DNA from: an uncultured Candidatus Binatia bacterium
Lineage (GTDB): Bacteria > Desulfobacterota > Binatia > Bin18
DNA length: 64,000 bases
Assembly: GCA_965200965.1 (NCBI GenBank)
Contig: OZ241744.1
Coordinates: forward strand, 1,888,001 to 1,952,000
Direction of reading: 5' to 3'
Both the position numbers and the translations under genes were made by a program. Under the pieces are notes generated by a model. That model did not search any database. It was not told the DNA's origin and saw nothing but the letters and a program-made list of their open reading frames with translations. Below, one piece after another: positions 1 through 64,000 of the stretch. Every line of letters starts with the position of its first letter. Positions within the stretch are counted from its first letter, which is position 1.

Positions 1-107
1 CCGGCAGGCGGGGCGCTAGGCAGCAGGCCCAGCAGTCGGCTACGCCCGAGTTCCTGTTCACCGCACGGCCCAAGAGTCACATTGTGCATAGTCACCCCCG
101 GTAGCAC

Positions 108-968
108 TCATACCGGACCTTCCTTGTCTGTGTCAAGCGTCTGGAGGGGCCGGACGTTATCAGGGTGGGGAGCAGAGGGCGTTTTTTTCAGCTTTGCCGC
201 ACCAAGCCGGCCGAGCCGGACCAGCAGCCGGCCCGGCCCGGACAGAGCGTAACACCAGAAAATGCCGAACAGCATGAGGTGCGGCTGGGCAATCGTCACC
301 TGGATGCCGATAATGGACAGCAACAGCAACCAGAAAGGCTGACGGTGGCTGAGCTTGAGTTCCTTGAAACTGTAGTAGCGGATATTGCTGACCATCAGCC
401 CGGCCAGGACATAGACCAGCAGCAGCGGGGCCATATGCCTGGCAGTCCCCCCGCTGCCGCCCAGAAAATCGTCTAGCAGAACCGCGGTCGCTACCACCGC
501 CGCGGCGGCGGGAATCGGCAGGCCAATGAAATTGGCCTTGTCCACGGACTCGGACTTGACATTGAACCGGGCCAGCCGTAGCGCCCCACAGGTGACATAC
601 AGGGCCGCGGCCAGCCAGCCCCAGACCTGCCACGGCTCAAGCGCCCAGCAGTAGGCCAGGACGCCGGGTGCCACCCCGAAAGCGACCAAGTCGGCCAGCG
701 AGTCGTACTCAACGCCGAATTTGCTCGAGGTCTTGGTCAGCCGGGCGATGCGCCCATCGAGCACGTCAAAGACCAAGGCGATCAGCACCGCGGTTGCAGC
801 CAGCACATAGTTCTCGCCCAGCGTGGCGATAATGGCATAGAAGCCGCAGAACAGCCCGCCGGTGGTAAACAGGTTGGGCAGCAGATACACCCCTTTGCGC
901 AGCGGCGGGCCCATTTTGCGCCGCCGCGGCAGGGCGCGGATCTTTGTCCGGGGGTCCCCGGGGGTCAT
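108..968 (-). CDS. pssA: CDP-diacylglycerol--serine O-phosphatidyltransferase
   Basis: LLPNLFT start and CDP-alcohol phosphotransferase motif DVLDGRIARLTKTSSKFGVEYDSLADLVAFG; overlaps psd. Confidence 0.95.
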   Translation of the reverse strand: MTPGDPRTKIRALPRRRKMGPPLRKGVYLLPNLFTTGGLFCGFYAIIATLGENYVLAATAVLIALVFDVLDGRIARLTKTSSKFGVEYDSLADLVAFGVAPGVLAYCWALEPWQVWGWLAAALYVTCGALRLARFNVKSESVDKANFIGLPIPAAAAVVATAVLLDDFLGGSGGTARHMAPLLLVYVLAGLMVSNIRYYSFKELKLSHRQPFWLLLLSIIGIQVTIAQPHLMLFGIFWCYALSGPGRLLVRLGRLGAAKLKKTPSAPHPDNVRPLQTLDTDKEGPV

Positions 969-1633
969 GCCGTCTCGCTCCTCACCGTCTTGGCCAAGGC
1001 CGGGAGATAGGAGGCCAGAATCGTCTCGCCGGCCTTGACCCGCTGGCCGACCTCAACCCTGAGTTCGACCTGGGCCGGGCAGTACACATCGACCCGAGAG
1101 CCGAACATGATCATGCCATACCGTGCGCCCTGTTCCACCCGCTCGCCACCTCTCAGCCGACACACGATCCGGCGGGCCAGGACACCGGCAATCTGAACCA
1201 GGGCGATTCTGTTGCCCTGCTCGTCCTGGATGGTGACGACATTCTGCTCGTTGACCCGGCTCGCCGCCTCGGCAAAGGCCGGGCGGAATTTTCCGGACTG
1301 ATGGCGGACCGCCTCAATCTGACCGGACACCGACAGCCGATTCACATGCACATCAAGGGGCGACATGAAAATACCCACCCGGGTGGTCGGGGCCTGCAAA
1401 AAACGGGTATCGTGACACGGTTGTTCAATGGTCACGACCCGGCCGTCGGCCGGTGCCAGGATGAGGTGTCGGCCCTCGGGCGATGTGCGGTCCGGGTCAC
1501 GAAAGAAATAGGCCACAAACAGGCACAGGAAGAAGACGCCGAGGCTGGGGGTCTGAAAATTGAACAGGCCAAGGATGAGCGACATCGTGCCGAGGCCGAA
1601 TATCCAGGGATATCCCTGTGGTGCGAAGTGCAT
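965..1633 (-). CDS. psd: Phosphatidylserine decarboxylase proenzyme
   Basis: FFRDPDR, APADGRV, IFMSPLDVHVNR motifs and FGSRVD self-cleavage site. Confidence 0.95.
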   Translation of the reverse strand: MHFAPQGYPWIFGLGTMSLILGLFNFQTPSLGVFFLCLFVAYFFRDPDRTSPEGRHLILAPADGRVVTIEQPCHDTRFLQAPTTRVGIFMSPLDVHVNRLSVSGQIEAVRHQSGKFRPAFAEAASRVNEQNVVTIQDEQGNRIALVQIAGVLARRIVCRLRGGERVEQGARYGMIMFGSRVDVYCPAQVELRVEVGQRVKAGETILASYLPALAKTVRSETA

Positions 1634-1663
1634 GGGTGGGGCAGGGCGCTTCCCGCCGCACGC

Positions 1664-2680
1664 CTAATTGCGCGCCTTATCGACCAGACGGTTCTGCTGC
1701 ATCCACGGCATCATGCCCCGCAGATGGGCACCGACCACTTCGGATTGGTGGCCTTTGGCCGCCTCCCGCAGCGCGTTGAAGTTGGGCGAGCCGGCGCGGT
1801 GCTCGGCGATCCATTCGTCGGCAAATCTGCCGGACTGGATATCGGCCAGAATCGCCTTCATGGCCGCGCGCGTCTCTTCGCCGATGACCCGCTTGCCACG
1901 CGTCATGTCCCCGTATTCGGCGGTGTTGCTGACCGAGTAGCGCATATTGCCGATGCCGCCCTCGTAGACCAGATCGACGATCAGCTTCATCTCGTGTATG
2001 CACTCAAAGAAGGCCATCTCCGGGGCATAGCCGGCCTCGACCAGCGTCTCAAAACCGGCCCGCATGAGTTCGGTCACGCCGCCGCATAACACGGTCTGTT
2101 CGCCGAACAGGTCGGTCTCGGTCTCTTCTTTGAACGAGGTCTCCAGAATCGCCGCCCGGCCGCCGCCAATGGCCGAGGCGTAGGCCAGGGCAATATCTTT
2201 GGTCGTGCCCGACGGGTCCTGGGCAATGGCGATCAGGCAGGGCACGCCCTGGCCCTTTTCAAACTCGCTGCGCAGCAAATGGCCCGGCCCCTTGGGCGCG
2301 ACCATGAAGATGTTCACATCGGCCGGCGGAACAATTTTCTTGAAGTGGATGTTGAAGCCGTGAGCGCAGGCCAGGCAGCTGCCCGGCCGCAGCCCGGCTT
2401 TGATATCGGTCGCATACATTTCGCTGGCGACCTCATCCGGAGTCAGGATCATGATGATGTCGGCCTCTTTGGCCGCCTGGACAACTTCCTGGACCAGAAA
2501 ACCGGCGTTTTCGGCCTTGGACCACGAACCGCTGCCCGGCTTCAGAGCGATCCTGACATCCATGCCGCTGTCACGCAGATTGAGGGCGTGGGCGTGGCCC
2601 TGGCTGCCGTAGCCGACAATCGCGATGGTCTTGTCTTTGAGCAGGGCTGGGTCGGCGTCTCTATCGTAGTAGATGTTCAT
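1664..2680 (-). CDS. ilvC: Ketol-acid reductoisomerase
   Basis: [34 protein letters not shown] motifs. Confidence 0.98.
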
Positions 2681-3228
2681 GCTGCCTTCTCCTTGTGGAT
2701 TTTTCTCTTGCTGAGTTCAAGCGTCTCGCTCCCGTTTGCGGCCGATAGCACTTGCACGCCGCGCTGGATGGCAACCTTGCCGGTGCGGACCACTTCGCGG
2801 ACGCCGAGCGGTCTGAGCAGTTCCAGGATGGCCGCAATTTTGCCCTCATCGCCGGTCACTTCAATGACATAGGAGCGCGGACCCGCGTCAACGACCTTGG
2901 CCCGAAAGATATTGGCAATGTTGAGCACCTCGCCGCGCGCCGGCTCATCCGGGGCCACCTTGATGAGCGCCATCTCGCGCTCGACATGTGGGCTGTCCTG
3001 AAAATCGACCACCTTGATGACGCAGATCAACTTGTGGAGTTGCTTGGTGATCTGCTCAACAATCTGATCGTCGCCGTCAGTCACCAGGGTAATCCTGGAG
3101 ACGCTATCATCGGTCGTCTCGGCAACGCACAGACTGCTGATATTGAAGTTCCGGCCGCTGAACAGGCCGGCCACCCGGGCCAGGACACCGGCTTCGTTTT
3201 CGACAAGGATAGAGATAGTGTGGCGCAT
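2677..3228 (-). CDS. ilvN: Acetolactate synthase small (regulatory) subunit
   Basis: [33 protein letters not shown] domain; start trimmed to ATG at 3228. Confidence 0.95.
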
Positions 3229-3316
3229 GGAGTTTTCAGCGTGCGGGACGCCGCAAAAGTGAAGGGGGACTGTGGCCGCCCTCCTCGGACACAACTCAGG
3301 TGTAATAGGGACGCTT

Positions 3317-3550
3317 TCAGGCTGCGGTCCGTTGTCGATGGCGGGCCAGAATCTGCATGATGCGGTCTTTGCCAGCGAGTTTCTGTTTTTGAATGCGTTT
3401 CTCCTCAAGCTCCTCCTCGGCGGTCAGGTGGGACTGTTGGCGGAGCAACTCAAGGCGCTGCTTGAGTTGCTGGTGTTCTTCGTGGCATTGCCGCAACTCG
3501 GGATCGGTATCGATCAACGAGCGAATCAACTCTTCTTCTTTGACTTCCAT
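3317..3550 (-). CDS. DUF465/YdcH family small coiled-coil protein
   Basis: EEHQQL...EKRIQKQKLAGKDRIMQIL pattern; usual position ahead of ilv genes. Confidence 0.8.
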   Translation of the reverse strand: MEVKEEELIRSLIDTDPELRQCHEEHQQLKQRLELLRQQSHLTAEEELEEKRIQKQKLAGKDRIMQILARHRQRTAA

Positions 3551-3621
3551 GCTGACCCTCCTGCTTGGACAATGTTCCAACCGTAGTACAGGCGGACTTG
3601 GCTTGTCAATGTCACGCCCGG

Positions 3622-5697
3622 CTATTCTTCCTGGGTCCGCTTGGACTCCTGGATGATCTTGTCGGTCAGGTGGTGGGGAAGTTCTTCGTAGTGCGAAAAC
3701 GCCATCTCAAAAGTCCCCCGGCCGCTGGTCATTGAGCGCAGGTCGGGCGCGTAGGACAGAATCTCGGCCATTGGCACCGCGACCTGGATGATCTGACTGT
3801 TGCTCTTGGCGTCCACATTGTTCAGCCGGCCCCGGCGGCGGTTCAGGTCGCCCGTAATGTCGCCGGTATACTCTTCAGGGACGGTGATCTCCATTTGCAT
3901 GATCGGTTCCAGAATAACCGGCTTGGCCTTTTCGAGAGCGTTCTGGATGCCGATTGAGGCGGCGATCTGAAAGGCCATATCGGACGAGTCCACATCGTGG
4001 TAGGAACCGTCGTACAGCGTAACCCTGACATCGACGATGGGATAGTTGGCCAGAAAGCCTTTGGCCAGGGCACCAACCGCCCCTTTTTGAACCGACGGGA
4101 TATACTGGCGCGGGATCGCGCCACCGCGAATCTGATCGACAAACTCAAAGCCGGCCCCGCGCGGCAGGGGTTCGAGCTTGATCCAGGTGTCGCCAAACTG
4201 CCCGCGTCCGCCCGACTGTTTCTTCAGCCGGCCCTGGGCCTCGGCCGTCCCGCTGATGGTTTCGCGGTAGGGCACTTTGGGGGCTTTCAACTCGACCTCG
4301 ACCCCGTAGCGCCGCTTGAGCTTCTCCACCACGACCTCTATGTGGAGCTGGCCGGCACCGGAAATCAGAATATCGTTCGACTGGCTGTCGCGGCTGACTT
4401 TGAGGGCCATGTCTTCCTCGGCCAGGCGGTTGAGGGACGACAGAATCTTTTCTTCGTCGCCACGGGCTTTGAGACCCAGCGCAAAAGAGATCGAGGGGGA
4501 AAACTCCGGCATCGGCGGGAGTGCAACCGGCGCTTTCTCGTCGCACAGGGTATCCCCGGTGCGGGTCTCCTTGAGTTTGGCCACCGCAACCACCTCACCC
4601 GGCAGGGCCGAGGCCACTGGCTGTTGTTTTTTGCCGTCCAGCCGAAACAGCTGCCCGAGCCGCTCCCTGGCGTCGCGGCTCGAATTATACACCACCGAGT
4701 CACCGGCGAGTGTGCCCGAACACACCCGCATCAGCGACAAGCGGCCGGTCGGGGAGTCAAGCGTCTTGAACACCCGGGCCGAAAACGAAGCGGCCGGGTC
4801 GGGCAACCGCTCCTTGTCTTCCTGGCTTTTGGGGTGTTTGCCGACCGCCGCCGGCGTCCGCTCGGGCGAGGGCAGATAGTCAACCAGAGCGTTGAGCAAG
4901 GGCCGGACGCCGGCGCACAGGCCACCCGACACGCACAGCACCGGGAAGAGCTGGGCCGCGGCAACGGCCTTGCTCAAGCCGGCCTTGAGTTCGTCGGGGG
5001 CGATATCCTCACCTTCGAGGTAGCGGTTGAGCAAATCGTCGTCGAGTTCGGCAATTGCCTCAACGAGCTGTTCACGCCGGGTGTCGGCATCAGCCTGGAG
5101 ATCGTCGGGGATGTCGCCTTCTTCAACTGCCCCATTATCCCCGCTGAACATGAGCGCCTTCATCGTCAGCAGGTCTACCACGCCTCTGAAGTCGGCCCGG
5201 GAGCCGACCGGGATCTGGACCGGCACAAACTGGCCGTCGAGGGTATCGCGGAGTCCATCGAGAGCGGTATCGAGACCGCCCTCTTCACGGTCCATCCGCG
5301 ACAGACACACCACCCGCGGCAACTGTAACAGCTTGGCCCAGCCCCACACCCGTTCGCTCTCGACCTTGAACTGACCGGTCGGACTGGCCACAAACACCGC
5401 CCCGGTCATGGCTTCCATGGCGTAACGCGTATCGGACAGAAAATTGGCCAGACCAGGCGGATCAAGCAGGCAGATATCGTGGCGCTGCCAGCGTATGGAA
5501 TAGGAAGCGGTGGACAGCGAGGCTTTGCGTCGGACCTCCTCGGGTTCAAAATCAAACACCGAGTTGCCGTCATCAACCCGGCCCTGGCGGGTCGTGGCCC
5601 CCGCGGCGTACAGCAGTGCTTCGGCCAGGGTTGTTTTCCCCGCTCCCCCCTCAGCCAAGAGACCAATAGTACGAATACGGCGGATGTCATCAGCCAT
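3622..5697 (-). CDS. fusA: Elongation factor G paralog (EF-G2/EF-G-like)
   Basis: 691 aa; KKQSGGRGQFG, GSYHDVDSS, LRSMTSGRG; degenerate G-motifs; not in an rpsL-rpsG operon. Confidence 0.9.
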   Translation of the reverse strand: MADDIRRIRTIGLLAEGGAGKTTLAEALLYAAGATTRQGRVDDGNSVFDFEPEEVRRKASLSTASYSIRWQRHDICLLDPPGLANFLSDTRYAMEAMTGAVFVASPTGQFKVESERVWGWAKLLQLPRVVCLSRMDREEGGLDTALDGLRDTLDGQFVPVQIPVGSRADFRGVVDLLTMKALMFSGDNGAVEEGDIPDDLQADADTRREQLVEAIAELDDDLLNRYLEGEDIAPDELKAGLSKAVAAAQLFPVLCVSGGLCAGVRPLLNALVDYLPSPERTPAAVGKHPKSQEDKERLPDPAASFSARVFKTLDSPTGRLSLMRVCSGTLAGDSVVYNSSRDARERLGQLFRLDGKKQQPVASALPGEVVAVAKLKETRTGDTLCDEKAPVALPPMPEFSPSISFALGLKARGDEEKILSSLNRLAEEDMALKVSRDSQSNDILISGAGQLHIEVVVEKLKRRYGVEVELKAPKVPYRETISGTAEAQGRLKKQSGGRGQFGDTWIKLEPLPRGAGFEFVDQIRGGAIPRQYIPSVQKGAVGALAKGFLANYPIVDVRVTLYDGSYHDVDSSDMAFQIAASIGIQNALEKAKPVILEPIMQMEITVPEEYTGDITGDLNRRRGRLNNVDAKSNSQIIQVAVPMAEILSYAPDLRSMTSGRGTFEMAFSHYEELPHHLTDKIIQESKRTQEE

Positions 5698-5747
5698 CGG
5701 AGCCCTCCTGTGTCTGGCAGGCGGGGCGGCGCACGGGTCGCCCCGGG

Positions 5748-6512
5748 TCAGTGATTGCGTTCATACAAAATGCGCAGCCCATCAAGGGTCAGGAACTCGT
5801 CTATTGCTTCGATGGTCGTTGACTCGCCGGCGATCAACTCGGCGAATCCCCCGGTGGCAATCACCCGGGCGCGGCCGGCGTTCTCTTTGCGAATCCGGTC
5901 TACCATGCCATCAATGAGCGCGGTATATCCATAACAAATGCCCGACTGGATTGCATGTACTGTGTTGCGGCCAACCGCTTTGGGGGGCTTGATCAACTCC
6001 ACCCGGTACAGCTTGGCCGTCCTGGTATACAGGGCTTCGAGCGAAATGCCGATACCAGGCACAATCGCTCCGCCGAGGTACTTGCCGTCGGCGGTCACAT
6101 AGTCAAACGTCGTTGCCGTGCCAAAATCCACCACAATTGTGGCCTCGCGATAGCGCTCATAGGCGGCCACGGCGTTCACAATCCGGTCGGCTCCGACCTC
6201 GCGCGGCACGTCATACAGGATCGGCATTCCGGTTTTGGTACCGGGCCCGATAACCAGCGGAGCGCGCTGAAAGAGAGAGTGGGTCAGGTCTTCGACAACC
6301 CGTATCATCGGCGGTACCACGCACGACACGGCAATGCCCTCAATCGCCCCAGAAGCGATGTCAGAGGCCGCAAAAAGGCTGCTCAGCACCACGCCGTACT
6401 CATCCGAGGTGCGGCCTGAATCGGTTGTCAGACGCCAATGGTGGCTCAGCCTTGTGTCCTGATAGAGGCCAAGCACGGTATGGGTATTGCCCACATCAAT
6501 CACGAGGATCAT
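5748..6512 (-). CDS. coaX: Type III pantothenate kinase
   Basis: IDVGNTHT, VGADRIVN, VDFGTATTFD motifs. Confidence 0.95.
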   Translation of the reverse strand: MILVIDVGNTHTVLGLYQDTRLSHHWRLTTDSGRTSDEYGVVLSSLFAASDIASGAIEGIAVSCVVPPMIRVVEDLTHSLFQRAPLVIGPGTKTGMPILYDVPREVGADRIVNAVAAYERYREATIVVDFGTATTFDYVTADGKYLGGAIVPGIGISLEALYTRTAKLYRVELIKPPKAVGRNTVHAIQSGICYGYTALIDGMVDRIRKENAGRARVIATGGFAELIAGESTTIEAIDEFLTLDGLRILYERNH

Positions 6513-7335
6513 GGTCTGTACCGCCCTTCCGATACCCGCCGAGCACACTCACCTCACCCACCAGAATCCGCCGCGGCGTCTCGCTTGTTCGCTCCCGCAC
6601 CAATAAGGCCCCATCGCTATCGAGGCCCAACACCGTGCCGAAGATCGCCTCGCCTTGGGCGGCCACGGCGATCTGTTGGCCGATCAGCGCCCCGGCATAC
6701 CGCTCCCAGTTCGCCCGCAGGGCCGGGAACCCTTTTTGTAACCAAAGAAGATAGGCGCGCTCAAGGTGGGTCAGCAGGCTGGCGGTGAACGCGGCACGCT
6801 CAACCGGCCGGCCAGCCAGCAACAACAGCGAGGAGGCTTTCTCTCGCAGCTCTTCGGGAAAGGCGTCTCGCCGGGCGTTGAGATTCACCCCAATGCCAAG
6901 AACAATGGCCTGCAAGCGATCTCCGCTGGTCTGCATCTCGGCCAGAATGCCGCAGACCTTTTTGCCCATGAGCAACACATCGTTGGGCCATTTGATGGCC
7001 GGCCGCAGGTCACCCAGCCCGGCAATCGTATCGGCCACCGCCACCGCGGCCACCAGATTGATCTGGGGAGCTAGGCCGACGGCAATACGGGGCCGAAGAA
7101 TGACAGAGCAGTACAGGTTCACCCCGGCCGGCGAGACCCAAGTGCGGCCCAGACGGCCCCGGCCGCCGGTCTGCGCATCGGCAACCACCACTGTCCCCTG
7201 GCCGGCCCCCTCGCCGGCCAGCCGCAGGGCGCAGGTATTGGTGGAGTCGAGCGTCTCAAAAAAATGGAGCGGTTTGCCAAGAAGACGTGTCTTGAGTTGG
7301 CTCCCGACGGCAACACTAAAGTCCCGGTCAGACAT
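6496..7335 (-). CDS. birA: Biotin--[acetyl-CoA-carboxylase] ligase (no N-terminal HTH)
   Basis: DSTN, QTGGRGRLGRTW, KWPND, KVCGIL motifs. Confidence 0.93.
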   Translation of the reverse strand: MSDRDFSVAVGSQLKTRLLGKPLHFFETLDSTNTCALRLAGEGAGQGTVVVADAQTGGRGRLGRTWVSPAGVNLYCSVILRPRIAVGLAPQINLVAAVAVADTIAGLGDLRPAIKWPNDVLLMGKKVCGILAEMQTSGDRLQAIVLGIGVNLNARRDAFPEELREKASSLLLLAGRPVERAAFTASLLTHLERAYLLWLQKGFPALRANWERYAGALIGQQIAVAAQGEAIFGTVLGLDSDGALLVRERTSETPRRILVGEVSVLGGYRKGGTDHDPRD

Positions 7336-8209
7336 GGGTGACGGCTCCTGGCTGGGGGCCCCAGGTCTGGGGCAACATCTCCATGCTCAGGTCAACGGCC
7401 GGAGCGGAATGGGTCAGTGCGCCGACCGAGATGAAATCCACCCCGGTCTGGGCGACCTCCCGCACCCGCTCCAGGCACATATTGCCCGAGGCTTCGGTCA
7501 GGGCCCGGCCCTGCACAAGCTGCACCGCGGCCCACATGTCTCGGGTCGTCATATTGTCCAGCAGCAGGATATCGGCCTTGGCTTCAAGCGCTTCGCCGAC
7601 CTGGTCAAGGCTGGCGCATTCGACCTCAATCCGCAGCAGGGCCGAGGCGTGGTGTCTGGCCCGGCGGACCGCGGCCCTCACCCCACCGCACACGCTGATG
7701 TGGTTGTCTTTAATCAACACCCCGTCGTCCAAGCCCATCCGGTGGTTTGTCCCCCCTCCCTGGGTCACAGCGTATTTGTCCAGCAGGCGAAATCCCGGCA
7801 GGGTCTTGCGCGTGTCAATGATCGTACACGAGGTACCGGCGACCGCCTCGACAAACCGCCGGGTCAGGGTAGCAACGCCGCACATATGCTGGAGGAAATT
7901 CAGCACTGTGCGCTCGGCAATCAATAGGCCGGCCGCCCTGCCCCACACCTCAGCTACCACATCGCCGGTGTGGACCGGCGTGCCTTCGTCAACGCGCAGG
8001 GCAACCGTGGCGGTGGGGTCAACCGCACGCAACACCCGCTCAATCAGGGGCAGACCGGCAACCGTGAGCGGCGCTTTGGCAGTGATTTTCCCTGCGGCCG
8101 CCCGGTCGGCCGGAAGAGTCGCCAGGGTGGTCACATCGCCCCGTCCGAGGTCTTCCTCAAGGGCGGTGGAGATCAGACGGGTGACAGCCGGATGATCAAA
8201 GGGGGTCAT
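7328..8209 (-). CDS. nadC: Nicotinate-nucleotide diphosphorylase (carboxylating)
   Basis: EDLGRGDVTT, DTRKTLPG, HRMGLDD, LIKDNH, ISVGALTHS. Confidence 0.96.
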   Translation of the reverse strand: MTPFDHPAVTRLISTALEEDLGRGDVTTLATLPADRAAAGKITAKAPLTVAGLPLIERVLRAVDPTATVALRVDEGTPVHTGDVVAEVWGRAAGLLIAERTVLNFLQHMCGVATLTRRFVEAVAGTSCTIIDTRKTLPGFRLLDKYAVTQGGGTNHRMGLDDGVLIKDNHISVCGGVRAAVRRARHHASALLRIEVECASLDQVGEALEAKADILLLDNMTTRDMWAAVQLVQGRALTEASGNMCLERVREVAQTGVDFISVGALTHSAPAVDLSMEMLPQTWGPQPGAVTHV

Positions 8210-11200
8210 GCGTGTTCTCCCAGCGCGTTCAGATTGGCATTCAGACTTGCCAGCTGCGACTCCATATCGGCCAGCCGGACGCGTTCTTTGGCCACTACCT
8301 CGGGCTTGGCACGGGAGACAAACTTCTCGTTGGCCAGTTTCTTGCGCGTGCCCTCAAGCGTAGCACTCAGTTTCCTGATCTGGCCGGCCAGCCGGGCGCG
8401 TTCTTTCTCAACATCAACCACCCCCGGCACATAGACCTCGACCTCGCCCAGCACCGCGCTTGCTGCATCAGGTGTTCGCTCAACATCTGGACCAATCTGG
8501 AGGGACTCGACACCCGCCAGGGAACGCAGGTGGGCCGCCCCGGCGCGGAGAATGCGGGCGGGCGCGGTGTCCGCCGCATTGACCTTGATCCGCACCGTAA
8601 GGGTTTGCCGGGGCGCAACCGTGTACTGGCTGCGAATATCACGGACGGCACGGACCGCCTCGCGCAAGAAGTCAAACTCGCCTTCCAAGCGTTCATCCCG
8701 CCAGTCCTGCCGGACGCGGGGCCACGCCGCCCGGGCCAGCAGGCGGGGCGGCGGCAGGGCCCGGTCAATCCCCCGGTGCAGCGTCTGTTCGTTCAGCCGC
8801 TGCCACAGAAACTCGGTCACAAACGGAATGAACGGGTGCAGCAGGCGCAGGACCTGATCGAGGGCAAAGGCCAGGACTTGGCGGGCCGTATCGGCCTCCC
8901 CGGCCCGGCGCAGGCGGAGTTTGATCATCTCGACATACCAGTCGCACAGCTCGGACCAGAAAAACTCGCGGGCGGCCGTAATGGCCGCGGCCGGATTATA
9001 CGCGCCAAGCTGGGCCTGCACCTCAGCAGTCACCTGCGACAGCCGTGACAGTATCCAGCGATCCTCAAGTGCCAGGTCTGCGCCACCCAGCGGCCGAAAC
9101 GCCGCCCCCTCCAGGTTGAGCAGCGCAAACCGGGTCGCATTCCACACCTTGTTACAAAAGTTGCGGCCGACCTCAAAACGCTCACTGAACAGTTTTGCCG
9201 CGGGGATGTCCGGCATCGTGCCCAGCACGTCAAACTCTTTGCCGGTCTCAGGACACAGATAGGTGAAGATCGTCCGGCCGTGTCTGGCCTTGGCCAAGTC
9301 GACCGGCTTGCCGGTATACGGCGACAGGGCTTGGACCGGCAGCCGGATGTCCTGCGAGCCGGTCTGCATTTCACACAGCACATAGCGCATGGCGTCGCAG
9401 CCGTAGCGGTCAATGATATCCACCGGGTCAATGCCGTTACCCTTGGATTTGCTCATCCGCTCACCCTTGCCGTCCAGAATCGTGGCGTGGATAAAAACGT
9501 CGGTAAACGGCACATCGCCCAGGTTGTACAGCCCCATGATGACCATCCGGGCCACCCACAGGGTGATGATATCGCGCCCGGTCACCAGGCAACTGCCAGG
9601 GTAGTAAAAAGACAGACAGTCGGCACCGCCGTCACGCTGACCCAAGGGGGTCTGACCGGGCTCGACCGCGGCGGTGTCCGGGTCGGGCCAGCCCAGTGTG
9701 CTGTGGGGCCACAGGCCGCTGGAAAACCAGGTGTCGAGCACATCGGGGTCGCGGGTAAAGCCGGCCGCTTCGAGTTCCTGGACCAGCGCTTCCTGGCCGG
9801 GCGGCTCGCGCAGACACACCAGCAGTTGGACCTGCTCGTCCTCGGCCCAGGGCCGGGCGGCTCCCGGCCGGACCAGCTCGCTCGCTCCGTCGGCGTACAG
9901 CAGGCGCGCGGCCAAGTCCGCGCGGCCAAGATAGGCTTCGAGCCAAGTCAGGCTGTCGGCCACAGTCCGGCCACTCAGGCGGGCCGTCCAGATTGGAATG
10001 CGGTGCCCCCACCACAACTGGCGGCTGATACACCAGTCGCGTTTTTCGGCCAGCCAAGTGAGGTAGGTAGTACGATAACGCGCATCTGGATGAAACGAGA
10101 CCCGCCGTCCGGACGGCGAGCGCCATGTTGCAGGTGAGACCTGGGCCGCGTCAATTGCGGCTTGGGCCAGCCCCGGGGCGGTGAAGGCTTTGTCTGTGCC
10201 GCGTCCGCACACCACCCCGCCCTCAATATCGCCCGTGCGGACAAACCACTGCTCAGACAGATAGGGCTCAATCGGGGTCTTGGACCGGTCGGAATGGCCG
10301 ATTTCGGTTGCGCGGTCTTCAACCCGCTCCAACAAGCCCTGCGCTTCCAGGTCGGCAACAATTCTGTCGCGGGCGGCAAAGCGGTCAAGCCCCTGATAGG
10401 GACCGGTCTTGTCATTCAGCGAGCCGTCCGGATTCAAAATGTTTATCAGACCAATCGTCTCGCTATGGCGCGTCCACACCTCATAGTCGTTCGGGTCGTG
10501 GGCGGGGGTAATTTTGACACAACCACTGCCCAACTCGGGTTTTGCCCATTCGTCGCACAGGAGCGGAATCGGACGGTCAAGGAGCGGCAGACAGACCATG
10601 CGACCCGCCTCGGCCATGACGGTCAGCCGCTCCAGCAGCGGAAGATGGATCTGGCGGTGATGAACGAGCCGGGCCAACTCGGTTTCGAGTTCGGCCCGCT
10701 CCTTGTGACCAGCCGCGGCTAAGCGGGCCTGTGTCCTGGCGATGTGTCGGTCAAGCGCGCCGCGCGGGTCGGGGTGACACGCCACTGCGGTATCGCCCAG
10801 CATGGTTTCGGGGCGGGTGGTGGCCACCACAAGGTGCTCCGGCTCGCCCGGCCGGGGGTCAATGATCGAATAGCGCAAGTGCCAGAAGTGGCCCTGGACG
10901 GTCTCATACACAATCTCATCATCGGCCACCGCGGTCTGGAGATGGCAGTCCCAGTTGACCAGGCGCGTGCCCCGAAAAATCAGGCCGTCCTGAAACAGCC
11001 GAAAAAAGGTCCAGGACACGGCCCGGGCGCAAACCGGGTCCATGGTAAACCGCTGCCGGTCCCAGTCACACGAGCAGCCCATAGCCTGCTGCTGGGCCAC
11101 AATGCGGGCCTGGTACTGCTCTTTCCAGTCCCAGATTCTTGCCACCAGAGCCTCTCGGCCGATATCGTGGCGGGTTTTTCCTTCCAGCTCCAACAGCCGC

Positions 11201-11487
11201 TTCTCGACCACCGCCTGGGTGGCAATGCCGGCATGATCGGTCCCCGCCATCCACAGCGTGTTGTCGGCCATCATGCGGTGCCAGCGGGTCAGTAGGTCCT
11301 GCATGACATTATCCATGGCATGGCCCATGTGCAGCGCGCCGGTCACATTGGGCAGCGGCATCATGATCGCATAGCGGTGCGGGTTGTCGTCGGGGGTGGC
11401 GGCAAAGGCTTTGGCTTCGGCCCACTGCCGGGATATCTGCCGCTCAAGGCCGGACGGATCGTATTGGGGCGCAAGTTCCTGGGGCAT
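8206..11487 (-). CDS. valS: Valine--tRNA ligase, long form with insertions
   Basis: PNVTGALHMGHA (HIGH), DWCISRQLWWGHRIP, DVLDTWFSS, RMSKSKGN, C-terminal coiled coil. Confidence 0.96.
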   Translation of the reverse strand: MPQELAPQYDPSGLERQISRQWAEAKAFAATPDDNPHRYAIMMPLPNVTGALHMGHAMDNVMQDLLTRWHRMMADNTLWMAGTDHAGIATQAVVEKRLLELEGKTRHDIGREALVARIWDWKEQYQARIVAQQQAMGCSCDWDRQRFTMDPVCARAVSWTFFRLFQDGLIFRGTRLVNWDCHLQTAVADDEIVYETVQGHFWHLRYSIIDPRPGEPEHLVVATTRPETMLGDTAVACHPDPRGALDRHIARTQARLAAAGHKERAELETELARLVHHRQIHLPLLERLTVMAEAGRMVCLPLLDRPIPLLCDEWAKPELGSGCVKITPAHDPNDYEVWTRHSETIGLINILNPDGSLNDKTGPYQGLDRFAARDRIVADLEAQGLLERVEDRATEIGHSDRSKTPIEPYLSEQWFVRTGDIEGGVVCGRGTDKAFTAPGLAQAAIDAAQVSPATWRSPSGRRVSFHPDARYRTTYLTWLAEKRDWCISRQLWWGHRIPIWTARLSGRTVADSLTWLEAYLGRADLAARLLYADGASELVRPGAARPWAEDEQVQLLVCLREPPGQEALVQELEAAGFTRDPDVLDTWFSSGLWPHSTLGWPDPDTAAVEPGQTPLGQRDGGADCLSFYYPGSCLVTGRDIITLWVARMVIMGLYNLGDVPFTDVFIHATILDGKGERMSKSKGNGIDPVDIIDRYGCDAMRYVLCEMQTGSQDIRLPVQALSPYTGKPVDLAKARHGRTIFTYLCPETGKEFDVLGTMPDIPAAKLFSERFEVGRNFCNKVWNATRFALLNLEGAAFRPLGGADLALEDRWILSRLSQVTAEVQAQLGAYNPAAAITAAREFFWSELCDWYVEMIKLRLRRAGEADTARQVLAFALDQVLRLLHPFIPFVTEFLWQRLNEQTLHRGIDRALPPPRLLARAAWPRVRQDWRDERLEGEFDFLREAVRAVRDIRSQYTVAPRQTLTVRIKVNAADTAPARILRAGAAHLRSLAGVESLQIGPDVERTPDAASAVLGEVEVYVPGVVDVEKERARLAGQIRKLSATLEGTRKKLANEKFVSRAKPEVVAKERVRLADMESQLASLNANLNALGEHA

Positions 11488-11515
11488 GGTGGAGCCTCCT
11501 CGGGGAAGCATACAC

Positions 11516-11550
11516 AAAAAAAGGGCCTGTCTCGATACGAGAGTGGCCCC
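11516..11550 (-). terminator. Intrinsic terminator after tRNA-Leu
   Basis: Minus strand GGGCCACTCTCG-TAT-CGAGACAGGCCC followed by T7. Confidence 0.65.
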
Positions 11551-11558
11551 ATATAATA

Positions 11559-11642
11559 TGCGAAAGGGGGGACTTGAACCCCCACGGGTTTTACCCCACA
11601 GGATCCTGAATCCTGCGCGTCTACCAGTTCCGCCACTTTCGC
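11559..11642 (-). tRNA. tRNA-Leu(CAG)
   Basis: GCGAAAG/CTTTCGC acceptor stem, CAGGA-TTCAGGA-TCCTG anticodon arm, long variable arm, GGTTCAAGTCC T-loop; CCA not encoded. Confidence 0.97.
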
Positions 11643-11822
11643 CCGGTAGCAGGATGTCTTAGCCGACAGCACTTCTGTGTGTCAATCCCACAGGGCGTCA
11701 CCCGCAAAGGTTGAAGCCAGCCCTCTTTCCCTGCAGAGTGGCAGGACCCAGCCCGAACCCTGCTGATATACAGAGAATAGGCTGAGCGTGAGAGACGCTA
11801 AGTAGGCCGGACAGATACTCCT

Positions 11823-12486
11823 GTGATGACCCGTCTCCGCAGGTGCGTTCAGATATGCGCTTTGGTGAGCGTCCCACTGCTGCTTGGTGCATTTCTGGTG
11901 AGCTGCCACATGTATAGAGACTGGACTCTGAGCCTAACCTCGGAAGATCGTCTGATTGAACAGTCAACAGCGATCTGTCTATTCATCGTCAGCATTGTGG
12001 CCTTTGTCTTCGCCCGACATATTCGGCAACGCAGCCGGACTCATTATCTATTTTTCCTGGCCTTTGGCGCAGCATTTGCCTTGTTTGGACTTGAGGAAAT
12101 CAGCTGGGGACAGCGAATTATGGACATTGATACACCAGAGTTCTTTCTACGCAACAGCGATCAGTCAGAAATCAATATCCATAACGTTCTACAGCAACAG
12201 TCCGGTGTTCCAACAAGACATGTGGCCACCTGGTGTCTGTTGGTGTACGGCGTGTGTTTGCCGCTGATCGCATTCATAAGGCGGGGGAGGGGGGGAGGAG
12301 GTCTTCACCCGCCCATGTTTCGTGCCTCCTGTCATCCTCGTTGGTGATTTTCTGATTGCGTGCTGTTTCCTGTATTTCGATAGACCCGCCGGGCGAGGCG
12401 AGGAACTCGGCGAGTTCTTCGCCAGCCTGTGTTTCCTGTTCTTTCTCGTCGTGGAATGGCTCAAACACAAGGAGTCTCAGCCATAA
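11823..12486 (+). pseudogene. Multi-pass membrane protein split by a frameshift near a G-rich tract
   Basis: ORF 11823-12347 has EEISWGQR...NIHN and TM helices; a hydrophobic continuation (FVPPVILVGDFLIACCFLYFDRPAGRGEELGEFF...) lies in the +1 frame to TAA 12486. Confidence 0.6.
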
Positions 12487-12499
12487 TTCTGCGTAGCAA

Positions 12500-13651
12500 T
12501 TAAGCGCGCACCCCGATCGCGCCGCTGCTGCGCAGCCGCTCCAGATCCGCAGTCTCAAAACCCCAGTCGATCAAGGCTTCTTCGGTATGCTCGCCAGGGC
12601 TGGCCGGCGGCCGCTGTATGACGCTCGGCGTACGGCTGAAACGGGGTGCCGGGGCGGGTTGCGGCACCCCGTCAATCTCCACAAATGTCTCTCGCGCCCT
12701 GTTATGCGGATGCTGCGGGGCTTCTTCCATGCTCAGCACGGGCGCATAACACACATCGCTGCCCTCCAGGAGTTGGTCCCACTCGTCCCGCGTCTTACTC
12801 TTGAAGATGGCCGCCAAGCGGTCTTTGAAGGCCGGCCAGGCGGTCTGATCGTTCTGGCGCGGCAACTCCTGGTCCTCCAGGCCGGTCAACCGCAGGAGCT
12901 CGGCGTAAAACTTGGGCTCAATCGACCCGATACCGATGTATTTGCTGTCACTGGTCTCGTACACATTGTAGTAGTGTGCCCCGGTGTCGAGGATGTTATC
13001 CCCCCGCTCATCGGTCCAGCGGCCGGCCGCCCGAAGCCCGAAGATCGCCGTCATCAACGACGCCGCGCCGTCGATCATGGCCACGTCAATGACTTGGCCT
13101 TTGCCCGACTTGTGGGCTTCCAGCAGCGCCCCGACCACGCCAAGGGCCAGATATACCCCGCCCCCGCCAAAGTCGCCAACCAAGTTCAGCGGGGGAAGCG
13201 GTGCTTCGCCCTTGCGGCCAATTGAGTGCAGGGCACCGACCAGAGAGATGTAGTTGATATCGTGGCCCACCGCGGACGCCAGCGGCCCGTCCTGACCCCA
13301 GCCGGTCATGCGTCCATAGACGAGATGCTCGTTGCGGGTCATACACACATCCGGTCCAAGCCCCAAGCGTTCCATCACCCCGGGCCGGAAGCCTTCGATC
13401 AGCGCGTGCGCCTGTTCAATCAGCCTGAGGGCGACCTCGGTGCCGGCCTGTTTTTTCAGATCGAGCGCCACCGAGCGGCGGCCGCGGCCGAGCAGATTAA
13501 ACTTCGCGTCGGTCGGGATTCCCAGGCTGGCCTCCTCAGCCCGGTCAATCCGCAGGACCTCAGCACCCATATCTGAGAGCAACATCGCGCACATCGGAGC
13601 AGGACCGATGCCCGCAAACTCAACGACCTTATACCCGGATAAAACGCCCAT
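12500..13651 (-). CDS. CaiB/BaiF CoA-transferase family III, alpha-methylacyl-CoA racemase-like
   Basis: GIGPAP, EGFRPGVMERLGLG, GHDINY, NLVGDFGGG motifs typical of AMACR/Mcr. Confidence 0.9.
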   Translation of the reverse strand: MGVLSGYKVVEFAGIGPAPMCAMLLSDMGAEVLRIDRAEEASLGIPTDAKFNLLGRGRRSVALDLKKQAGTEVALRLIEQAHALIEGFRPGVMERLGLGPDVCMTRNEHLVYGRMTGWGQDGPLASAVGHDINYISLVGALHSIGRKGEAPLPPLNLVGDFGGGGVYLALGVVGALLEAHKSGKGQVIDVAMIDGAASLMTAIFGLRAAGRWTDERGDNILDTGAHYYNVYETSDSKYIGIGSIEPKFYAELLRLTGLEDQELPRQNDQTAWPAFKDRLAAIFKSKTRDEWDQLLEGSDVCYAPVLSMEEAPQHPHNRARETFVEIDGVPQPAPAPRFSRTPSVIQRPPASPGEHTEEALIDWGFETADLERLRSSGAIGVRA

Positions 13652-13830
13652 ACTTCTCCCTTCTGCGTCGCAGCCAGCTGGAGCGACGACCTGAAAGACT
13701 ATGCTCCTGTGTCGAGCATATGCAAACCCATCCTAAACCCAAGCCGGCCTGAGGGAAAGTGGCCCGGCCGGTCTGGGTGCTGTCAGCCCCAGGGGAATTG
13801 GGCAAGAGAGTTGGCTATGATGGGGGAGTC

Positions 13831-14562
13831 ATGCAGTACAGAGGCGTTCTCGAATACGACGGCACCAACTATCACGGCTGGCAGCTCCAGGCTAACGCGG
13901 CGACCCTCCAGGGCACACTCGAAGCCGTGTTGGCCCGCCTGTGCAACGAGCCTGTACGCGTTCGGGCGGCCGGCCGAACCGATACCGGCGTACATGCTCT
14001 CGGCCAAGTTGTGGCCTTTCGCACCAGCCGGGCACGCGATCCCCGCCGGCTCCAACACGGCCTGAATGCCCTGCTGCCGGCGGACATGGCCGTGAGGCGG
14101 CTTGAGAGCGCGAGCGAGCCCTTCAACCCCCGCCGCGACGCGCGCAGCCGCAGCTATCGCTACCAGATATGGAATCGGCCCAGCCGCTCGGCCGTGTGGG
14201 CCCGCTATAGCTGGCATGTACCGTTTCCGCTCGACGCTGCCACCATGAATCGGGCGGCCGGCCTGCTGGTTGGCCGACACGACTTCTCGTCTTTTCAGGG
14301 CGCGGACTCAGTTGAGCGAGACCCGGTGCGGACCGTGCTGCGCAGTGCGCTAGGACAAGCCGATACGGCCCTGGTGTACGAGGTTGAGGCGCGCTCTTTT
14401 GTCCGTCACATGGTCCGCAATATCGTTGGCACGCTGTACGATGTCGGACGCGGCCGCCTCAGCGTTGAGGACTTCGCCCGCGTACTCGCCGCCCGGGATC
14501 GGACCCGGGCCGGTCGAACCGCGCCGCCTCAAGGACTGTTTTTGCTCAAGGTGACATATTGA
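13831..14562 (+). CDS. truA: tRNA pseudouridine(38-40) synthase
   Basis: YDGTNYHGWQ, AGRTDTGVHALGQV, FVRHMVRNIVG, TAPPQGLFL. Confidence 0.96.
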   Translation: MQYRGVLEYDGTNYHGWQLQANAATLQGTLEAVLARLCNEPVRVRAAGRTDTGVHALGQVVAFRTSRARDPRRLQHGLNALLPADMAVRRLESASEPFNPRRDARSRSYRYQIWNRPSRSAVWARYSWHVPFPLDAATMNRAAGLLVGRHDFSSFQGADSVERDPVRTVLRSALGQADTALVYEVEARSFVRHMVRNIVGTLYDVGRGRLSVEDFARVLAARDRTRAGRTAPPQGLFLLKVTY

Positions 14563-14588
14563 CACTGATGCTGGCCTGGCGGGATAAT
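14559..14588 (+). promoter_or_regulatory. Putative sigma70 promoter for cupin-isochorismatase
   Basis: TTGACA-N18-GATAAT, 37 bp upstream of ATG 14626. Confidence 0.45.
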
Positions 14589-14625
14589 CGCCCCGGGGCT
14601 GCCAAGTCCCGGAAAGAGCGCGTCT

Positions 14626-14946
14626 ATGGATACTCTCAAACATGTACCGGCCCAGTTCACGTTTGCGGCCGAGAAGATGAAGAAGGTCAACCTGTTTACC
14701 ACCGAGCGGATGTTCTGCGACGTGTATTGTTTTGAACCCGGCCAAGCCCAGACCCCGCATACCCACACCGGCTCGGACAAGGTCTATTATGTGCTTGAAG
14801 GCAACGGCCGGGTTCAGGTTGGCGCGGAAACCAAAGATGTCGGCCCGGGCGATATCACCCTGGCCCCGTCCGGGTCTGAGCACGGCTTCCGCAACCCGGG
14901 GCCGGGTCGGCTGACCGTCCTGGTCTTCATGGCTCCAAAACCCTAG
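14626..14946 (+). CDS. Cupin domain protein
   Basis: PGQAQTPHTH...YYVLEG and PSGSEHGFRN cupin motifs. Confidence 0.88.
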   Translation: MDTLKHVPAQFTFAAEKMKKVNLFTTERMFCDVYCFEPGQAQTPHTHTGSDKVYYVLEGNGRVQVGAETKDVGPGDITLAPSGSEHGFRNPGPGRLTVLVFMAPKP

Positions 14947-15004
14947 GGCAGGGCGGACGCCGACAACCGTGTGGATAAGACATCGGCGGCCGCGGCAACA
15001 CACT

Positions 15005-15637
15005 ATGGCACAAGACAAACACGCCATCTATGAACGCGCCCAACTCGGCCATCCCCTCGGCTACGGCAAAAAACCGGCGCTGCTTGTGGTTGATTTTCAG
15101 TTGGGTTTTACCGCCCCGGAGCAATCGCCGCTGGCCGGCAACCTTGACGCCGAACTCGCGGCCACAAACCGGCTCATCGCGGCCGCCCGAAAAAAAGACG
15201 TGCCGATCATCTTCACCCTTGTCGGCTACGACCCCCACCGGCAGGACGACGCCGGTCTGTGGCCACACAAGGTGCCGTCCCTGCGTTTGCTGACCCTGGG
15301 CGGCAAACTGGTGGAACTTGACCCGCGCCTTGACCGTCAGGACCACGACTTGGTCATCGTCAAAAAGTATGCCTCGGGCTTCTTTGGCACCTGTCTGGCC
15401 TCAACCCTCACCATGAAAGCCGTCGATACCCTGATTGTCGCCGGCTGCACGACAAGCGGCTGTGTCCGGGCAACCGTGATGGATGCCCTGGCGCACGGCT
15501 TTCGCCCAATCGTCCCTGTCGAAGCCGTGGGCGACCGCGCCCAAGAGCCGCACGACGCCAACGTGTTTGACATTGGGGCCAAATACGGCGATGTGGTCCA
15601 CACCGGCGAGGTGATTGACTACCTGGAGCAGATGTAG
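15005..15637 (+). CDS. Isochorismatase-family amidohydrolase (N-carbamoylsarcosine/maleamate amidase-like)
   Basis: VVDFQLGF, KKYASGFFGT, GCTTSGCVRAT (D-K-C triad). Confidence 0.88.
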   Translation: MAQDKHAIYERAQLGHPLGYGKKPALLVVDFQLGFTAPEQSPLAGNLDAELAATNRLIAAARKKDVPIIFTLVGYDPHRQDDAGLWPHKVPSLRLLTLGGKLVELDPRLDRQDHDLVIVKKYASGFFGTCLASTLTMKAVDTLIVAGCTTSGCVRATVMDALAHGFRPIVPVEAVGDRAQEPHDANVFDIGAKYGDVVHTGEVIDYLEQM

Positions 15638-15769
15638 AGCGCGCTTGCCTCGGCTCTGGCCTTTTGCCTTGAGAAGCGGGAGCCCGGCCCGCCGGGGTCT
15701 TTTCTTCCTCCACCGGCTGGGATACAAGGAGCGGCGACCTGCACACCCGAGCAAGAAGGAGACCGAACT

Positions 15770-16369
15770 ATGCGGAGTGCCGCCTGGACCATCGCTTTTA
15801 TCAGTGTTTTGCTCATCGCCTTTCCAGTCTGTTCTGAGGCCGAACCGCCAAGCGGCCCGGTTGTTGTCCTGTCCACCTCAATGGGTGATATCAGGATCGG
15901 CCTGTACGAGAAGGAGGCACCCGAAACGGTCAGAAACTTTCTGGGCTATGTCAACGACGGCTTTTACAACGGCACGATTTTTCACCGGGTGATTGCCGGC
16001 TTCATGATCCAGGCCGGCGGCTTTACCCAAGATATGCAGCAAAAAGAGACAAAGCCGGCGGTCAGCAACGAGGCCGACAACGGGCTCAGAAACGAAAAAG
16101 GAACGGTCGCTATGGCGCGCACCAACGCCATCCATTCGGCCACCTCCCAGTTTTTCATCAACGTCGCAGATAACGCCTTTCTGGACCACCAGGGTCAATC
16201 CAACTTTGGCTATTGCGTGTTCGGCAGGGTGATTGAGGGCCTTGAGGTGGTCGAAAAGATCAAAGGCGTACGGACCGGCCGCCGCGGCATGTACGACGAT
16301 GTGCCCCTCAAGCCGGTGGTGATCCAATCGGCAAGCGTCGAGTCAAGCGCCGGGCCGGCCGACGGCTAG
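15770..16369 (+). CDS. ppiA: Cyclophilin-type peptidyl-prolyl isomerase with signal peptide
   Basis: [28 protein letters not shown]; N-terminal signal peptide. Confidence 0.9.
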
Positions 16370-16388
16370 CCAGACACAAGGAGGATGT

Positions 16389-16883
16389 GTGGTACTACTA
16401 TCAACCTCAATGGGCGATATCACAATCGAGTTGTACGAAAAAGAAGCCCCCCAGACCGTCAGCAACTTCCTGAGTTATGTTAACGAGGGGTTCTTTGACG
16501 GCACGATTTTTCACCGGGTGATTGCCGGCTTCATGATCCAGGCCGGTGGCTTTACCCCGGATATGCAGCAGAAGAGCACCAAACCGGCGATCAAGAACGA
16601 GGCCGCCAACGGGGTGAAAAACGAACCGGGCACAATCGCCATGGCCCGCACCAATGCGGTCGATTCGGCCACCTCGCAGTTCTTTATCAACGTCAAGGAC
16701 AACACATTTCTGGACCACCAGGGCCAAGCCAACTTTGGCTATTGCGTGTTTGGCAAGGTTGTTGAGGGCTTCAATGTAGTGCATCAGATTGAGGCGGTGG
16801 CCACCGGCCGCAACGGCCCGCACGACGACGTACCCCTCACCCCGGTCGTGATTCACGCGGCCAAAGAGCTTGCGTCCGAATAA
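16389..16883 (+). CDS. ppiB: Cyclophilin-type peptidyl-prolyl isomerase, cytoplasmic
   Basis: Same cyclophilin motifs, no signal peptide; exact start uncertain. Confidence 0.88.
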
Positions 16884-16904
16884 CCCCCCCCCAGGAGAAA
16901 GACC

Positions 16905-17372
16905 ATGCGACACCTAGCGGCCCGCGCAGTTCTTGTCGGCAGCATCATCGCCCTCAGCGCACTCTTGGTCCCGCCGGCCTCGGCCGAGTTTTCGGCGGAG
17001 TTGGAAGAAGCCCTCACAACCAGCAAGTACGCCTACATTGCCAGCGAACGGAAGAGCGGTGCCTTGGGCCGTCCGGCCGAGATCTGGTACATGTATCATG
17101 ATGGAGCGGTGTATGTCGGCACGCCCAAGACGGCCTATCGGGCCAGACGGATAGCGGCCGGCCGCACAAAAGCCCGGGTCGCACTCGGGACGCCCGCCGG
17201 CCCGGCCTTTGATGCGACCGGCTCAATCGTCAAGAATGACACGCTGATCGGGCTCTTGTTTGCACACTTGGCGCGGAAATATCCCTCTGACTGGAAATCG
17301 TATGAAAACGGCTTCCGGTCGGGCTTTCAGGACGGCTCCCGCGTGCTCATCAAGTACACGCCGGCCGACTAG
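16905..17372 (+). CDS. Exported protein, pyridoxamine-5'-phosphate oxidase-like split-barrel (putative)
   Basis: Signal peptide; RKSG...AEIWYM...YVGT...ARRI...LARKYP pattern resembles PPOX/F420-binding folds. Confidence 0.55.
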   Translation: MRHLAARAVLVGSIIALSALLVPPASAEFSAELEEALTTSKYAYIASERKSGALGRPAEIWYMYHDGAVYVGTPKTAYRARRIAAGRTKARVALGTPAGPAFDATGSIVKNDTLIGLLFAHLARKYPSDWKSYENGFRSGFQDGSRVLIKYTPAD

Positions 17373-17375
17373 AAA

Positions 17376-17418
17376 GCCGAAGCCGGCCACAGCCTGGGCG
17401 GGCTCGGCCCTTTTTTTG
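17376..17418 (+). terminator. Intrinsic terminator
   Basis: GC-rich hairpin followed by T-run after stop 17372. Confidence 0.5.
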
Positions 17419-17516
17419 GCCGCTTCAGCGCCTCCGGGGAGCGCGGCCTCGCCGTCCGGGGGCCGAACGTTTCAAGACCGCCGGGGAATGCGCCGTACAC
17501 CTGGAGAGGATCGACT

Positions 17517-18287
17517 GTGGACTGGGCTGCCTTGATCCGATCCACGCTGCGCCTGTATCGCGCCACTGCCCTCGAAACCTGGCAGAACATGCAGCGGGCT
17601 TGGTGGGTGGCCCTGCTGCCCTTCGGGTATCTGCTGATCCTGCTTGTAGTGGCGCAATTCGCCGCCGCGCTGGGCCGTATCGGCAGTTTCATCCTGGGTT
17701 TTGCGCTGGCCATGTGCAGCGGCTCATACTTATACTTCATCTCCGAGGTGGTGCAGGGCAAGCGGGTGCTGCCCCTCGAGTTGGTTGACAGTTGGCGGCC
17801 GTACTGGAGCCCGGTCCTGACCATGCTGTTTTTCGTATTCATCCTGCGCATCGCGCTCGGCGTTCTGGTCGTGCCGAGCCAGTCTTCGCAAACGATTCTG
17901 TCGCTGATCAACCTAGTCCTGCTCATCATTTTGAACCCGCTCCCGGAGATCATCTATCAGGGCCGCAGCGCCGGCTTCGCCATGCTCCAGGAGAGTCTGG
18001 ATTTTCTGTGGGACAACGGGGTGGAGTGGTTTGTGCCGCTGCTCGGTCTGGCGCTGGTGTCCGCGGTCGTCCTGCCGCTGTCGGTCCTGGCCGCTCCGCT
18101 GGAGATTGGGCGTCTGTCTTTTCCAACGCTGCTGGACGACCTGCTGTCTGGCTCCCCCGCGGCGTTGCTGGTGGCCGGCCTGAACGCTGGGCTGCTGTAC
18201 GCGCTGATGGTCTTTCGGGGCCTGCTGTTCCGCAAGCTGTCCGACAACTCCCGACGCCAACGGATGTACCGCGCCCGGCTCGACTAA
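17517..18287 (+). CDS. Conserved hypothetical membrane protein
   Basis: About 6 hydrophobic segments, NPLPEIIYQ and FRGLLF motifs, RBS GGAG upstream. Confidence 0.75.
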   Translation: MDWAALIRSTLRLYRATALETWQNMQRAWWVALLPFGYLLILLVVAQFAAALGRIGSFILGFALAMCSGSYLYFISEVVQGKRVLPLELVDSWRPYWSPVLTMLFFVFILRIALGVLVVPSQSSQTILSLINLVLLIILNPLPEIIYQGRSAGFAMLQESLDFLWDNGVEWFVPLLGLALVSAVVLPLSVLAAPLEIGRLSFPTLLDDLLSGSPAALLVAGLNAGLLYALMVFRGLLFRKLSDNSRRQRMYRARLD

Positions 18288-18325
18288 CTCTCAACATTTG
18301 CCGGTTTTCCGTTCAAAAGGCGGCA

Positions 18326-18736
18326 TCAGCCACCCTTGCGTTCCTCGATGGCCGACTTGAGCGGCTCCACCAGGTCTTCGGGTAAGCCCATCTCCCGCTT
18401 GCCGACCAGAACAGAACTGCCTTTGGGGTCGCTGAAAAATACGCCGCTCATTTCGGACCCCCCGCCAATCAGCCGACTGGTTCCCAGCCGGAAATATTTG
18501 CCACGCAGTCCGGTGAGATCATACTGATTGCCAACGCTTTTGACCTCCCAGCCGTGTTCCGGGGCCAGCCCGGTCAGAATATCTATCGCCTCCTCGGGGG
18601 AGACATGCAGGTAGAGCCGCTTCCCCTCTCCCCCGTCTTCGGAGTCGGAGCGGAAACCCGGGATTGAGCTACAGCCCAGCCCGACAAGCAGCCAGCCCAC
18701 CGCCAGCCAGCCCGCCAGCCGCTGTTGTGTCCGCAT
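18326..18736 (-). CDS. Hypothetical lipoprotein
   Basis: Lipobox-like VGLGC after hydrophobic stretch; GAGGA RBS. Confidence 0.65.
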   Translation of the reverse strand: MRTQQRLAGWLAVGWLLVGLGCSSIPGFRSDSEDGGEGKRLYLHVSPEEAIDILTGLAPEHGWEVKSVGNQYDLTGLRGKYFRLGTSRLIGGGSEMSGVFFSDPKGSSVLVGKREMGLPEDLVEPLKSAIEERKGG

Positions 18737-18782
18737 GTGTTCGCGTCCTCGCCTCTTTTCTGGTACAGTAGGATAATAGGAA

Positions 18783-20942
18783 ATGCACCCTTCCTCAACA
18801 TCCCGACAAAAAATGGGGCTGGGTCCCGGCCGGCGGCTGGTATCTGGCTTGGTGTGTCTAGGCTATCTGCTAGTGGCCGGGGCTCCCGCCGCCCAGGCCG
18901 AGGCATCGGCCAGACCAGACCCGGCCGGCGAGTTGTTTCGGCAGGGCTATCACGCGGTCCAGGCCGGACAGTTCGCCACCGCCCAGCGGCTACTGCAACA
19001 GGCGCGACAAGCCTATCCGCTCCTGGCCGATTACAGCCTGCACTACCTGGCCCAGGCGCAACTCAAGACCGGCCAGTCCATCCGGGCAAAACACACTTGG
19101 CTGCGCCTGCTCAGCGAGCATACGGGCAGTCCGTGGCGCGGACACGCCAAGCTGGCTTTGGCCCGGCTGGCGCAGGCAGAAAAAAACTGGCCCGAGGCCC
19201 TGCGCTATGCCGACCGGGCACACAAGGCTGAGGTGAAGTCGGTCCGGCACGCGGCCAGCCTCATTGCGGCCCAGGCCCAGGAACACACCGGCCGGCCCCA
19301 CGCGGCCTATGCCTTGTATCAGCAGTTGCGCCGCGCCGCGCCGCTGTCCGCGGCCGGTCAAACCGCCAAAACACACGCCCTGCGGCTGCGCCGGACGGCT
19401 GCGCTTCAGCCCAAGGCGGCGGCGGACTATATCGAAGAAATGCAGCTCCTCGTCCTGGAGGCTGACCAGCCAGCCCTGGCCGCCCTGAGTCGGCAGTTCA
19501 AGCAGCGCTTTGGGCTGAGCCGGCTCTCGACCCCACAACTCCGAGCCGTGGCCACACTCTATCGCGCCCAGGGCCGGACCCAAGACGCGGCCGCGGCCCT
19601 GCAAACGCTGGTCAAGCGATCGCCGGGCAGCGCCAGCGCCTTATACCGCTGGGCCAGACTGCTGTGGAACGCCGATCAGGACGGGCCGGCGCTTGACCTG
19701 TTTGAGCGCCTAGTCAACACCTTCCCCCGCCACCGGCTGGCGGCTGAGGCGCTGTACGCCATCGGTCGCATCCATCAATCGGGCAAGGACGAGACGCGCG
19801 CCAGCCGTGTCTACCGGCAGTTGGCCGAGCGCTTTCCCGCAAGCGCGGCAGCCCAGGACGGACGCTGGCGTCAGGGTTGGATGGCCTATCAGCGCGGAGA
19901 TTTTGGCCAGGCCGAGCAGCACTTTGCCGGCCTCGTCCGCCTGCTCCCCAACGGGGCGGCCAGCGCCCTGTACTGGCAGGCGCGCAGCCTTGACAAACAG
20001 GCCAGGCGCGACCGGGCAGATGCGCTCTACCGCCGGTTGTTACAGGATGAGGCCGGGGGATATTATGCCTTGTGGGCGGAAAAACGACTCGGGCTGAGGC
20101 CCCTGCCGCTGGCCCTGGCCGCCCAGCCCGAGGGCCGCAGCCCGGAAGGAGAGAACGTGTCGCCTTCCTCTCGACCGGATGACATGTTCACTCCTCCGCT
20201 CTCGCCACGCCTGAGTGTCTACTATCAGCGCAGCCAGGCCCTTGCCCGGCTTGGGTTGTTGGAGTTCGCCCGGCGCGAACTCGATCGTCTCAAAAAGGCC
20301 GCCCCGAGCGGCCCGGCCTTTCGGCGGTTTTTCCTGCGTGAGTACCACCGGCTGAACAGCCACCACCGTGCGCTACGCTTGGCCCAAGCCTTGCCGGCCG
20401 GCGAACGCCGGCCCTACGACTTTCCGCGCGCCTACTGGCCGGCCCTCCAGACCCATGCCCGGGCCCAGCGGCTCGACCCCTATCTGGTGCTGGCCCTGAT
20501 CCGCCAGGAAAGTCTGTTTGACCCCCGGGCCGTCTCTCCGGCCCGCGCTTACGGCCTGATGCAGCTCTTGCCGAGCACCGCGGCAAAGCTGCTTGGGCCG
20601 GGCATGGAGTTGCGGCTGACAGACCCCGACCGGAACATCGAACTCGGCACACGCTACCTGCGCCAGCTGCTCGACCGCTACAACGACAACCTCATCCTGG
20701 GGCTTGCCGGCTATAACGCCGGACCACAGGCGGTGGACAAGTGGCGCACCCGCTTCCCGTACGCCGAGGCTGACGAGTTTGTGGAAAACATCAGCTACCG
20801 CGAAACCCGCGATTATGTCAAAAAAGTGCTCCGCAATTATCGGACCTATCGACGGCTGTACGAGCCGGCAGGCGTCGTCAGCCGGCTGGGCCCACAGGCC
20901 CAGCCGGCACAACACGGGAGGAAGACCGAATGGCACAACTGA
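18783..20942 (+). CDS. slt: Soluble lytic transglycosylase with TPR superhelix
   Basis: ALIRQESLFDPRAVSPARAYGLMQL, AGYNAGP, ETRDYVKKV; TPR-like N-terminal region; carries a 17-aa repeat-derived insert. Confidence 0.9.
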   Translation: MHPSSTSRQKMGLGPGRRLVSGLVCLGYLLVAGAPAAQAEASARPDPAGELFRQGYHAVQAGQFATAQRLLQQARQAYPLLADYSLHYLAQAQLKTGQSIRAKHTWLRLLSEHTGSPWRGHAKLALARLAQAEKNWPEALRYADRAHKAEVKSVRHAASLIAAQAQEHTGRPHAAYALYQQLRRAAPLSAAGQTAKTHALRLRRTAALQPKAAADYIEEMQLLVLEADQPALAALSRQFKQRFGLSRLSTPQLRAVATLYRAQGRTQDAAAALQTLVKRSPGSASALYRWARLLWNADQDGPALDLFERLVNTFPRHRLAAEALYAIGRIHQSGKDETRASRVYRQLAERFPASAAAQDGRWRQGWMAYQRGDFGQAEQHFAGLVRLLPNGAASALYWQARSLDKQARRDRADALYRRLLQDEAGGYYALWAEKRLGLRPLPLALAAQPEGRSPEGENVSPSSRPDDMFTPPLSPRLSVYYQRSQALARLGLLEFARRELDRLKKAAPSGPAFRRFFLREYHRLNSHHRALRLAQALPAGERRPYDFPRAYWPALQTHARAQRLDPYLVLALIRQESLFDPRAVSPARAYGLMQLLPSTAAKLLGPGMELRLTDPDRNIELGTRYLRQLLDRYNDNLILGLAGYNAGPQAVDKWRTRFPYAEADEFVENISYRETRDYVKKVLRNYRTYRRLYEPAGVVSRLGPQAQPAQHGRKTEWHN
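20146..20196 (+). repeat. 51-bp palindromic element, copy 1 (in-frame in slt)
   Basis: AAGGAGAGAACGTGTCGCCTTCCTCTCGACCGGATGACATGTTCACTCCTC. Confidence 0.9.
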
Positions 20943-21751
20943 GTGGAAAAGTTGCCCTCGTCACCGGCGGCGGCCGGGGCATTGGACGGGGAATCAGCCT
21001 AGCCCTGGCCACGGCCGGGGCCGATGTAGCGATTGCCGACATTGAACAGCTGAGCAGCAGCGCCCAGCAGTACCAGAATACGGCAGTCGGTGGACTAGCC
21101 GCCGCCCAACAGACCGCCGGAGAACTCACACGCCTGGGCCGACGGGCCATCGTCCTCCAGGCCGACGTGACCAGAAAAGCCGATGTTCAGCGCATGGTTG
21201 CCGAGACGGTTGAGCAGCTGGGCGACCTCCACATCCTGGTCTGTAACGCCGGGGTGGTGAATATCGGCCAAGTCGAAAGCCTGACCGAAGAGGCCTGGGA
21301 TGTGACTTTCAGCGTCAATGTCAAAGGTGTGTTTCTGTCCTGCCAAGCCGCTATCCCGGTCATGCAAGCGCGGGGGGACGGCTGCATCATTAACATTGCC
21401 TCGGTGGCCGGCAAGAATGGGGCAGCCGGCCTAGCCCACTACTGCGGGTCAAAGTTCGCGGTGGTGGGTTTTAGCAATTCCCTGGCCAAAGAACTCGCGC
21501 CGGCCAACATCCGGGTCAACGCGATTTGCCCCGGCATTCTGCGCACCCAGATGTGGGAGTACTTGGCCGAGACCATGAAGCGCGGCGACGAAACAAAAGA
21601 AGATGCCTGGCAGCGTTACCTCAGCAGCCTGATTCCTCTGGGTCGGGCCCAGACACCGGCCGACATCGGTCAACTGGCGGTCTATCTGGCTACTGCCGAA
21701 AATGTCACCGGCCAAGCCATGAATGTGGACGGCGGGATGGAACTGCACTGA
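20930..21751 (+). CDS. SDR family oxidoreductase (acetoin reductase-like)
   Basis: TGGGRGIG, CNAGV, YCGSK, VNAICPG. Confidence 0.9.
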   Translation: MAQLSGKVALVTGGGRGIGRGISLALATAGADVAIADIEQLSSSAQQYQNTAVGGLAAAQQTAGELTRLGRRAIVLQADVTRKADVQRMVAETVEQLGDLHILVCNAGVVNIGQVESLTEEAWDVTFSVNVKGVFLSCQAAIPVMQARGDGCIINIASVAGKNGAAGLAHYCGSKFAVVGFSNSLAKELAPANIRVNAICPGILRTQMWEYLAETMKRGDETKEDAWQRYLSSLIPLGRAQTPADIGQLAVYLATAENVTGQAMNVDGGMELH

Positions 21752-21807
21752 GCAGGCCGCAGCTGCCCACAGCCGGGGAGCGTAGGCCGCTTCTCTCACG
21801 AGCTGGC

Positions 21808-22710
21808 ATGACGCATGCGCATCACTCCACAGTCCCGAACTACAACCGGGCCTTCGCCGTTGGGGTGTCGCTCAATGTCGGCTTTGTGATTCTTGAAGCG
21901 GTCTGTGGCATTGCGGCCGGCTCGCTGGCGCTGGTGGCAGACGCCGGACACAATCTGAGCGACGTGGCGAGCCTGCTCCTGGCCTGGGGGGCGAGTGTCC
22001 TAGCCGCGCGTAAACCCACGCCGAGGCGCAGCTATGGGTTTCGGCGGGGGACAATTCTGGCCTCGCTCCTCAGCGCCCTCCTGTTGCTGACGGCTCTGTG
22101 CCTTATTGCCTGGGCGGCCTTCGGACGGCTGTCCGCTCCCCACCCGGTGAGTGGCGGCACGATTCTTGTCGTGGCCGGCGCAGGGGTGGTGGTGAATGCG
22201 GCAACGGCCCTGCTGTTTGTGGCGGACCGCAAACGCGACCTCAACATTCGGGGCGCGTATCTGCATATGGCGGCCGATGCCGGGGTATCGCTGGGGGTGG
22301 TGGCGGCGGGCATCGCCATCATGGCCACCGGCTGGCTGTGGCTGGACCCGGCGATCAGTCTGCTCATCAGCGCTCTTATTCTTGTCAGCGCGGTGGGCCT
22401 GTTGCGCGACTCGGTGAATCTGGCCCTTGATTCGGCACCGGCCGATATTGATCCGCTGGCGGTTGAAGCCTATCTGAGCGGCCTGCCGGATGTGACAACA
22501 GTCCACGATCTGCATATCTGGGCGATGAGTACGACCGAGGTGGCCCTGACCGCCCATCTGGTCGTCCCGCAGCACTTGACCGATGCGGGTTTTGTCCACC
22601 GCATCTCACACCGGCTGCACGACCGCTTTGGGATTGACCACGCGACCTTGCAGATTGAACGGGGCGAGGAAGAGGAATTCTGTAAACAGGCCCATCCGGA
22701 AAGCGTCTGA
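21808..22710 (+). CDS. czcD: Cation diffusion facilitator (Zn/Co/Cd efflux)
   Basis: SLALVADAGHNLSD, NIRGAYLHMAAD, HDLHIW, HATLQIE. Confidence 0.88.
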   Translation: MTHAHHSTVPNYNRAFAVGVSLNVGFVILEAVCGIAAGSLALVADAGHNLSDVASLLLAWGASVLAARKPTPRRSYGFRRGTILASLLSALLLLTALCLIAWAAFGRLSAPHPVSGGTILVVAGAGVVVNAATALLFVADRKRDLNIRGAYLHMAADAGVSLGVVAAGIAIMATGWLWLDPAISLLISALILVSAVGLLRDSVNLALDSAPADIDPLAVEAYLSGLPDVTTVHDLHIWAMSTTEVALTAHLVVPQHLTDAGFVHRISHRLHDRFGIDHATLQIERGEEEEFCKQAHPESV

Positions 22711-22722
22711 GGCGACATGCGC

Positions 22723-24165
22723 CTATGCGGCGGATTCATCGAGGGCGGCCAGCAATTTGCGCGGCAGGCCGCCAAACGCCCCGTTCGACATAATCAGCAC
22801 CACGTCTCCCGATTGGCAGGCCTCGGTCAGCAAGGCGCATATGTCGTCCACGCTGTGGCCCTGGCGGGCCGGCTTGGCCGCGGCCCGCAGGTCGGCAACC
22901 AGTTCAGCCGGGGAGAACAGGTCGTGGGCGGTGAGCGGGTCTTGGGGTTTGCTGAAAACCGGGCCGATCATGACCTGATCCGCGACGGCCAGGGCACGGG
23001 TAAGCGGCTGCTGGAAAATACGCCGGCGGCAGGTGTTGGAGCGCGGCTCAAAGACCGCCCAGACCCGTCGCCGGGGATAGCGCAGCCGCACCGCTTCGAT
23101 GGTCACTGCGACCGCGGTTGGGTGGTGGGCAAAGTCATCAATAATCGTCACCCCGCGCGCTTCTCCGACCAGTTCCTGACGGCGCGCCACGCCCCGAAAA
23201 CTGGCCAGACCCGGTGCGATCTGCTCGGCGGACAGGCCGAGCGCGGAGGCCAGGGCGACCGCGCCCAGAGCGTTCCGGACATTCATCCGGCCCAGTGAGG
23301 GCAGGGAAAAGCGGCCACGCTCCCGACCGTGGTAGAACGCGCTGAAGGTAAACCGGCTGCCGTCGTCAAGTGCGTCCCGGGCCTGCCAGTCGGCCTCGGG
23401 GTGAAAGCCAAAGCTGGCGAACTCGCCCCGATACGAGCCGGCCAACTCCAGGGTAGCGGGGAAATCATGGCAGAGCAGGACCGGGGCGGCGGCTGGAACA
23501 ATGGCCAGCAGGCGACGAAAAGCCGACTGGATGTGGGCCAAGTCAGTGTAGATATCGGCGTGGTCAAACTCCACCGCGTTGAGCAACACCGCCCTGGGCC
23601 GGTAGTGCAGAAACTTGGGACCCTTGTCAAAAAAGGCCGAGTCGTACTCATCGCCCTCAATCGCAAAGTACTTGCCGGTCCCGATCTGATAGCCCCGTCC
23701 GAAATTCTGACTGACCCCGCCGACCAGGAAGCTGGGCTGAAGCCCGGCCCGTTCCAGCACCCAGGCCAACAGGGCCGTAGTGGTGGTTTTGCCGTGCGTG
23801 CCGGCCACTACCAGAGGCCGCTTGTCGGCCAGAAAAAAGTCGGCGATGGCCTGCGGAAAGGACAGGTACGGAATCGGGGTTTCGAGCAGTCTGTGGACCT
23901 CCGGGTTGGTGCGTGACACTGCGTTGCCAACAACGACCAGATCGGGGGCGGGGGTTAGATTGTGGGCGTGATAGCCCGCCATCACCGCAATACCGGCCTC
24001 GGCCAGAACCTCGCTCATCGGCGGGTAGACCCCCTGGTCTGAGCCGCTGACCCGATAGCCCCGCTCTTTGAGCATGACGGCCAGGGTTGCCATGCCGACA
24101 CCAGCAACGGCAATCAGGTGGATGTGCGCACCGGGGGGGGGCGGCTGGGGGGTGCTGTCAGGCAT
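22723..24165 (-). CDS. mpl: Murein peptide ligase (UDP-MurNAc:tripeptide ligase)
   Basis: GSDQGVYPPMS, AGTHGKTTT, EGDEYDSAFFDKGPKF, DDFAHHPTA, FEPRSNT, MSNGAFGG. Confidence 0.93.
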   Translation of the reverse strand: MPDSTPQPPPPGAHIHLIAVAGVGMATLAVMLKERGYRVSGSDQGVYPPMSEVLAEAGIAVMAGYHAHNLTPAPDLVVVGNAVSRTNPEVHRLLETPIPYLSFPQAIADFFLADKRPLVVAGTHGKTTTTALLAWVLERAGLQPSFLVGGVSQNFGRGYQIGTGKYFAIEGDEYDSAFFDKGPKFLHYRPRAVLLNAVEFDHADIYTDLAHIQSAFRRLLAIVPAAAPVLLCHDFPATLELAGSYRGEFASFGFHPEADWQARDALDDGSRFTFSAFYHGRERGRFSLPSLGRMNVRNALGAVALASALGLSAEQIAPGLASFRGVARRQELVGEARGVTIIDDFAHHPTAVAVTIEAVRLRYPRRRVWAVFEPRSNTCRRRIFQQPLTRALAVADQVMIGPVFSKPQDPLTAHDLFSPAELVADLRAAAKPARQGHSVDDICALLTEACQSGDVVLIMSNGAFGGLPRKLLAALDESAA

Positions 24166-25276
24166 GGTTCACTCCTCTCCTCGTGCCAAGCGCGGCGCGC
24201 ATCACGGCGTCGTGCAAGCGCGGGCGGAAAGAGCGGATAGCCGTATTGTTGCGGCTGGGATGAACCCGGTTGGTGAGGAGGATGACATGGACCTGGCGTT
24301 CCAGATCGATCCAGACCGAGGTTCCGGTAAAGCCCAGGTGGCCGACCGAGTGGGCAGAGAACAATTCGCCGGCGCTTGAGCCCTGGGCCGAGCGCGTATC
24401 CCAGCCGAGCGCCCAGCTTGAGCCGGGCACTTGGCCGTCGCGTGTCCAGCACTCGCCGAGCAGCTCCGCGGGCAGAAAAGCGTGCCGGCCGTGATAACAG
24501 TCCACTAGGCGGCTGACCAAACGGTCTACATCGTCCAGGCTGGAAAACACCCCGGCGTGGCCAGCCACCCCGCCCATGACATAGGCGTTCTCGTCGTGGA
24601 CCTGGCCGCAGACCACCCGCCGGCGCCACGCACAGTGCTCGGTGGCGGCAATGTCGTGCGACACAGCCTGGCCGGGCGTGTCCAGATTCACGAAGGTAGT
24701 GGCGGGCAGCCCCAGGGGAGCGAAAACAGACCGCTGACAGTACACGTCGAGGGCTTGGCCGCTCAGCCGTTCAACAAGGGCACCGAGCAGCATAAAGCCG
24801 AGGTCGCTGTACACCGCCCGCTCGCCGGGCGCGGCGGCGAGCGGTTCGCGCCCGATTTGGGCGTATACCCATTCGCGGGCCGCGCGGGGAGCCGGGCCGC
24901 TGATCGCCTCAAAATAGGGACGCCAAGCCGGCAGACCGGACCTGTGGCTCAAGAGGTGACGGACCGTGACCCGGTCTTTTTGCCGGCCCTGAAAATCGGG
25001 CAGAAAGCGGCAGACCGGGTCGTCAAAATCCAGCTTGTGTTGAGCGATGAAGCGGAAGACGGCCAGGCTTGTCGCCAGCGGCTTGGTAAGCGAAGCGAGA
25101 TCAAACAGGGTCTCGACGGTCAGCGGAAGGGGCTGCGGCTCAAGACACCGAAACCCGACCGCCCGACGATAGACGACCGCGCCGGCCCGTCTTACCAGTA
25201 ACGCACCGCCGGGGAAGACGCCCTGCTCAACCGCACATGCGAGCAGGCTGTCAACCGGGGAAAAGTCCATCTTCAT
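24158..25276 (-). CDS. Serine hydrolase, beta-lactamase/AmpH-like
   Basis: DLASLTK (SxxK), YSDLG, GHAGVFS, GHLGFTGTS. Confidence 0.9.
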   Translation of the reverse strand: MKMDFSPVDSLLACAVEQGVFPGGALLVRRAGAVVYRRAVGFRCLEPQPLPLTVETLFDLASLTKPLATSLAVFRFIAQHKLDFDDPVCRFLPDFQGRQKDRVTVRHLLSHRSGLPAWRPYFEAISGPAPRAAREWVYAQIGREPLAAAPGERAVYSDLGFMLLGALVERLSGQALDVYCQRSVFAPLGLPATTFVNLDTPGQAVSHDIAATEHCAWRRRVVCGQVHDENAYVMGGVAGHAGVFSSLDDVDRLVSRLVDCYHGRHAFLPAELLGECWTRDGQVPGSSWALGWDTRSAQGSSAGELFSAHSVGHLGFTGTSVWIDLERQVHVILLTNRVHPSRNNTAIRSFRPRLHDAVMRAALGTRRGVNHA

Positions 25277-25293
25277 ATGCCCCAGGCCGGCCC

Positions 25294-26205
25294 TCAGACC
25301 ACCGCCGGCTCCAAAAAGCGCAACTCTTGCCGCTCTGTATCAAGGCGAACCCGCGTGCCGAGCGGTAGGGCGAAGTTCTCTCCCCCGTGCCCGGCCGGCA
25401 GCCCAAACCCGACCGGATAGGCGTAGTCGGCAAAGATATCCTCGATAACGGCCAGCAGTGGGCCGAGCGTATCGTCCGCTTCCCAGCAGCGGCTCATCTG
25501 GCCGAAGATCACGCCGGCCAGCCCCTCAAGTTTGCCGGCCTGTTTGAGTTGGGTCAGCATCCGGTCCACCCGATACGGCCGCTCGCCCACGTCCTCAAGA
25601 AACAGCACGCAGCCGCGTGTATCGACCGCAAACGGCGTGCCCAGCGTCGCCGTCAGGACGGACAGACAGCCGCCGATCAGCCGCCCTTCTGCCACGCCCG
25701 GCCGGACAAGCGTGGGGAAGGCCAAGCGAGTCTGGCCGGATCCGTGGCTGAGCAGGCCCAGCAGGTGGGACCTGGAGCAGGCCGATAGACCGGTGGCAAA
25801 CTCGCCGGCCACCAAGGGACCATGAAAGCACACAAAACCTGCCCGTTGGACAAGGGCGTTCAGCAACAGCGTCACGTCGCTGTAGCCGAGAAAAATTTTT
25901 GGCCGTAGGGCCAGACGCCGAAAATCGAGCCGGGGCAGCAATCGTCCGCTGCCATAGCCAGCCCGCGAACAGAAGATTGCCCTGACCGTGGGGTCGCCAA
26001 ACATCTCGGACAGATCTTGGGCGCGCTGACTATCCGTCCCGGCCAGGAAACGGTGGCGGTCCAGGACGCGCTGGCCGCGGCGGACGACAAACCCCAACTC
26101 TTCCAGGGCGTGGCAGCCGCGACGGAGCCGTTCCGCGTCTACCCCGGCGGCCGGAGAAATGACCCCGATACAATCACCGGGCCGCAGCCGGGGAGGTTTG
26201 TTCAC
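25294..26205 (-). CDS. ldcA: LD-carboxypeptidase (peptidase S66)
   Basis: RAGYGS, GYSDVT, LEDVGERPYRVDRML, AGHG; GTG 26205, alternative GTG 26265 lies inside the repeat. Confidence 0.9.
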   Translation of the reverse strand: MNKPPRLRPGDCIGVISPAAGVDAERLRRGCHALEELGFVVRRGQRVLDRHRFLAGTDSQRAQDLSEMFGDPTVRAIFCSRAGYGSGRLLPRLDFRRLALRPKIFLGYSDVTLLLNALVQRAGFVCFHGPLVAGEFATGLSACSRSHLLGLLSHGSGQTRLAFPTLVRPGVAEGRLIGGCLSVLTATLGTPFAVDTRGCVLFLEDVGERPYRVDRMLTQLKQAGKLEGLAGVIFGQMSRCWEADDTLGPLLAVIEDIFADYAYPVGFGLPAGHGGENFALPLGTRVRLDTERQELRFLEPAVV

Positions 26206-26219
26206 AGTGGACACGCATC

Positions 26220-26270
26220 GAGGAGTGAACGGGCCGCCTTCCTCTCGACCGGATGACACCTTCACTCCTT
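26220..26270 (+). repeat. 51-bp palindromic element, copy 2 (thrS/ldcA junction)
   Basis: GAGGAGTGAACGGGCCGCCTTCCTCTCGACCGGATGACACCTTCACTCCTT. Confidence 0.95.
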
Positions 26271-28115
26271 ATCAAAGCCACGCGCATCTTCTTCTTGCAA
26301 CTGATTGACAAACTGCTCAACGGCCAGCACCTCGTTCTTGCGCGAGGTGCTTGTGCGCGAGGAGTGAACGGGTTGCCTTCCTCTCGACCGGATGACACCT
26401 TCACTCCTTACCGACACGGTGTTGTTGCCGGCTTCTTTGCCGCCGACAATCAGCAGGTAGGGGATACGGTGGGGGTGGGCTTTATGGATTTTGGCCGACA
26501 GCGGCTCAGAACTGGTGTCCAGGCTGACCCGCAAACCGCGTGCCACCAAGCGCTGACACACCCCGTCGGCGTAGTCCTGGAAGCGATCGCTGACTGGCAA
26601 GACCCTGGCCTGTTCGGGGGCCAGCCAGACCGGGAAGTGGCCGGCGCAATGTTCAATCAGCAGGGCCATGAAGCGCTCGATCGCGCCATAAATGGCCGAG
26701 TGGATGACGACCGGTGTTTGCAGCGAGCCGTCGGCGGCGGCGTATTTCAGATCAAAGCGTTGCGGCATCTGAAAATCGACCTGGGTCGTGGCCAGTTGCC
26801 ACGCCCGGCCCAGCGTGTCTTTCACGTCGATGTCGATCTTCGGCCCGTAGAACGCTCCTCCGCCCCTATCAAGCTGATAGGGAATGTTCTTGTCTTCCAG
26901 GAGAGCTTGGAGGGTGGTTTCCGCGGCGTCCCACAGGCTTCGGTCGCCCATGAAGTTGGCGGGCCGGGTGGAGAGTTTGCAGGAATAGTCCAGGTCAAAG
27001 GCACGATACACCCGGTTGATCATGTTGAGCAGGCGTTCAATCTCGGCCGGGACGTGCTCCTTGGCGACAAAGATATGCGTATCGTCCTGATGAAACATGC
27101 GCAGACGGGCCAAGCCGGCCAGGGTGCCGGACAGCTCGTTGCGGTGTAAGGCGCTCTCGTCATGGATGCGCAGCGGGAGGTCGCGGTAGCTCTTGGTCTT
27201 CAGCTTGAAGATGCTCATGTGGACCGGGCAGTTCATCGGCTTCAGCCCGTAGGCCCCGCCCTCTTGGTCGATCAGGAACATCTGGTCTTTGAATTTCTCC
27301 CAGTGCCCTGAGGTCTCCCATAGGCTCTGGTGACACAGCACCGGGCCCCGCACCTCTTGATAGCCCTCGGCCTTGAGCAGCTTGCCCATGCGGTCTTGCA
27401 GGAGCTTGTAGACGGTCAGGCCCTTGGGCAGCAGGACCGGAGAGCCGGGGCTGAAGGGAAACAGGGCAAACAGTTCCATGTCCTGGCCGATTTTTCGGTG
27501 GTCGCGCCGCTCGGCCTCCTCAAGTCGCTCGAGGTACTCGTGCAGATCGCGGGCGGTCTGCCACACTGTGCCATAGATGCGCTGCATCTGGGCCTTATTG
27601 GCATCCCCCCGCCAGTAGGCCCCGGAGATTTTGAGCAGCTTGAAATGGGGTAGCTGGCCGGTCTGCTGGACATGGGGGCCGCGACACAGGTCAACAAAAT
27701 CACCCTGTTTATAGATTGAGCAGGTATCAAGCCCCAGGTCGCGCATGATTTCCAGCTTGAAGGTCTGGCCGCGCTGGCCGAAATGGTCCTCAGCTTCTTG
27801 CCGGGACCAGTTCTCGTGCAGAAAGGGCAGGTCGGCCGCAATGTTGGCCCGCATCCGCTCTTCAATCCGCGCCAAGTCCTCGTCAGACAAAGGCTGGGGT
27901 GTTTCAATGTCGTAATAGAACCCGTTTTCTACGGCCGGCCCGACCCCCAGCCGGCTGGCCGGAAAAAGTTCCAGTACTGCCTGGGCCAGCACATGCGCGC
28001 AGGAGTGGCGCAGGCAGTGCAACTCGTAGTCCTGGTCGCTGGCAAAATCTTTGCGCTCTAACTCGTGGGACTCGCTGGGGAGGCTCTGCGGACTGTCGTT
28101 TTTCGCTTCGTTCAT
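26262..28115 (-). CDS. thrS: Threonine--tRNA ligase (no TGS domain, 17-aa C-terminal insert)
   Basis: RHSCAH, DLCRGPH, GAYWRGD, RDHRKIG, KPMNCP, GAFYGPKID, ERFMALLIEH. Confidence 0.96.
   Translation of the reverse strand: MNEAKNDSPQSLPSESHELERKDFASDQDYELHCLRHSCAHVLAQAVLELFPASRLGVGPAVENGFYYDIETPQPLSDEDLARIEERMRANIAADLPFLHENWSRQEAEDHFGQRGQTFKLEIMRDLGLDTCSIYKQGDFVDLCRGPHVQQTGQLPHFKLLKISGAYWRGDANKAQMQRIYGTVWQTARDLHEYLERLEEAERRDHRKIGQDMELFALFPFSPGSPVLLPKGLTVYKLLQDRMGKLLKAEGYQEVRGPVLCHQSLWETSGHWEKFKDQMFLIDQEGGAYGLKPMNCPVHMSIFKLKTKSYRDLPLRIHDESALHRNELSGTLAGLARLRMFHQDDTHIFVAKEHVPAEIERLLNMINRVYRAFDLDYSCKLSTRPANFMGDRSLWDAAETTLQALLEDKNIPYQLDRGGGAFYGPKIDIDVKDTLGRAWQLATTQVDFQMPQRFDLKYAAADGSLQTPVVIHSAIYGAIERFMALLIEHCAGHFPVWLAPEQARVLPVSDRFQDYADGVCQRLVARGLRVSLDTSSEPLSAKIHKAHPHRIPYLLIVGGKEAGNNTVSVRSEGVIRSRGRQPVHSSRTSTSRKNEVLAVEQFVNQLQEEDARGFDKE
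26359..26409 (+). repeat. 51-bp palindromic element, copy 3 (in-frame in thrS)
   Basis: GAGGAGTGAACGGGTTGCCTTCCTCTCGACCGGATGACACCTTCACTCCTT. Confidence 0.95.
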
Positions 28116-28129
28116 GGGCGTCTGTCGTC

Positions 28130-28180
28130 AAGGAGTGAACGGGCCACCTTCCTCTCGACCGGGTGACACGTTCACTCCTT
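28130..28180 (+). repeat. 51-bp palindromic element, copy 4 (thrS leader)
   Basis: AAGGAGTGAACGGGCCACCTTCCTCTCGACCGGGTGACACGTTCACTCCTT. Confidence 0.95.
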
Positions 28181-28245
28181 GTTGTGGTGGAGTGTATTCA
28201 GCCCGTCAGCGTATGTGAAAAAAAGCGGACGATCAAGACAAGCCA

Positions 28246-29334
28246 TTAGAAGAGCACGCTGAACCCCTCGCGCTCTCGGCCCCTCTGCTCAGTCAGAAAC
28301 CCGCGGGCACCCGTATACACCCCGGCCGGATAGAAGAGATAGCCCTCAATGTAGGTACCGGGCGCTAAGGTCTGGTTGGCCAGGGGCGGCTGGGGCAGGG
28401 TGTGCTCGGACGCGCTGGCCGGCTTTACCCGCCGGCCTGAATCGGCCAGCAGAACGATATTGTCGGTTTCCAGCAGATAGGCGTCGGTGGTTGAGTTGAA
28501 AACCGTAATGCGGACCGCAAGCAGCTCGGCCGGCATATCACCAAGCTGGCGTGTCACATCTGCCGGGAGCAGGGGCACAATGCCAATCTGGACCTGGTCC
28601 ATGTTGGCGACCTGGGTCTGGTGGTGGGGAGACTGAAGGTAGGCAAACTCATCCACTACCGCTCGGAACATGGCCTCAAACCCGCGCTGGAAGTCCGAAA
28701 GGGCGTCATAGAAGCCAGAGCCGGCGGCCATCAGTGGGCTTTCAGAGCTGGTATCAATGATGACCCGGTTGCGCTCTACCTCACAGGCGATGGTCAGCTC
28801 GAGCGGCTTCTGCCCGGGCTGCTCACCCCGAATCCGGCCAACTCCGCCCAGAGCCGCCGGCCGATAGGTCGTCACCGCATAGCCGGCCTTTTCAACGGCC
28901 TTGCGCATGATGCGGTTGGCCTGCTCACACGGCGGAATACGCGCCCGGGGAGCGACGTGGACACCGTCGGCAGTGCAGGAAATCGTGACCGACACGGGCT
29001 CGGGTTCTCCCCAGAAGCCCATGCGCTGGGCGGTGATGGTGCTCGGAACATGTTGCCTTCCGGTATCGGCCGGCGGGGGCGCGTCGGCCACCTTGTAGTA
29101 CAGCCGTTCAAGCGCCCGCCGGGTGATCCGGTGCGCCTCCTCACAGCCCATCTGGGGTTCGTTGATATCGAACTCGGTGGTCTGTTCCCCCCGCTGGCGA
29201 GCCTCCCCGCGGCCCGGTTCTGGCACGGTGGCTTGTGTGGTCTGCTCGGCCGGCTGTTCCACGTTCTGTCCACAGCCGCCAACCGCTACGATGACACCCA
29301 CACTACACAGCAGGTTCTGGACGGCTTTTTGCAT
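28246..29334 (-). CDS. Hypothetical lipoprotein with internally duplicated Cys-containing module
   Basis: Lipobox-like VGGC; CEEAHRITRRALE and CEQANRIMRKAVE repeats; GGGGAG RBS. Confidence 0.7.
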   Translation of the reverse strand: MQKAVQNLLCSVGVIVAVGGCGQNVEQPAEQTTQATVPEPGRGEARQRGEQTTEFDINEPQMGCEEAHRITRRALERLYYKVADAPPPADTGRQHVPSTITAQRMGFWGEPEPVSVTISCTADGVHVAPRARIPPCEQANRIMRKAVEKAGYAVTTYRPAALGGVGRIRGEQPGQKPLELTIACEVERNRVIIDTSSESPLMAAGSGFYDALSDFQRGFEAMFRAVVDEFAYLQSPHHQTQVANMDQVQIGIVPLLPADVTRQLGDMPAELLAVRITVFNSTTDAYLLETDNIVLLADSGRRVKPASASEHTLPQPPLANQTLAPGTYIEGYLFYPAGVYTGARGFLTEQRGREREGFSVLF

Positions 29335-29380
29335 CGACTCCCCCTTTTTTTCCTGCCCGGCCTGCAACTGCTCATAGTTT

Positions 29381-29451
29381 ATAGGTCGGCCAGCCATCCG
29401 GCGGAAGCCGACACCCCGTTCTGTCGGATTACGCTGCGCTCATCCGACCTC
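29381..29451. repeat. REP/REPIN-like element, copy A (degenerate ends)
   Basis: ATAGGTCGG...CATCCGACCTC; about 50-bp core identical to copy B. Confidence 0.8.
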
Positions 29452-29543
29452 CTGCCTGCTCATAGCAGGGAGCGGCCCGGGAAAGAAGGCTTGGCCGGGG
29501 CGGCGATTGACGTGGACGGAGGAATGATTATTCAAAGTGGAGC

Positions 29544-29708
29544 ATGGAGTTGAACCCTGCCCATCCGATCCTGCCCACGCTCTACGCGCGCTGCCAGAAC
29601 GACAGTCACGATGCCGCGCACGACGAGTATGCCCAGCCGTTGTTTGGCTACGGCCTGTTGGCCGAAGGCTCGGAACTCCCCGACCCGGCGGCCTTCAGCA
29701 GTTTATAG
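29544..29708 (+). pseudogene. htpG: htpG (Hsp90) C-terminal remnant
   Basis: Translates MELNPAHPIL...EYAQPLFGYGLLAEGSELPDPAAFSSL*, resembling the HtpG C-terminal LELNPxHP...ALLAEG...DPxxF segment; only 54 aa. Confidence 0.75.
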
Positions 29709-29718
29709 GAGCCGGGCG

Positions 29719-30201
29719 GTGCGATTTCGGGTTGGTCACGGCGCAGATATCCACCGGCTCCAGCCGGGCCGCAAGCTCGTGCTGGGCGGCGTCCCTATCC
29801 CCTGGGACAAGGGGTTGCTCGGCCACTCGGACGCCGATGTTGTGTGTCACGCGCTGAGCAACGCCCTGTTGGGCGCGATTGGGGCGGGTGATATAGGCCA
29901 GCATTTTCCCGACTCTGACCCGCAATATAGTGGGGTGTCGAGTCTCGGGCTGCTGGGCGATGTCATGGCGATGGTGAGGGCGCGCGGCTTTCGGCTGGGC
30001 AACGCCGATATTACGGTCTTTGCCCAGCGGCCCAAGCTGGGGCCGTATCGACAGGCGATGCGCGAGCGGCTGGCGGTGGTCCTGGAGGCCGAGCCGGCCG
30101 CGGTCAATATCAAAGCCACGACCGGCGAAAAAATAGGCTCTATCGGCCGTGAGGAAGGCATGATGGCCGAGGCGGTTGTGCTGTTGGAATCAGAGGGGTG
30201 A
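29719..30201 (+). CDS. ispF: 2-C-methyl-D-erythritol 2,4-cyclodiphosphate synthase
   Basis: RVGHGADIH, GHSDADV, GDIGQHFPD, NIKATTGEK; GTG start. Confidence 0.95.
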   Translation: MRFRVGHGADIHRLQPGRKLVLGGVPIPWDKGLLGHSDADVVCHALSNALLGAIGAGDIGQHFPDSDPQYSGVSSLGLLGDVMAMVRARGFRLGNADITVFAQRPKLGPYRQAMRERLAVVLEAEPAAVNIKATTGEKIGSIGREEGMMAEAVVLLESEG

Positions 30202-30214
30202 ATGTGCCTGGTTT

Positions 30215-30287
30215 GTAGGTCGGCTTAGCCCTCGGGCGGAAGCCGACACCCCGTTCTGTCGGATTACGCTGCGCTCATCCGACCTAC
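30215..30287. repeat. REP/REPIN-like element, copy B (GTAG...CTAC)
   Basis: GTAGGTCGGCTTAGCC...GGATTACGCTGCGCTCATCCGACCTAC; two inverted GTAG-type REP hairpins. Confidence 0.85.
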
Positions 30288-30417
30288 CAGGACGAATAGG
30301 GAGTGCTCAGAGCAGGCGCGAGCGGCAGGCGCGTGCTGCTGGAGGCGGGTAGGGGCTGAACATGCCCAGGGGCAGGGCCGGCAAGCCATAGCCCACACTC
30401 CCCTTTGTCACTGCCTA

Positions 30418-30456
30418 CCCCCTCCCCCCCTTGAGGGGGAGGGCTGGGGTGGGGGG
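30418..30456. repeat. C/G-run hairpin repeat (CCCACCCCAGCCCTCCCCC-TCAA-GGGGGGGAGGG type)
   Basis: Single copy; matches a widespread intergenic purine/pyrimidine hairpin motif. Confidence 0.55.
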
Positions 30457-30501
30457 CAGCCGCCGGGTCGGGGTCAGCGGCTTCAACATCGGTGCAGACC
30501 C

Positions 30502-31824
30502 TCACGGGTTGTTGCGCTTGCTAAGGTCGGCAAGCCCACGTTCCATCTTAGCCGCGGTGTCTTCGTCACCGGCCTCTCGGGCCAAGGCAAGCGCCTTCTC
30601 AAAATCCCGCCGGGCCTCGTTCACCCGGCCCAATAGATCGTTAGCGGCACCCCGATTGTAATAGGCAGCGGCTAAGTTCGGGTCAAGGCGGAGCGCTACG
30701 CTGTAGTCCGCAATGGCGGCTTCATGATCACCAAGTTTGTTCTTCGCATTGCCCCGGCTGGTGTAGGTTTCGGCATCGTTCGGGTCAAGGCGGAGCGCCA
30801 CGCTGTAGTCCGCAATGGCGGCTTCATGATCACCAAGTTTGTTCTTCGCATTGCCCCGGTTGGTGTAGGCACCGGCTAAGTTCGGGTCAAGGCGGAGCGC
30901 CACGCTGTAGTCCGCAATGGCGGCTTCATGATCACCAAGTTTGTTCTTCGCAACGCCCCGGTTGGTGTAGGCACCGGCTAAGTTCGGGTCAAGGCGGAGC
31001 GCCACGCTGTAGTCCGCAATGGCGGCTTCATGATCACCAAGTTTGTTCTTCGCAACGCCCCGGTTGGTGTAGGCACCGGCTAAGTTCGGGTCAAGGCGGA
31101 GCGCCGCGGTGTGGTCCGCAATGGCGGCTTCATGATCACCAAGTTTGTTCTTCGCATTGCCCCGGTTGGTGTAGGCAGCGGCATCATTTGGGGTGAGATG
31201 GAGCACCTTAGTGTAGGCATCTATCGCCGCTTCGTAATCGCCCTTTTCACCGTAGAGATAGCCAACGGAGAACCACGCCCGCGCCCCAAACTCTCGATCG
31301 ACGCTTTCAACCTGCTCAGCAATAGAACGCCACCTTCCGATGTGATCATCGCTCTTTTCCTCCTGCTGGGCCGAGGGAGAGGCCGGCGATTCTACTGCCT
31401 GGCGTACAGCCCGAGCGACCTCCAGAAAACCCTTGTCGTGTATCGATGGTGGCTCGTGCTCCACCACGGGCTTGCCGTCGGTGGGAACTGCCTCCAGTCC
31501 GCCGAATTGCGCTGCTTTCCAATCGCAGGGTCTCAGGATTACCGGGATCACGCACGCTGTCCCTTGCGCGTGTCGTTTCATCGCGATCTGCGTTTCCTTG
31601 TAGCAATAGTCTGAGGCAAGAAAGTCAGCGCTGACCAGGAGGAGGATGATATCCGCAAGATTCAAGGCATGGTTGATATAGTGGTCAATCTCTCCGCCAG
31701 GCGGAATGTTTCGATCATGAAAAATGTTGATTCTGCCTTGGCGACGAAGGAGGGCCAAGTGCGTTTCCAGTTTCTTCCAAAGAGCCTCGTCCTTGTGAGA
31801 ATAGGATATGAATACGTTTCTCAT
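30502..31824 (-). CDS. TIR domain + tetratricopeptide repeat protein
   Basis: VFISYSHKD...ADIILLLVSADFLASDYCYKE...VIPVILRPCDW (TIR_2-like) followed by about 7 TPRs (AYTNRGxAKxxLGDxEAAIADY). Confidence 0.92.
   Translation of the reverse strand: MRNVFISYSHKDEALWKKLETHLALLRRQGRINIFHDRNIPPGGEIDHYINHALNLADIILLLVSADFLASDYCYKETQIAMKRHAQGTACVIPVILRPCDWKAAQFGGLEAVPTDGKPVVEHEPPSIHDKGFLEVARAVRQAVESPASPSAQQEEKSDDHIGRWRSIAEQVESVDREFGARAWFSVGYLYGEKGDYEAAIDAYTKVLHLTPNDAAAYTNRGNAKNKLGDHEAAIADHTAALRLDPNLAGAYTNRGVAKNKLGDHEAAIADYSVALRLDPNLAGAYTNRGVAKNKLGDHEAAIADYSVALRLDPNLAGAYTNRGNAKNKLGDHEAAIADYSVALRLDPNDAETYTSRGNAKNKLGDHEAAIADYSVALRLDPNLAAAYYNRGAANDLLGRVNEARRDFEKALALAREAGDEDTAAKMERGLADLSKRNNP
30670..31180. 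repeat. Five near-identical 102-bp tandem repeats encoding TPR units
   Basis: Unit GGCTAAGTTCGGGTCAAGGCGGAGCGCC...GGTGTAGGCACC recurs with 102-bp period. Confidence 0.92.
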
Positions 31825-31858
31825 CTGCTCTCCTTGCACGGCTTGTATTGTACATTTT

Positions 31859-33208
31859 CTATGATGGAGGGCTACCTGCATGGACGCGGATTTGGCCCGA
31901 GAGGAGCTTGGGCAGCAGGGTATCCCGCAGGGCGGCGAGGGTCCGGGATTGGACAGCCACGGAAATGTTCTTCTCAAATATGGCGGACAGAAGACCATTG
32001 GCTGCCATCAGAAGCCGCTCCTCTGGAACCGCGCACAACGCCTCACTCAAATGCTGACGCTTGATATGCCCCATCGTTGTCGCCTTCCCCGCAGCAATAG
32101 CCTGGAAGGCGGCCAGATGACCCCGCAGGCAAGGCAGCAAAAACCACTGCGGAAATCTCGGCGAAGTCACCTTGAACAGATGTTGGTTCAGAGCGGCTCG
32201 TCCTCCGTACCAGACCTGCACCAGGAGGCTGCCCGACCAAGAGAAGATGATATCTCCATCGTCAATCACACAGTCAGGCGCAAGCTTGGCCGTAGCCCAT
32301 TCTCCGCTATCCGCCGTCCCGCTTCTCAGTTGGGCAATTTTCACCACAGGTAAACGGTCCTCGTCTTGCTGGGGTCTATATTGCTGGAGGGCAAGGCCGT
32401 TCCGAAAGACGGCGATCTCGTCAAGGGGCTTGACCGTCCACCCGGCGGGAATCGGCCCCAATGCCGAGTCTACAAAGCGATCGGGGAATAAGGCTGCTAG
32501 GGCCGGCTCCAGCCGGTCCAGATAGGCCCGGGCCCGGGCCACCGGCCATGCACTTCCCCCTGGAGACGCGCGTTGTGTGAGGGCGGCTTTGGCCTGCACG
32601 GGATCAAAGTTGATGAACCACGAGGTGAACAGCGCTCGGGCCATCTCGTCAAGGGTGGCGTTCATGCGCCGGTTGAGGGCGATCTTGTCGTCGAGCGTGC
32701 CCAGCAGGTGAGCGATGGCGCGCTGTTCAGGGAGAGGGGGTAGAGGAATCTGCCACTGGCTGAATGTCCGTGTCGTGATGGTCTCGAAGACAGTTCCATA
32801 GTTCAGCACCCGCATTGCATCTGCCGTGCCCTTCAAGGCATAAAACAGAAAGTCGTTATCGAGACCATCGTGGGGGACAAGGGCATAACACGTCTGGTTA
32901 AACGCCATATCTTGGCGAAGCTGAGCCAAAGCGCCCACCGTGCCGCGCGCGGTTATGATTACCGTGCCTTCAGGCATCCGTTTTGCCGAACTGGATTTCA
33001 GGCCCTTTTCTGTAATGTACTCGTGCGCTTGTTCCACATACCGGCCTGACGTGTTGGCGATATCTTTTGCCGTGACCCACGGAATGGTTCCACGCCAGTA
33101 TTCTGCTACACGGCGGCTCGGCGTCCCCCCTATCACGGCACTGGCAACTGCAGACACCCGCACTCTTTGCCACTCGTCCCGTATTCCCCCTTTCTGCGGC
33201 ACTACCAC
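31859..33208 (-). CDS. hsdS: Type I restriction-modification specificity subunit (orphan)
   Basis: GGTPSR...IPWVTAKD TRD, PPLPEQRAIAHLLGTLDDKIALNRRMN spacer, LAALRDTLLPKLLSGQI C-terminus; start uncertain. Confidence 0.9.
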   Translation of the reverse strand: MVVPQKGGIRDEWQRVRVSAVASAVIGGTPSRRVAEYWRGTIPWVTAKDIANTSGRYVEQAHEYITEKGLKSSSAKRMPEGTVIITARGTVGALAQLRQDMAFNQTCYALVPHDGLDNDFLFYALKGTADAMRVLNYGTVFETITTRTFSQWQIPLPPLPEQRAIAHLLGTLDDKIALNRRMNATLDEMARALFTSWFINFDPVQAKAALTQRASPGGSAWPVARARAYLDRLEPALAALFPDRFVDSALGPIPAGWTVKPLDEIAVFRNGLALQQYRPQQDEDRLPVVKIAQLRSGTADSGEWATAKLAPDCVIDDGDIIFSWSGSLLVQVWYGGRAALNQHLFKVTSPRFPQWFLLPCLRGHLAAFQAIAAGKATTMGHIKRQHLSEALCAVPEERLLMAANGLLSAIFEKNISVAVQSRTLAALRDTLLPKLLSGQIRVHAGSPPS

Positions 33209-33333
33209 GCTTTTTCCTCATCTTCGCCCGGGGCATCTCCGCTCCTCTCGCCGCTGAGAGACTTGGAGGGGCTACCCTCTGGCCTGTCTTAGCCGATCGG
33301 AGAGGAGGCCGCCAGGGGAAGGACAGGGCCAAG

Positions 33334-34764
<1,431 letters not shown>

Positions 34765-34785
34765 AGTCGGTCTTGCCTCCGCCCC

Positions 34786-36015
34786 TTATTCGGCCGCCGG
34801 CTCTTGGGCCGACCTGGCGCTGGCCTGCGTCCGCTCGCCCTCTTCCTTGGACAGAAAAGCCCGGAAACTCGGCCAGATGTCTTCCTTGCGTTCGATGAGG
34901 ACCGTCTGGTAGTTGTCGGCTTGGAGGCGGCGGAAGATAGTGAGCATTGAGCTTTCGTAGTAGCGTGAGCCCAGGGGTTTGATCTCCCCGTAGCCAAACA
35001 GGTTACACAGCTCGCACAGCTCCTGGGCGGCTCTGAGCGTGGCTGGGTTGTCGGACTCAAAATTGTCCCCGTCCGAGCAGTGAAAGGCGTAGACATTCCA
35101 CAGGCTGGGGTGATAGCGCTCCTGGATGATCTCGATGGCTTTGGTATAGCCCGAAGAAATAAACGTTCCGCCCGACTCGCCTTTGTAGAAGAACTCGTCT
35201 TCAGTGACCTCGCGGCCCTCGGTATGGTGAGCCACAAAGGCGAGTTCGACCTTGTCGTACTTGGTGCTTACGAATTGGTAGAGCAAAAAAAAGAAACTGC
35301 GGGCCAGGTACTTCTTCATCGTGTCCATAGACCCCGAGGTGTCCATGATGCACACCACCGCCGCGTTTGAGTCGGGACGGACATCCTCAACGAGGTGGCG
35401 GTAGGTCAGATCATCGGTATGAAACGGAAAGCGCTGTTCGGGGTCCCAGTCGGTCTTGCCGTCGCGCCGCATCACCGCTACCTTGCGCCGAATGCGGGCC
35501 ATTGCCGTCCGTCGCTTATCGAGCCGGACCCGCACCCCCATCTTGCGGAAGCCCTTGCGTTTGCTGACCCGCTCGGATGGAATTTCCCGCAGGGTCTTGC
35601 GTTCGAGGTCGGGCAGTTCGAGGTCTTCAAACATGATGTCGATCAGTTCTTCGAGCGTCACATCGGTCTCATAATAATCAACCCCGGCCTGATCCCCGGC
35701 CTGGCCTTCGCCCGGCCCCCGACCCTCGCCGTTTGCCTTGCCGACCACTTGGCCGGGTTGGGAGTTGCCGTCACCCTGTCCGACACCGGGCGTGTTTTCG
35801 CCGTAGATGAAGCGGTACTCCTTCATCCCCCGGATCGGGACTTTGATGATCTTGTCCTTGTTTTTGCCGATGATGGACTCCTCGGCGATCAGGTCGGCGA
35901 TATTCTCCCGGACCGCCTCACGGACCTTCTGACGGTGGCGTTGGCGGTCTGTCGCACTTCGGTCAGACCGCAGGGAGTCGGAGGATGAGTAGGGACGAAA
36001 GATGGTGTCTGACAT
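34786..36015 (-). CDS. yeaH: YeaH/YhbH (DUF444) vWA-like protein
   Basis: MDTSGSM, GESGGTFISS, FHCSDGDN; between prkA and spoVR. Confidence 0.9.
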   Translation of the reverse strand: MSDTIFRPYSSSDSLRSDRSATDRQRHRQKVREAVRENIADLIAEESIIGKNKDKIIKVPIRGMKEYRFIYGENTPGVGQGDGNSQPGQVVGKANGEGRGPGEGQAGDQAGVDYYETDVTLEELIDIMFEDLELPDLERKTLREIPSERVSKRKGFRKMGVRVRLDKRRTAMARIRRKVAVMRRDGKTDWDPEQRFPFHTDDLTYRHLVEDVRPDSNAAVVCIMDTSGSMDTMKKYLARSFFFLLYQFVSTKYDKVELAFVAHHTEGREVTEDEFFYKGESGGTFISSGYTKAIEIIQERYHPSLWNVYAFHCSDGDNFESDNPATLRAAQELCELCNLFGYGEIKPLGSRYYESSMLTIFRRLQADNYQTVLIERKEDIWPSFRAFLSKEEGERTQASARSAQEPAAE

Positions 36016-36045
36016 GGTGTTCCACCCCCGGCCGCAGTGGGCGGC

Positions 36046-37980
36046 TCAGTCCTTCCACAAGTGGTTCGCCGCGTACTTCAGCACAATATCAACGCTGTCC
36101 TCGGGGTAGCCGAGTTCAATCAGCCGTTGGACCATAGCGTCGTGCTTGTGTTGCTGCTCCTGGTCTCGGGTCCGGGCCTTGGTAATGACCCGGCTGATAT
36201 CCCGGACCGAGCCCATCAGTTTTTTCTCGATCGCGTCCTTGAGCGGCTCATAACTCTCGTACGTCACCCGATCTCCGCGCCGTGACGAGGCCCAGAGATA
36301 GGCGATCACCTCCTGCCGAAAACCGTCCGCGGCCGAGCCGATGATGGCGATCTGCTCTTCTATGGACTTCAGAAAGCCCTCGTCTGGAAGCAGTTCTTCT
36401 CTGGTGTTGCGATCCATGACCTTTGTCTGGTTCACATATGCCTCGGCATGATCGAGGTAGTTCTGGAAGAGCGTTTCGGCCTGCTCCTGATAGGAATAGA
36501 CAAACGCCTTGGTGATCTCCTTCTCGAGCAGCTCGAGATACTCCTTGTGAATCACGTCTTGCAGGAATTCAAGATACTGCTTGCGGGTATCGTCCGAGGT
36601 GTCCATCGCCTTGACCATGCGGATCAGGGCTTCGCGGACGCTGATCGGATTGATTGACGAGCCCCCTTCGGACAGCGCGTTGTCGAGCGCCTTCATAATG
36701 AAACGGGTCGAGATCCCGAACATGCCCTCGCGCTTGGCATCCTCGCGCAATTCCTTGACCGTGATTTTCTTGGTCCGCCCCTTCTCCACCACTTCTTCCC
36801 CGTTATACAGGTGCAGCTTGGTCATCAGATCGCACTTTGCCGATGGTTCAAGACGCGAAAGAATGGCGAACATGGCCGCCACCTCCAGGGTATGCGGCGC
36901 GATGCTGGCCCGAAAGTCCGAGTTGTGCAGCATCTTCTGGTAGATCTTGACCTCTTCGGACAGACGCAGATTGTAGGGAACCTTGACCACCACGATCCGG
37001 TCCAGGATCGCCTCGTTGGTATGGTCGGCCTTGAACTTCTGCCACTCGGCCTCGTTGGAGTGGGCAACAATGACCGTGTCCACATACACGGTGCCGTGAC
37101 GGCCCGGCGCGGGAACAAACTTCTCCTGGGTGGCCGTAATCATGGCATGCAGGTATTCGGTCTCGTTTTTGAAGACCTCAATGAACTCCACCATGCCCCG
37201 GTTGCCGACATTGAAGGCCCCGTTGAGTTCCAGCACACGCGGGTCGCCCTCGGAGTAGCGGTCGAGCTTGGAAATGTCCTCCGAGCCGATCAGCACTGAG
37301 GTGTCCTGGTTATTCGGGTCAACCGGCGGCACGATACCGATGCCGCGGCGGTTGCGTTTTGAAAACCCGACCGTGGTCACCGACATCTTCTCATAGGCGT
37401 TGTTGAACTCCTCGCGCAGCCGCCATCGGGTGACCGGACACAGGTCACCCTCAATCCGCACATCAAGCATTTTTTCAAACTCTTGACGCAGATGCCGGGG
37501 GATCAGGAGCAGCGGTTCTTCAAACATCGGAGAGCTCTCAATCGTATAGATGGGATCAAGGCTCTCGAGTCCCCGCTGCAATTTTTCGACCAGCGAGCTT
37601 TTACCCGCCCCGACCGGTCCCATCAGATACAGGACTTGACGGTTCTCTTCGCCCCGCATGGCCGCGGACTGAAAGTAGCGGACAATCTCGGCCAGCGTTT
37701 CTTCAATGCCGAAGAATTCGTCCTTAAAGAAATTGTACACTTTCAGGGACTCGTCTTTGAATAAACGACGGATGCGAGGGTCAGCGGTGTCGCTGATATC
37801 CGTCGCCCCCTCACGCTGGATCATGTCGTAGATGCGAGCGTGGGCGTGCTTGACGACAGAAGGGTCTTCTCTGACCTTTTCCAGATAGTCAATAAAGGTC
37901 CCGCTCCAGTGCTTGCTCTCGCGGTTCTCACGGTCTTCTCTGATCAGTCGCTCAAACGCATGCTTGCTGTTCTCATCCAT
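36046..37980 (-). CDS. prkA: PrkA/YeaG family AAA+ serine protein kinase
   Basis: LMGPVGAGKSS Walker A, NRGMVEFIEVFK, HSNEAEW, GISTRF. Confidence 0.92.
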   Translation of the reverse strand: MDENSKHAFERLIREDRENRESKHWSGTFIDYLEKVREDPSVVKHAHARIYDMIQREGATDISDTADPRIRRLFKDESLKVYNFFKDEFFGIEETLAEIVRYFQSAAMRGEENRQVLYLMGPVGAGKSSLVEKLQRGLESLDPIYTIESSPMFEEPLLLIPRHLRQEFEKMLDVRIEGDLCPVTRWRLREEFNNAYEKMSVTTVGFSKRNRRGIGIVPPVDPNNQDTSVLIGSEDISKLDRYSEGDPRVLELNGAFNVGNRGMVEFIEVFKNETEYLHAMITATQEKFVPAPGRHGTVYVDTVIVAHSNEAEWQKFKADHTNEAILDRIVVVKVPYNLRLSEEVKIYQKMLHNSDFRASIAPHTLEVAAMFAILSRLEPSAKCDLMTKLHLYNGEEVVEKGRTKKITVKELREDAKREGMFGISTRFIMKALDNALSEGGSSINPISVREALIRMVKAMDTSDDTRKQYLEFLQDVIHKEYLELLEKEITKAFVYSYQEQAETLFQNYLDHAEAYVNQTKVMDRNTREELLPDEGFLKSIEEQIAIIGSAADGFRQEVIAYLWASSRRGDRVTYESYEPLKDAIEKKLMGSVRDISRVITKARTRDQEQQHKHDAMVQRLIELGYPEDSVDIVLKYAANHLWKD

Positions 37981-38137
37981 CTCCACCCCCCCTAAACGCT
38001 GGTGAATGCTCATGTCCGTTCTCGGCGTCTCTCTTACCACCACTTAGCATAGCGGGAGAGGATTACCAGAGCGGGCAAGCGGCCCAGGAGGCAAATTTTC
38101 TCGCTACGATGGGGCTGGCACAAGACCCCAGTGAAGG

Positions 38138-38209
38138 TGGTCCCAACGGGACTCGAACCCGTGCTACCGACATGAGAGGCCGGCGTCCTGACCGCTAGAC
38201 GATGGGACC
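38138..38209 (-). tRNA. tRNA-Glu(CTC)
   Basis: GGTCCCATCGTCTAGCGG...CCGGC-CTCTCAT-GTCGG...GGTTCGAGTCC...GGGACCA. Confidence 0.96.
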
Positions 38210-38215
38210 GGGAAG

Positions 38216-38288
38216 CTGAGGTGGTAGGACTCGAACCTACAATCGCCTGATCCAGAGTCAGGTGGCTTACCAATTAGCCCACACCTCA
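38216..38288 (-). tRNA. tRNA-Gln(CTG)
   Basis: TGAGGTG acceptor stem, CCTGA-CTCTGGA-TCAGG anticodon arm, GGTTCGAGTCC. Confidence 0.96.
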
Positions 38289-38322
38289 ACAAGCCAGAAA
38301 ATAAAGAACCGCTGAGCCAAAG

Positions 38323-39741
38323 TCAAGCCGAAACCTGCCCTTTTCCGGTCCCCAGGGTCGTCAGGGCAGTATCCAGACGGGCCAGCGTTTGGCCCTGACC
38401 CAGAGCAGCCATCACCTCGAAAATCCCGGGACTGGCCGTCCCGCCGGTCAGCGCCACTCGCACCGGTTGGGCAATTTTACCCAGCTTGAGACCGAGGTCT
38501 TGCATCAGACCGCTGAAGATGAGATGCAGGCCCTGTTCGGTCCAGTCCGGAGCCTGGCTGAGCCGGCAGCGAACCTGTTCAAGGACGGCTACGCCATCTG
38601 GCGTCAGAAATTTTTTGCGCGCCTTTTCCTCAAACGTCACCTTCCCGGTGAGATAAAAATGCGCCGCAGCCGCCAGCTCGCTCAAGGTTTTGGCTCGGGG
38701 CTGGATCGTCTTCAGCATCCGCCCGAGCCGCTCGTCGTCGGGCAAGTCATAACCTTTCAGGAAGGGTTTCACCTCTTGGCTGAGTTGGGCCAACGGGCGG
38801 GCCTGCTGGTACTGAAAATTGAGCCATTCCAATTTCTCGGCGTTAAACACCCCGGCCGATTTGCCGACATCGGCAAGGCGGAATGTATTGATCAACTCAG
38901 CCCGCGAGAACACTTCGTCGTCGCCGTGTGACCAGCCTAAGCGAGCAAGAAAATTGACCAAAGCGTCAGGCAGATAGCCCATCTCACGATAGGCCCGCAC
39001 CGCGGTGGCCCCGTGCCGTTTGCTGAGCCGGACCCGGTCGGGGCCGAGAATCAGGGGCAGGTGGGCAAAGGCCGGCGGAGCGGCATCCAGGGCTTGAAAA
39101 ATCAGGACTTGGCGTGGGGTATTGGTCAGGTGATCGTCCCCACGTACGATATGGCTGATCCGCAGGTCGGCATCGTCACAGACGGAACAGAAGTTATAGG
39201 TCGGCGAGCCGTCCGAACGAACCAGGATCAGGTCGTCAAGTTCCTGATTCTGAAAAACGACCCGGCCCTTGATGATGTCATCAACGACCGTCTGCCCTTC
39301 TTTGGGTCCCTTGAAACGGACTGTAAACGGCCGCCGGTCGCCCGGTTGAGGAGTGGCGGTGCGACACGTCCCGTCGTAAGCCGGCTGGCGGCCCGCGGCC
39401 AGGGCGGCTTGGCGTTTGGCCTGTAAATCTTGTGGCGTGCAGTAGCAGCGGTAGGCTTTGGCCTGACGCAGCAAGCGATCGCCAGCCTCGTGATACAGGG
39501 CCGTGCGCTGGCTCTGAAAATAGGGGCCTTCATCGCCGTCCAGCCCAAGCCAGAGCAGCGCATCCAGGATATCGGCCTGAAATTCCGGGGTTGAGCGTTG
39601 CCGGTCGGTATCGTCAATACGCAGCACGAACGTACCACCATGTTCTTTGGCGGCCAGATAGGCGAACAACGCGGTACGCGCGCCGCCGATGTGCAGACAG
39701 CCAGTTGGACTAGGGGCAAAACGTGAACGAACCGTTGTCAT
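38323..39741 (-). CDS. gltX: Glutamate--tRNA ligase
   Basis: RFAPSPTGCLHIGGART, RGDDHLTNT, LSKRHG, RVALTG. Confidence 0.97.
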   Translation of the reverse strand: MTTVRSRFAPSPTGCLHIGGARTALFAYLAAKEHGGTFVLRIDDTDRQRSTPEFQADILDALLWLGLDGDEGPYFQSQRTALYHEAGDRLLRQAKAYRCYCTPQDLQAKRQAALAAGRQPAYDGTCRTATPQPGDRRPFTVRFKGPKEGQTVVDDIIKGRVVFQNQELDDLILVRSDGSPTYNFCSVCDDADLRISHIVRGDDHLTNTPRQVLIFQALDAAPPAFAHLPLILGPDRVRLSKRHGATAVRAYREMGYLPDALVNFLARLGWSHGDDEVFSRAELINTFRLADVGKSAGVFNAEKLEWLNFQYQQARPLAQLSQEVKPFLKGYDLPDDERLGRMLKTIQPRAKTLSELAAAAHFYLTGKVTFEEKARKKFLTPDGVAVLEQVRCRLSQAPDWTEQGLHLIFSGLMQDLGLKLGKIAQPVRVALTGGTASPGIFEVMAALGQGQTLARLDTALTTLGTGKGQVSA

Positions 39742-39850
39742 GGCCGAACGCTAACAGGCAGCTGAGGAGTGCGTCAACGCCGGCCGGACAGGAAACTTCC
39801 TACAGGGGTTTGAGTTCTGTGGTATCATCAGCTATGCTCCCGGCCAGACC

Positions 39851-39923
39851 GAGCCGATAGCTCAGTCGGTAGAGCATCTGCCTTTTAAGCAGAGGGTCCC
39901 GGGTTCGAGCCCCGGTCGGCTCA
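39851..39923 (+). tRNA. tRNA-Lys(TTT)
   Basis: GAGCCGATAGCTCAGTCGGTAGAGCA TCTGC-CTTTTAA-GCAGA...GGTTCGAGCCC...CGGCTCA. Confidence 0.97.
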
Positions 39924-39947
39924 CTCCCTCTATCCGTCCCTCCACAT

Positions 39948-40022
<75 letters not shown>

Positions 40023-40032
40023 TCCCGCCCTG

Positions 40033-40575
40033 TCAGCCCAGCCTTTTGGCCACCTCGGCCAAGCGCGGCGCGCGGCGGTCCTTGTCCGACACAATCGGCT
40101 CCGCAACAGGCCAGTCAATACCAATTTCAGGATCGTTCCAGACAATCCCGATTTCGTCGCTCGGGTCGTGGAAGTCCGTACATTTATAGACCACCTCGGC
40201 GCTCTGGCTGAGCACACAAAAGCCGTGGGCAAAGCCGGGCGGCACATAGGCTTGGCGGAAATTTTGGGCGGACAGCCGTAGCCCGACCCAGCGCCCAAAT
40301 GTGGCTGAGCGGGGACGGATATCGACCGCAACGTCAAAAATCTCGCCCTGAATCACGCGCACCAGCTTGCCCTGTGGATGCCGCCTTTGAGCGTGCAGGC
40401 CACGCAGGGTGTTGTGTCGCGAGCGGGAATGATTATCCTGGACGAAGATCGCGGGAATGCTCGCCTCGGCATATTTGCGGGCGTGGTAGGTTTCGAGGAA
40501 AAACCCTCGCTCGTCCTGGAAGACATCGGGCTCAACAACAAAGACCTCAGGCAGAGCGGTGGAATAGACTTTCAT
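40033..40575 (-). CDS. rfbC: dTDP-4-dehydrorhamnose 3,5-epimerase
   Basis: [33 protein letters not shown]. Confidence 0.95.
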
Positions 40576-40736
40576 TGAGCGCCCTTCGCGCGGCTCCAAC
40601 TCCAGGACCTGATGTACGCGAAATCCGGACCGGAGGAAAGACCGCTGGCTTGCCTTCTGCCCTCCAAGCCGTATACAAAACGTGATGGGTCGGCCTTGCC
40701 GCTGTGTTCCATACACCGTCCAGAAAAGGAAGAGCC

Positions 40737-43451
40737 ATGCCGCATAATCTTTTTAGTAGCTTGCAAACTTTCGAGCTGGGAAACGGTCAGACGGCTCAGT
40801 TGTACTCTTTGCCCCAGCTGGAACACGAGGGCATCGGGCACATCTCGCGCCTGCCAATCAGCATTCGCATTGTGCTCGAATCGGTGCTGCGCAACTACGA
40901 CGGGACGCGCATTGAGGAGCGCGATGTGCGCAATGTCGCCGGCTGGGGCCCGAACGATACCCGGACCGCAGAAATTCCGTTCACCGTTGCCCGGATTGTC
41001 TTGCAGGATTTTACCGGCGTGCCCCTGCTGGTTGACTTGGCTGCCATGCGCTCAGCGGTTGCCAAGCTGGGCAAAGACCCGAAACTGATTGAGCCGCTGG
41101 TGCCGGTCGATCTGGTCGTTGACCACTCGATCCAGGTTGATTATGCCGGTGTTGGCAACGCCCTGCAGCGGAATATGCAGAAAGAATTTGAGCGCAATCA
41201 GGCGCGCTATCAATTCCTCAAATGGGGGATGCAAGCTTTTGACAGCTTTAAGGTCGTGCCCCCCGGCATCGGCATCGTCCACCAGGTCAATCTCGAATAC
41301 CTGGCCAAGGGAGTGCTGGAAAAAGACGGGGTATATTACCCGGATACGCTGGTCGGGACCGACTCGCACACCACGATGATCAACGGTCTGGGTGTGGTCG
41401 GTTGGGGTGTTGGTGGCATTGAGGCTGAAGCCGGCATGCTGGGACAGCCGGTCTACTTCCTGACCCCGGATGTCGTGGGCGTGCATATGACGGGGTCGCT
41501 GCGGGAAGGCGTGACCGCAACCGACCTGGTGCTCCACTGCACCGAGATGCTGCGAGCGGCAAAAGTCGTGGGCAAGTTTGTCGAGTTCCACGGAGAAGGA
41601 GCGGCCCAGCTACCGCTGACCGACCGCGCCACCATTGCCAATATGGCCCCGGAATATGGCGCAACCATGGGCTTTTTCCCTGTTGATGAAGAGACCTGTC
41701 GCTATCTCGAAGCAACCGGTCGAAGCGAGGAGCAGGTCAGCGCGTTTCGGCGCTACTTCCAGGCCCAAGACATGTTCGGCATTCCAGGCAAAGATCAGTG
41801 TGCCTATAGCCAAGTCCTGGAACTCAATCTGGCCGATGTGCAGCCGGCGGTGGCCGGTCCGAAACGTCCCCAGGATCGGCTCAACCTGCCAGACCTCAAA
41901 CAGACCTTTCGCGACCTGTTTCAGAAGCCGGCCAGTGAAAGCGGCTATGATAAGTCGCCAGACGACCTTGACAAACGCTATCCAGTCAGCAGCTCGGCTT
42001 CTCCAGGCGGGCCGGTCGATATCGGCCACGGCGATGTGCTGATTGCGGCCATTACCTCATGCACCAATACCTCAAACCCGAGCGTCATGCTGGCGGCCGG
42101 CCTCGTAGCCAAAAAAGCGGTCGAAAAAGGCTTGACACTCCGCCCAACGGTCAGAGCGTCTTTAGGCCCAGGTTCGCGCGTGGTCACCGCATACCTGGAA
42201 AAAACCGGGCTCCAGACCTATCTGGATCAGCTGGGCTTTCATCTGGTCGGCTACGGCTGCACCACCTGTATCGGCAATTCGGGCCCGCTCGACCCCGATA
42301 TTGAGGCTACGGTGACGACAAACGACCTCATCACCGCCAGCGTATTGAGCGGTAATCGGAACTTTGAGGCGCGGGTGCATCAGAATATCAAGACCAATTT
42401 TCTGATGAGCCCGCCCCTGGTCGTGGCCTTTGCGTTGGCCGGCCAAGTCGATATTGACCTGAACACCGAGCCGCTGGGCAGCGGCACCGATGGTCAGCCG
42501 GTCTATCTGCGCGACCTGTGGCCGAGTTCCTCAGAAATCCAGGCTTTGATCCAGGCCGCGCGCGAGCCTCACACATATCGCGGTTTGTACGCCGACCTCA
42601 ATGCTGACAACCCCTTGTGGAACGATATCTCCAGCACCACCGGCAATCTGTACGACTGGGACTCGGCTTCAACTTATATTCAAGAGCCACCGTTCTTTGA
42701 GGCGTTTGGACTTGAGCCTGGTACCATCAGCACGATCAGAGGTGCCCGGCCGCTGGCCGTGTTGGGTGATTCGGTCACCACCGACCACATCAGTCCGGCC
42801 GGGGCGATCAAACCAACCTCGCCCGCCGGTCAGTATCTGCAAGACAACGGGGTCGGCATCCCAGATTTTAACAGCTACGGCTCACGGCGGGGCAATGACC
42901 GGGTGATGACCCGGGGCACATTTGCGAATGTCCGGATTAGGAACCTGATGGTACCGGGCTCTGAAGGCGGGGTGACCCAGTACTACGCCAACGGCACCGG
43001 CCAGCAGATGGACATCTATGACGCCGCTGTCCAATATCAGGCCACCGGTACGCCGCTGGTCGTCATTGCCGGCCAAGAATATGGGACGGGCAGCTCACGC
43101 GACTGGGCGGCCAAGGGCACAGCCCTGCTTGGAGTGAGGGTGGTGATTGCCCAGAGTTTTGAGCGAATTCATCGGAGTAACCTGGTCGGCATGGGCGTGT
43201 TGCCATGTCAGTTCAAAGACGGCACCAGCGCCCAGTCGCTGCGGCTGGACGGCAGTGAGACCTTTGATCTGACAGGCATCGCCGACGACCTCAGACCCCG
43301 GCAAGACGCAACACTGACAATCCACCGGGCGAGTGGAGAAAGTCAAGACCTTACGGTAAGCGTCCGGATCGATACGCCAATAGAAGTCGAATACTATCGG
43401 CACGGCGGGATTCTGCACTATGTGCTACGGCAGTTGATCAGCCGGGTCTAG
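40737..43451 (+). CDS. acnA: Aconitate hydratase A
   Basis: [49 protein letters not shown]. Confidence 0.98.
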
Positions 43452-43463
43452 GGAACACGCGAG

Positions 43464-44036
43464 CTAGCCCTTTTTCCGGCCCTGGGGGAAACGCTTATTG
43501 TGCTCTTCAATGACTTGGTCGGTCAGATCGATATCTTGCTTGCCGTATAAGACGACGGTGTTATTGCCCTCCAGAACAACCGTATATGCACCTTGTTCGC
43601 CTAGCTCAGCCACAATCTGTTGCAACTGGACCATGATCCGACTGGTCAGCTGCCGATCTTTGATCTTCAGATCTTCTTCGGCATCCTTATACCGCCGTTC
43701 AAAATCCCGCAGGCTCTGACGGTAGTCCTGTCCCAGTGCGTCACGTTCTTCCTCGCGGAGGACCATGACCTTCTTTTCCAGTTCATCCTTGAGCTTTTCG
43801 ACGCGCTCCCTCTGCTGCTGCAAACGGCGCTCTGAATTCTCGACCGCCTTCTTGAGTTGGTCTTGGGCCTTTTTGCCCGCCTCACACTCGGACATCGCCC
43901 GTACCAGATCGACATAGCCGATTTTTATGGGTGTCGGATCGTTCTGGCCCTCCTCCTGGGCTGCCCCTCCGATCGCGATCAGAAAAAAGGCAAAAGCCAA
44001 GATTATTGATGACAGTACAAAGGACAGCCGACGCAT
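43464..44036 (-). CDS. skp: OmpH/Skp periplasmic chaperone
   Basis: Signal peptide, KIGYVDL, long coiled coil, DLTDQVI. Confidence 0.9.
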   Translation of the reverse strand: MRRLSFVLSSIILAFAFFLIAIGGAAQEEGQNDPTPIKIGYVDLVRAMSECEAGKKAQDQLKKAVENSERRLQQQRERVEKLKDELEKKVMVLREEERDALGQDYRQSLRDFERRYKDAEEDLKIKDRQLTSRIMVQLQQIVAELGEQGAYTVVLEGNNTVVLYGKQDIDLTDQVIEEHNKRFPQGRKKG

Positions 44037-44244
44037 GATATCCTCCTCCTCACACGAGACTTCTGAGCAACCTCGTAACTATAGCCCGCCAGGGCAGGGG
44101 CAGACAAGAACAGCACCGTTCTTTTTTATGAGGCCTGCCCCTCATCAGCCCAGGCCTCAGTTCCGCACCTTCCCTGTCCGCCTCTTGCCGCTGGGCTGCG
44201 TGGTGTGCTCCAAGTGGGGCTCAGACCCATGCGCAAGAACAGAG

Positions 44245-44949
44245 ATGCATAGGGATCGAACACCCTGGAGACGGCGGCTGAAACGCCTTGGATTCGGTCT
44301 CGGGCTGCTAGGCGTGGTGTTCCTGCCTCAGCCGAGTCGGGCCGAAGAGAACTTGCTCGGCCGCTACGACTCCATCCCCGGCTCCTACAATTTCGTTCGG
44401 CGCGCCCCTCAGGGGGCACGGCCGGATTCGGTCAGACTGACCGTCTTTGAGGACTTCCTGTGCGCGGCCTACTACCAGGCGGCTACCCATCTCATCCCCA
44501 AGCTCCAAAAAAAATACGGCACCCGTTTGCGGGTCAAGTTCCTCGGCTACCCGCTTGTCGATCAAAAGTCCTCTATCCCGGCCCGCGCCTACGCCTTGGC
44601 CGACGAGTTTGGTCTCCGCCAGGAAATGCAACAGGCGCTCTTCCAGGTCCAGTTTGAAGAGAGGCTCGACATCACCAGTCGGGACGGGCTGGCCCGAGTA
44701 GCGGACAGGATCGGGCTTGATCCAGAGTTGCTGCTGAACCGCTTGGCGGACGAAGACGGCAAGGCTGAGGTCGCCCGCATTGTGGCCTTGGGACGCCGCT
44801 ACCAGATCGATTCCGTACCGGGTTTTATTCTTGACGGCTGGATCCGGGTCAAGACCGTTTCCCAGACCAACCTTGAAACCATTATCGACGGCCTCCTGGA
44901 ACGGAAGCTCAATCATGGCGGCTCGCCCTCCCCTTCTCCGGGGAGGTGA
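44245..44949 (+). CDS. DsbA/thioredoxin-fold protein with degenerate CxxC
   Basis: VFEDFLCAAY, IDSVPGFILDG cis-Pro region; signal/TM segment. Confidence 0.75.
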   Translation: MHRDRTPWRRRLKRLGFGLGLLGVVFLPQPSRAEENLLGRYDSIPGSYNFVRRAPQGARPDSVRLTVFEDFLCAAYYQAATHLIPKLQKKYGTRLRVKFLGYPLVDQKSSIPARAYALADEFGLRQEMQQALFQVQFEERLDITSRDGLARVADRIGLDPELLLNRLADEDGKAEVARIVALGRRYQIDSVPGFILDGWIRVKTVSQTNLETIIDGLLERKLNHGGSPSPSPGR

Positions 44950-45097
44950 AAAAAGCCTCTGATGGGATCATTGACCTTTGCCCTTGTTTTCTGTCATAGA
45001 GGCAGTATGGAGAGGATAAGGTTATGGAACGTGGTCCACCCTATGGCCCTGTCTCAACATCGTATCGTCGTAACAACCCCACGAAGGAGGGAACCCC

Positions 45098-46462
45098 ATG
45101 AGACTGAAGAAACTCTTTGGAACCGTCTGCGCGGCGCTGGCCATCGGCGCGCTCAGCCTGGCGGCCCCAGCCAACGCGGCCTATGAGGACTGTAATCTCG
45201 TCAAATGTATCGGGCCTGAGCACGAGCCTACGGGAGAGGTTTTCACCAAAGACAATATGGCGGAAGCCGGTGAGTTGCTCATCCCCGGCGTTCAGTGGTA
45301 CGTCCAGCAGGGTATGGAGATCAAGGTCATCAAGACGATCAAGATCCCCCTGCCCAAGCTGTTCCAGGAAGCGACCGAGAAATACTCCGGCCAAGTCGAG
45401 ATCTCGCCGGACGGCCGCGAGATGTTCAACTATGTGGCCGGGGTACCTTTTCCCAACATTGACCCCAACGATCCGCTGGCCGGGGCCAAGCTCATGTGGA
45501 ACCAGGAGCAGAAACCCCAGTATGTGGACAATGTCGGGACCGAATGGATCACTGAGCTGGTCAACAACAAGGGGGAACTGGAGCGGACCTATGGCTCGCA
45601 GTTCTGGCGGCGCATGATGTGGACAGGCCGCCTGTACACCGATCCGAAGCCGGTCATACCCAATAACCCGCCGCTGCGCTACACTGAGCAGTTCGGGCCG
45701 CTGTTCATCCCCAACGACCTCAAGGGCGCGGGCGTACTGAATAACCGCTATCTGGGCATGGATGTGCCGGATGACTCCTATATGTACCTGCCGGAACTCC
45801 GCCGGGTGCGGCGGATCAGCGTGGCCAACCGGAGTGACGCCTTCTGGGGGACCGATATGGACTTGGACTCGCTGTGGGGCTTCAACTCCAAGCACTCCTA
45901 CTGGACCTTCCGGCTGCTGGCTGAAAAAGACATCCTGGCCCCGGTTCACATTGGACTGTACGGCACCCGCAATGTGTGGTGCGCCGAGCCGGACGGCACG
46001 AGCGGCACAATGGCCTTCATCCCCTGCAATATACCGTGGGAGCGGCGGGCCGTGTATGTGGTTGAAGGGATTCCATCGGCCTACAGCCAGTACGCCTACT
46101 CCAAGCGCATCATGTACATCGACAAAGACTTCTGGGGCATGAGTTTTGCCGAGATGTATGACCAGGGCGGCGAACTGTGGAAGTTCTGGTTCAACATGTT
46201 CAACTATGTCTCCACGCCGTATGAGGGCTATCCGGCCAACAAGCTGGAAGGTGCCGCGTATAACTACGAAGATGTGTGGGCCTTCACACCACACGGTCAA
46301 GGCTCTGACCTCCAGTTGGCGCACGCGACCAAGTGGGACGCACCGTCCGGCTACTCCCGCTCGGCCAGTGAGTGGACCCAGGAGTGGTACTTCAACGAGC
46401 AAACCCCGATTAACACCCCAGAGGCGTTCTCGGTGAACTTCCTGATCCGCAGCGCTCGCTAA
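45098..46462 (+). CDS. DUF1329 domain protein (LolA-like fold, exported)
   Basis: AGVPFPNIDPNDPLAGAKLMWN, YLPELRRVRRIS, RSDAFWG, YSKRIMYID, YDQGGELWK. Confidence 0.85.
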   Translation: MRLKKLFGTVCAALAIGALSLAAPANAAYEDCNLVKCIGPEHEPTGEVFTKDNMAEAGELLIPGVQWYVQQGMEIKVIKTIKIPLPKLFQEATEKYSGQVEISPDGREMFNYVAGVPFPNIDPNDPLAGAKLMWNQEQKPQYVDNVGTEWITELVNNKGELERTYGSQFWRRMMWTGRLYTDPKPVIPNNPPLRYTEQFGPLFIPNDLKGAGVLNNRYLGMDVPDDSYMYLPELRRVRRISVANRSDAFWGTDMDLDSLWGFNSKHSYWTFRLLAEKDILAPVHIGLYGTRNVWCAEPDGTSGTMAFIPCNIPWERRAVYVVEGIPSAYSQYAYSKRIMYIDKDFWGMSFAEMYDQGGELWKFWFNMFNYVSTPYEGYPANKLEGAAYNYEDVWAFTPHGQGSDLQLAHATKWDAPSGYSRSASEWTQEWYFNEQTPINTPEAFSVNFLIRSAR

Positions 46463-46471
46463 AGATCAGCC

Positions 46472-46500
46472 CTGAGTGGGGCACTTCGGTGCCTCACTCA
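46472..46500. terminator. Hairpin after DUF1329 gene (terminator or stabiliser)
   Basis: TGAGTGGGGCAC-TTCG-GTGCCTCACTCA with UUCG tetraloop. Confidence 0.55.
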
Positions 46501-46597
46501 CCCCTGTGTGACAGGGAGGCAGGAGGATTACTGCCTTTCCCCCTCTCCATTTTTTTGCTACACAACCCCCACACCTTTCAGACAAAGAGAGGGACCT

Positions 46598-46951
46598 ATG
46601 GCAGAAGAACACCAGGTTGCAGAAGACGAATCACTGGCCAAGCTCGCGTGGGGCTATGTCGGCGTCGGCGTTTTATGGTTGGCGCTGATCCTGTCCGGTA
46701 TCGCCTTTGAGCGTTTAGGACTCACCTCGCCTCTCTTCTCTGGGATTCTGCCCGGAGAGGTCGGCAGCCTCCGTCAGCAAAACGCCGAATTCGATCAGAA
46801 CCTCAAAAGCGTCACCCAGGAACGGGACGTACTCAGCCGACGTGCCGACACATTCAAGCGGCAGCTTGAGCAGGCCGAGAACAAAGTCGCCGACCTGCAA
46901 GCCCAGCTTGACCAGTTCAAGGCCGCCCCTCCGCCCTCCGGCTCCGAATGA
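46598..46951 (+). CDS. Hypothetical membrane-anchored coiled-coil protein
   Basis: One TM helix then coiled coil; GAGGGA RBS. Confidence 0.7.
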   Translation: MAEEHQVAEDESLAKLAWGYVGVGVLWLALILSGIAFERLGLTSPLFSGILPGEVGSLRQQNAEFDQNLKSVTQERDVLSRRADTFKRQLEQAENKVADLQAQLDQFKAAPPPSGSE

Positions 46952-46990
46952 GGAAGCAAGCGCAGCACCAGACGCGCGGATGAAGGCCGT

Positions 46991-47950
46991 ATGATCGAAG
47001 TCCACAAGGTCACCAAATACTACGGTCAGGTCCGGGCTCTCCACAAGGTTTCCTTCAATGTCCGGGAAGGAGAGATCGTCGGCTTGCTCGGCCCCAACGG
47101 CTCGGGCAAAACCACGCTCATGCGTATCCTGACCGGCTTCTTCCCGCCGACCGAGGGCCGGGTGGTAGTGGCCGGCCACGATGTCGAAACCGCGTCTTTG
47201 GAGATGCGCCGCAAGCTCGGCTATTTGGCCGAAAATGTCGTGCTGTATCCAGATATGACGGTCCGCGCTTTTCTGGGCTTCTGCGTGCGGGTGAAAACGG
47301 CCACCGGGGCGGAACGACACACACAGGTCAAGCGCGTGCTTGACCTGTGTGGCCTCAGCCATATGGCCCGCCGCCACATCGGCACCCTGTCCAAGGGCTA
47401 TCGCCAGCGAGTCGGTCTCGCCCAAGCCCTGCTGTGTGAGCCCCAGGTCTTGATTCTCGACGAACCCACGATTGGTCTTGACCCACACCAGTTGATCGAT
47501 ATGCGGGAGTTGATTAAGAGCCTGGGCGGAAAAACGACGGTGTTGTTATCGAGCCACATTCTGGCCGAGGTTGCCCAGGTGTGTCACCGTGTCGTCATTA
47601 TCGACAAAGGCCAAATCCTGGCCGAGGATACTCCGGCGGGACTCAGCCAACGCCTGCAATCCGCCACCCAGACGAGGATGCGGATTGCCGGCCCGGTCAA
47701 GGAGATTCAAAACGCGCTGAAAGCCCTCCCCGGAGTGAGTGAGGTCATCCTCCAGGACGCCGCCGAAGAGCAGGATGAACAGCCGGGCCAGATCTTTCTT
47801 GTCCACTCACAAGACCGCACGCTCAGCCACCAACTCGCCGAACTGGTGGTCAACCGAGGCTGGTCCCTGCATGAGCTCAACCCGCTCACCGCCGGCTTGG
47901 AGGAGCTCTTTGTACGCCTGACAAAAGAGGAACACCGTCCAGCGGCCTAG
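46991..47950 (+). CDS. ABC transporter ATP-binding protein (GldA-like)
   Basis: GPNGSGKTT, LSKGYRQRVG, LILDEPT, SSHIL. Confidence 0.93.
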   Translation: MIEVHKVTKYYGQVRALHKVSFNVREGEIVGLLGPNGSGKTTLMRILTGFFPPTEGRVVVAGHDVETASLEMRRKLGYLAENVVLYPDMTVRAFLGFCVRVKTATGAERHTQVKRVLDLCGLSHMARRHIGTLSKGYRQRVGLAQALLCEPQVLILDEPTIGLDPHQLIDMRELIKSLGGKTTVLLSSHILAEVAQVCHRVVIIDKGQILAEDTPAGLSQRLQSATQTRMRIAGPVKEIQNALKALPGVSEVILQDAAEEQDEQPGQIFLVHSQDRTLSHQLAELVVNRGWSLHELNPLTAGLEELFVRLTKEEHRPAA

Positions 47951-48002
47951 CCGGCCGGCCCCCCGACCGGCTCAGAATGGATGCCTCTGTAGGAGATGGA
48001 AA

Positions 48003-48770
48003 ATGGGACAGGCAGGCACATTCCTGATCAATTTTCGGGCCATCGTCGCCAAAGAGCTTCGCTCGTACTTTCTGTCGCCGTTCATCTATCTTGTCACCGC
48101 AGTCTTTCTGCTGGTCAGCGGCTATTATTTTTATACCGACCTCATCTTCTATGTGCAGTTCGGTTTTGGCCTCAACATCATTGAAAATTTTTGGCAACTC
48201 CTTTTTACCGATATCCGCCTGATGCTGCTGCTGGCTGTTCCGTTCTTGACCATGCGGTTGTTTGCCGAAGAAAAGCGACTGGGAACGATTGAGCTGCTGC
48301 TGACCTATCCGATGCGGGACGCTGAGCTGTATCTGGGCAAGTTTGTTGCCTGTAGCCTCGCCACCCTGTTTATGCTGTCCTTTACCGTGGTCTATCCCGT
48401 TCTGGTCTACTGGGTGCAGCCGTTCAACTGGACGCTTGTCCTGGCCGGCTATAGCGGACTGGTGCTCATCGCCCTGGCCTGCATCGCGTGTGGCCTCTTC
48501 ATTTCCTCGCTGACCGATAACCAGGTGGTGGCCGGCTTTGCCGCACTGTGTACGCTGCTGTTCTTCTGGATCCTGAGTTGGAATGAGGGTGCCACCCGCG
48601 AGGGCTTCCTGTACTGGTTGGCCCAAACCTCCATGGTCACCCATTTTCAGGGTTTTGCCCAGGGATTTATCGACAGCAAAGAGGTCACTTTCTTCTTCGC
48701 CTTTGTGCTGTTCTTCAGCTTTTTGACCCTCCGTTCGCTCGAATCCCGCCAGTGGAAGGGACGCCGATGA
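48003..48770 (+). CDS. ABC-2 permease (GldF-like)
   Basis: KELRSYFLSP, TMRLFAEEKRLGTIELLLT. Confidence 0.9.
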   Translation: MGQAGTFLINFRAIVAKELRSYFLSPFIYLVTAVFLLVSGYYFYTDLIFYVQFGFGLNIIENFWQLLFTDIRLMLLLAVPFLTMRLFAEEKRLGTIELLLTYPMRDAELYLGKFVACSLATLFMLSFTVVYPVLVYWVQPFNWTLVLAGYSGLVLIALACIACGLFISSLTDNQVVAGFAALCTLLFFWILSWNEGATREGFLYWLAQTSMVTHFQGFAQGFIDSKEVTFFFAFVLFFSFLTLRSLESRQWKGRR

Positions 48771-50131
48771 ACAGCAATCTGCGCAACACGCTCAAGCTCC
48801 TTGTTGGGGCAGTCGGGTTTCTCGCCATGCTGATCGCTATCCAAGCGGTCCTCGTCCACTACAACCGACGGATCGACCTCACCCTGCAACAGAAGTTCAC
48901 CCTCGCCCCCCGCACCCGGCATGTGGTGTCGAACTTGCAGCAAGATGTCCACGCCCTCGCCTTTATCCACCCAGACCGCCCCGAGAATTTCTTTCTGGCC
49001 GATATGCTAGGCCGTATGGACGCCCTGTCACCGCACTTTCGCTACACGATCGTCGATATGAACCGCAGCCCGGCTACGGCCCAGCAGTACAACGCCCGCC
49101 GCTACGGCACAATTGTGTTTGAATCAGCCGGTCGCAGCCGCCACTCTTCCCTGCACTCCGGTGAGAACGACGTTGTCGCCGCCCTCTTGCACGTCACCCG
49201 CAGCGCAGAAAAAATGATCTATTTTACAACCGGTCATGGTGAAGGCGACCTCAGTGACCCCCAGCCGGAGGACGGCTACACCAAGCTCCGGGGCGCTATG
49301 GCGGACGAGTTTTACGTCGCCAAACAGATCTCGCTGGCCGATACCGGCGGTGTACCGGACGACGCCGAGGTGGTCGTCTTGCTCGGTCCCAAAGATCCGT
49401 TCATGCCCTTTGAACTGCAAGCCCTGGAGGCCTTTCTGAAACGGGGGGGGGCGCTGTTTGTCATGATCGATCCCAACAGCGCGTCAAATCTCGCCTCTTT
49501 TCTGGAGCAATACGGGGTGCATCTGCTGGATTATATCGCTGTTGATCCCTCAAAACGGATCTATGCCGGAGAATCCATCACCTTTCGCGCCTCACGGACC
49601 GCCACCACCCACGATATGATCAAAGCGGTCAACGCCCCGCCGATCTTTTCCCTGTCTCGGGTCGTTGAAGTGCGCCAGGACCTCGATAAAGGCATCAGAG
49701 CCGCGCCTATTCTGGCCACCTCCGGCTCTGGCTTCGGCAGCGCCGAGCAGCGTATCTCCGCCCGGCAAGAGCTTCAGCTTGTTGCCGGGCGTGACCTGCG
49801 CGGCCCTGTCCCGATCGCCGGGGAAGTCCTTGTGAGCAACGCCGACGGCAGCACTGGACGGATCGTGGTCTTTGGCGATGTGGATTTTGCCCACAACGGG
49901 CTGCTTGACCAGGGCGGCAACCGCGACCTGTTCATCAACGCTGTCAACTGGCTGGCCGACGACGTTGGTCAGGTCGGTGAACGGGCTGCCAGGCAACCGG
50001 CTGGGGTGAAGCAGTTCTACCTGACCGACCAACAAGGCCGCCGGATTCTTCTTGTGAGCACCGCCATCCTGCCGGGCTTCTTTCTGCTTATCGGCGTCGG
50101 CGTGTTTGTGTGGCGGAGGCAGCGCGGATGA
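48767..50131 (+). CDS. GldG-like ABC auxiliary component
   Basis: RIDLT..KFTL, YFTTGHGE, VFGDVDF, NRDLFINAVNWL, C-terminal TM. Confidence 0.88.
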   Translation: MNSNLRNTLKLLVGAVGFLAMLIAIQAVLVHYNRRIDLTLQQKFTLAPRTRHVVSNLQQDVHALAFIHPDRPENFFLADMLGRMDALSPHFRYTIVDMNRSPATAQQYNARRYGTIVFESAGRSRHSSLHSGENDVVAALLHVTRSAEKMIYFTTGHGEGDLSDPQPEDGYTKLRGAMADEFYVAKQISLADTGGVPDDAEVVVLLGPKDPFMPFELQALEAFLKRGGALFVMIDPNSASNLASFLEQYGVHLLDYIAVDPSKRIYAGESITFRASRTATTHDMIKAVNAPPIFSLSRVVEVRQDLDKGIRAAPILATSGSGFGSAEQRISARQELQLVAGRDLRGPVPIAGEVLVSNADGSTGRIVVFGDVDFAHNGLLDQGGNRDLFINAVNWLADDVGQVGERAARQPAGVKQFYLTDQQGRRILLVSTAILPGFFLLIGVGVFVWRRQRG

Positions 50132-50688
50132 GCTGGCGTCGCATCGGCCTGTATTACGGCTTGGCGGTCATCTTTGGTGCGCACTTCTTTGCTTTTGTGT
50201 GGGACCCGGCCGGTGAAGGACCCCGCATAGGAGAGGCCTACGCGCCGGCCCAGAGCCGTTTTCTCCCCTTTTCACGCGAGTCCGTCCAAGAGCTTGAATT
50301 GCACCGCGACGGACAAGTGATCCGGTGCCGGCTCGACAGAGACACTTGGCGGGTAATCGAACCCGAGGGAGGGAACGCTACCTCATCGCTGGTGACGAGC
50401 CTGATTGAAAACCTGACCCTGGAACAGGAGACCCGGGTAGTGCAGGAAGCGGCCGATGATCTGGCCGCCTACGGTCTCAAGCCGCCGCACGCCACGATTG
50501 TACTCAAGGGCAGGACCGAGGCTGATTTAGCCACCGTTTTTATTGGTGGCCGCAACCCCACCTCAACCGCGGTATACGCCAGCAAAGAGGGTTCTTCTGA
50601 GGTCGTGCTGTTAGGCTATAGCGCGTTCTACTATGAAGAACTGCTGTTTGAGGCAGCCACCGGCTCCACCGCCGGCACAACACAGTGA
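50128..50688 (+). CDS. DUF4340-like protein
   Basis: DLAAYGLKPP, IGGRNPT..VYA; usual position after GldG. Confidence 0.75.
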   Translation: MSWRRIGLYYGLAVIFGAHFFAFVWDPAGEGPRIGEAYAPAQSRFLPFSRESVQELELHRDGQVIRCRLDRDTWRVIEPEGGNATSSLVTSLIENLTLEQETRVVQEAADDLAAYGLKPPHATIVLKGRTEADLATVFIGGRNPTSTAVYASKEGSSEVVLLGYSAFYYEELLFEAATGSTAGTTQ

Positions 50689-50733
50689 ACGATGATGACC
50701 TTTTCTCTCAAGATGATCTCATCGTTCACTGTG
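50681..50733. repeat. 53-bp hairpin, possible diverged relative of the 51-bp element
   Basis: CACAGTGAACGATGA...TCATCGTTCACTGTG perfect 15-bp stem. Confidence 0.6.
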
Positions 50734-50805
50734 GGCAGCCCCGAGCCGGCGCAGGACACAGGAGAGGCACCGGCCCTTGAGCAGGGCTGAGCCTTGCCAG
50801 CGTCC

Positions 50806-51357
50806 ATGTCGCCCCTCTGCAAAAAATTGGGCTTCGTCATGGCGGCGTGGTGTGGCCTAGCGCTCAGCGCTTGCCCGTCGTCCCGGGAGCCCAGCGTTCA
50901 CGACGACATCAAACAGTATCTGGAAAAGAAGCACGACTGGCTGCCGACCGAGAACCAGGTGAATGCAGCCATAGAGATCGTCCGTCGCGATCACTTTGTC
51001 CACGACGATCTGACGGTCAACGTCCTGACGCCATTCATTGGCCTCAGTCAGGACTATATTCGAGAGCTTGAGGCCTACCAGCCCCGCACTCCTCCGGTCT
51101 CCACCATTCACCAGCAGTACATTGAGGGCTGGCGGGCGTATCAGTTTGCCATTGCCGCCGCGGTTGACGCCGCCGAGCGTCAGGACTATGGGCAGCTTTC
51201 CAGCGCCAACGCCGATCTTTTCCGGGCTCAGCAACTGGTCATGAACACCAGCGCCAACCTCAACCACCTGGCCGAACGGACCGGAATCAGTCCGCCCGAC
51301 CCGCCTGAGCAGGCACAGGACACGCCGCCAACAGCCGGCGAAGTCGTGATCAAATAG
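50806..51357 (+). CDS. Hypothetical lipoprotein
   Basis: LALSAC lipobox; helical body; start uncertain. Confidence 0.7.
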   Translation: MSPLCKKLGFVMAAWCGLALSACPSSREPSVHDDIKQYLEKKHDWLPTENQVNAAIEIVRRDHFVHDDLTVNVLTPFIGLSQDYIRELEAYQPRTPPVSTIHQQYIEGWRAYQFAIAAAVDAAERQDYGQLSSANADLFRAQQLVMNTSANLNHLAERTGISPPDPPEQAQDTPPTAGEVVIK

Positions 51358-51471
51358 CGTTGGAGCCATGTTGGAACCATGACAGAAGTCCCCGCCATTG
51401 TCGGAACCGGAGTTGCTATCCGCCTGTATTTACCCCAATTTTCTGCCGTGTGGAAAGAGCGTCCTGGAAAC

Positions 51472-51500
51472 TTGCACAAGCAGGCGCTTTTCGGTATAAG
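51472..51500 (+). promoter_or_regulatory. Putative sigma70 promoter for DUF1302 gene
   Basis: TTGCAC-N17-TATAAG. Confidence 0.4.
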
Positions 51501-51628
51501 GCCAGAACGCAGACCGAAGAGAGGGCATCCGAAGGGAGAGAAAGGAGGTTTGTCACCACAGGAGGAACATGCGCAAGAGGAAGAGGATGGAACAAGAACA
51601 GGAGAGACCGCATCAAGGAGGGCATAGA

Positions 51629-54043
51629 ATGAGAAGGGCAAAAACACTGGGACGACGCATCGTCCTGGGTGCAGTGGTAGGCGTGCTTGGACTGCTTACC
51701 TGGGGGACGGACGCCTGGGCTTCGATCCGCTTGGCCCCGGATATCGAATTGCAGACCTGGTACCGCATGCGTCACAGTTTCCAGACCGACTCTGACCATT
51801 TTGACTGGGTGCAGTGGCGGAACGAAGGCTTTGTCTGGCTGACCTACGACAACTTCTATCGGCGGGGCAAGCTGTTCAACAAGTTCGAGATTCCGGTGCC
51901 GCTGGTTGAGACCGCCTCGGTCAGCGCCCGCTGGCGTTCGCGGGTTGACCCGGTGTATGTGATTCGTGACCACTACAAGGACCTGTACGACGAAGAGCAC
52001 ACCCAGAACTTTCTGGTGCCAGAGAACGGCTTTCGGGACCTGTACCTCGACATTGACCACGGCTATATCGGCCCAGGCAAGCTGTACACCCGCTGGGGCT
52101 ATCAGCAGGTGGTGTGGGGCGAGTCTGACCTGTTCCGCTCCATTGATATTGTCAACCCGCTGCGGATTGACCAGAACTTTGGCGTGGGCGAGAAGTTTGA
52201 CGAGTTCCGCAGCCCGATTCTGGCCCTCAAGGCCCTGTACGATATCGGCAACATCGGCACCTGGATCTCGGGTGCCGGTCTTGAAGCCTTCTATACCCCC
52301 AGATACCGCACCGGCACGACCGACCTGCTGCTCGAAGATGGCTGGCGGCTTCAGTATCAGGCACGCGGCTGTGAAAAGGACGGGGTGTATTACGACTGGT
52401 CCATCGCCGATTGCGGGACAACAGGTTCAGATAACACCATCCGCATACTGCCCTACCGGCCGGCCTGGCTCGGCAGCCGGCGCTCTGACCATCCCTGGTC
52501 GCTCAATATCACCGGCAACAACGCCAGAACCGACTCGGCTGACTTCATCTGTCATTTCAGCCCCAGTTCCCTGCCCCACCATGCTGGCGATATGAGCCGA
52601 CGCTGCGCCCCCGATGTGCCAGGCGACCGGATCACTGCCATCGTCAACCTGCCCAAAGGCAACGCGCACCACCACAGCCGGGGTCACTGGCACTCGGCCG
52701 GCGTTCGCTTTATCGGCAGCACCTGGTTCAACCTCGACTTCTCCCTCAACTACATGTACATCCCCTACACCTTTGCCAACGGCAACACCGTCGGCGACTT
52801 CAGCAATTATGGGGATGGCTATGTGCCGCAGCTGATGTGGAATGAAGACAACATGGTCGTAGAAGAACAGAACTTCTACGAGGGGAATTTCCAAGAGGGC
52901 CTGCTCCGCTGTCTGTCGGAGAGCGGCAAACAGGGCGTGGCCCGCACCGGCCGGACTAGCGGTGGCTTCTTTGGGTCACTGCACGGGACCGACCTCGGCG
53001 GCTATAACTGGGGAGAGCGGAGGCTCGACGAAAACGGCAGAGCGACCGAGGGAGCCAGACAAAAGCACGCTATCAGGCAGAACTACAGCATCTGCACCAA
53101 CGGGTTCAGCCACCAGCGACGCTACTCCAATGTGGCCGGTTTCACCCTGACCTACAACGACTTTGACTACACCGGCGCGGTCTTCCGCGTAGAGCAGAGC
53201 TACAGCACCAAGGAAGCCCTGAACAAACGGGCCGCGGGTGTGACTGAGCCTGGTCAACGCGCTCGGCGCAATGGCCGGATTCTGAACAGCGGCGCGGTGT
53301 GGCGCAGCATGGTCGGTTTTGACCTGATCCAGTCCCTGATGAGTTACCCCGGCATGGGCTGGACCCGCCATCTGCCGGGTCAGTTTGGCGTGCAGCAGTC
53401 CTTCCTGACCGGCCAATGGCTGATGCAGTACAACGCCACCGGCCGTTCAGGCGTAACCGGCAATATGTGTAACTGGAACTTCGCCCAGGGCTTGCTCGGT
53501 TCGGCCGACAGCCTGCCCTACTTCAACCAACATGGGCAGCGGACAGACAACGCCGGGAACCTCATCGTCCAAGGCACAAATGCCGCGGGCGAGGACCAGT
53601 GGTACCGCCTGAACGATGGAGTCGAAGGCAGGGGAGACGGCGGCACATACTCTCGTGCGGACCTCACTCCGGTAGACGAAGCAGACATCACGCGGGCCGA
53701 ATACAACGAGGACAACCCCAGCGACCCACTCAACCCAAAGCGGGATGCGGTGCCCGGGTGTAGCACCAAACGCTGGAACCACCTGTTCACCCTGGGCCTG
53801 GCCGGCAACGGCTACTTCCGGGGCAAGCTGGAAGGCCGCAACGCGGTCGCCTGGGAGCCGCGCGGTTCCCATGTGCTGCTGTTCTCGCAGTGGTGGTGGC
53901 GTGAGTTGAGAGGCATGCCGCTCGACATATCGTTCGGCACGGCCTGGTTCCTGGGCAGCCAGAACAGCAACTCCTGGTCGCTGCTCAACTACTTCGCCAA
54001 CCGCGACCTGGTCTGGTTTGAAGCGACCTACTACCTCCTGTAG
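51629..54043 (+). CDS. DUF1302-like outer-membrane protein
   Basis: Signal peptide; FRDLYLD, GYQQVVWGESDLFRSIDIVNP, C-terminal NRDLVWFEATYYLL beta-signal-like end. Confidence 0.78.
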   Translation: MRRAKTLGRRIVLGAVVGVLGLLTWGTDAWASIRLAPDIELQTWYRMRHSFQTDSDHFDWVQWRNEGFVWLTYDNFYRRGKLFNKFEIPVPLVETASVSARWRSRVDPVYVIRDHYKDLYDEEHTQNFLVPENGFRDLYLDIDHGYIGPGKLYTRWGYQQVVWGESDLFRSIDIVNPLRIDQNFGVGEKFDEFRSPILALKALYDIGNIGTWISGAGLEAFYTPRYRTGTTDLLLEDGWRLQYQARGCEKDGVYYDWSIADCGTTGSDNTIRILPYRPAWLGSRRSDHPWSLNITGNNARTDSADFICHFSPSSLPHHAGDMSRRCAPDVPGDRITAIVNLPKGNAHHHSRGHWHSAGVRFIGSTWFNLDFSLNYMYIPYTFANGNTVGDFSNYGDGYVPQLMWNEDNMVVEEQNFYEGNFQEGLLRCLSESGKQGVARTGRTSGGFFGSLHGTDLGGYNWGERRLDENGRATEGARQKHAIRQNYSICTNGFSHQRRYSNVAGFTLTYNDFDYTGAVFRVEQSYSTKEALNKRAAGVTEPGQRARRNGRILNSGAVWRSMVGFDLIQSLMSYPGMGWTRHLPGQFGVQQSFLTGQWLMQYNATGRSGVTGNMCNWNFAQGLLGSADSLPYFNQHGQRTDNAGNLIVQGTNAAGEDQWYRLNDGVEGRGDGGTYSRADLTPVDEADITRAEYNEDNPSDPLNPKRDAVPGCSTKRWNHLFTLGLAGNGYFRGKLEGRNAVAWEPRGSHVLLFSQWWWRELRGMPLDISFGTAWFLGSQNSNSWSLLNYFANRDLVWFEATYYLL

Positions 54044-54219
54044 ACCGTCCTCACCCCGGCGGGGGGGCGTCCTGCTCTCCCGCCGTCTCCGCCTTTTTCC
54101 TGCACCGCTTTTCCTTACAGGAACTCTTGACTTTTTTAGAAAATCGCACAAAGGGATGGGGTCATACCGCTCTACCGGGGAGAACCACACTCCGCACCAC
54201 CAAAGGAGGGTAACAGGCG

Positions 54220-55323
54220 ATGGATACGCACAGGGCCGGCAGTGCCCGCACCAGTCTGAGTTTCTTTGCGCTAGCCGCCATACTTGGTCTTGGGCTAGCC
54301 GGCTGTCACCGGGACTATTCGGCAGCATTTGTCGATAAACTCATCACCCGCACCGATAAATTCTTTGATGTTGCCCACGCCACCGGCGACACCTTTGTCG
54401 TCGTCGGCTACAACGGTCGTATCATCCGCTCTGAGGACGCCGGTGAAACCTGGGCAGAGGTTGAGTCTCCCGCAGAATGGGCGCTCAACCAGGTCGAGTT
54501 CAAAGGAGATGATGGCTGGGCGGTCGGCCACTACGGCACTGTGCTCAACTCGCGAGATGGCGGCAAAACCTGGACCCAGCAGGACTCGCGCACCGAAAAA
54601 ACCCTGTTCTCGGTCTCTTTTGTTGACAAGCTGCACGGCTGGGCGAGCGGTGACGAATCCACCGTGATCTGGACGGATAACGGCGGAGAGTCCTGGAATG
54701 CCAAACGCATTGAGGTATCGCAGGTCGGCCTTAACGAAGATATGGCCCTGGCCATCCCTGATATCATGTACTACGGCATCCATTTCGTTGACGCCCAAAA
54801 CGGCTGGATGGTGGGCGAGTACGGCAATGTCCGCAACACCACCGATGGCGGCCAGACCTGGGGATCGCAGCACGGCAGCCTGATCGAGGGGCTGAGAAAG
54901 ATGGGTGTGGTGGCCTCGGATGTGATGTCGCTGGCGGCCTTCTTCCGCGTCCATTTTACCGATCCCGATAACGGCTTCATCGTTGGCGGTGGGGGCGCGG
55001 TGGCCTCAACTACCGATGGCGGCCAGAACTGGACATGGGTCTCCCGGGATGGCACGGGGGCTGATGTTCCGAGCATGCCCATCTATGACCTTGTTCAACC
55101 CACCGACGACGGCACAATTGTTGCGGTCGGCTCCAACGGCCTAGTGCTGAACGCCGACACCAACGGCAACTGGACCCAGGCCAACGCCGACGCCGATGTG
55201 TTCACCTGGCTCAACGGGGTGGCTATCGCCGACAGCGGCAAGGGCGTCATGGTCGGCGGCAAGGGGAGTATTCTGCTGACCAGCGACGGCGGCAAAACCT
55301 GGCGTCCTATTCAAGACCAGTAA
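54220..55323 (+). CDS. YCF48-related beta-propeller lipoprotein (BNR/Asp-box repeats)
   Basis: Lipobox LAGC; repeated S/T-x-D-G-G-x-T-W motifs. Confidence 0.88.
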   Translation: MDTHRAGSARTSLSFFALAAILGLGLAGCHRDYSAAFVDKLITRTDKFFDVAHATGDTFVVVGYNGRIIRSEDAGETWAEVESPAEWALNQVEFKGDDGWAVGHYGTVLNSRDGGKTWTQQDSRTEKTLFSVSFVDKLHGWASGDESTVIWTDNGGESWNAKRIEVSQVGLNEDMALAIPDIMYYGIHFVDAQNGWMVGEYGNVRNTTDGGQTWGSQHGSLIEGLRKMGVVASDVMSLAAFFRVHFTDPDNGFIVGGGGAVASTTDGGQNWTWVSRDGTGADVPSMPIYDLVQPTDDGTIVAVGSNGLVLNADTNGNWTQANADADVFTWLNGVAIADSGKGVMVGGKGSILLTSDGGKTWRPIQDQ

Positions 55324-55335
55324 AAGGAGACACGC

Positions 55336-57777
55336 ATGGCTGACGAAACATTACACGCGCTTCAGGAAAAGCCAGCCCTCTACCGCCTTGGCGAAGGCTT
55401 GATCCGGCTCCGCTTTCCGATCACCCTCACCGTTGCCATCCTGACCGGCTTCATGGCCTATCAGGCCTCACAGCTGGAGATGTTCACCCAGTTCAGCAAC
55501 CTGCTCCCCTACCAGCATCCCTGGATTCAGGTCCATTTCCGGTTTGCCGAGCAGTTCGGGGGTGCGAACAACGTCAACATCATGCTCAAGGTCAAGGAGG
55601 GCGATGTCTTTACCAGGGAGTTGCTGACCAAGATCTATGACATGACCCAAGCCATTGACCGGGTGTCGGGGGTGAACCATGACCAGATCGAGTCCATCGG
55701 CCACCGCACCACCCGCTACCTGACCGTCCTGGGGGGAACGATTGCCACCCCACCGGTCATGCGCCGTCCGCCAAAAACCGATGCCGAGGTCGCTGAGATC
55801 AAAGAGATTTGTTACAATGACGAATCCATCTACGGCCAGCTCGTCTCGCTCAACGGCAAAGCCTTGCTGATCAAGGCCAATTTCATTGAGGGCCGTCTCG
55901 ACTACAAAGAGATATTTGACCAGATTTCCCGGACGGTCAAAGAACCGTTTGAAACCGAAAACCACGAGATCTATGTCGCCGGCGAGCCGCAACTGTACGG
56001 TTGGATCTACTACTACGCCAACGAGGTGTTCTATGTCTTTCTGGCCGCCACCCTGGTGTGCTGGATTCTGCTGTACCTGTACTTCCACGACTGGCGGGGC
56101 GCGTTGCGGCCAACCATCACCGGCATTATCTCGGCCTTCTGGGGCTTGGGCATCCAGTCCATGATGGGTTTTGCCATGGACCCCCTGGCCCTGGTCATCC
56201 CCTTCTTTGTGACCGCCCGGGCAGTCAGTCACTCGGTCCAGATGCACGAGCGCTATTATGAGGAGTACCGGCGCTGCAACTGGAACAAGGAAAGGGCCAT
56301 TGTCTCGGCCTTTGCCGAACTCTTCGTACCGACCCTGAGCGGGATTATCACCGACTCGCTGGGCATGTTGGTGATCATCATCGTTCCGGTGGTTATTCTC
56401 CAGCGGATCGCGATTTCGGCTTCCATCTGGGTCGCGTCGGTAGCGATCAGCGAGCTGCTGCTTAACCCAGTCGTCTACTACTACCTCAGAGCCCCTGACC
56501 GGGAAAAAGTCATCAAACGAGAGGAGGGCTGGTTCCAGAATCTTATTGGCCGGGCATCGGCCTGGATTGTCGTTCCTCGCAACTCCAAGATGATCATCTC
56601 GTTCTGGGTCGTCGCCTTTCTTATTTCCATGACCCAGGTCCGCCACCTGACCATCGGCGACCCCAGCGCCAGCACCCCGCTCCTCCATCTGGACTCTCCC
56701 TATAACCAGGCCCATCTGGAGATTCAGCGATTCTTTGGCGGCATTGAGCCCCTCATCATCGTGCTCGAAGGCCGGGATAAGGATGTGCTCAAAGACCCCA
56801 CCCTGCTGCGCAACATGGAGAGCTTCCAGCGCTACATGGAGCGTGATCCAGATATTGGCTACAGTTTCTCGCTGGCCGATATCATCCAGTCGATCAACAT
56901 GACGTTCTACGATATGCAGCCGCGCTGGGGCGTGATTCCGGAGGAACGCCAAAAAGTCAGCGCGCTGTTCTTCTTCTTCTTTGCCGGTGCGCCGCCGGGC
57001 GAAACCTCGCGCTTTCTTGACCCCAGTTATACCACCACCCGGGTGACCTTCTACTGCGCCAACCACCAGGGCGACAACATCGCCCGGATCATGCACTTCG
57101 TGCAGCAATACGTTGCCGACAACCCGCTCGAAACCGCGGACTATCGCCTAGCCGGTGGCCTGATCGGGGTAACCGCGGCGGCCAACGAGGAGATTCTGAA
57201 GAACGATATTCTGATGAACGCCCTGGGGTTCGGCACGATCTTTCTGATCGTGATGTTTACCTACCGCTCCCCGGTCGCCTCCCTGGTGATGATGATCGGC
57301 CTGTTCCTGGCCAACGGCATTGTCAACGCCTACATGGGCTTTCGCAACATCGGGATCAACCTCCAGTCGCTGCCGATTGTGACCGTCGGGGTCGGTTTTG
57401 GCATTGACTACGCCCTCTACATCGTGAGTCGGGCGGTTGAAGAGTACAACGGCCCGACTGTGGCGAAATCGATCGAGGAGTATACGGCTGGCAAGGATCT
57501 CAGCGAAAAAGACCTCGAGTCCTACCGGGTCAGCGAATCGGTCCGCATGGGGCTGTATACGGCCGGCAAGGCCGTGACCTTTACCGCCGCCACCCTGATC
57601 GCCGCCACCATGCTGTGGGCCTTTGCCAGCATCCGTTTCTGTTCTGAAATGGGTCTGTTGCTGGCCCTGTGGATGGGCATCAGCTTCTTTGGGGCGTGTA
57701 CTTTTGTCCCTGCTGCGCTGGTGCTGTGGAGACCAAAGTTCTTCCTGCGCGCAGCCAAAGAGGGCATTATCGCCTGA
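55336..57777 (+). CDS. RND/MMPL-family transporter
   Basis: Two periplasmic domains with about 12 TMs; ARAVSHSVQ, GVGFGIDYALY, AGKAVTFT. Confidence 0.9.
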   Translation: MADETLHALQEKPALYRLGEGLIRLRFPITLTVAILTGFMAYQASQLEMFTQFSNLLPYQHPWIQVHFRFAEQFGGANNVNIMLKVKEGDVFTRELLTKIYDMTQAIDRVSGVNHDQIESIGHRTTRYLTVLGGTIATPPVMRRPPKTDAEVAEIKEICYNDESIYGQLVSLNGKALLIKANFIEGRLDYKEIFDQISRTVKEPFETENHEIYVAGEPQLYGWIYYYANEVFYVFLAATLVCWILLYLYFHDWRGALRPTITGIISAFWGLGIQSMMGFAMDPLALVIPFFVTARAVSHSVQMHERYYEEYRRCNWNKERAIVSAFAELFVPTLSGIITDSLGMLVIIIVPVVILQRIAISASIWVASVAISELLLNPVVYYYLRAPDREKVIKREEGWFQNLIGRASAWIVVPRNSKMIISFWVVAFLISMTQVRHLTIGDPSASTPLLHLDSPYNQAHLEIQRFFGGIEPLIIVLEGRDKDVLKDPTLLRNMESFQRYMERDPDIGYSFSLADIIQSINMTFYDMQPRWGVIPEERQKVSALFFFFFAGAPPGETSRFLDPSYTTTRVTFYCANHQGDNIARIMHFVQQYVADNPLETADYRLAGGLIGVTAAANEEILKNDILMNALGFGTIFLIVMFTYRSPVASLVMMIGLFLANGIVNAYMGFRNIGINLQSLPIVTVGVGFGIDYALYIVSRAVEEYNGPTVAKSIEEYTAGKDLSEKDLESYRVSESVRMGLYTAGKAVTFTAATLIAATMLWAFASIRFCSEMGLLLALWMGISFFGACTFVPAALVLWRPKFFLRAAKEGIIA

Positions 57778-57800
57778 CCCGGCGTACAGCCACAGCAGCG

Positions 57801-57845
57801 AACCAGGAGGGGACGGGTCTCGGGCCCGCCCCCTCCTGGTTTCTT
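57801..57845 (+). terminator. Intrinsic terminator-like hairpin
   Basis: ACCAGGAGGG...CCCTCCTGGT followed by TTCTT. Confidence 0.55.
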
Positions 57846-57900
57846 CCAAAGAAATGTGGAAAGATGCCCCGTCTTCACACCCAAAAGGAGGACAGTACAT

Positions 57901-59589
57901 ATGGCAAGTGTTGATGGAGGAGTCCTGATTGGCCGCATCCTCAAAGAACAAAACGTGCAATACATGTTCGCCGTCAACGGCGGGCATACCTTCCCCATCC
58001 TGGCAAACCTGCGGGAGAACGGCGTCAAGCTGATCCACATGCGCCACGAGCAAGCCACGGCCTATGCGGCCGACGCCTATGCCCGCGTCACTGGCCAGCC
58101 AGGCGTGTGTTGCGTGACCGCCGGCTGTGGGCTGACCAACGCCGTGACCGGATTGTGCGGTGCTGCCCTGACTAACAGCTCGGTAGTGTGCCTGTCCGGC
58201 CAGCACCCAACGACTGAGGACTACATCGGCTCTTTCCAGGAAGCCTACGGCTCGGATGTCGTCAACTCATTTGCCAAGTTTGGCAAACGGGTCCTGGACT
58301 GGACGACGATCGAGGTTGACCTGCGCCAGGCCTTTCGTGAGGCCAAAAACCCGCCCCAGGGCGTGTCCATGCTGGAGATTCCGACCAATATCCTGTACCA
58401 CACCGATGACGAGATCAAACAGCGCCGGGGGGCCAAAGTCTACGACACCGATGCCGTCCGCTCCCAGGGCGATCCACGCAGCATCGAAAAGACAGCCGAA
58501 CTCCTGTTCTCAGCCCAGCGACCGCTGATCGCCGGCGGTGACGGCCTCTTCTGGTCCAATGCGCAAGAAGAACTCAAAGAACTGGCCGAGCTGACCAGTA
58601 CGCCGGTCTACTGCCGCCGGGCCGGTCAGGGTGCCTTGGACGAAGACAGCCCGCTGGCCATCCGCGGGGCGTGGAAAAAACCCTTCACCGGCAACGCCGA
58701 CCTCGTGCTGGCCGTCGGCTTCCGCTTCTGGAGTGGGGAAAAATTCGGCGAGCCGCCCACCTGGACGGATAAAGCCACCTATGTCCAGGTCGATACCGAC
58801 CCGCAGCGCGTCGGCTGGCACGTCCCGGCCGAGGTCGGCATTGTGGGCGACCCCAAGCTCGTCCTGCGCCAGATCATTGACGCCATCAAAGACCTGAAGC
58901 TTGACTTCAGCGCCAAGCGCGAAAGCCCCTGGCTGCAACAGATGCTTGAAGTGCGCCGCAACTACGAACGGATGATCAGCGAACGGGCGGCCAAAACGCA
59001 CAGCGATGTGCCGATTCATCCCGACCGGCTGACCAAAGATCTCGTCTCGGTCATCGACACAGACGCCACCCTGATTATCGATAGCTTTACCCTGAGCGGC
59101 TATACCAGCCAGTGGTTCACCGCCCATACCACCGGACAGATCGTTGACGCCGGTCCGCTGGCCCCGGTTGGACATGGGGTAGGCATGGGCATTGGTGCCC
59201 AGCTTGGCCGACCGGGCAAACAAGTCATTATCGTCTCTGGCGACGGCGGCCTAGGCATTGGCGGCATGGATATGGAAACCGCGGTCAAGTACGATATCCC
59301 GATCATCTGCCTGCTGTGGAACAACAGCTCGTGGGGGCCGAGCTTTGAGCAGATGCCGCTGCTCAAGGGCCGGACCGACCCGTTCGATATGGTACCCAAT
59401 ATCCGCTACGACAAGGTGTTCGAGCCGATGGGCGTCCATACCGAGCACGCCGAGACGCCGGACGAGATCATCCCGGCCCTGGAGCGGGCGCTCACATCCG
59501 GCAAGACCTCCCTCATTAACGTGCTGGGCGACAAACGCTTCGGCCACCCGTCCTTGGGCGGGAACCTGCTGGGATCAACCCAAGTCTGA
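57901..59589 (+). CDS. Thiamine-diphosphate-dependent enzyme (oxalyl-CoA decarboxylase/2-hydroxyacyl-CoA lyase/ALS-like)
   Basis: MRHEQ catalytic Glu and GDGGLG...WNN ThDP motif. Confidence 0.85.
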   Translation: MASVDGGVLIGRILKEQNVQYMFAVNGGHTFPILANLRENGVKLIHMRHEQATAYAADAYARVTGQPGVCCVTAGCGLTNAVTGLCGAALTNSSVVCLSGQHPTTEDYIGSFQEAYGSDVVNSFAKFGKRVLDWTTIEVDLRQAFREAKNPPQGVSMLEIPTNILYHTDDEIKQRRGAKVYDTDAVRSQGDPRSIEKTAELLFSAQRPLIAGGDGLFWSNAQEELKELAELTSTPVYCRRAGQGALDEDSPLAIRGAWKKPFTGNADLVLAVGFRFWSGEKFGEPPTWTDKATYVQVDTDPQRVGWHVPAEVGIVGDPKLVLRQIIDAIKDLKLDFSAKRESPWLQQMLEVRRNYERMISERAAKTHSDVPIHPDRLTKDLVSVIDTDATLIIDSFTLSGYTSQWFTAHTTGQIVDAGPLAPVGHGVGMGIGAQLGRPGKQVIIVSGDGGLGIGGMDMETAVKYDIPIICLLWNNSSWGPSFEQMPLLKGRTDPFDMVPNIRYDKVFEPMGVHTEHAETPDEIIPALERALTSGKTSLINVLGDKRFGHPSLGGNLLGSTQV

Positions 59590-59619
59590 CATGCCAAGTC
59601 TGACACAGTGCACCGAACC

Positions 59620-59643
59620 GAGACGCCCCGCCGGGGCGTCTCT
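59620..59643. terminator. Hairpin between convergent genes
   Basis: AGACGCCCCG-C-CGGGGCGTCT. Confidence 0.5.
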
Positions 59644-59905
59644 AGCCGTCTTGTGCGCGTTCTTTTCTGAGCACAATTTCAATTTCCTCCAGCGGTGACA
59701 GGCCACGGTTGCGGAGATGACAGGCCCAGCCGTCAAAGGTCCGCAAGTAAGAGAAGACGTGACGGATCAAGCCGGGCTTGATGCGGACCTCCCACTCGTC
59801 CAGCCACTCATCACCCTCAAAATCCTCATCGTCCCAGGCCTCGACCGGAATATCAGCGCTCAGAGAAAAGCGCAGGCGAAACGTCCGCTCTTCACTGTCC
59901 GGCAT
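59642..59905 (-). CDS. Hypothetical protein (acidic, 87 aa)
   Basis: Directly downstream of ppk2 with GAGGAG RBS. Confidence 0.7.
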   Translation of the reverse strand: MPDSEERTFRLRFSLSADIPVEAWDDEDFEGDEWLDEWEVRIKPGLIRHVFSYLRTFDGWACHLRNRGLSPLEEIEIVLRKERAQDG

Positions 59906-59907
59906 AC

Positions 59908-60792
59908 CTACTCCTCATTCTCCAACTCGCGTTTGGCCTCCAGCAGACGCTTGTACTGCTCCTGACTGAGCTGCGGGTAGCGCAGCGGCAGAGCGCCGAT
60001 CCGCGCCGCCACAATATCAGCCACCAGCGCCCGGGCATACCATTTATTGTCGGCCGGAATGACATACCAGGGGGCATACTCCGGGCTGGTCTGGCTCAAC
60101 ATTTCCTCATACGCCCGGCGATAATCCTTCCAGTAGCGCCGCTCACGAATATCGGCGTCAGAAAACTTCCAGTGTTTCTCCGGCTTGGTCAACCGGGCCA
60201 GAAAACGCTTTTTCTGCTCGCCCTTCGAGATATGCAGATAGAACTTGAGCACCTGGGTGGCGTCGCGCACCAGGACGTGTTCAAAGTTGTTAATGGCGTC
60301 AAAGCGGCTCTGCCAGATGTCGTCGGTCGGCTGGCCGGGCGGCAGGTGCTGGGCATCAAGAAAATGCGGATGCACCCGCACAATCAACACCTCCTCATAA
60401 TACGAGCGGTTGAAGACACTGATCCGCCCCTTGCCCGGCAGATAGCGGCTGGGCCGCCAGAGGAAACCATGCTGTAACTCTTCTCCGTTGGGCGCGCCAA
60501 AGCTATGCACCGCGCAGCCCTGCGGGTTCACCCCCGAAAACACCCGCCGGATCAGGCTGTCTTTGCCCGAGGCGTCAGGCCCTTGCAAAATAACGAGACA
60601 GGCGTACTCCGCACTCGCCCACAGCACCCGTTGGGCCTCTGCCAGACCCCGCACACCCGCTTGCAGGGCTTTGCGCGCCTCGGCTTTGTTCTTGAACTCG
60701 GGGCCTGGTTTGGTCGGATACTCGTCGAGGTGGACCGTCTGACCCGGCTTGATGACATAATGGCTCTGGTCGAAATGTGGTGCGGCACTCAT
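59908..60792 (-). CDS. ppk2: Polyphosphate kinase 2 family (class III-like)
   Basis: QGPDASGKD Walker A, GVNPQG, FNRSYYEEVL, KHWKFS, PWYVIPADNKW. Confidence 0.92.
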   Translation of the reverse strand: MSAAPHFDQSHYVIKPGQTVHLDEYPTKPGPEFKNKAEARKALQAGVRGLAEAQRVLWASAEYACLVILQGPDASGKDSLIRRVFSGVNPQGCAVHSFGAPNGEELQHGFLWRPSRYLPGKGRISVFNRSYYEEVLIVRVHPHFLDAQHLPPGQPTDDIWQSRFDAINNFEHVLVRDATQVLKFYLHISKGEQKKRFLARLTKPEKHWKFSDADIRERRYWKDYRRAYEEMLSQTSPEYAPWYVIPADNKWYARALVADIVAARIGALPLRYPQLSQEQYKRLLEAKRELENEE

Positions 60793-60901
60793 CCTGCTCT
60801 CCCCCGCTCGCTAGACTGCCCTGAGAGTGCCACGAGTCCCGAATCTGGTCAAACGCAGGGCAAGGGAGTGGGTCTTGTCTCGGTGACGGGGGAGTGAAAA
60901 G

Positions 60902-61687
60902 ATGGCGTCCATGAGAGCGCAGACAGCGGCCGGCCTCGTGCAATTCCTTCTCTGTCTCTATGTCGCCCTCGGCCCACCGATCCCGGCGCGCGCCGCCAGT
61001 GACGACGAGCGTGCCCGGGAGATTGTAGACCGGATTGACCGCCTGATGCGGGGCGATTCAAGTCGGGGCACAATGACCATGCAGATTGTCACCGAGCACT
61101 GGCAGCGCAGCCTGACCATGCAGATCTGGTCTCAGGGCACTGAGAAGGCCCTGATTCGGATTGAGAAGCCCAAGAAAGAGGCCGGCACGGCCACCCTGAA
61201 GGTCGGGAATAATATCTGGAATTATTTGCCCAAGGTCAGCCGCACCATCAAAATTCCGACCTCAATGATGATGGCCTCCTGGATGGGCAGCCATTTCACC
61301 AATGACGATCTGGTCAAAGAGAGCCGTCTCATCCGCGACTATTTTCTTGAGATTGCGTTTGAGGGCGACCGGGACGGCGCTGCGGTGTATGAATTCTGGC
61401 TGACCCCCCGGCCTGAAGCGCCGGTGGTGTGGGGCAAGATCGCCCTTGAAGTCCGCCAAGACGACCTGATGCCAAGCTGGCAACGGTATTACGATGAAGA
61501 CGGCCGGCTCATACGCGAGCTGCGGTTCTCGGCCTACACGACCCTGGGTGGTCGCCTGGTACCGACGCGCATGGTCATGCAGCCCCAGGATAAACCCAGG
61601 GAGCAGACCGTTATTATCTATGACGAGCTGGCGTTCGACCTTCCACTTGCAGCCGACATCTTTTCCCTGCGCAACCTCGAAAGATAG
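60902..61687 (+). CDS. Outer membrane lipoprotein-sorting protein (LolA-like)
   Basis: Signal peptide; WNYLPKV, SWMGSHFTNDDLV, FSLRNL. Confidence 0.85.
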   Translation: MASMRAQTAAGLVQFLLCLYVALGPPIPARAASDDERAREIVDRIDRLMRGDSSRGTMTMQIVTEHWQRSLTMQIWSQGTEKALIRIEKPKKEAGTATLKVGNNIWNYLPKVSRTIKIPTSMMMASWMGSHFTNDDLVKESRLIRDYFLEIAFEGDRDGAAVYEFWLTPRPEAPVVWGKIALEVRQDDLMPSWQRYYDEDGRLIRELRFSAYTTLGGRLVPTRMVMQPQDKPREQTVIIYDELAFDLPLAADIFSLRNLER

Positions 61688-61688
61688 G

Positions 61689-62954
61689 GTGACACAACGA
61701 CTTGTGCAGCTGGCCTGGCGCAACCTGTGGCGTAACCCGCGGCGCGCCTCCATCAGCGTCACGGCGATCGCCCTCGGCTACGCTATGCTGCTGTTGTTCG
61801 CCTGTCTCTTACACGGTCTGAGCCGGCAGATGATCGACAACGGCACGCGCATGGGACTGTCTCACATGCAGGTCCATGCCCCGGACTATTACCCGGACCG
61901 CTCACTGTACCATACGCTGGGGGGACGGGCCGGAGCCGAGTTGGACGCCCTGCTGACGACCCTGAGCACCCATCCCCAGGTCCTGGCCGCGGCCCCACGG
62001 GTGTATGGCTACGCGCTGGTAAGCGGAGGCAGTCACTCGGCCGGAGCCGACCTGCTCGGCGTTGACCCGGTCCGCGAGCGGCAGATTTCATGTTTTCACA
62101 CCCGTCTGACCAAGGGGCGCTTTCTCAGTCGGCAGACCCCACGCGACACGCGCGAGGTCGTGCTCGGCGAGAAGCTGGCCAGCACCATCGCAGCCAAGCC
62201 TGGCAGCGAGATTATTCTGCTGACCCAAGCCGCGGACGGCTCAATCGGGAACGATCTGTACACCGTAGTGGGCATTCTGCGGACCGGGTCTGAGGCAATT
62301 GACCGTGGGACCGTCCTGATGCCTCTGGGCGCGACGCAGGAGTTGCTGAGCCTGGCCGCCAACCGGGTTCACGAAATTGGCGTACTGACGACAAGCGCGG
62401 ACATAGCCGGTACGCTTGCCGCCAGACTCGAACGCCGGCTCAACGAAACGCTACCGGTCCGGGTTCGGGCTTGGCCCGAACTATCCCCGGCCCTGGCCGA
62501 CTATGTGCAGATGAGTGAAGGCTCAAACGCTTTTCTTTTCTCGGTCGTCTTCCTCGTCGCGATCATCGGGGTGATGAACACCATGCTGATGGCGGTCTTT
62601 GAGCGGACCCGCGAGTGTGGCGTCCTCATGGCCCTCGGGCTGCGGCCGCTCTCCATGACCCTGCTGATTGTGCTTGAAGCCGGTCTGCTGGCCGGGGTGA
62701 GTGTCGGCCTCGGGGCCGTCCTGGGTGGACCGCTGGTGTGGTATCTCCAGACCCACGGGCTTGATTTACGCACGGTGATGGGAGAGTTGTCAGTGGCCGG
62801 CGTCGTCATTGACCCCATCTGGTACGGCCAACACGATGTTCCCACCTACCTTCAGGCCGGGCTGGGGCTCGCGCTGGTGGCGCTGGTGGCAGCGCTCTAT
62901 CCGGCGATTCGGGCGGCTCGTTTTCGGCCGGTTGAAGCAATGCGACGGGTGTGA
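61689..62954 (+). CDS. ABC permease, LolE/MacB-FtsX family
   Basis: LAWRNLWRNPRR, NTMLMAVFERTRECGVLMALG, YPAIRAARFRPVEAMR. Confidence 0.9.
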   Translation: MTQRLVQLAWRNLWRNPRRASISVTAIALGYAMLLLFACLLHGLSRQMIDNGTRMGLSHMQVHAPDYYPDRSLYHTLGGRAGAELDALLTTLSTHPQVLAAAPRVYGYALVSGGSHSAGADLLGVDPVRERQISCFHTRLTKGRFLSRQTPRDTREVVLGEKLASTIAAKPGSEIILLTQAADGSIGNDLYTVVGILRTGSEAIDRGTVLMPLGATQELLSLAANRVHEIGVLTTSADIAGTLAARLERRLNETLPVRVRAWPELSPALADYVQMSEGSNAFLFSVVFLVAIIGVMNTMLMAVFERTRECGVLMALGLRPLSMTLLIVLEAGLLAGVSVGLGAVLGGPLVWYLQTHGLDLRTVMGELSVAGVVIDPIWYGQHDVPTYLQAGLGLALVALVAALYPAIRAARFRPVEAMRRV

Positions 62955-64000
62955 TGACACGCACCCAACTGCTCGTGAGCCTGGCCTGGCGCAACCTGTG
63001 GCGACACGCGCGTCGGACTATGCTGACCGTCCTGGCACTCGGCTTAGGGCTGGGCTTCCTCCTCCTGTCGCTGGGTCTGGGCGACGGTGGCCACGAGCAG
63101 ATGATTGTAAATGGCATCAAGCTGGGGGGCGGCCATGTGGTGATTCAGGCCGAGGGCTATCAACGCCGCCAATCCCAGGACCTGCTCCTGCCCGCCCACG
63201 TCATTGCGACCGTTGACCGCACCCTGCGCGCCGACCGTGCCCTCCACAGCATCAACCCCCGCCTGCTGGCCTCGGGTCTGCTCAGTTCCGCGGCCAATGC
63301 CTCGGGGGTGAGCATTGTCGGTGTCTGGCCACACGCCGAGCAAGTCGTCTCGCTGATTCCGCAGCGCATGATTGAAGGCGCGTATCTGGCCGAGCAGCCT
63401 TCAGGGCTGGTGATCGGCTCTGAGTTGGCCAGAAAACTGAAGGTGCGGGTCGGCTCAAAAGTCGTCCTGACGGCCCAGGCAGTCCAGCCGCAAGCAGACG
63501 GGGCAGACGGGGACGACCGCCCGGAGGTGCCCCAGCGATCGGCGTCCGCCTCACAGGGCCGGAACGGAGCGGGGGGCGAGATTCAAAGCGCCCTGTTCCG
63601 GGTCGTCGGCATCTTCCGCACCGGCCTGCGTGAGGTGGACGCCTACCTGGTCCATCTCAGCCTGCCCGAAACGCAGACCTTTCTGGGGGCCGGCGATGGG
63701 GTCAGTCAGATCGCCGTTTTCCTGCGCCAAGACAGCGCCACCGCGCCAACCGCAGACACCTTGCGGACCCAATTCAGCCCACGCGAGATCGAGGTCCTGA
63801 CCTGGCGTCAAGCCCTGGCCGAACTGGCCCGCTTTGTCTGGCTCGACGACGCCTTCAGCTATGTGATGAACGGCATCATCCTGGTCATGGTTGCCCTGGG
63901 CGTGCTGAACACCATGCTGATGGCCGTCTTAGAGCGCCGTTACGAACTTGGCGTATGCGCCGCGGTGGGTCTGCAACCGGCTCAGCTCCTGAGCCTGGTC
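62954..64000 (+). CDS. ABC permease, LolE/MacB-FtsX family (partial, runs off window)
   Basis: LAWRNLWRHARR, NTMLMAVLERRYELGV; no stop before the window end. Confidence 0.88.
   Translation, partial: MTRTQLLVSLAWRNLWRHARRTMLTVLALGLGLGFLLLSLGLGDGGHEQMIVNGIKLGGGHVVIQAEGYQRRQSQDLLLPAHVIATVDRTLRADRALHSINPRLLASGLLSSAANASGVSIVGVWPHAEQVVSLIPQRMIEGAYLAEQPSGLVIGSELARKLKVRVGSKVVLTAQAVQPQADGADGDDRPEVPQRSASASQGRNGAGGEIQSALFRVVGIFRTGLREVDAYLVHLSLPETQTFLGAGDGVSQIAVFLRQDSATAPTADTLRTQFSPREIEVLTWRQALAELARFVWLDDAFSYVMNGIILVMVALGVLNTMLMAVLERRYELGVCAAVGLQPAQLLSLV

Follow-up and report, generated by a model that had tools for sequence, protein, structure and literature searches.

Four copies of a 51-bp element at the slt and thrS loci

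The window, a 64,000-nucleotide stretch of the genome of an uncultured Candidatus Binatia bacterium (G000), carries four copies of a palindromic element which had been noticed in an earlier, sequence-only reading. All four were confirmed at the positions reported there, each being 51 bp long and lying in the same orientation, together with their host and neighboring genes as follows (window coordinates).

18783..20942, + strand, slt-like host gene, encoding a lytic transglycosylase with TPR and SLT domains
20146..20196, + strand, element copy within the slt-like gene, with A...C termini; contributes 17 sense-frame residues
25294..26205, - strand, ldcA, encoding an LD-carboxypeptidase (S66); the start is a GTG common to the sister genome
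26220..26270, + strand, element copy with G...T termini at the thrS/ldcA junction; gap 0
26262..28115, - strand, thrS host gene, encoding threonyl-tRNA synthetase (ThrRS); sole full-length match in the genome
26359..26409, + strand, element copy with G...T termini within thrS; inserted bluntly
28130..28180, + strand, element copy with A...T termini, 15 bases upstream of the thrS start

The peptides inserted in the slt and thrS products are as previously written. The slt copy corresponds to a 17-residue gap and was inserted with gap 0 relative to the sister genome G007, and the insertion in ThrRS falls within the anticodon-binding domain, at a site which is empty in 6 of 6 congeners. The copy at the thrS/ldcA junction provides the stop codon of thrS on the minus strand. 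The longest ldcA open reading frame begins at 26265, inside this copy, and the sister-shared GTG (26205) lies downstream of it; an element-encoded N-terminal extension of the ldcA product is thus possible. The remaining copy, 28130..28180, makes up the main hairpin in the predicted leader of thrS.

Size, fold, and distribution of the element family

The family is not limited to the window, as G000 holds approximately 100 copies of the hairpin. An nhmmer search of this genome returned 115 non-overlapping matches at E < 1, of which 109 are 51 bp in length, as opposed to a single match (E 7.3) in the reversed genome, and the repeat is, therefore, far beyond chance. Their common orientation does not extend to the family as a rule, since only 32 of 68 near pairs are co-oriented, and is a matter of local chance.

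The window copies fold as hairpins, with z scores of -2.1 to -5.4 that were equalled by 0 to 6 of 200 shuffles. Inverted arms had been proposed at approximately 17 bp around a nearly invariant 17-nt loop; the arms themselves were upheld, with a stem of 15 to 16 bp, a terminal closing pair that is usually mismatched, and a loop of 19 nt, the near-invariance of which applies among the four window copies but not family-wide. Compensatory changes are seen in the stem across copies, G4:C48 representing the sole invariant pair among 68 aligned copies, and several inner stem and loop bases are more than 90% conserved. Nearest-neighbor copies agree in their terminal G/A mismatch state in 27 of 56 cases. 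An Rfam search of window positions 20000 to 28400 yielded no match.

Relatives of the element, of 51 to 54 bp, are present in 28 of 55 genomes of one family, where they are confined to two genera. No copy was detected in the close congener G004, and G000 and its sister G007 each hold many lineage-specific copies. A conspecific strain, approximately 98.5% identical, possesses all nine of the nine copies checked, from which it follows that spread may have stopped and that the responsible enzyme may be gone. The only match in a scan of a genome collection was the sister genome; a metagenome scan gave four matches, two of them with the short inner stem only, and a viral scan gave 25 arm matches, with no whole element among them.

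Copies within protein-coding genes

The element had been described as colonizing protein-coding genes, of which the in-frame insertions were borne out and the preference for genes was not: of 93 copies, 44 fall within predicted genes, a depletion relative to the 83% of the DNA that is coding (p = 4e-15). As genes are not preferred and copies within them are depleted, the in-gene copies are survivors of selection. When orthologues were compared, 19 of the 26 testable in-gene copies were found to add exactly 17 residues; orthologues lack these 17-amino-acid stretches, and no sharing of the peptides by distant orthologues was seen. Such exact gaps, coupled with empty orthologous sites, bear out the notion of a mobile, non-autonomous hairpin which is tolerated in genes by virtue of its triplet length.

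The statement that three of the six frames are free of stops is accurate for three window copies, whereas four frames are open in the slt copy. Across the set of 93 copies, five frames are frequently open (49 to 89 of 93) and four are repeatedly used, and copies supply eight stop codons. Counts by transcription strand are balanced in genes (15:15), and a 15:4 bias to the template strand in co-directional gaps is confounded by purine-rich leaders. Orientation relative to neighboring genes is random, and there is no excess of copies between divergent genes (9 of 39, versus approximately 11.6 expected from lengths).

Blunt insertion and local clustering

Comparison with empty orthologous sites indicates blunt insertion, with gap 0 at 29 and gap -1 at 2 of 73 sites. 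Flanking repeats of one, two, and three bases were counted at 30, 10, and 5 of 93 copies, within the range of shuffles (means of 21.9, 6.5, and 1.6; maxima of 34, 14, and 6), and none of four or more bases was found among the 93 copies. The empty sites and the repeat counts agree with the earlier remark that no consistent target-site duplication is visible. Target-site duplication was rejected on the empty sites, as was a hidden one-base duplication (32 of 82). A palindromic target was also rejected.

Copies cluster locally, 34 of 92 inter-copy gaps being shorter than 5 kb compared to 11 at random; neighboring copies are more alike (10.7 versus 15.2 differences); and 45 of 93 copies lie within 450 kb of the GC-skew minimum, where 23 are expected. 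No replication-strand bias was apparent (33:31, with the origin inferred from GC skew). For putative in-place loop flips, the candidate sites are offset or not orthologous, and strain X11 presented no flip-showing joint among the joints listed.

A one-sided cytosine four bases from the junction

A C at position -4 on at least one flank marks 86 of 93 sites in G000 (expected, 49; p = 9e-17), comprising 42 of 44 inside and 44 of 49 outside genes. In the window, this C is located on the plus strand for the slt copy (20142) and the thrS/ldcA junction copy (26216), on the minus strand for the copy inside thrS (26413), and on both strands for the copy upstream of thrS (28126 and 28184). Two independent sets show the same C, with 21 of 23 copies specific to the sister genome (p = 1e-4) and 42 of 57 sites of the second genus (p = 1e-4; among sites not used before, 33 of 44), and it also occurs at 15 of 20 sites in other relatives. 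The second genus thus has 15 of 57 sites without it, and there the enrichment at positions -1 and -3 (43 and 41 of 57, respectively) is on a par with that at -4. The rule is one-sided, as evidenced by a negative association between flanks (Fisher p = 1e-4), and a T at -5 accompanies C at -4 in 40 of 91 cases versus 20% (p = 2e-7). At other landing-site positions, -2 is G in 43% and T in 23%, and +1 is A in 20%.

The 3′ ends of the element itself also carry C at -4 in 263 of 272 cases, mostly as TCYTY (TCCTT, TCCTC, or TCTTT), and three sister-subfamily copies retain this C with different end letters. Unrelated, microhomology-free indels do not follow the rule (25 of 41, versus 21.8 expected), and the rule is, accordingly, not an alignment artefact. 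A looser indel set with an apparent C at -4 (30 of 37) was discarded, as it held related hairpins and misplaced borders and the signal vanished under strict filters. The new observation is the combination of a one-sided C at -4 of the landing sites with the same C at the element's own 3′ ends.

Topoisomerase I as a candidate enzyme

Topoisomerase I of Escherichia coli recognizes the motif TCNTTA/T, cutting four nucleotides after the required C and remaining bound to the 5′ end (PMC9352719); this C is read by R169, R173, and Y177, according to PMC3467081. Since C at -4 in the targets and in the element's own ends matches this cleavage rule (TCNTT^A), the host topoisomerase I, TopA, is put forward as a candidate enzyme. 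G000 encodes one type IA enzyme, which aligns to E. coli TopA across the C-reading residues and retains them. The other E. coli motif positions (T-5, T-2, T-1, and A+1) are matched at the element's own ends but only in part at landing sites. We consider the chances evenly balanced for the leading reading, that the gene-less hairpin is cut out and pasted as single-stranded DNA by host TopA, and a little short of even that it represents selfish DNA without a transposase, both ends of which would be topoisomerase I cleavage sites and which would hijack the essential TopA for its copying.

In the proposed route, a strand that is transiently single would form the hairpin, bringing both borders together. 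TopA would cut each border four nucleotides after the C, remain attached to the 5′ ends through a phosphotyrosine, and rejoin them wrongly, such that the hairpin would exit its donor strand and be ligated into a TopA nick close by, with replication fixing the new copy. Selection would then remove most in-gene copies, the 17-codon length allowing others to persist as peptide inserts or stop codons.

The case for TopA is a sequence signature throughout, and several observations count against it. TopA is encoded by 54 of 55 family genomes, yet the element is found in two genera only. Landing sites fit only part of the E. coli motif (besides C-4, T-5 and a pyrimidine at -1), the flanks of generic indels bear no TopA footprint, and there is no excess between divergent genes, although TopA cleavage in E. 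coli rises upstream of active genes (PMC9352719). Furthermore, the more than 90% conservation of inner stem and loop bases is beyond what TopA alone explains, and the non-inheritance of the terminal G/A mismatch is left unexplained.

Searches for a dedicated transposase and alternative routes

The earlier observation that no transposase is visible was sustained for the families searched in G000. Neither G000 nor G007 matched any of ten transposase, resolvase, or nuclease families (PF01797, PF01609, PF01548, PF00665, PF00239, PF13359, PF13358, PF12784, PF00872, and PF12762); these ten informative family searches left IS1, IS6, IS30, IS66, ISL3, IS1380, IS982, Tn3, TnpB, and Cas1 outside their scope. 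An IS91 search was uninformative, its controls being equally silent. In G000 the single reverse transcriptase is interrupted by a stop, and matches to the same Pfam family occur in the element-free G004 as well; two tyrosine recombinases are taken, by inference, as XerC/D. No transposase was detected by Pfam among 94 neighbor proteins (88 of the 119 listed near fetched copies, plus six window genes), an outcome on which an autonomous element, whether between paired arms or next to half copies, was rejected, and no pair of arms in G000 was seen to enclose a transposase gene. That none of the ten families was found although G000 and G007 hold many lineage-specific copies was counted in favor of TopA.

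The main rival to the TopA reading, which we regard as unlikely, is an HUH (Y1) transposase dedicated to the element and of the RAYT/TIRYT type, lost or intermittently supplied and acting by single-strand peel-and-paste. The same chemistry yields blunt, duplication-free, one-sided insertion (PMC3333891), the conserved inner bases fit a dedicated binder, and some carrier genomes have RAYT-like genes; in addition, a REP-like repeat (six matches) persists in G000 without a Y1 gene, implying that such genes can be lost. The inner arm also bears some resemblance to the GGGGWSAS motif of TIRtron repeats (outlined in PMC3733652), with GGACAC in the second genus and the full GGGGACAC in a few copies. 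Against this, the RAYT/IS200 partner suggested by the sequence-only reading was sought and not found (no PF01797 in G000 or G007), 14 of 24 genomes with at least 19 model matches have no Y1 transposase match, and the element was present at none of 30 fetched Y1 loci, of which seven are from high-copy carriers. Linear guide pairing between element bases 1 to 3 and target positions -1 to -3 was at or below chance, the C^T rule of the E. coli RAYT applied to 16 of 93 empty sites (10.4 expected), and strand bias was lacking. The junctions point, on their sequence, to an enzyme other than RAYT/IS200, and repeated recent losses would be required.

It is improbable that no strand-transfer enzyme is involved and that template switching or break repair at forks copies the hairpin nearby, homogenizes its arms, and flips its loop. 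Local clustering, neighbor similarity, enrichment around the GC-skew minimum, covarying arms, and a terminal state that is not inherited would all suit such copying. The exact length and ends, the lack of junction microhomology or duplication, and the fixed one-sided C do not; exact ends and a one-sided C at a fixed position call for a nuclease measuring from a base.

Slighter still is the prospect of a MITE moved by a bluntly cutting DDE transposase, the arms being terminal inverted repeats. The target of Spy-type transposons is cut bluntly by a DDE transposase, the terminal inverted repeats are strongly conserved in the second genus, and relatives carry many DDE elements, but none of the DDE families searched was found in G000 or G007, the element was absent from all 10 DDE loci, no arm-enclosed transposase gene was found in G000, the target is one-sided rather than palindromic, and covariation between the arms is free. 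It is very improbable that the hairpin is not a parasite but a signal selected by the host, such as an RNA hairpin or a protein-binding site, since copies in leaders such as that of thrS and the eight supplied stop codons are set against lineage-specific positions, random orientation to neighbors, depletion from genes, and no Rfam match.

Relation to known palindromic elements

Rickettsia palindromic elements (RPEs), as summarized in PMC10969869 and PMC3733652, are likewise gene-less palindromes which occur in frame in unrelated genes and add peptides; they are approximately 150 bp in length, whereas the present element is 51 to 54 bp, belongs to another phylum and two genera of one family, and has a junction rule which was measured and implicates an enzyme. 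The two-arm, non-autonomous hairpin is shared by REPINs and GTAG REPs, which have a RAYT (PMC3116915 and PMC3333891), and single-strand phosphotyrosine chemistry is proposed for both; in contrast, the element has no unpaired GTAG tag or linked RAYT, is not mainly extragenic, and follows C at -4 at its junctions instead of C^T.

CGTC REPs, which have no dedicated transposase in the account given in PMC3733652, also occur inside genes. They are described there with an unpaired CGTC/TGTC tag, an 8- to 9-bp stem, and a 4- to 5-nt loop, whereas the CGTGTC word of the element is paired inside its 15- to 16-bp stem with a 19-nt loop. Despite the partial likeness of the inner arm to the TIR motif, the element flanks no TIRYT gene of the sort described for TIRtron repeats in that account. 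IS200/IS605 derivatives, going by the IS608 mechanism in PMC3333891, similarly make no target duplication and have a one-sided target determinant, but the element is without linear guide-target pairing, lagging-strand bias, or a Y1 TnpA in the genome. Illegitimate recombination by E. coli topoisomerase I (Bierne 1997, as cited in PMC6819513) is a precedent for homology-independent joining by TopA; there it is an accident that makes deletions, whereas in the present case a heritable element would replicate by it.

For the movement of gene-less palindromes such as RPEs and CGTC REPs, the present family offers a junction rule, obtained by measurement, from which a candidate enzyme can be named and which can be checked computationally on any other orphan family. 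If the TopA reading is true, an essential housekeeping enzyme would double as a transposase which the host cannot delete, and would furnish core proteins, ThrRS among them, with new peptide loops. The same route could then explain other orphan bacterial palindromes, including RPEs and CGTC REPs, for which no mobilizing enzyme is known.

Identification and structure of the hairpin family

The four 51-base copies reported by the sequence-only reading were confirmed as described, all folding as hairpins:

20146-20196, in the slt-like gene
26220-26270, at the thrS/ldcA junction
26359-26409, within thrS
28130-28180, upstream of thrS

Contigs of four other sequencing runs cover these copies (the slt copy whole, the others in overlapping pieces), so assembly artefacts are excluded; several runs holding element contigs are labelled sponge metagenome. 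The family extends far beyond the window, as iterated nhmmer searching of the 3.62-Mb genome (G000) returned 115 matches at E<1, 109 of which are of 51 bp (110 matches at E<0.1), and the reversed genome gave a single match (E 7.3). Statistics are based on 93 copies, representing the 100 matches of 51 bp with E<0.01 minus seven in which under 10 of the 15 stem positions pair.

The fifteen stem pairs are 92% paired, and double changes number 199 versus 67 in shuffles, falling far lower once partners are slid; G4:C48 is the sole invariant pair. Most copies end in mismatched bases (G...T 30, A...C 26, A...T 18, C...T 8, and G...C 4; n=93), the combinations exceeding independence (p 2e-5) and showing no link to core similarity (nearest neighbours agree in 27/56). 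One copy (L165:3269) ends G...C in G000 versus G...T in conspecific strain X11. Copies are clustered (34 of 92 gaps below 5 kb versus 11 expected), neighbours being more similar (10.7 differences versus 15.2; 0/5000 permutations), and their density peaks around the GC-skew minimum (45/93 within 450 kb, 23 expected).

Two further window features were observed, their products being assigned presumptively by resemblance:

15770-16883, two tandem, presumably cyclophilin-like genes, 79% alike across 300 bases
30539-31344, six 102-base tandem repeats within a 498-residue ORF (30502-31998), presumably encoding a TIR-domain and TPR protein

Distribution among relatives

A covariance model built from 68 copies matched 28 of 55 family genomes, including 6/7 congeners and 21/28 members of a second genus, with no matches among 19 genomes of eight other genera of the family or 133 sampled genomes outside it; per-genome matches, counted on both strands, are to be read as "at least". 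Congener G004 (99% complete and next closest by thrS) has no model match, though relatives on both sides do. In the second genus, a 54-base form occupies 41/57 sites; its arms are conserved while its loops vary. Both modal lengths (51 and 54) are multiples of three. A second hairpin subfamily of about 46 bases, with a GACCGGTC-type loop, was located as follows:

G007:C1 (sister genome), near 41602, 138849, 192979, 706699, 920678, and 1024535
G000:C1:2384728

Three of its copies end AATG...CATT/CATC rather than AAGG...CCTT, yet keep a C four bases before the junction.

Insertion into genes and empty sites

Empty orthologous sites were seen in congeners. The thrS copy corresponds to an exact 51-base gap in 6/6 congeners, and contig C1 of G007, used whole (1.96 of ~3.6 Mb) and averaging 87% identity across its first 1.2 Mb, contains both flanks of 73/110 copies. 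The projected gap at these 73 sites was 0 at 29, 50-51 (a common copy) at 8, and -1 at 2, the remainder having other values in diverged spacers; G007 carries its own copies where the G000 site is empty. Net 51-base gaps were also found at 3/5 copies in a related species (run X14). Flank repeats around the 93 copies did not exceed the shuffle range expected without target-site duplication. The element is mobile and inserts bluntly. Copies adjoin the same tRNA gene at G000:C1:3254063 and G007:C1:1664771, their loops in opposite orientation but the copies ~3 bases apart, reflecting either a loop flip or two separate insertions.

Of the 93 copies, a hexamer gene caller placed 44 inside genes, a further 10 across a gene end (8 supplying the stop codon), and 39 in intergenic regions; given a coding fraction of 83%, genes are depleted of copies. 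The proposal of in-frame insertion held, as 19 of the 26 in-gene copies alignable to G007 add exactly 17 residues, the insert peptides being predicted from gene sequence. Hosts include ThrRS, GHMP kinase, ATP synthase delta, MreD, and Cas3. The cas3 gene (G000:C1:2840128-2842941, L168) harbors three in-frame copies, each in a different frame, and G000 holds several CRISPR-like arrays. The ThrRS insert begins one codon before R570, an invariant Arg corresponding in the alignment to 1qf6 position 609, its first bases restoring Arg at that position; we take this residue to be the anticodon reader, a role for which a literature search gave no confirmation. The window ThrRS (26262-28115) has a shorter N-terminus, and its identity is 88-93% with the ThrRS of six congeners but drops to 46% with congener G002 and 45-49% across the remaining family; it is possibly a replaced gene.

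Junction rule and candidate enzymes

A C at -4, read toward the element on either strand, occurs on at least one flank of 86/93 copies and is absent from both in only 7, with a negative association between flanks; the rule holds inside and outside genes. It recurs in 21/23 copies specific to G007 (after 18 positions that were shared or ambiguous had been excluded by hand), at 15/20 sites in other relatives, and at 42 of 57 distinct second-genus sites (77 minus shared ones; one is from congener G002). In this second-genus set only 1 site has the C on both sides, and -1 and -3 equal -4 in enrichment. Unrelated indels without microhomology did not show it (25/41). T immediately precedes the C in 40/91 cases, and the element's own 3' ends have C at -4 in 263/272. 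A 3' end joined to its own 5' start would read TCNTT^A or TCNTT^G.

Escherichia coli topoisomerase I recognises TCNTTA/T in single-stranded DNA, cleaving 4 nt past the C, which is indispensable, and remaining attached to the 5' end (PMC9352719); it uses R169, R173, and Y177 for the C (PMC3467081); homology-independent recombination mediated by TopA is already known (cited within PMC6819513). G000 encodes one type IA enzyme, with equivalents of these residues in register. We consider it an evenly balanced proposition, drawn from sequence comparison, that host TopA moves the hairpin, cutting and pasting it as single-stranded DNA. Against it, landing sites match the motif only in part, the junction rule is weaker in the second genus, copies show no excess between divergent genes, the inner bases are conserved, the element's range is narrow while the enzyme is universal, nine sites checked in the conspecific strain showed no presence/absence polymorphism, and the transposase search covered part of the known families. 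The matched topA core varies in length, from 1290 bases in both G000 and G007 through 1356 in four congeners to 1395 in G004, a pattern suggestive of in-frame inserts; no element copy lay in the one such locus scanned (L283).

These objections, coupled with possible enzyme loss, leave some room for an HUH enzyme, since lost, as the mover, which we regard as rather unlikely. Loss is a live option because a distinct REP-like repeat (window copies at 29392-29450 and 30227-30285) persists in G000 without its transposase, with 6 matches there and 4 in G007 C1, neither genome having a Y1 match. However, the guide pairing and strand bias tests failed, and the junctions do not follow the C^T cleavage rule that PMC3333891 gives for E. 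coli RAYT. G000 and G007 yielded no matches to ten transposase, resolvase, or nuclease families (controls worked), and self-BLAST of G000, judged by eye, gave no obvious multi-copy transposase. Y1 matches occur in 10/24 high-copy genomes; the prospect, raised from sequence alone, of a transposase flanked by the element's arms was not borne out, no element lying in 30 Y1 loci (7 from high-copy carriers), 10 DDE loci, or 3 RT loci. A reverse transcriptase gene (G000:C1:2404925-2406298, L148) is interrupted by a stop codon in G000; in G007 its frame is open.

Palindromes inserted in frame have been described before, in Rickettsia among others (PMC10969869, PMC3733652, and PMC3116915). No account of this hairpin family or of a TopA-mobilised element was found in a search with most subscription journals outside its reach. 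The family is real, belongs to a known kind of element and is apparently undescribed, and its measured junction rule points to a mechanism for which no precedent was found.

Follow-up and report, generated by a model that had tools for sequence, protein, structure and literature searches.

A 51-bp palindromic element in frame in the only threonyl-tRNA synthetase gene of a Candidatus Binatia bacterium, with host topoisomerase I as a tentative candidate for its mover

The closest described counterparts of the element studied here are the Rickettsia palindromic elements (RPEs), which the available parts of the reports describe as non-autonomous palindromes lying in frame in conserved genes, including those for PheRS beta and IleRS, with an RPE-bearing guanylate kinase that remains active (PMC2229807, PMC10969869, PMC3767692). 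Like RPEs, the palindromes of the present family are scattered over the genome, and many lie within conserved genes without breaking the frame (44 of 95 copies are in predicted genes). The element is shorter (51-55 bp, against about 100-150 bp in RPEs) and is found in another lineage than Rickettsia, the two being set apart by length and host and not by sequence comparison. It also differs in its clean join, with no duplication of the target, and in a one-strand target rule, namely a C four bases 5' of the insertion point, hereafter C(-4). In-frame palindromes in synthetases were already known from Rickettsia; what is new here is the one-strand C(-4) rule. Among the papers that literature searches listed, none was seen to describe this repeat family or a repeat moved by TopA.

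Other short repeats are similar in some respects. GTAG and CGTC REPs, and REPINs with their RAYT, are also short hairpins, some of them intragenic, for which single-strand mobility has been proposed; the parts of the sources at hand describe REPs with an unpaired terminal tag, a stem of 8-9 bp, a loop of 4-5 nt and a CCA tail (PMC3733652, PMC3116915). The present element, in contrast, has 16-bp arms, a 19-nt head and no tail, its TGTC being within a paired arm; moreover, nearly half of its copies are in genes, and a RAYT/Y1 gene is absent from this genome and from the compared genome G007. With classical MITEs the element shares terminal inverted repeats, but the target site duplication is absent here. 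In the peel-and-paste cycle of IS200/IS605 elements a single strand is excised and inserted with no target duplication, whereas in our case transposase and tetranucleotide target are both missing, and C(-4) marks the end of each element strand.

A further comparison involves an enzyme and not a repeat. Bacterial type IA topoisomerases require a C four bases 5' of the single-strand cut, and E. coli topoisomerase I has the motif TCNTTA/T, the cut falling at T|A, with R169, R173 and Y177 reading the base; these are relaxation sites, with no transposition described in the available parts of the sources (PMC9352719, PMC9960139, PMC3467081). The ends of the element fit TCNTT|A, but its targets do not show the TT|A or the AT-richness.

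The gene thrS, which encodes a threonyl-tRNA synthetase (ThrRS) of 617 amino acids (TIGR00418, 633 bits against a cut-off of 384), is located at positions 26262..28115 on the minus strand of the window, that is, the whole stretch of 64,000 nucleotides that was analysed. At 26359..26409, on the same strand, it carries in frame a 51-bp hairpin element, an imperfect palindrome whose 16-bp arms enclose a 19-nt head; it lengthens the protein by 17 residues, placed behind Val569. The insertion point lies between the second and third bases of the Val569 codon, the first full codon of the element being that of Arg570 (26406..26408, minus strand), and across the insert the protein reads VSV-R570-SEGVIRSRGRQPVHSS-R587-TSTSRKNE. 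Fourteen of the 44 in-gene copies of the family share the phase and the orientation of the thrS copy.

The original prediction of a precise in-frame insertion was borne out by the alignment of thrS with its counterparts in congeners, which show a clean 51-base gap and an exact empty site with zero duplicated bases (6/6 congeners by DNA alignment, 5/5 by translation). It had also held that an AGG codon of the element keeps an arginine at the position of E. coli Arg609, and in the alignment with 1QF6 it is indeed Arg570, encoded by the conserved AGG end of the element, that takes this position, while the native Arg persists as Arg587. As for the canonical V.VRTR strand expected on removal of the insert, its first Arg is kept as Arg587, and the displaced native segment now reads Arg587-Thr588-Ser589 (26349..26357, minus strand), where congeners have RTR or RKR, and its second Arg has thus become Ser.

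Two trivial accounts of the insert, both anticipated at the outset, were ruled out. An assembly artefact is incompatible with contig 11 of run X11, which comes from a separate study and, with 7 differences, spans 26241-26700 unbroken, insert included, and with the presence of each junction of the insert on separate contigs in five more runs (X1, X3, X6, X4 and X10). No joint skipping the 51 bases was found among the joints listed in the contigs of the sequencing runs, contigs being assemblies that drop rare variants. That the insert-bearing gene might be a second copy is excluded by the genome itself, a single contig estimated as 99.3% complete, in which we found one thrS and three tRNA-Thr genes. 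Several of the sequencing runs with matching DNA are sponge metagenomes.

About 95 copies make up the family to which the element belongs in this genome, and three more of them are inside the window. The second copy (26220..26270, minus strand; 49/51 identical) sits at the old thrS stop, where it adds two residues and a new TGA and leaves the start of the next gene intact. The third (28130..28180, minus strand) precedes the thrS start by 15 bases and is absent at the G007 site. The fourth (20146..20196, minus strand) lies in frame within the gene of a TPR/lytic transglycosylase (18783-20942, plus strand), whose direction is opposite to its own, and corresponds to a 17-residue gap in the comparison with G007. 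A profile search recovered 77 loci in the genome, and a structure-aware detector 96, against 2 in the reversed-genome control; one of the 96 matches, at position 2926285, was judged spurious and removed before anything was counted, which leaves 95.

According to our own simple gene caller, 10 copies run across the end of a gene and 41 lie between genes, in addition to the 44 inside genes, whose hosts include murJ, murF, dnaX and the genes for the CCA-adding enzyme and an AddA-like helicase. One third of G007 was compared, and within it a spanning orthologue was available for 28 of the 44 in-gene copies; 18 of these 28 showed an exact 17-residue gap in G007, and none introduced a stop. The copies also seem to hop locally, 21 of the 95 having their closest relative within 20 kb, against a mean of 3.6 and a maximum of 11 in permutations. 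Replication-strand bias was not found among the 95 copies (54/95).

The arms co-vary in sequence: 12 of the 16 arm pairs have changes on both sides. In 63 clean-ended copies the terminal pair is A..C in 26, G..T in 21, A..T in 13 and G..C in 3, the mismatched combinations being above chance (Fisher p 3e-5). The arms, too, contain mirror-image mismatches. Such terminal and arm mismatches suggest that the head may flip relative to the ends. Of 54 other genomes of the taxonomic family, 26 have related forms of 50-56 bp; all 26 belong to two genera, and eight further genera gave none. The 16-bp terminal inverted repeats are present, and in relatives the spacer is more variable. The exact pattern had no match in viral contigs, nor the 51-bp form in metagenome contigs. 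No autonomous copy was recognised among the unpaired arms of this genome or the lone arms of relatives, judging from the matches listed, which are noisy.

The insertion sites follow a simple rule. Target duplication is absent, the longest repeat being 0-3 bases at all 95 sites; for 60 of 77 sites the counterpart in G007 could be located, and a precise empty site was found in 27 of the 57 full-length ones. When pooled, the flanks show C at -4 and G at +4 and look symmetric. Site by site, nevertheless, the 63 clean-ended copies divide into 20 with C(-4) only, 23 with G(+4) only, 17 with both and 3 with neither. Sites with one of the two letters have the other less often than chance would give (Fisher p 0.0006), which is the expectation for a rule acting on one strand, and the symmetry of the pooled profile is therefore an artefact of pooling. 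In other words, 60 of the 63 sites have C(-4) on at least one strand, where about 33 would be expected by chance; in a local null of 5000 draws the class with neither had a mean of 29.8 and a minimum of 16, compared with the 3 observed. Among 48 combinations of letter and offset tested, C(-4) gave the strongest signal (p 4e-14), and the target preference as a whole is T/G(-5) plus C(-4). The thrS site conforms to it, with T(-5) C(-4) at 26413..26414 on the minus (coding) strand, a pair also found in the empty allele.

The rule was replicated in other sets of sites: in 25 of the 27 empty alleles, in 28 of the 32 remaining copies of this genome and in 11 of 12 sites of G007. Relatives gave 37/46 and then, in fresh sites, 25/31 (pooled 62/77, Fisher p 0.003). 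The C is missing at 3 of the 63 clean-ended sites of this genome and at 15 of the 77 in relatives. No coding-strand bias of C(-4) was found inside genes (10 vs 9), and no replichore bias (23/43). The element's own 3' ends carry the same letter at the same distance: of all arm positions C(-4) is conserved best (181 of 190 ends), its surroundings being T(-5), T(-2) and T/C(-1), typically TCCTT, and the commonest first base of the element is A. The corresponding count at element ends in relatives (46/46) was built into the search pattern and was excluded as evidence.

The C(-4) rule, the literature on type IA topoisomerases and the failure to find a fitting mover among the enzyme families searched led us to favour a single-strand peel-and-paste carried out by the host enzyme, TopA. 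The scheme would start with TopA cutting one strand at both junctions, each with a C(-4), one in the old flank and the other in the element end. The cut strand would close to a small circle with the junction TCNTT|A, and the circle, once reopened, would be joined to single-stranded DNA nearby at a C(-4) site. The new copy would then be fixed by replication, and the 17-codon length would allow copies to survive in genes. Taken as a whole, our tentative and nearly evenly balanced reading is that of a selfish 51-bp hairpin, in frame in the sole thrS, probably forming a floppy loop in the protein and probably moved as a single strand by TopA. We are somewhat more reserved about the general proposition that an element without any protein hijacks TopA as its transposase, with ends that would be optimal TopA sites, with landing at TopA sites in any DNA and with a 17-codon length by which essential genes could be colonised.

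Some considerations temper this proposal. The match to the TopA motif was noticed after the fact and not predicted. As a putative substrate for TopA, the element shows C(-4) from each junction on one strand, but T|A and AT-rich surroundings are found at the element ends only, and not in the targets, whether our own sites or those of relatives. In the folded hairpin the ends are base-paired, while the DNA that TopA cleaves is single-stranded, and the scheme does not account for the conserved 19-nt head. The genome has a single, intact-looking TopA gene, its core at about 1843241-1844530 of the contig, that keeps the equivalents of R169, R173 and Y177. Its presence is not evidence for the mechanism, because the gene is universal and genome G004 has TopA without the element. 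The TopA of two genomes of genus g8 (L271, L272) belongs to another, longer type in which Phe occupies the place of Tyr177.

Should the hijack of TopA be true, it would supply a mechanism for transposase-less coding palindromes that lack a known mover. A target rule so sharp and replicated points to a host enzyme that can be purified, which makes the question of mobility directly testable, and the TopA model predicts a specific change, from C to A at -4, with an R169A-type mutant.

Less probable, though it would account for several of the same observations, is a dedicated single-strand transposase, HUH-like or of some other family, now lost or acting in trans and needing the C at -4, the insert being tolerated as before. 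The lack of target duplication, the hairpin, the local hopping and the one-strand target rule all agree with such an enzyme; confinement of the family to two genera is what a specific partner would produce, and Y1 genes do occur in 3 of 7 congeners. Known HUH targets, however, are tetranucleotides or dinucleotides adjoining the cut, and a lone C(-4) is unlike them. The Y1 gene is missing from both this genome and G007, and paired element arms were not found at the 12 Y1 loci examined. Our search likewise found no IS110, resolvase, ISAzo13 or topoisomerase IB genes in these two genomes, and only two tyrosine recombinases in each, likely XerC and XerD. Some transposase families were covered by the search, and a dedicated mover may have been lost.

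As a side observation, the element-rich genomes (this one, G007, G097 and G129) had no resolvase or IS110 and 2-3 tyrosine recombinases, and the element-free G004 gave 13 matches to recombinases, 5 to resolvases and 1 to IS110.

We consider it improbable that the family represents a MITE moved in double-stranded form by a DDE transposase or a recombinase whose cuts have a stagger of zero bases. The 16-bp terminal inverted repeats, which such an enzyme would recognise, the more variable spacer of relatives and the symmetric look of the pooled targets speak in its favour. Against this, the symmetry comes from pooling sides that are negatively associated, the arms co-vary, unlike fixed binding sites, ISAzo13 was not found in the two carrier genera, and the search for an autonomous copy found none.

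Spread through RNA, either by reverse transcription or by reverse splicing and perhaps by imitating an RNA of the host, is more doubtful still. It could explain why 35 of the 44 in-gene copies are oriented as the host gene, a number above the availability of open frames (p 0.003), and the head loosely resembles SRP RNA. That likeness was rejected as an indication of origin (p 0.18, with Rfam giving no SRP or other relevant match), and so was selection on an RNA strand of the stem, in which G-U and A-C mismatches are balanced (90 vs 100). The sole reverse transcriptase gene found in this genome is split by an in-frame stop, is open in G007 (L250:1048-2421; L251:1225-2421) and is unrelated to the element; the element-free G004 has a reverse transcriptase as well, and a search of the element-rich G129 found none.

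Whichever way the element reached thrS, the gene seems to be still in use. Its dN/dS against the six congeners is 0.08-0.11, and outside the insert the strain variants comprise 24 silent and 3 replacement changes (24/27 silent, p 7e-13), whereas inside the insert 3 of 3 are replacements; some of the X12 contigs in this count are not physically linked to the insert. The gene is under purifying selection, of which the insert shows no sign. An AlphaFold2 model, built from an alignment of 60 sequences (mean pLDDT 85.9), matches ThrRS structures; it keeps the strand 566-571, with Arg570 in it, and turns 572-593 into coil (pLDDT about 51-66), after which the next strand and helix resume. We regard the insert as likely translated into a floppy loop that follows the anticodon-contacting strand.

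The model is, however, weak evidence on the register of the strand, as the alignment supplied favoured the register that was returned. Better evidence is given by the native RTR, which has drifted to RTS 3' of the insert, and by S591L in one strain group. In the available parts of the source, the residues with which the E. coli anticodon-binding domain makes contact are Arg583, Glu600 and Arg609 (PMC6430810). Here Glu561 corresponds to Glu600 and Arg570 to Arg609, and the Arg583 position is occupied by His544; His is present in the insert-free congeners too. The Arg609 equivalent is less conserved (88 Arg and 32 Asn among 120 homologues) than the Arg611 equivalent (Arg in 115/120), at which the present protein has Glu572 in the new register or Ser589 in the displaced segment. 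With an Arg absent from the latter position in both registers, the motif of the anticodon strand is not fully restored.

Such a result qualifies the suggestion that the insertion is tolerated right beside the tRNA-recognition residue: purifying selection on the only thrS speaks for it, and the loss of the Arg611 equivalent against. Even so, judging from selection, the enzyme is very probably active, Arg570 standing in for the native Arg, and this copy offers a natural test of how much the anticodon-binding domain tolerates beside Arg609. It is most improbable that the insert cripples ThrRS or is excised from the mRNA, so that the protein would not be made as read: the missing Arg611 equivalent would fit, and replacement changes inside the insert are also expected of an untranslated piece, but the gene is the sole thrS and under purifying selection, 18 of the 28 testable in-gene copies are exact, stop-free inserts of 17 residues, and the native Arg two residues on would hardly have drifted to Ser were the insert removed.

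The protein encoded by thrS (26262-28115) is 88-93% identical to its counterparts in six congeners and 46-49% identical to other ThrRS of the taxonomic family and of the congener G002. The two closest database relatives of the product have no TGS domain annotation, and G170 has both ThrRS types, all of which suggests a horizontally acquired ThrRS. The C-terminal tail of the native ThrRS holds an independent in-frame copy of 54 bp in 4 of 28 genomes of genus g8 (L172:2009-2062, L174:2009-2062, L176:1374-1427 and L184:1377-1430).

Other repeats were found in the vicinity and elsewhere in the genome. A second type, which we take to be GTAG-REP-like, occurs at 29392-29455 and 30227-30285 of the window, with 6 matches in the genome and no Y1 transposase. 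An ORF on the minus strand (30502-31998), presumably with a TIR-like start, contains six 102-bp tandem repeats and adjoins an ORF similar to type I restriction specificity subunits. Two large tandem arrays, at about 271700-305600 and 1131700-1165200 of the contig, are made up of related units of ~2.4 kb with ~90% identity.
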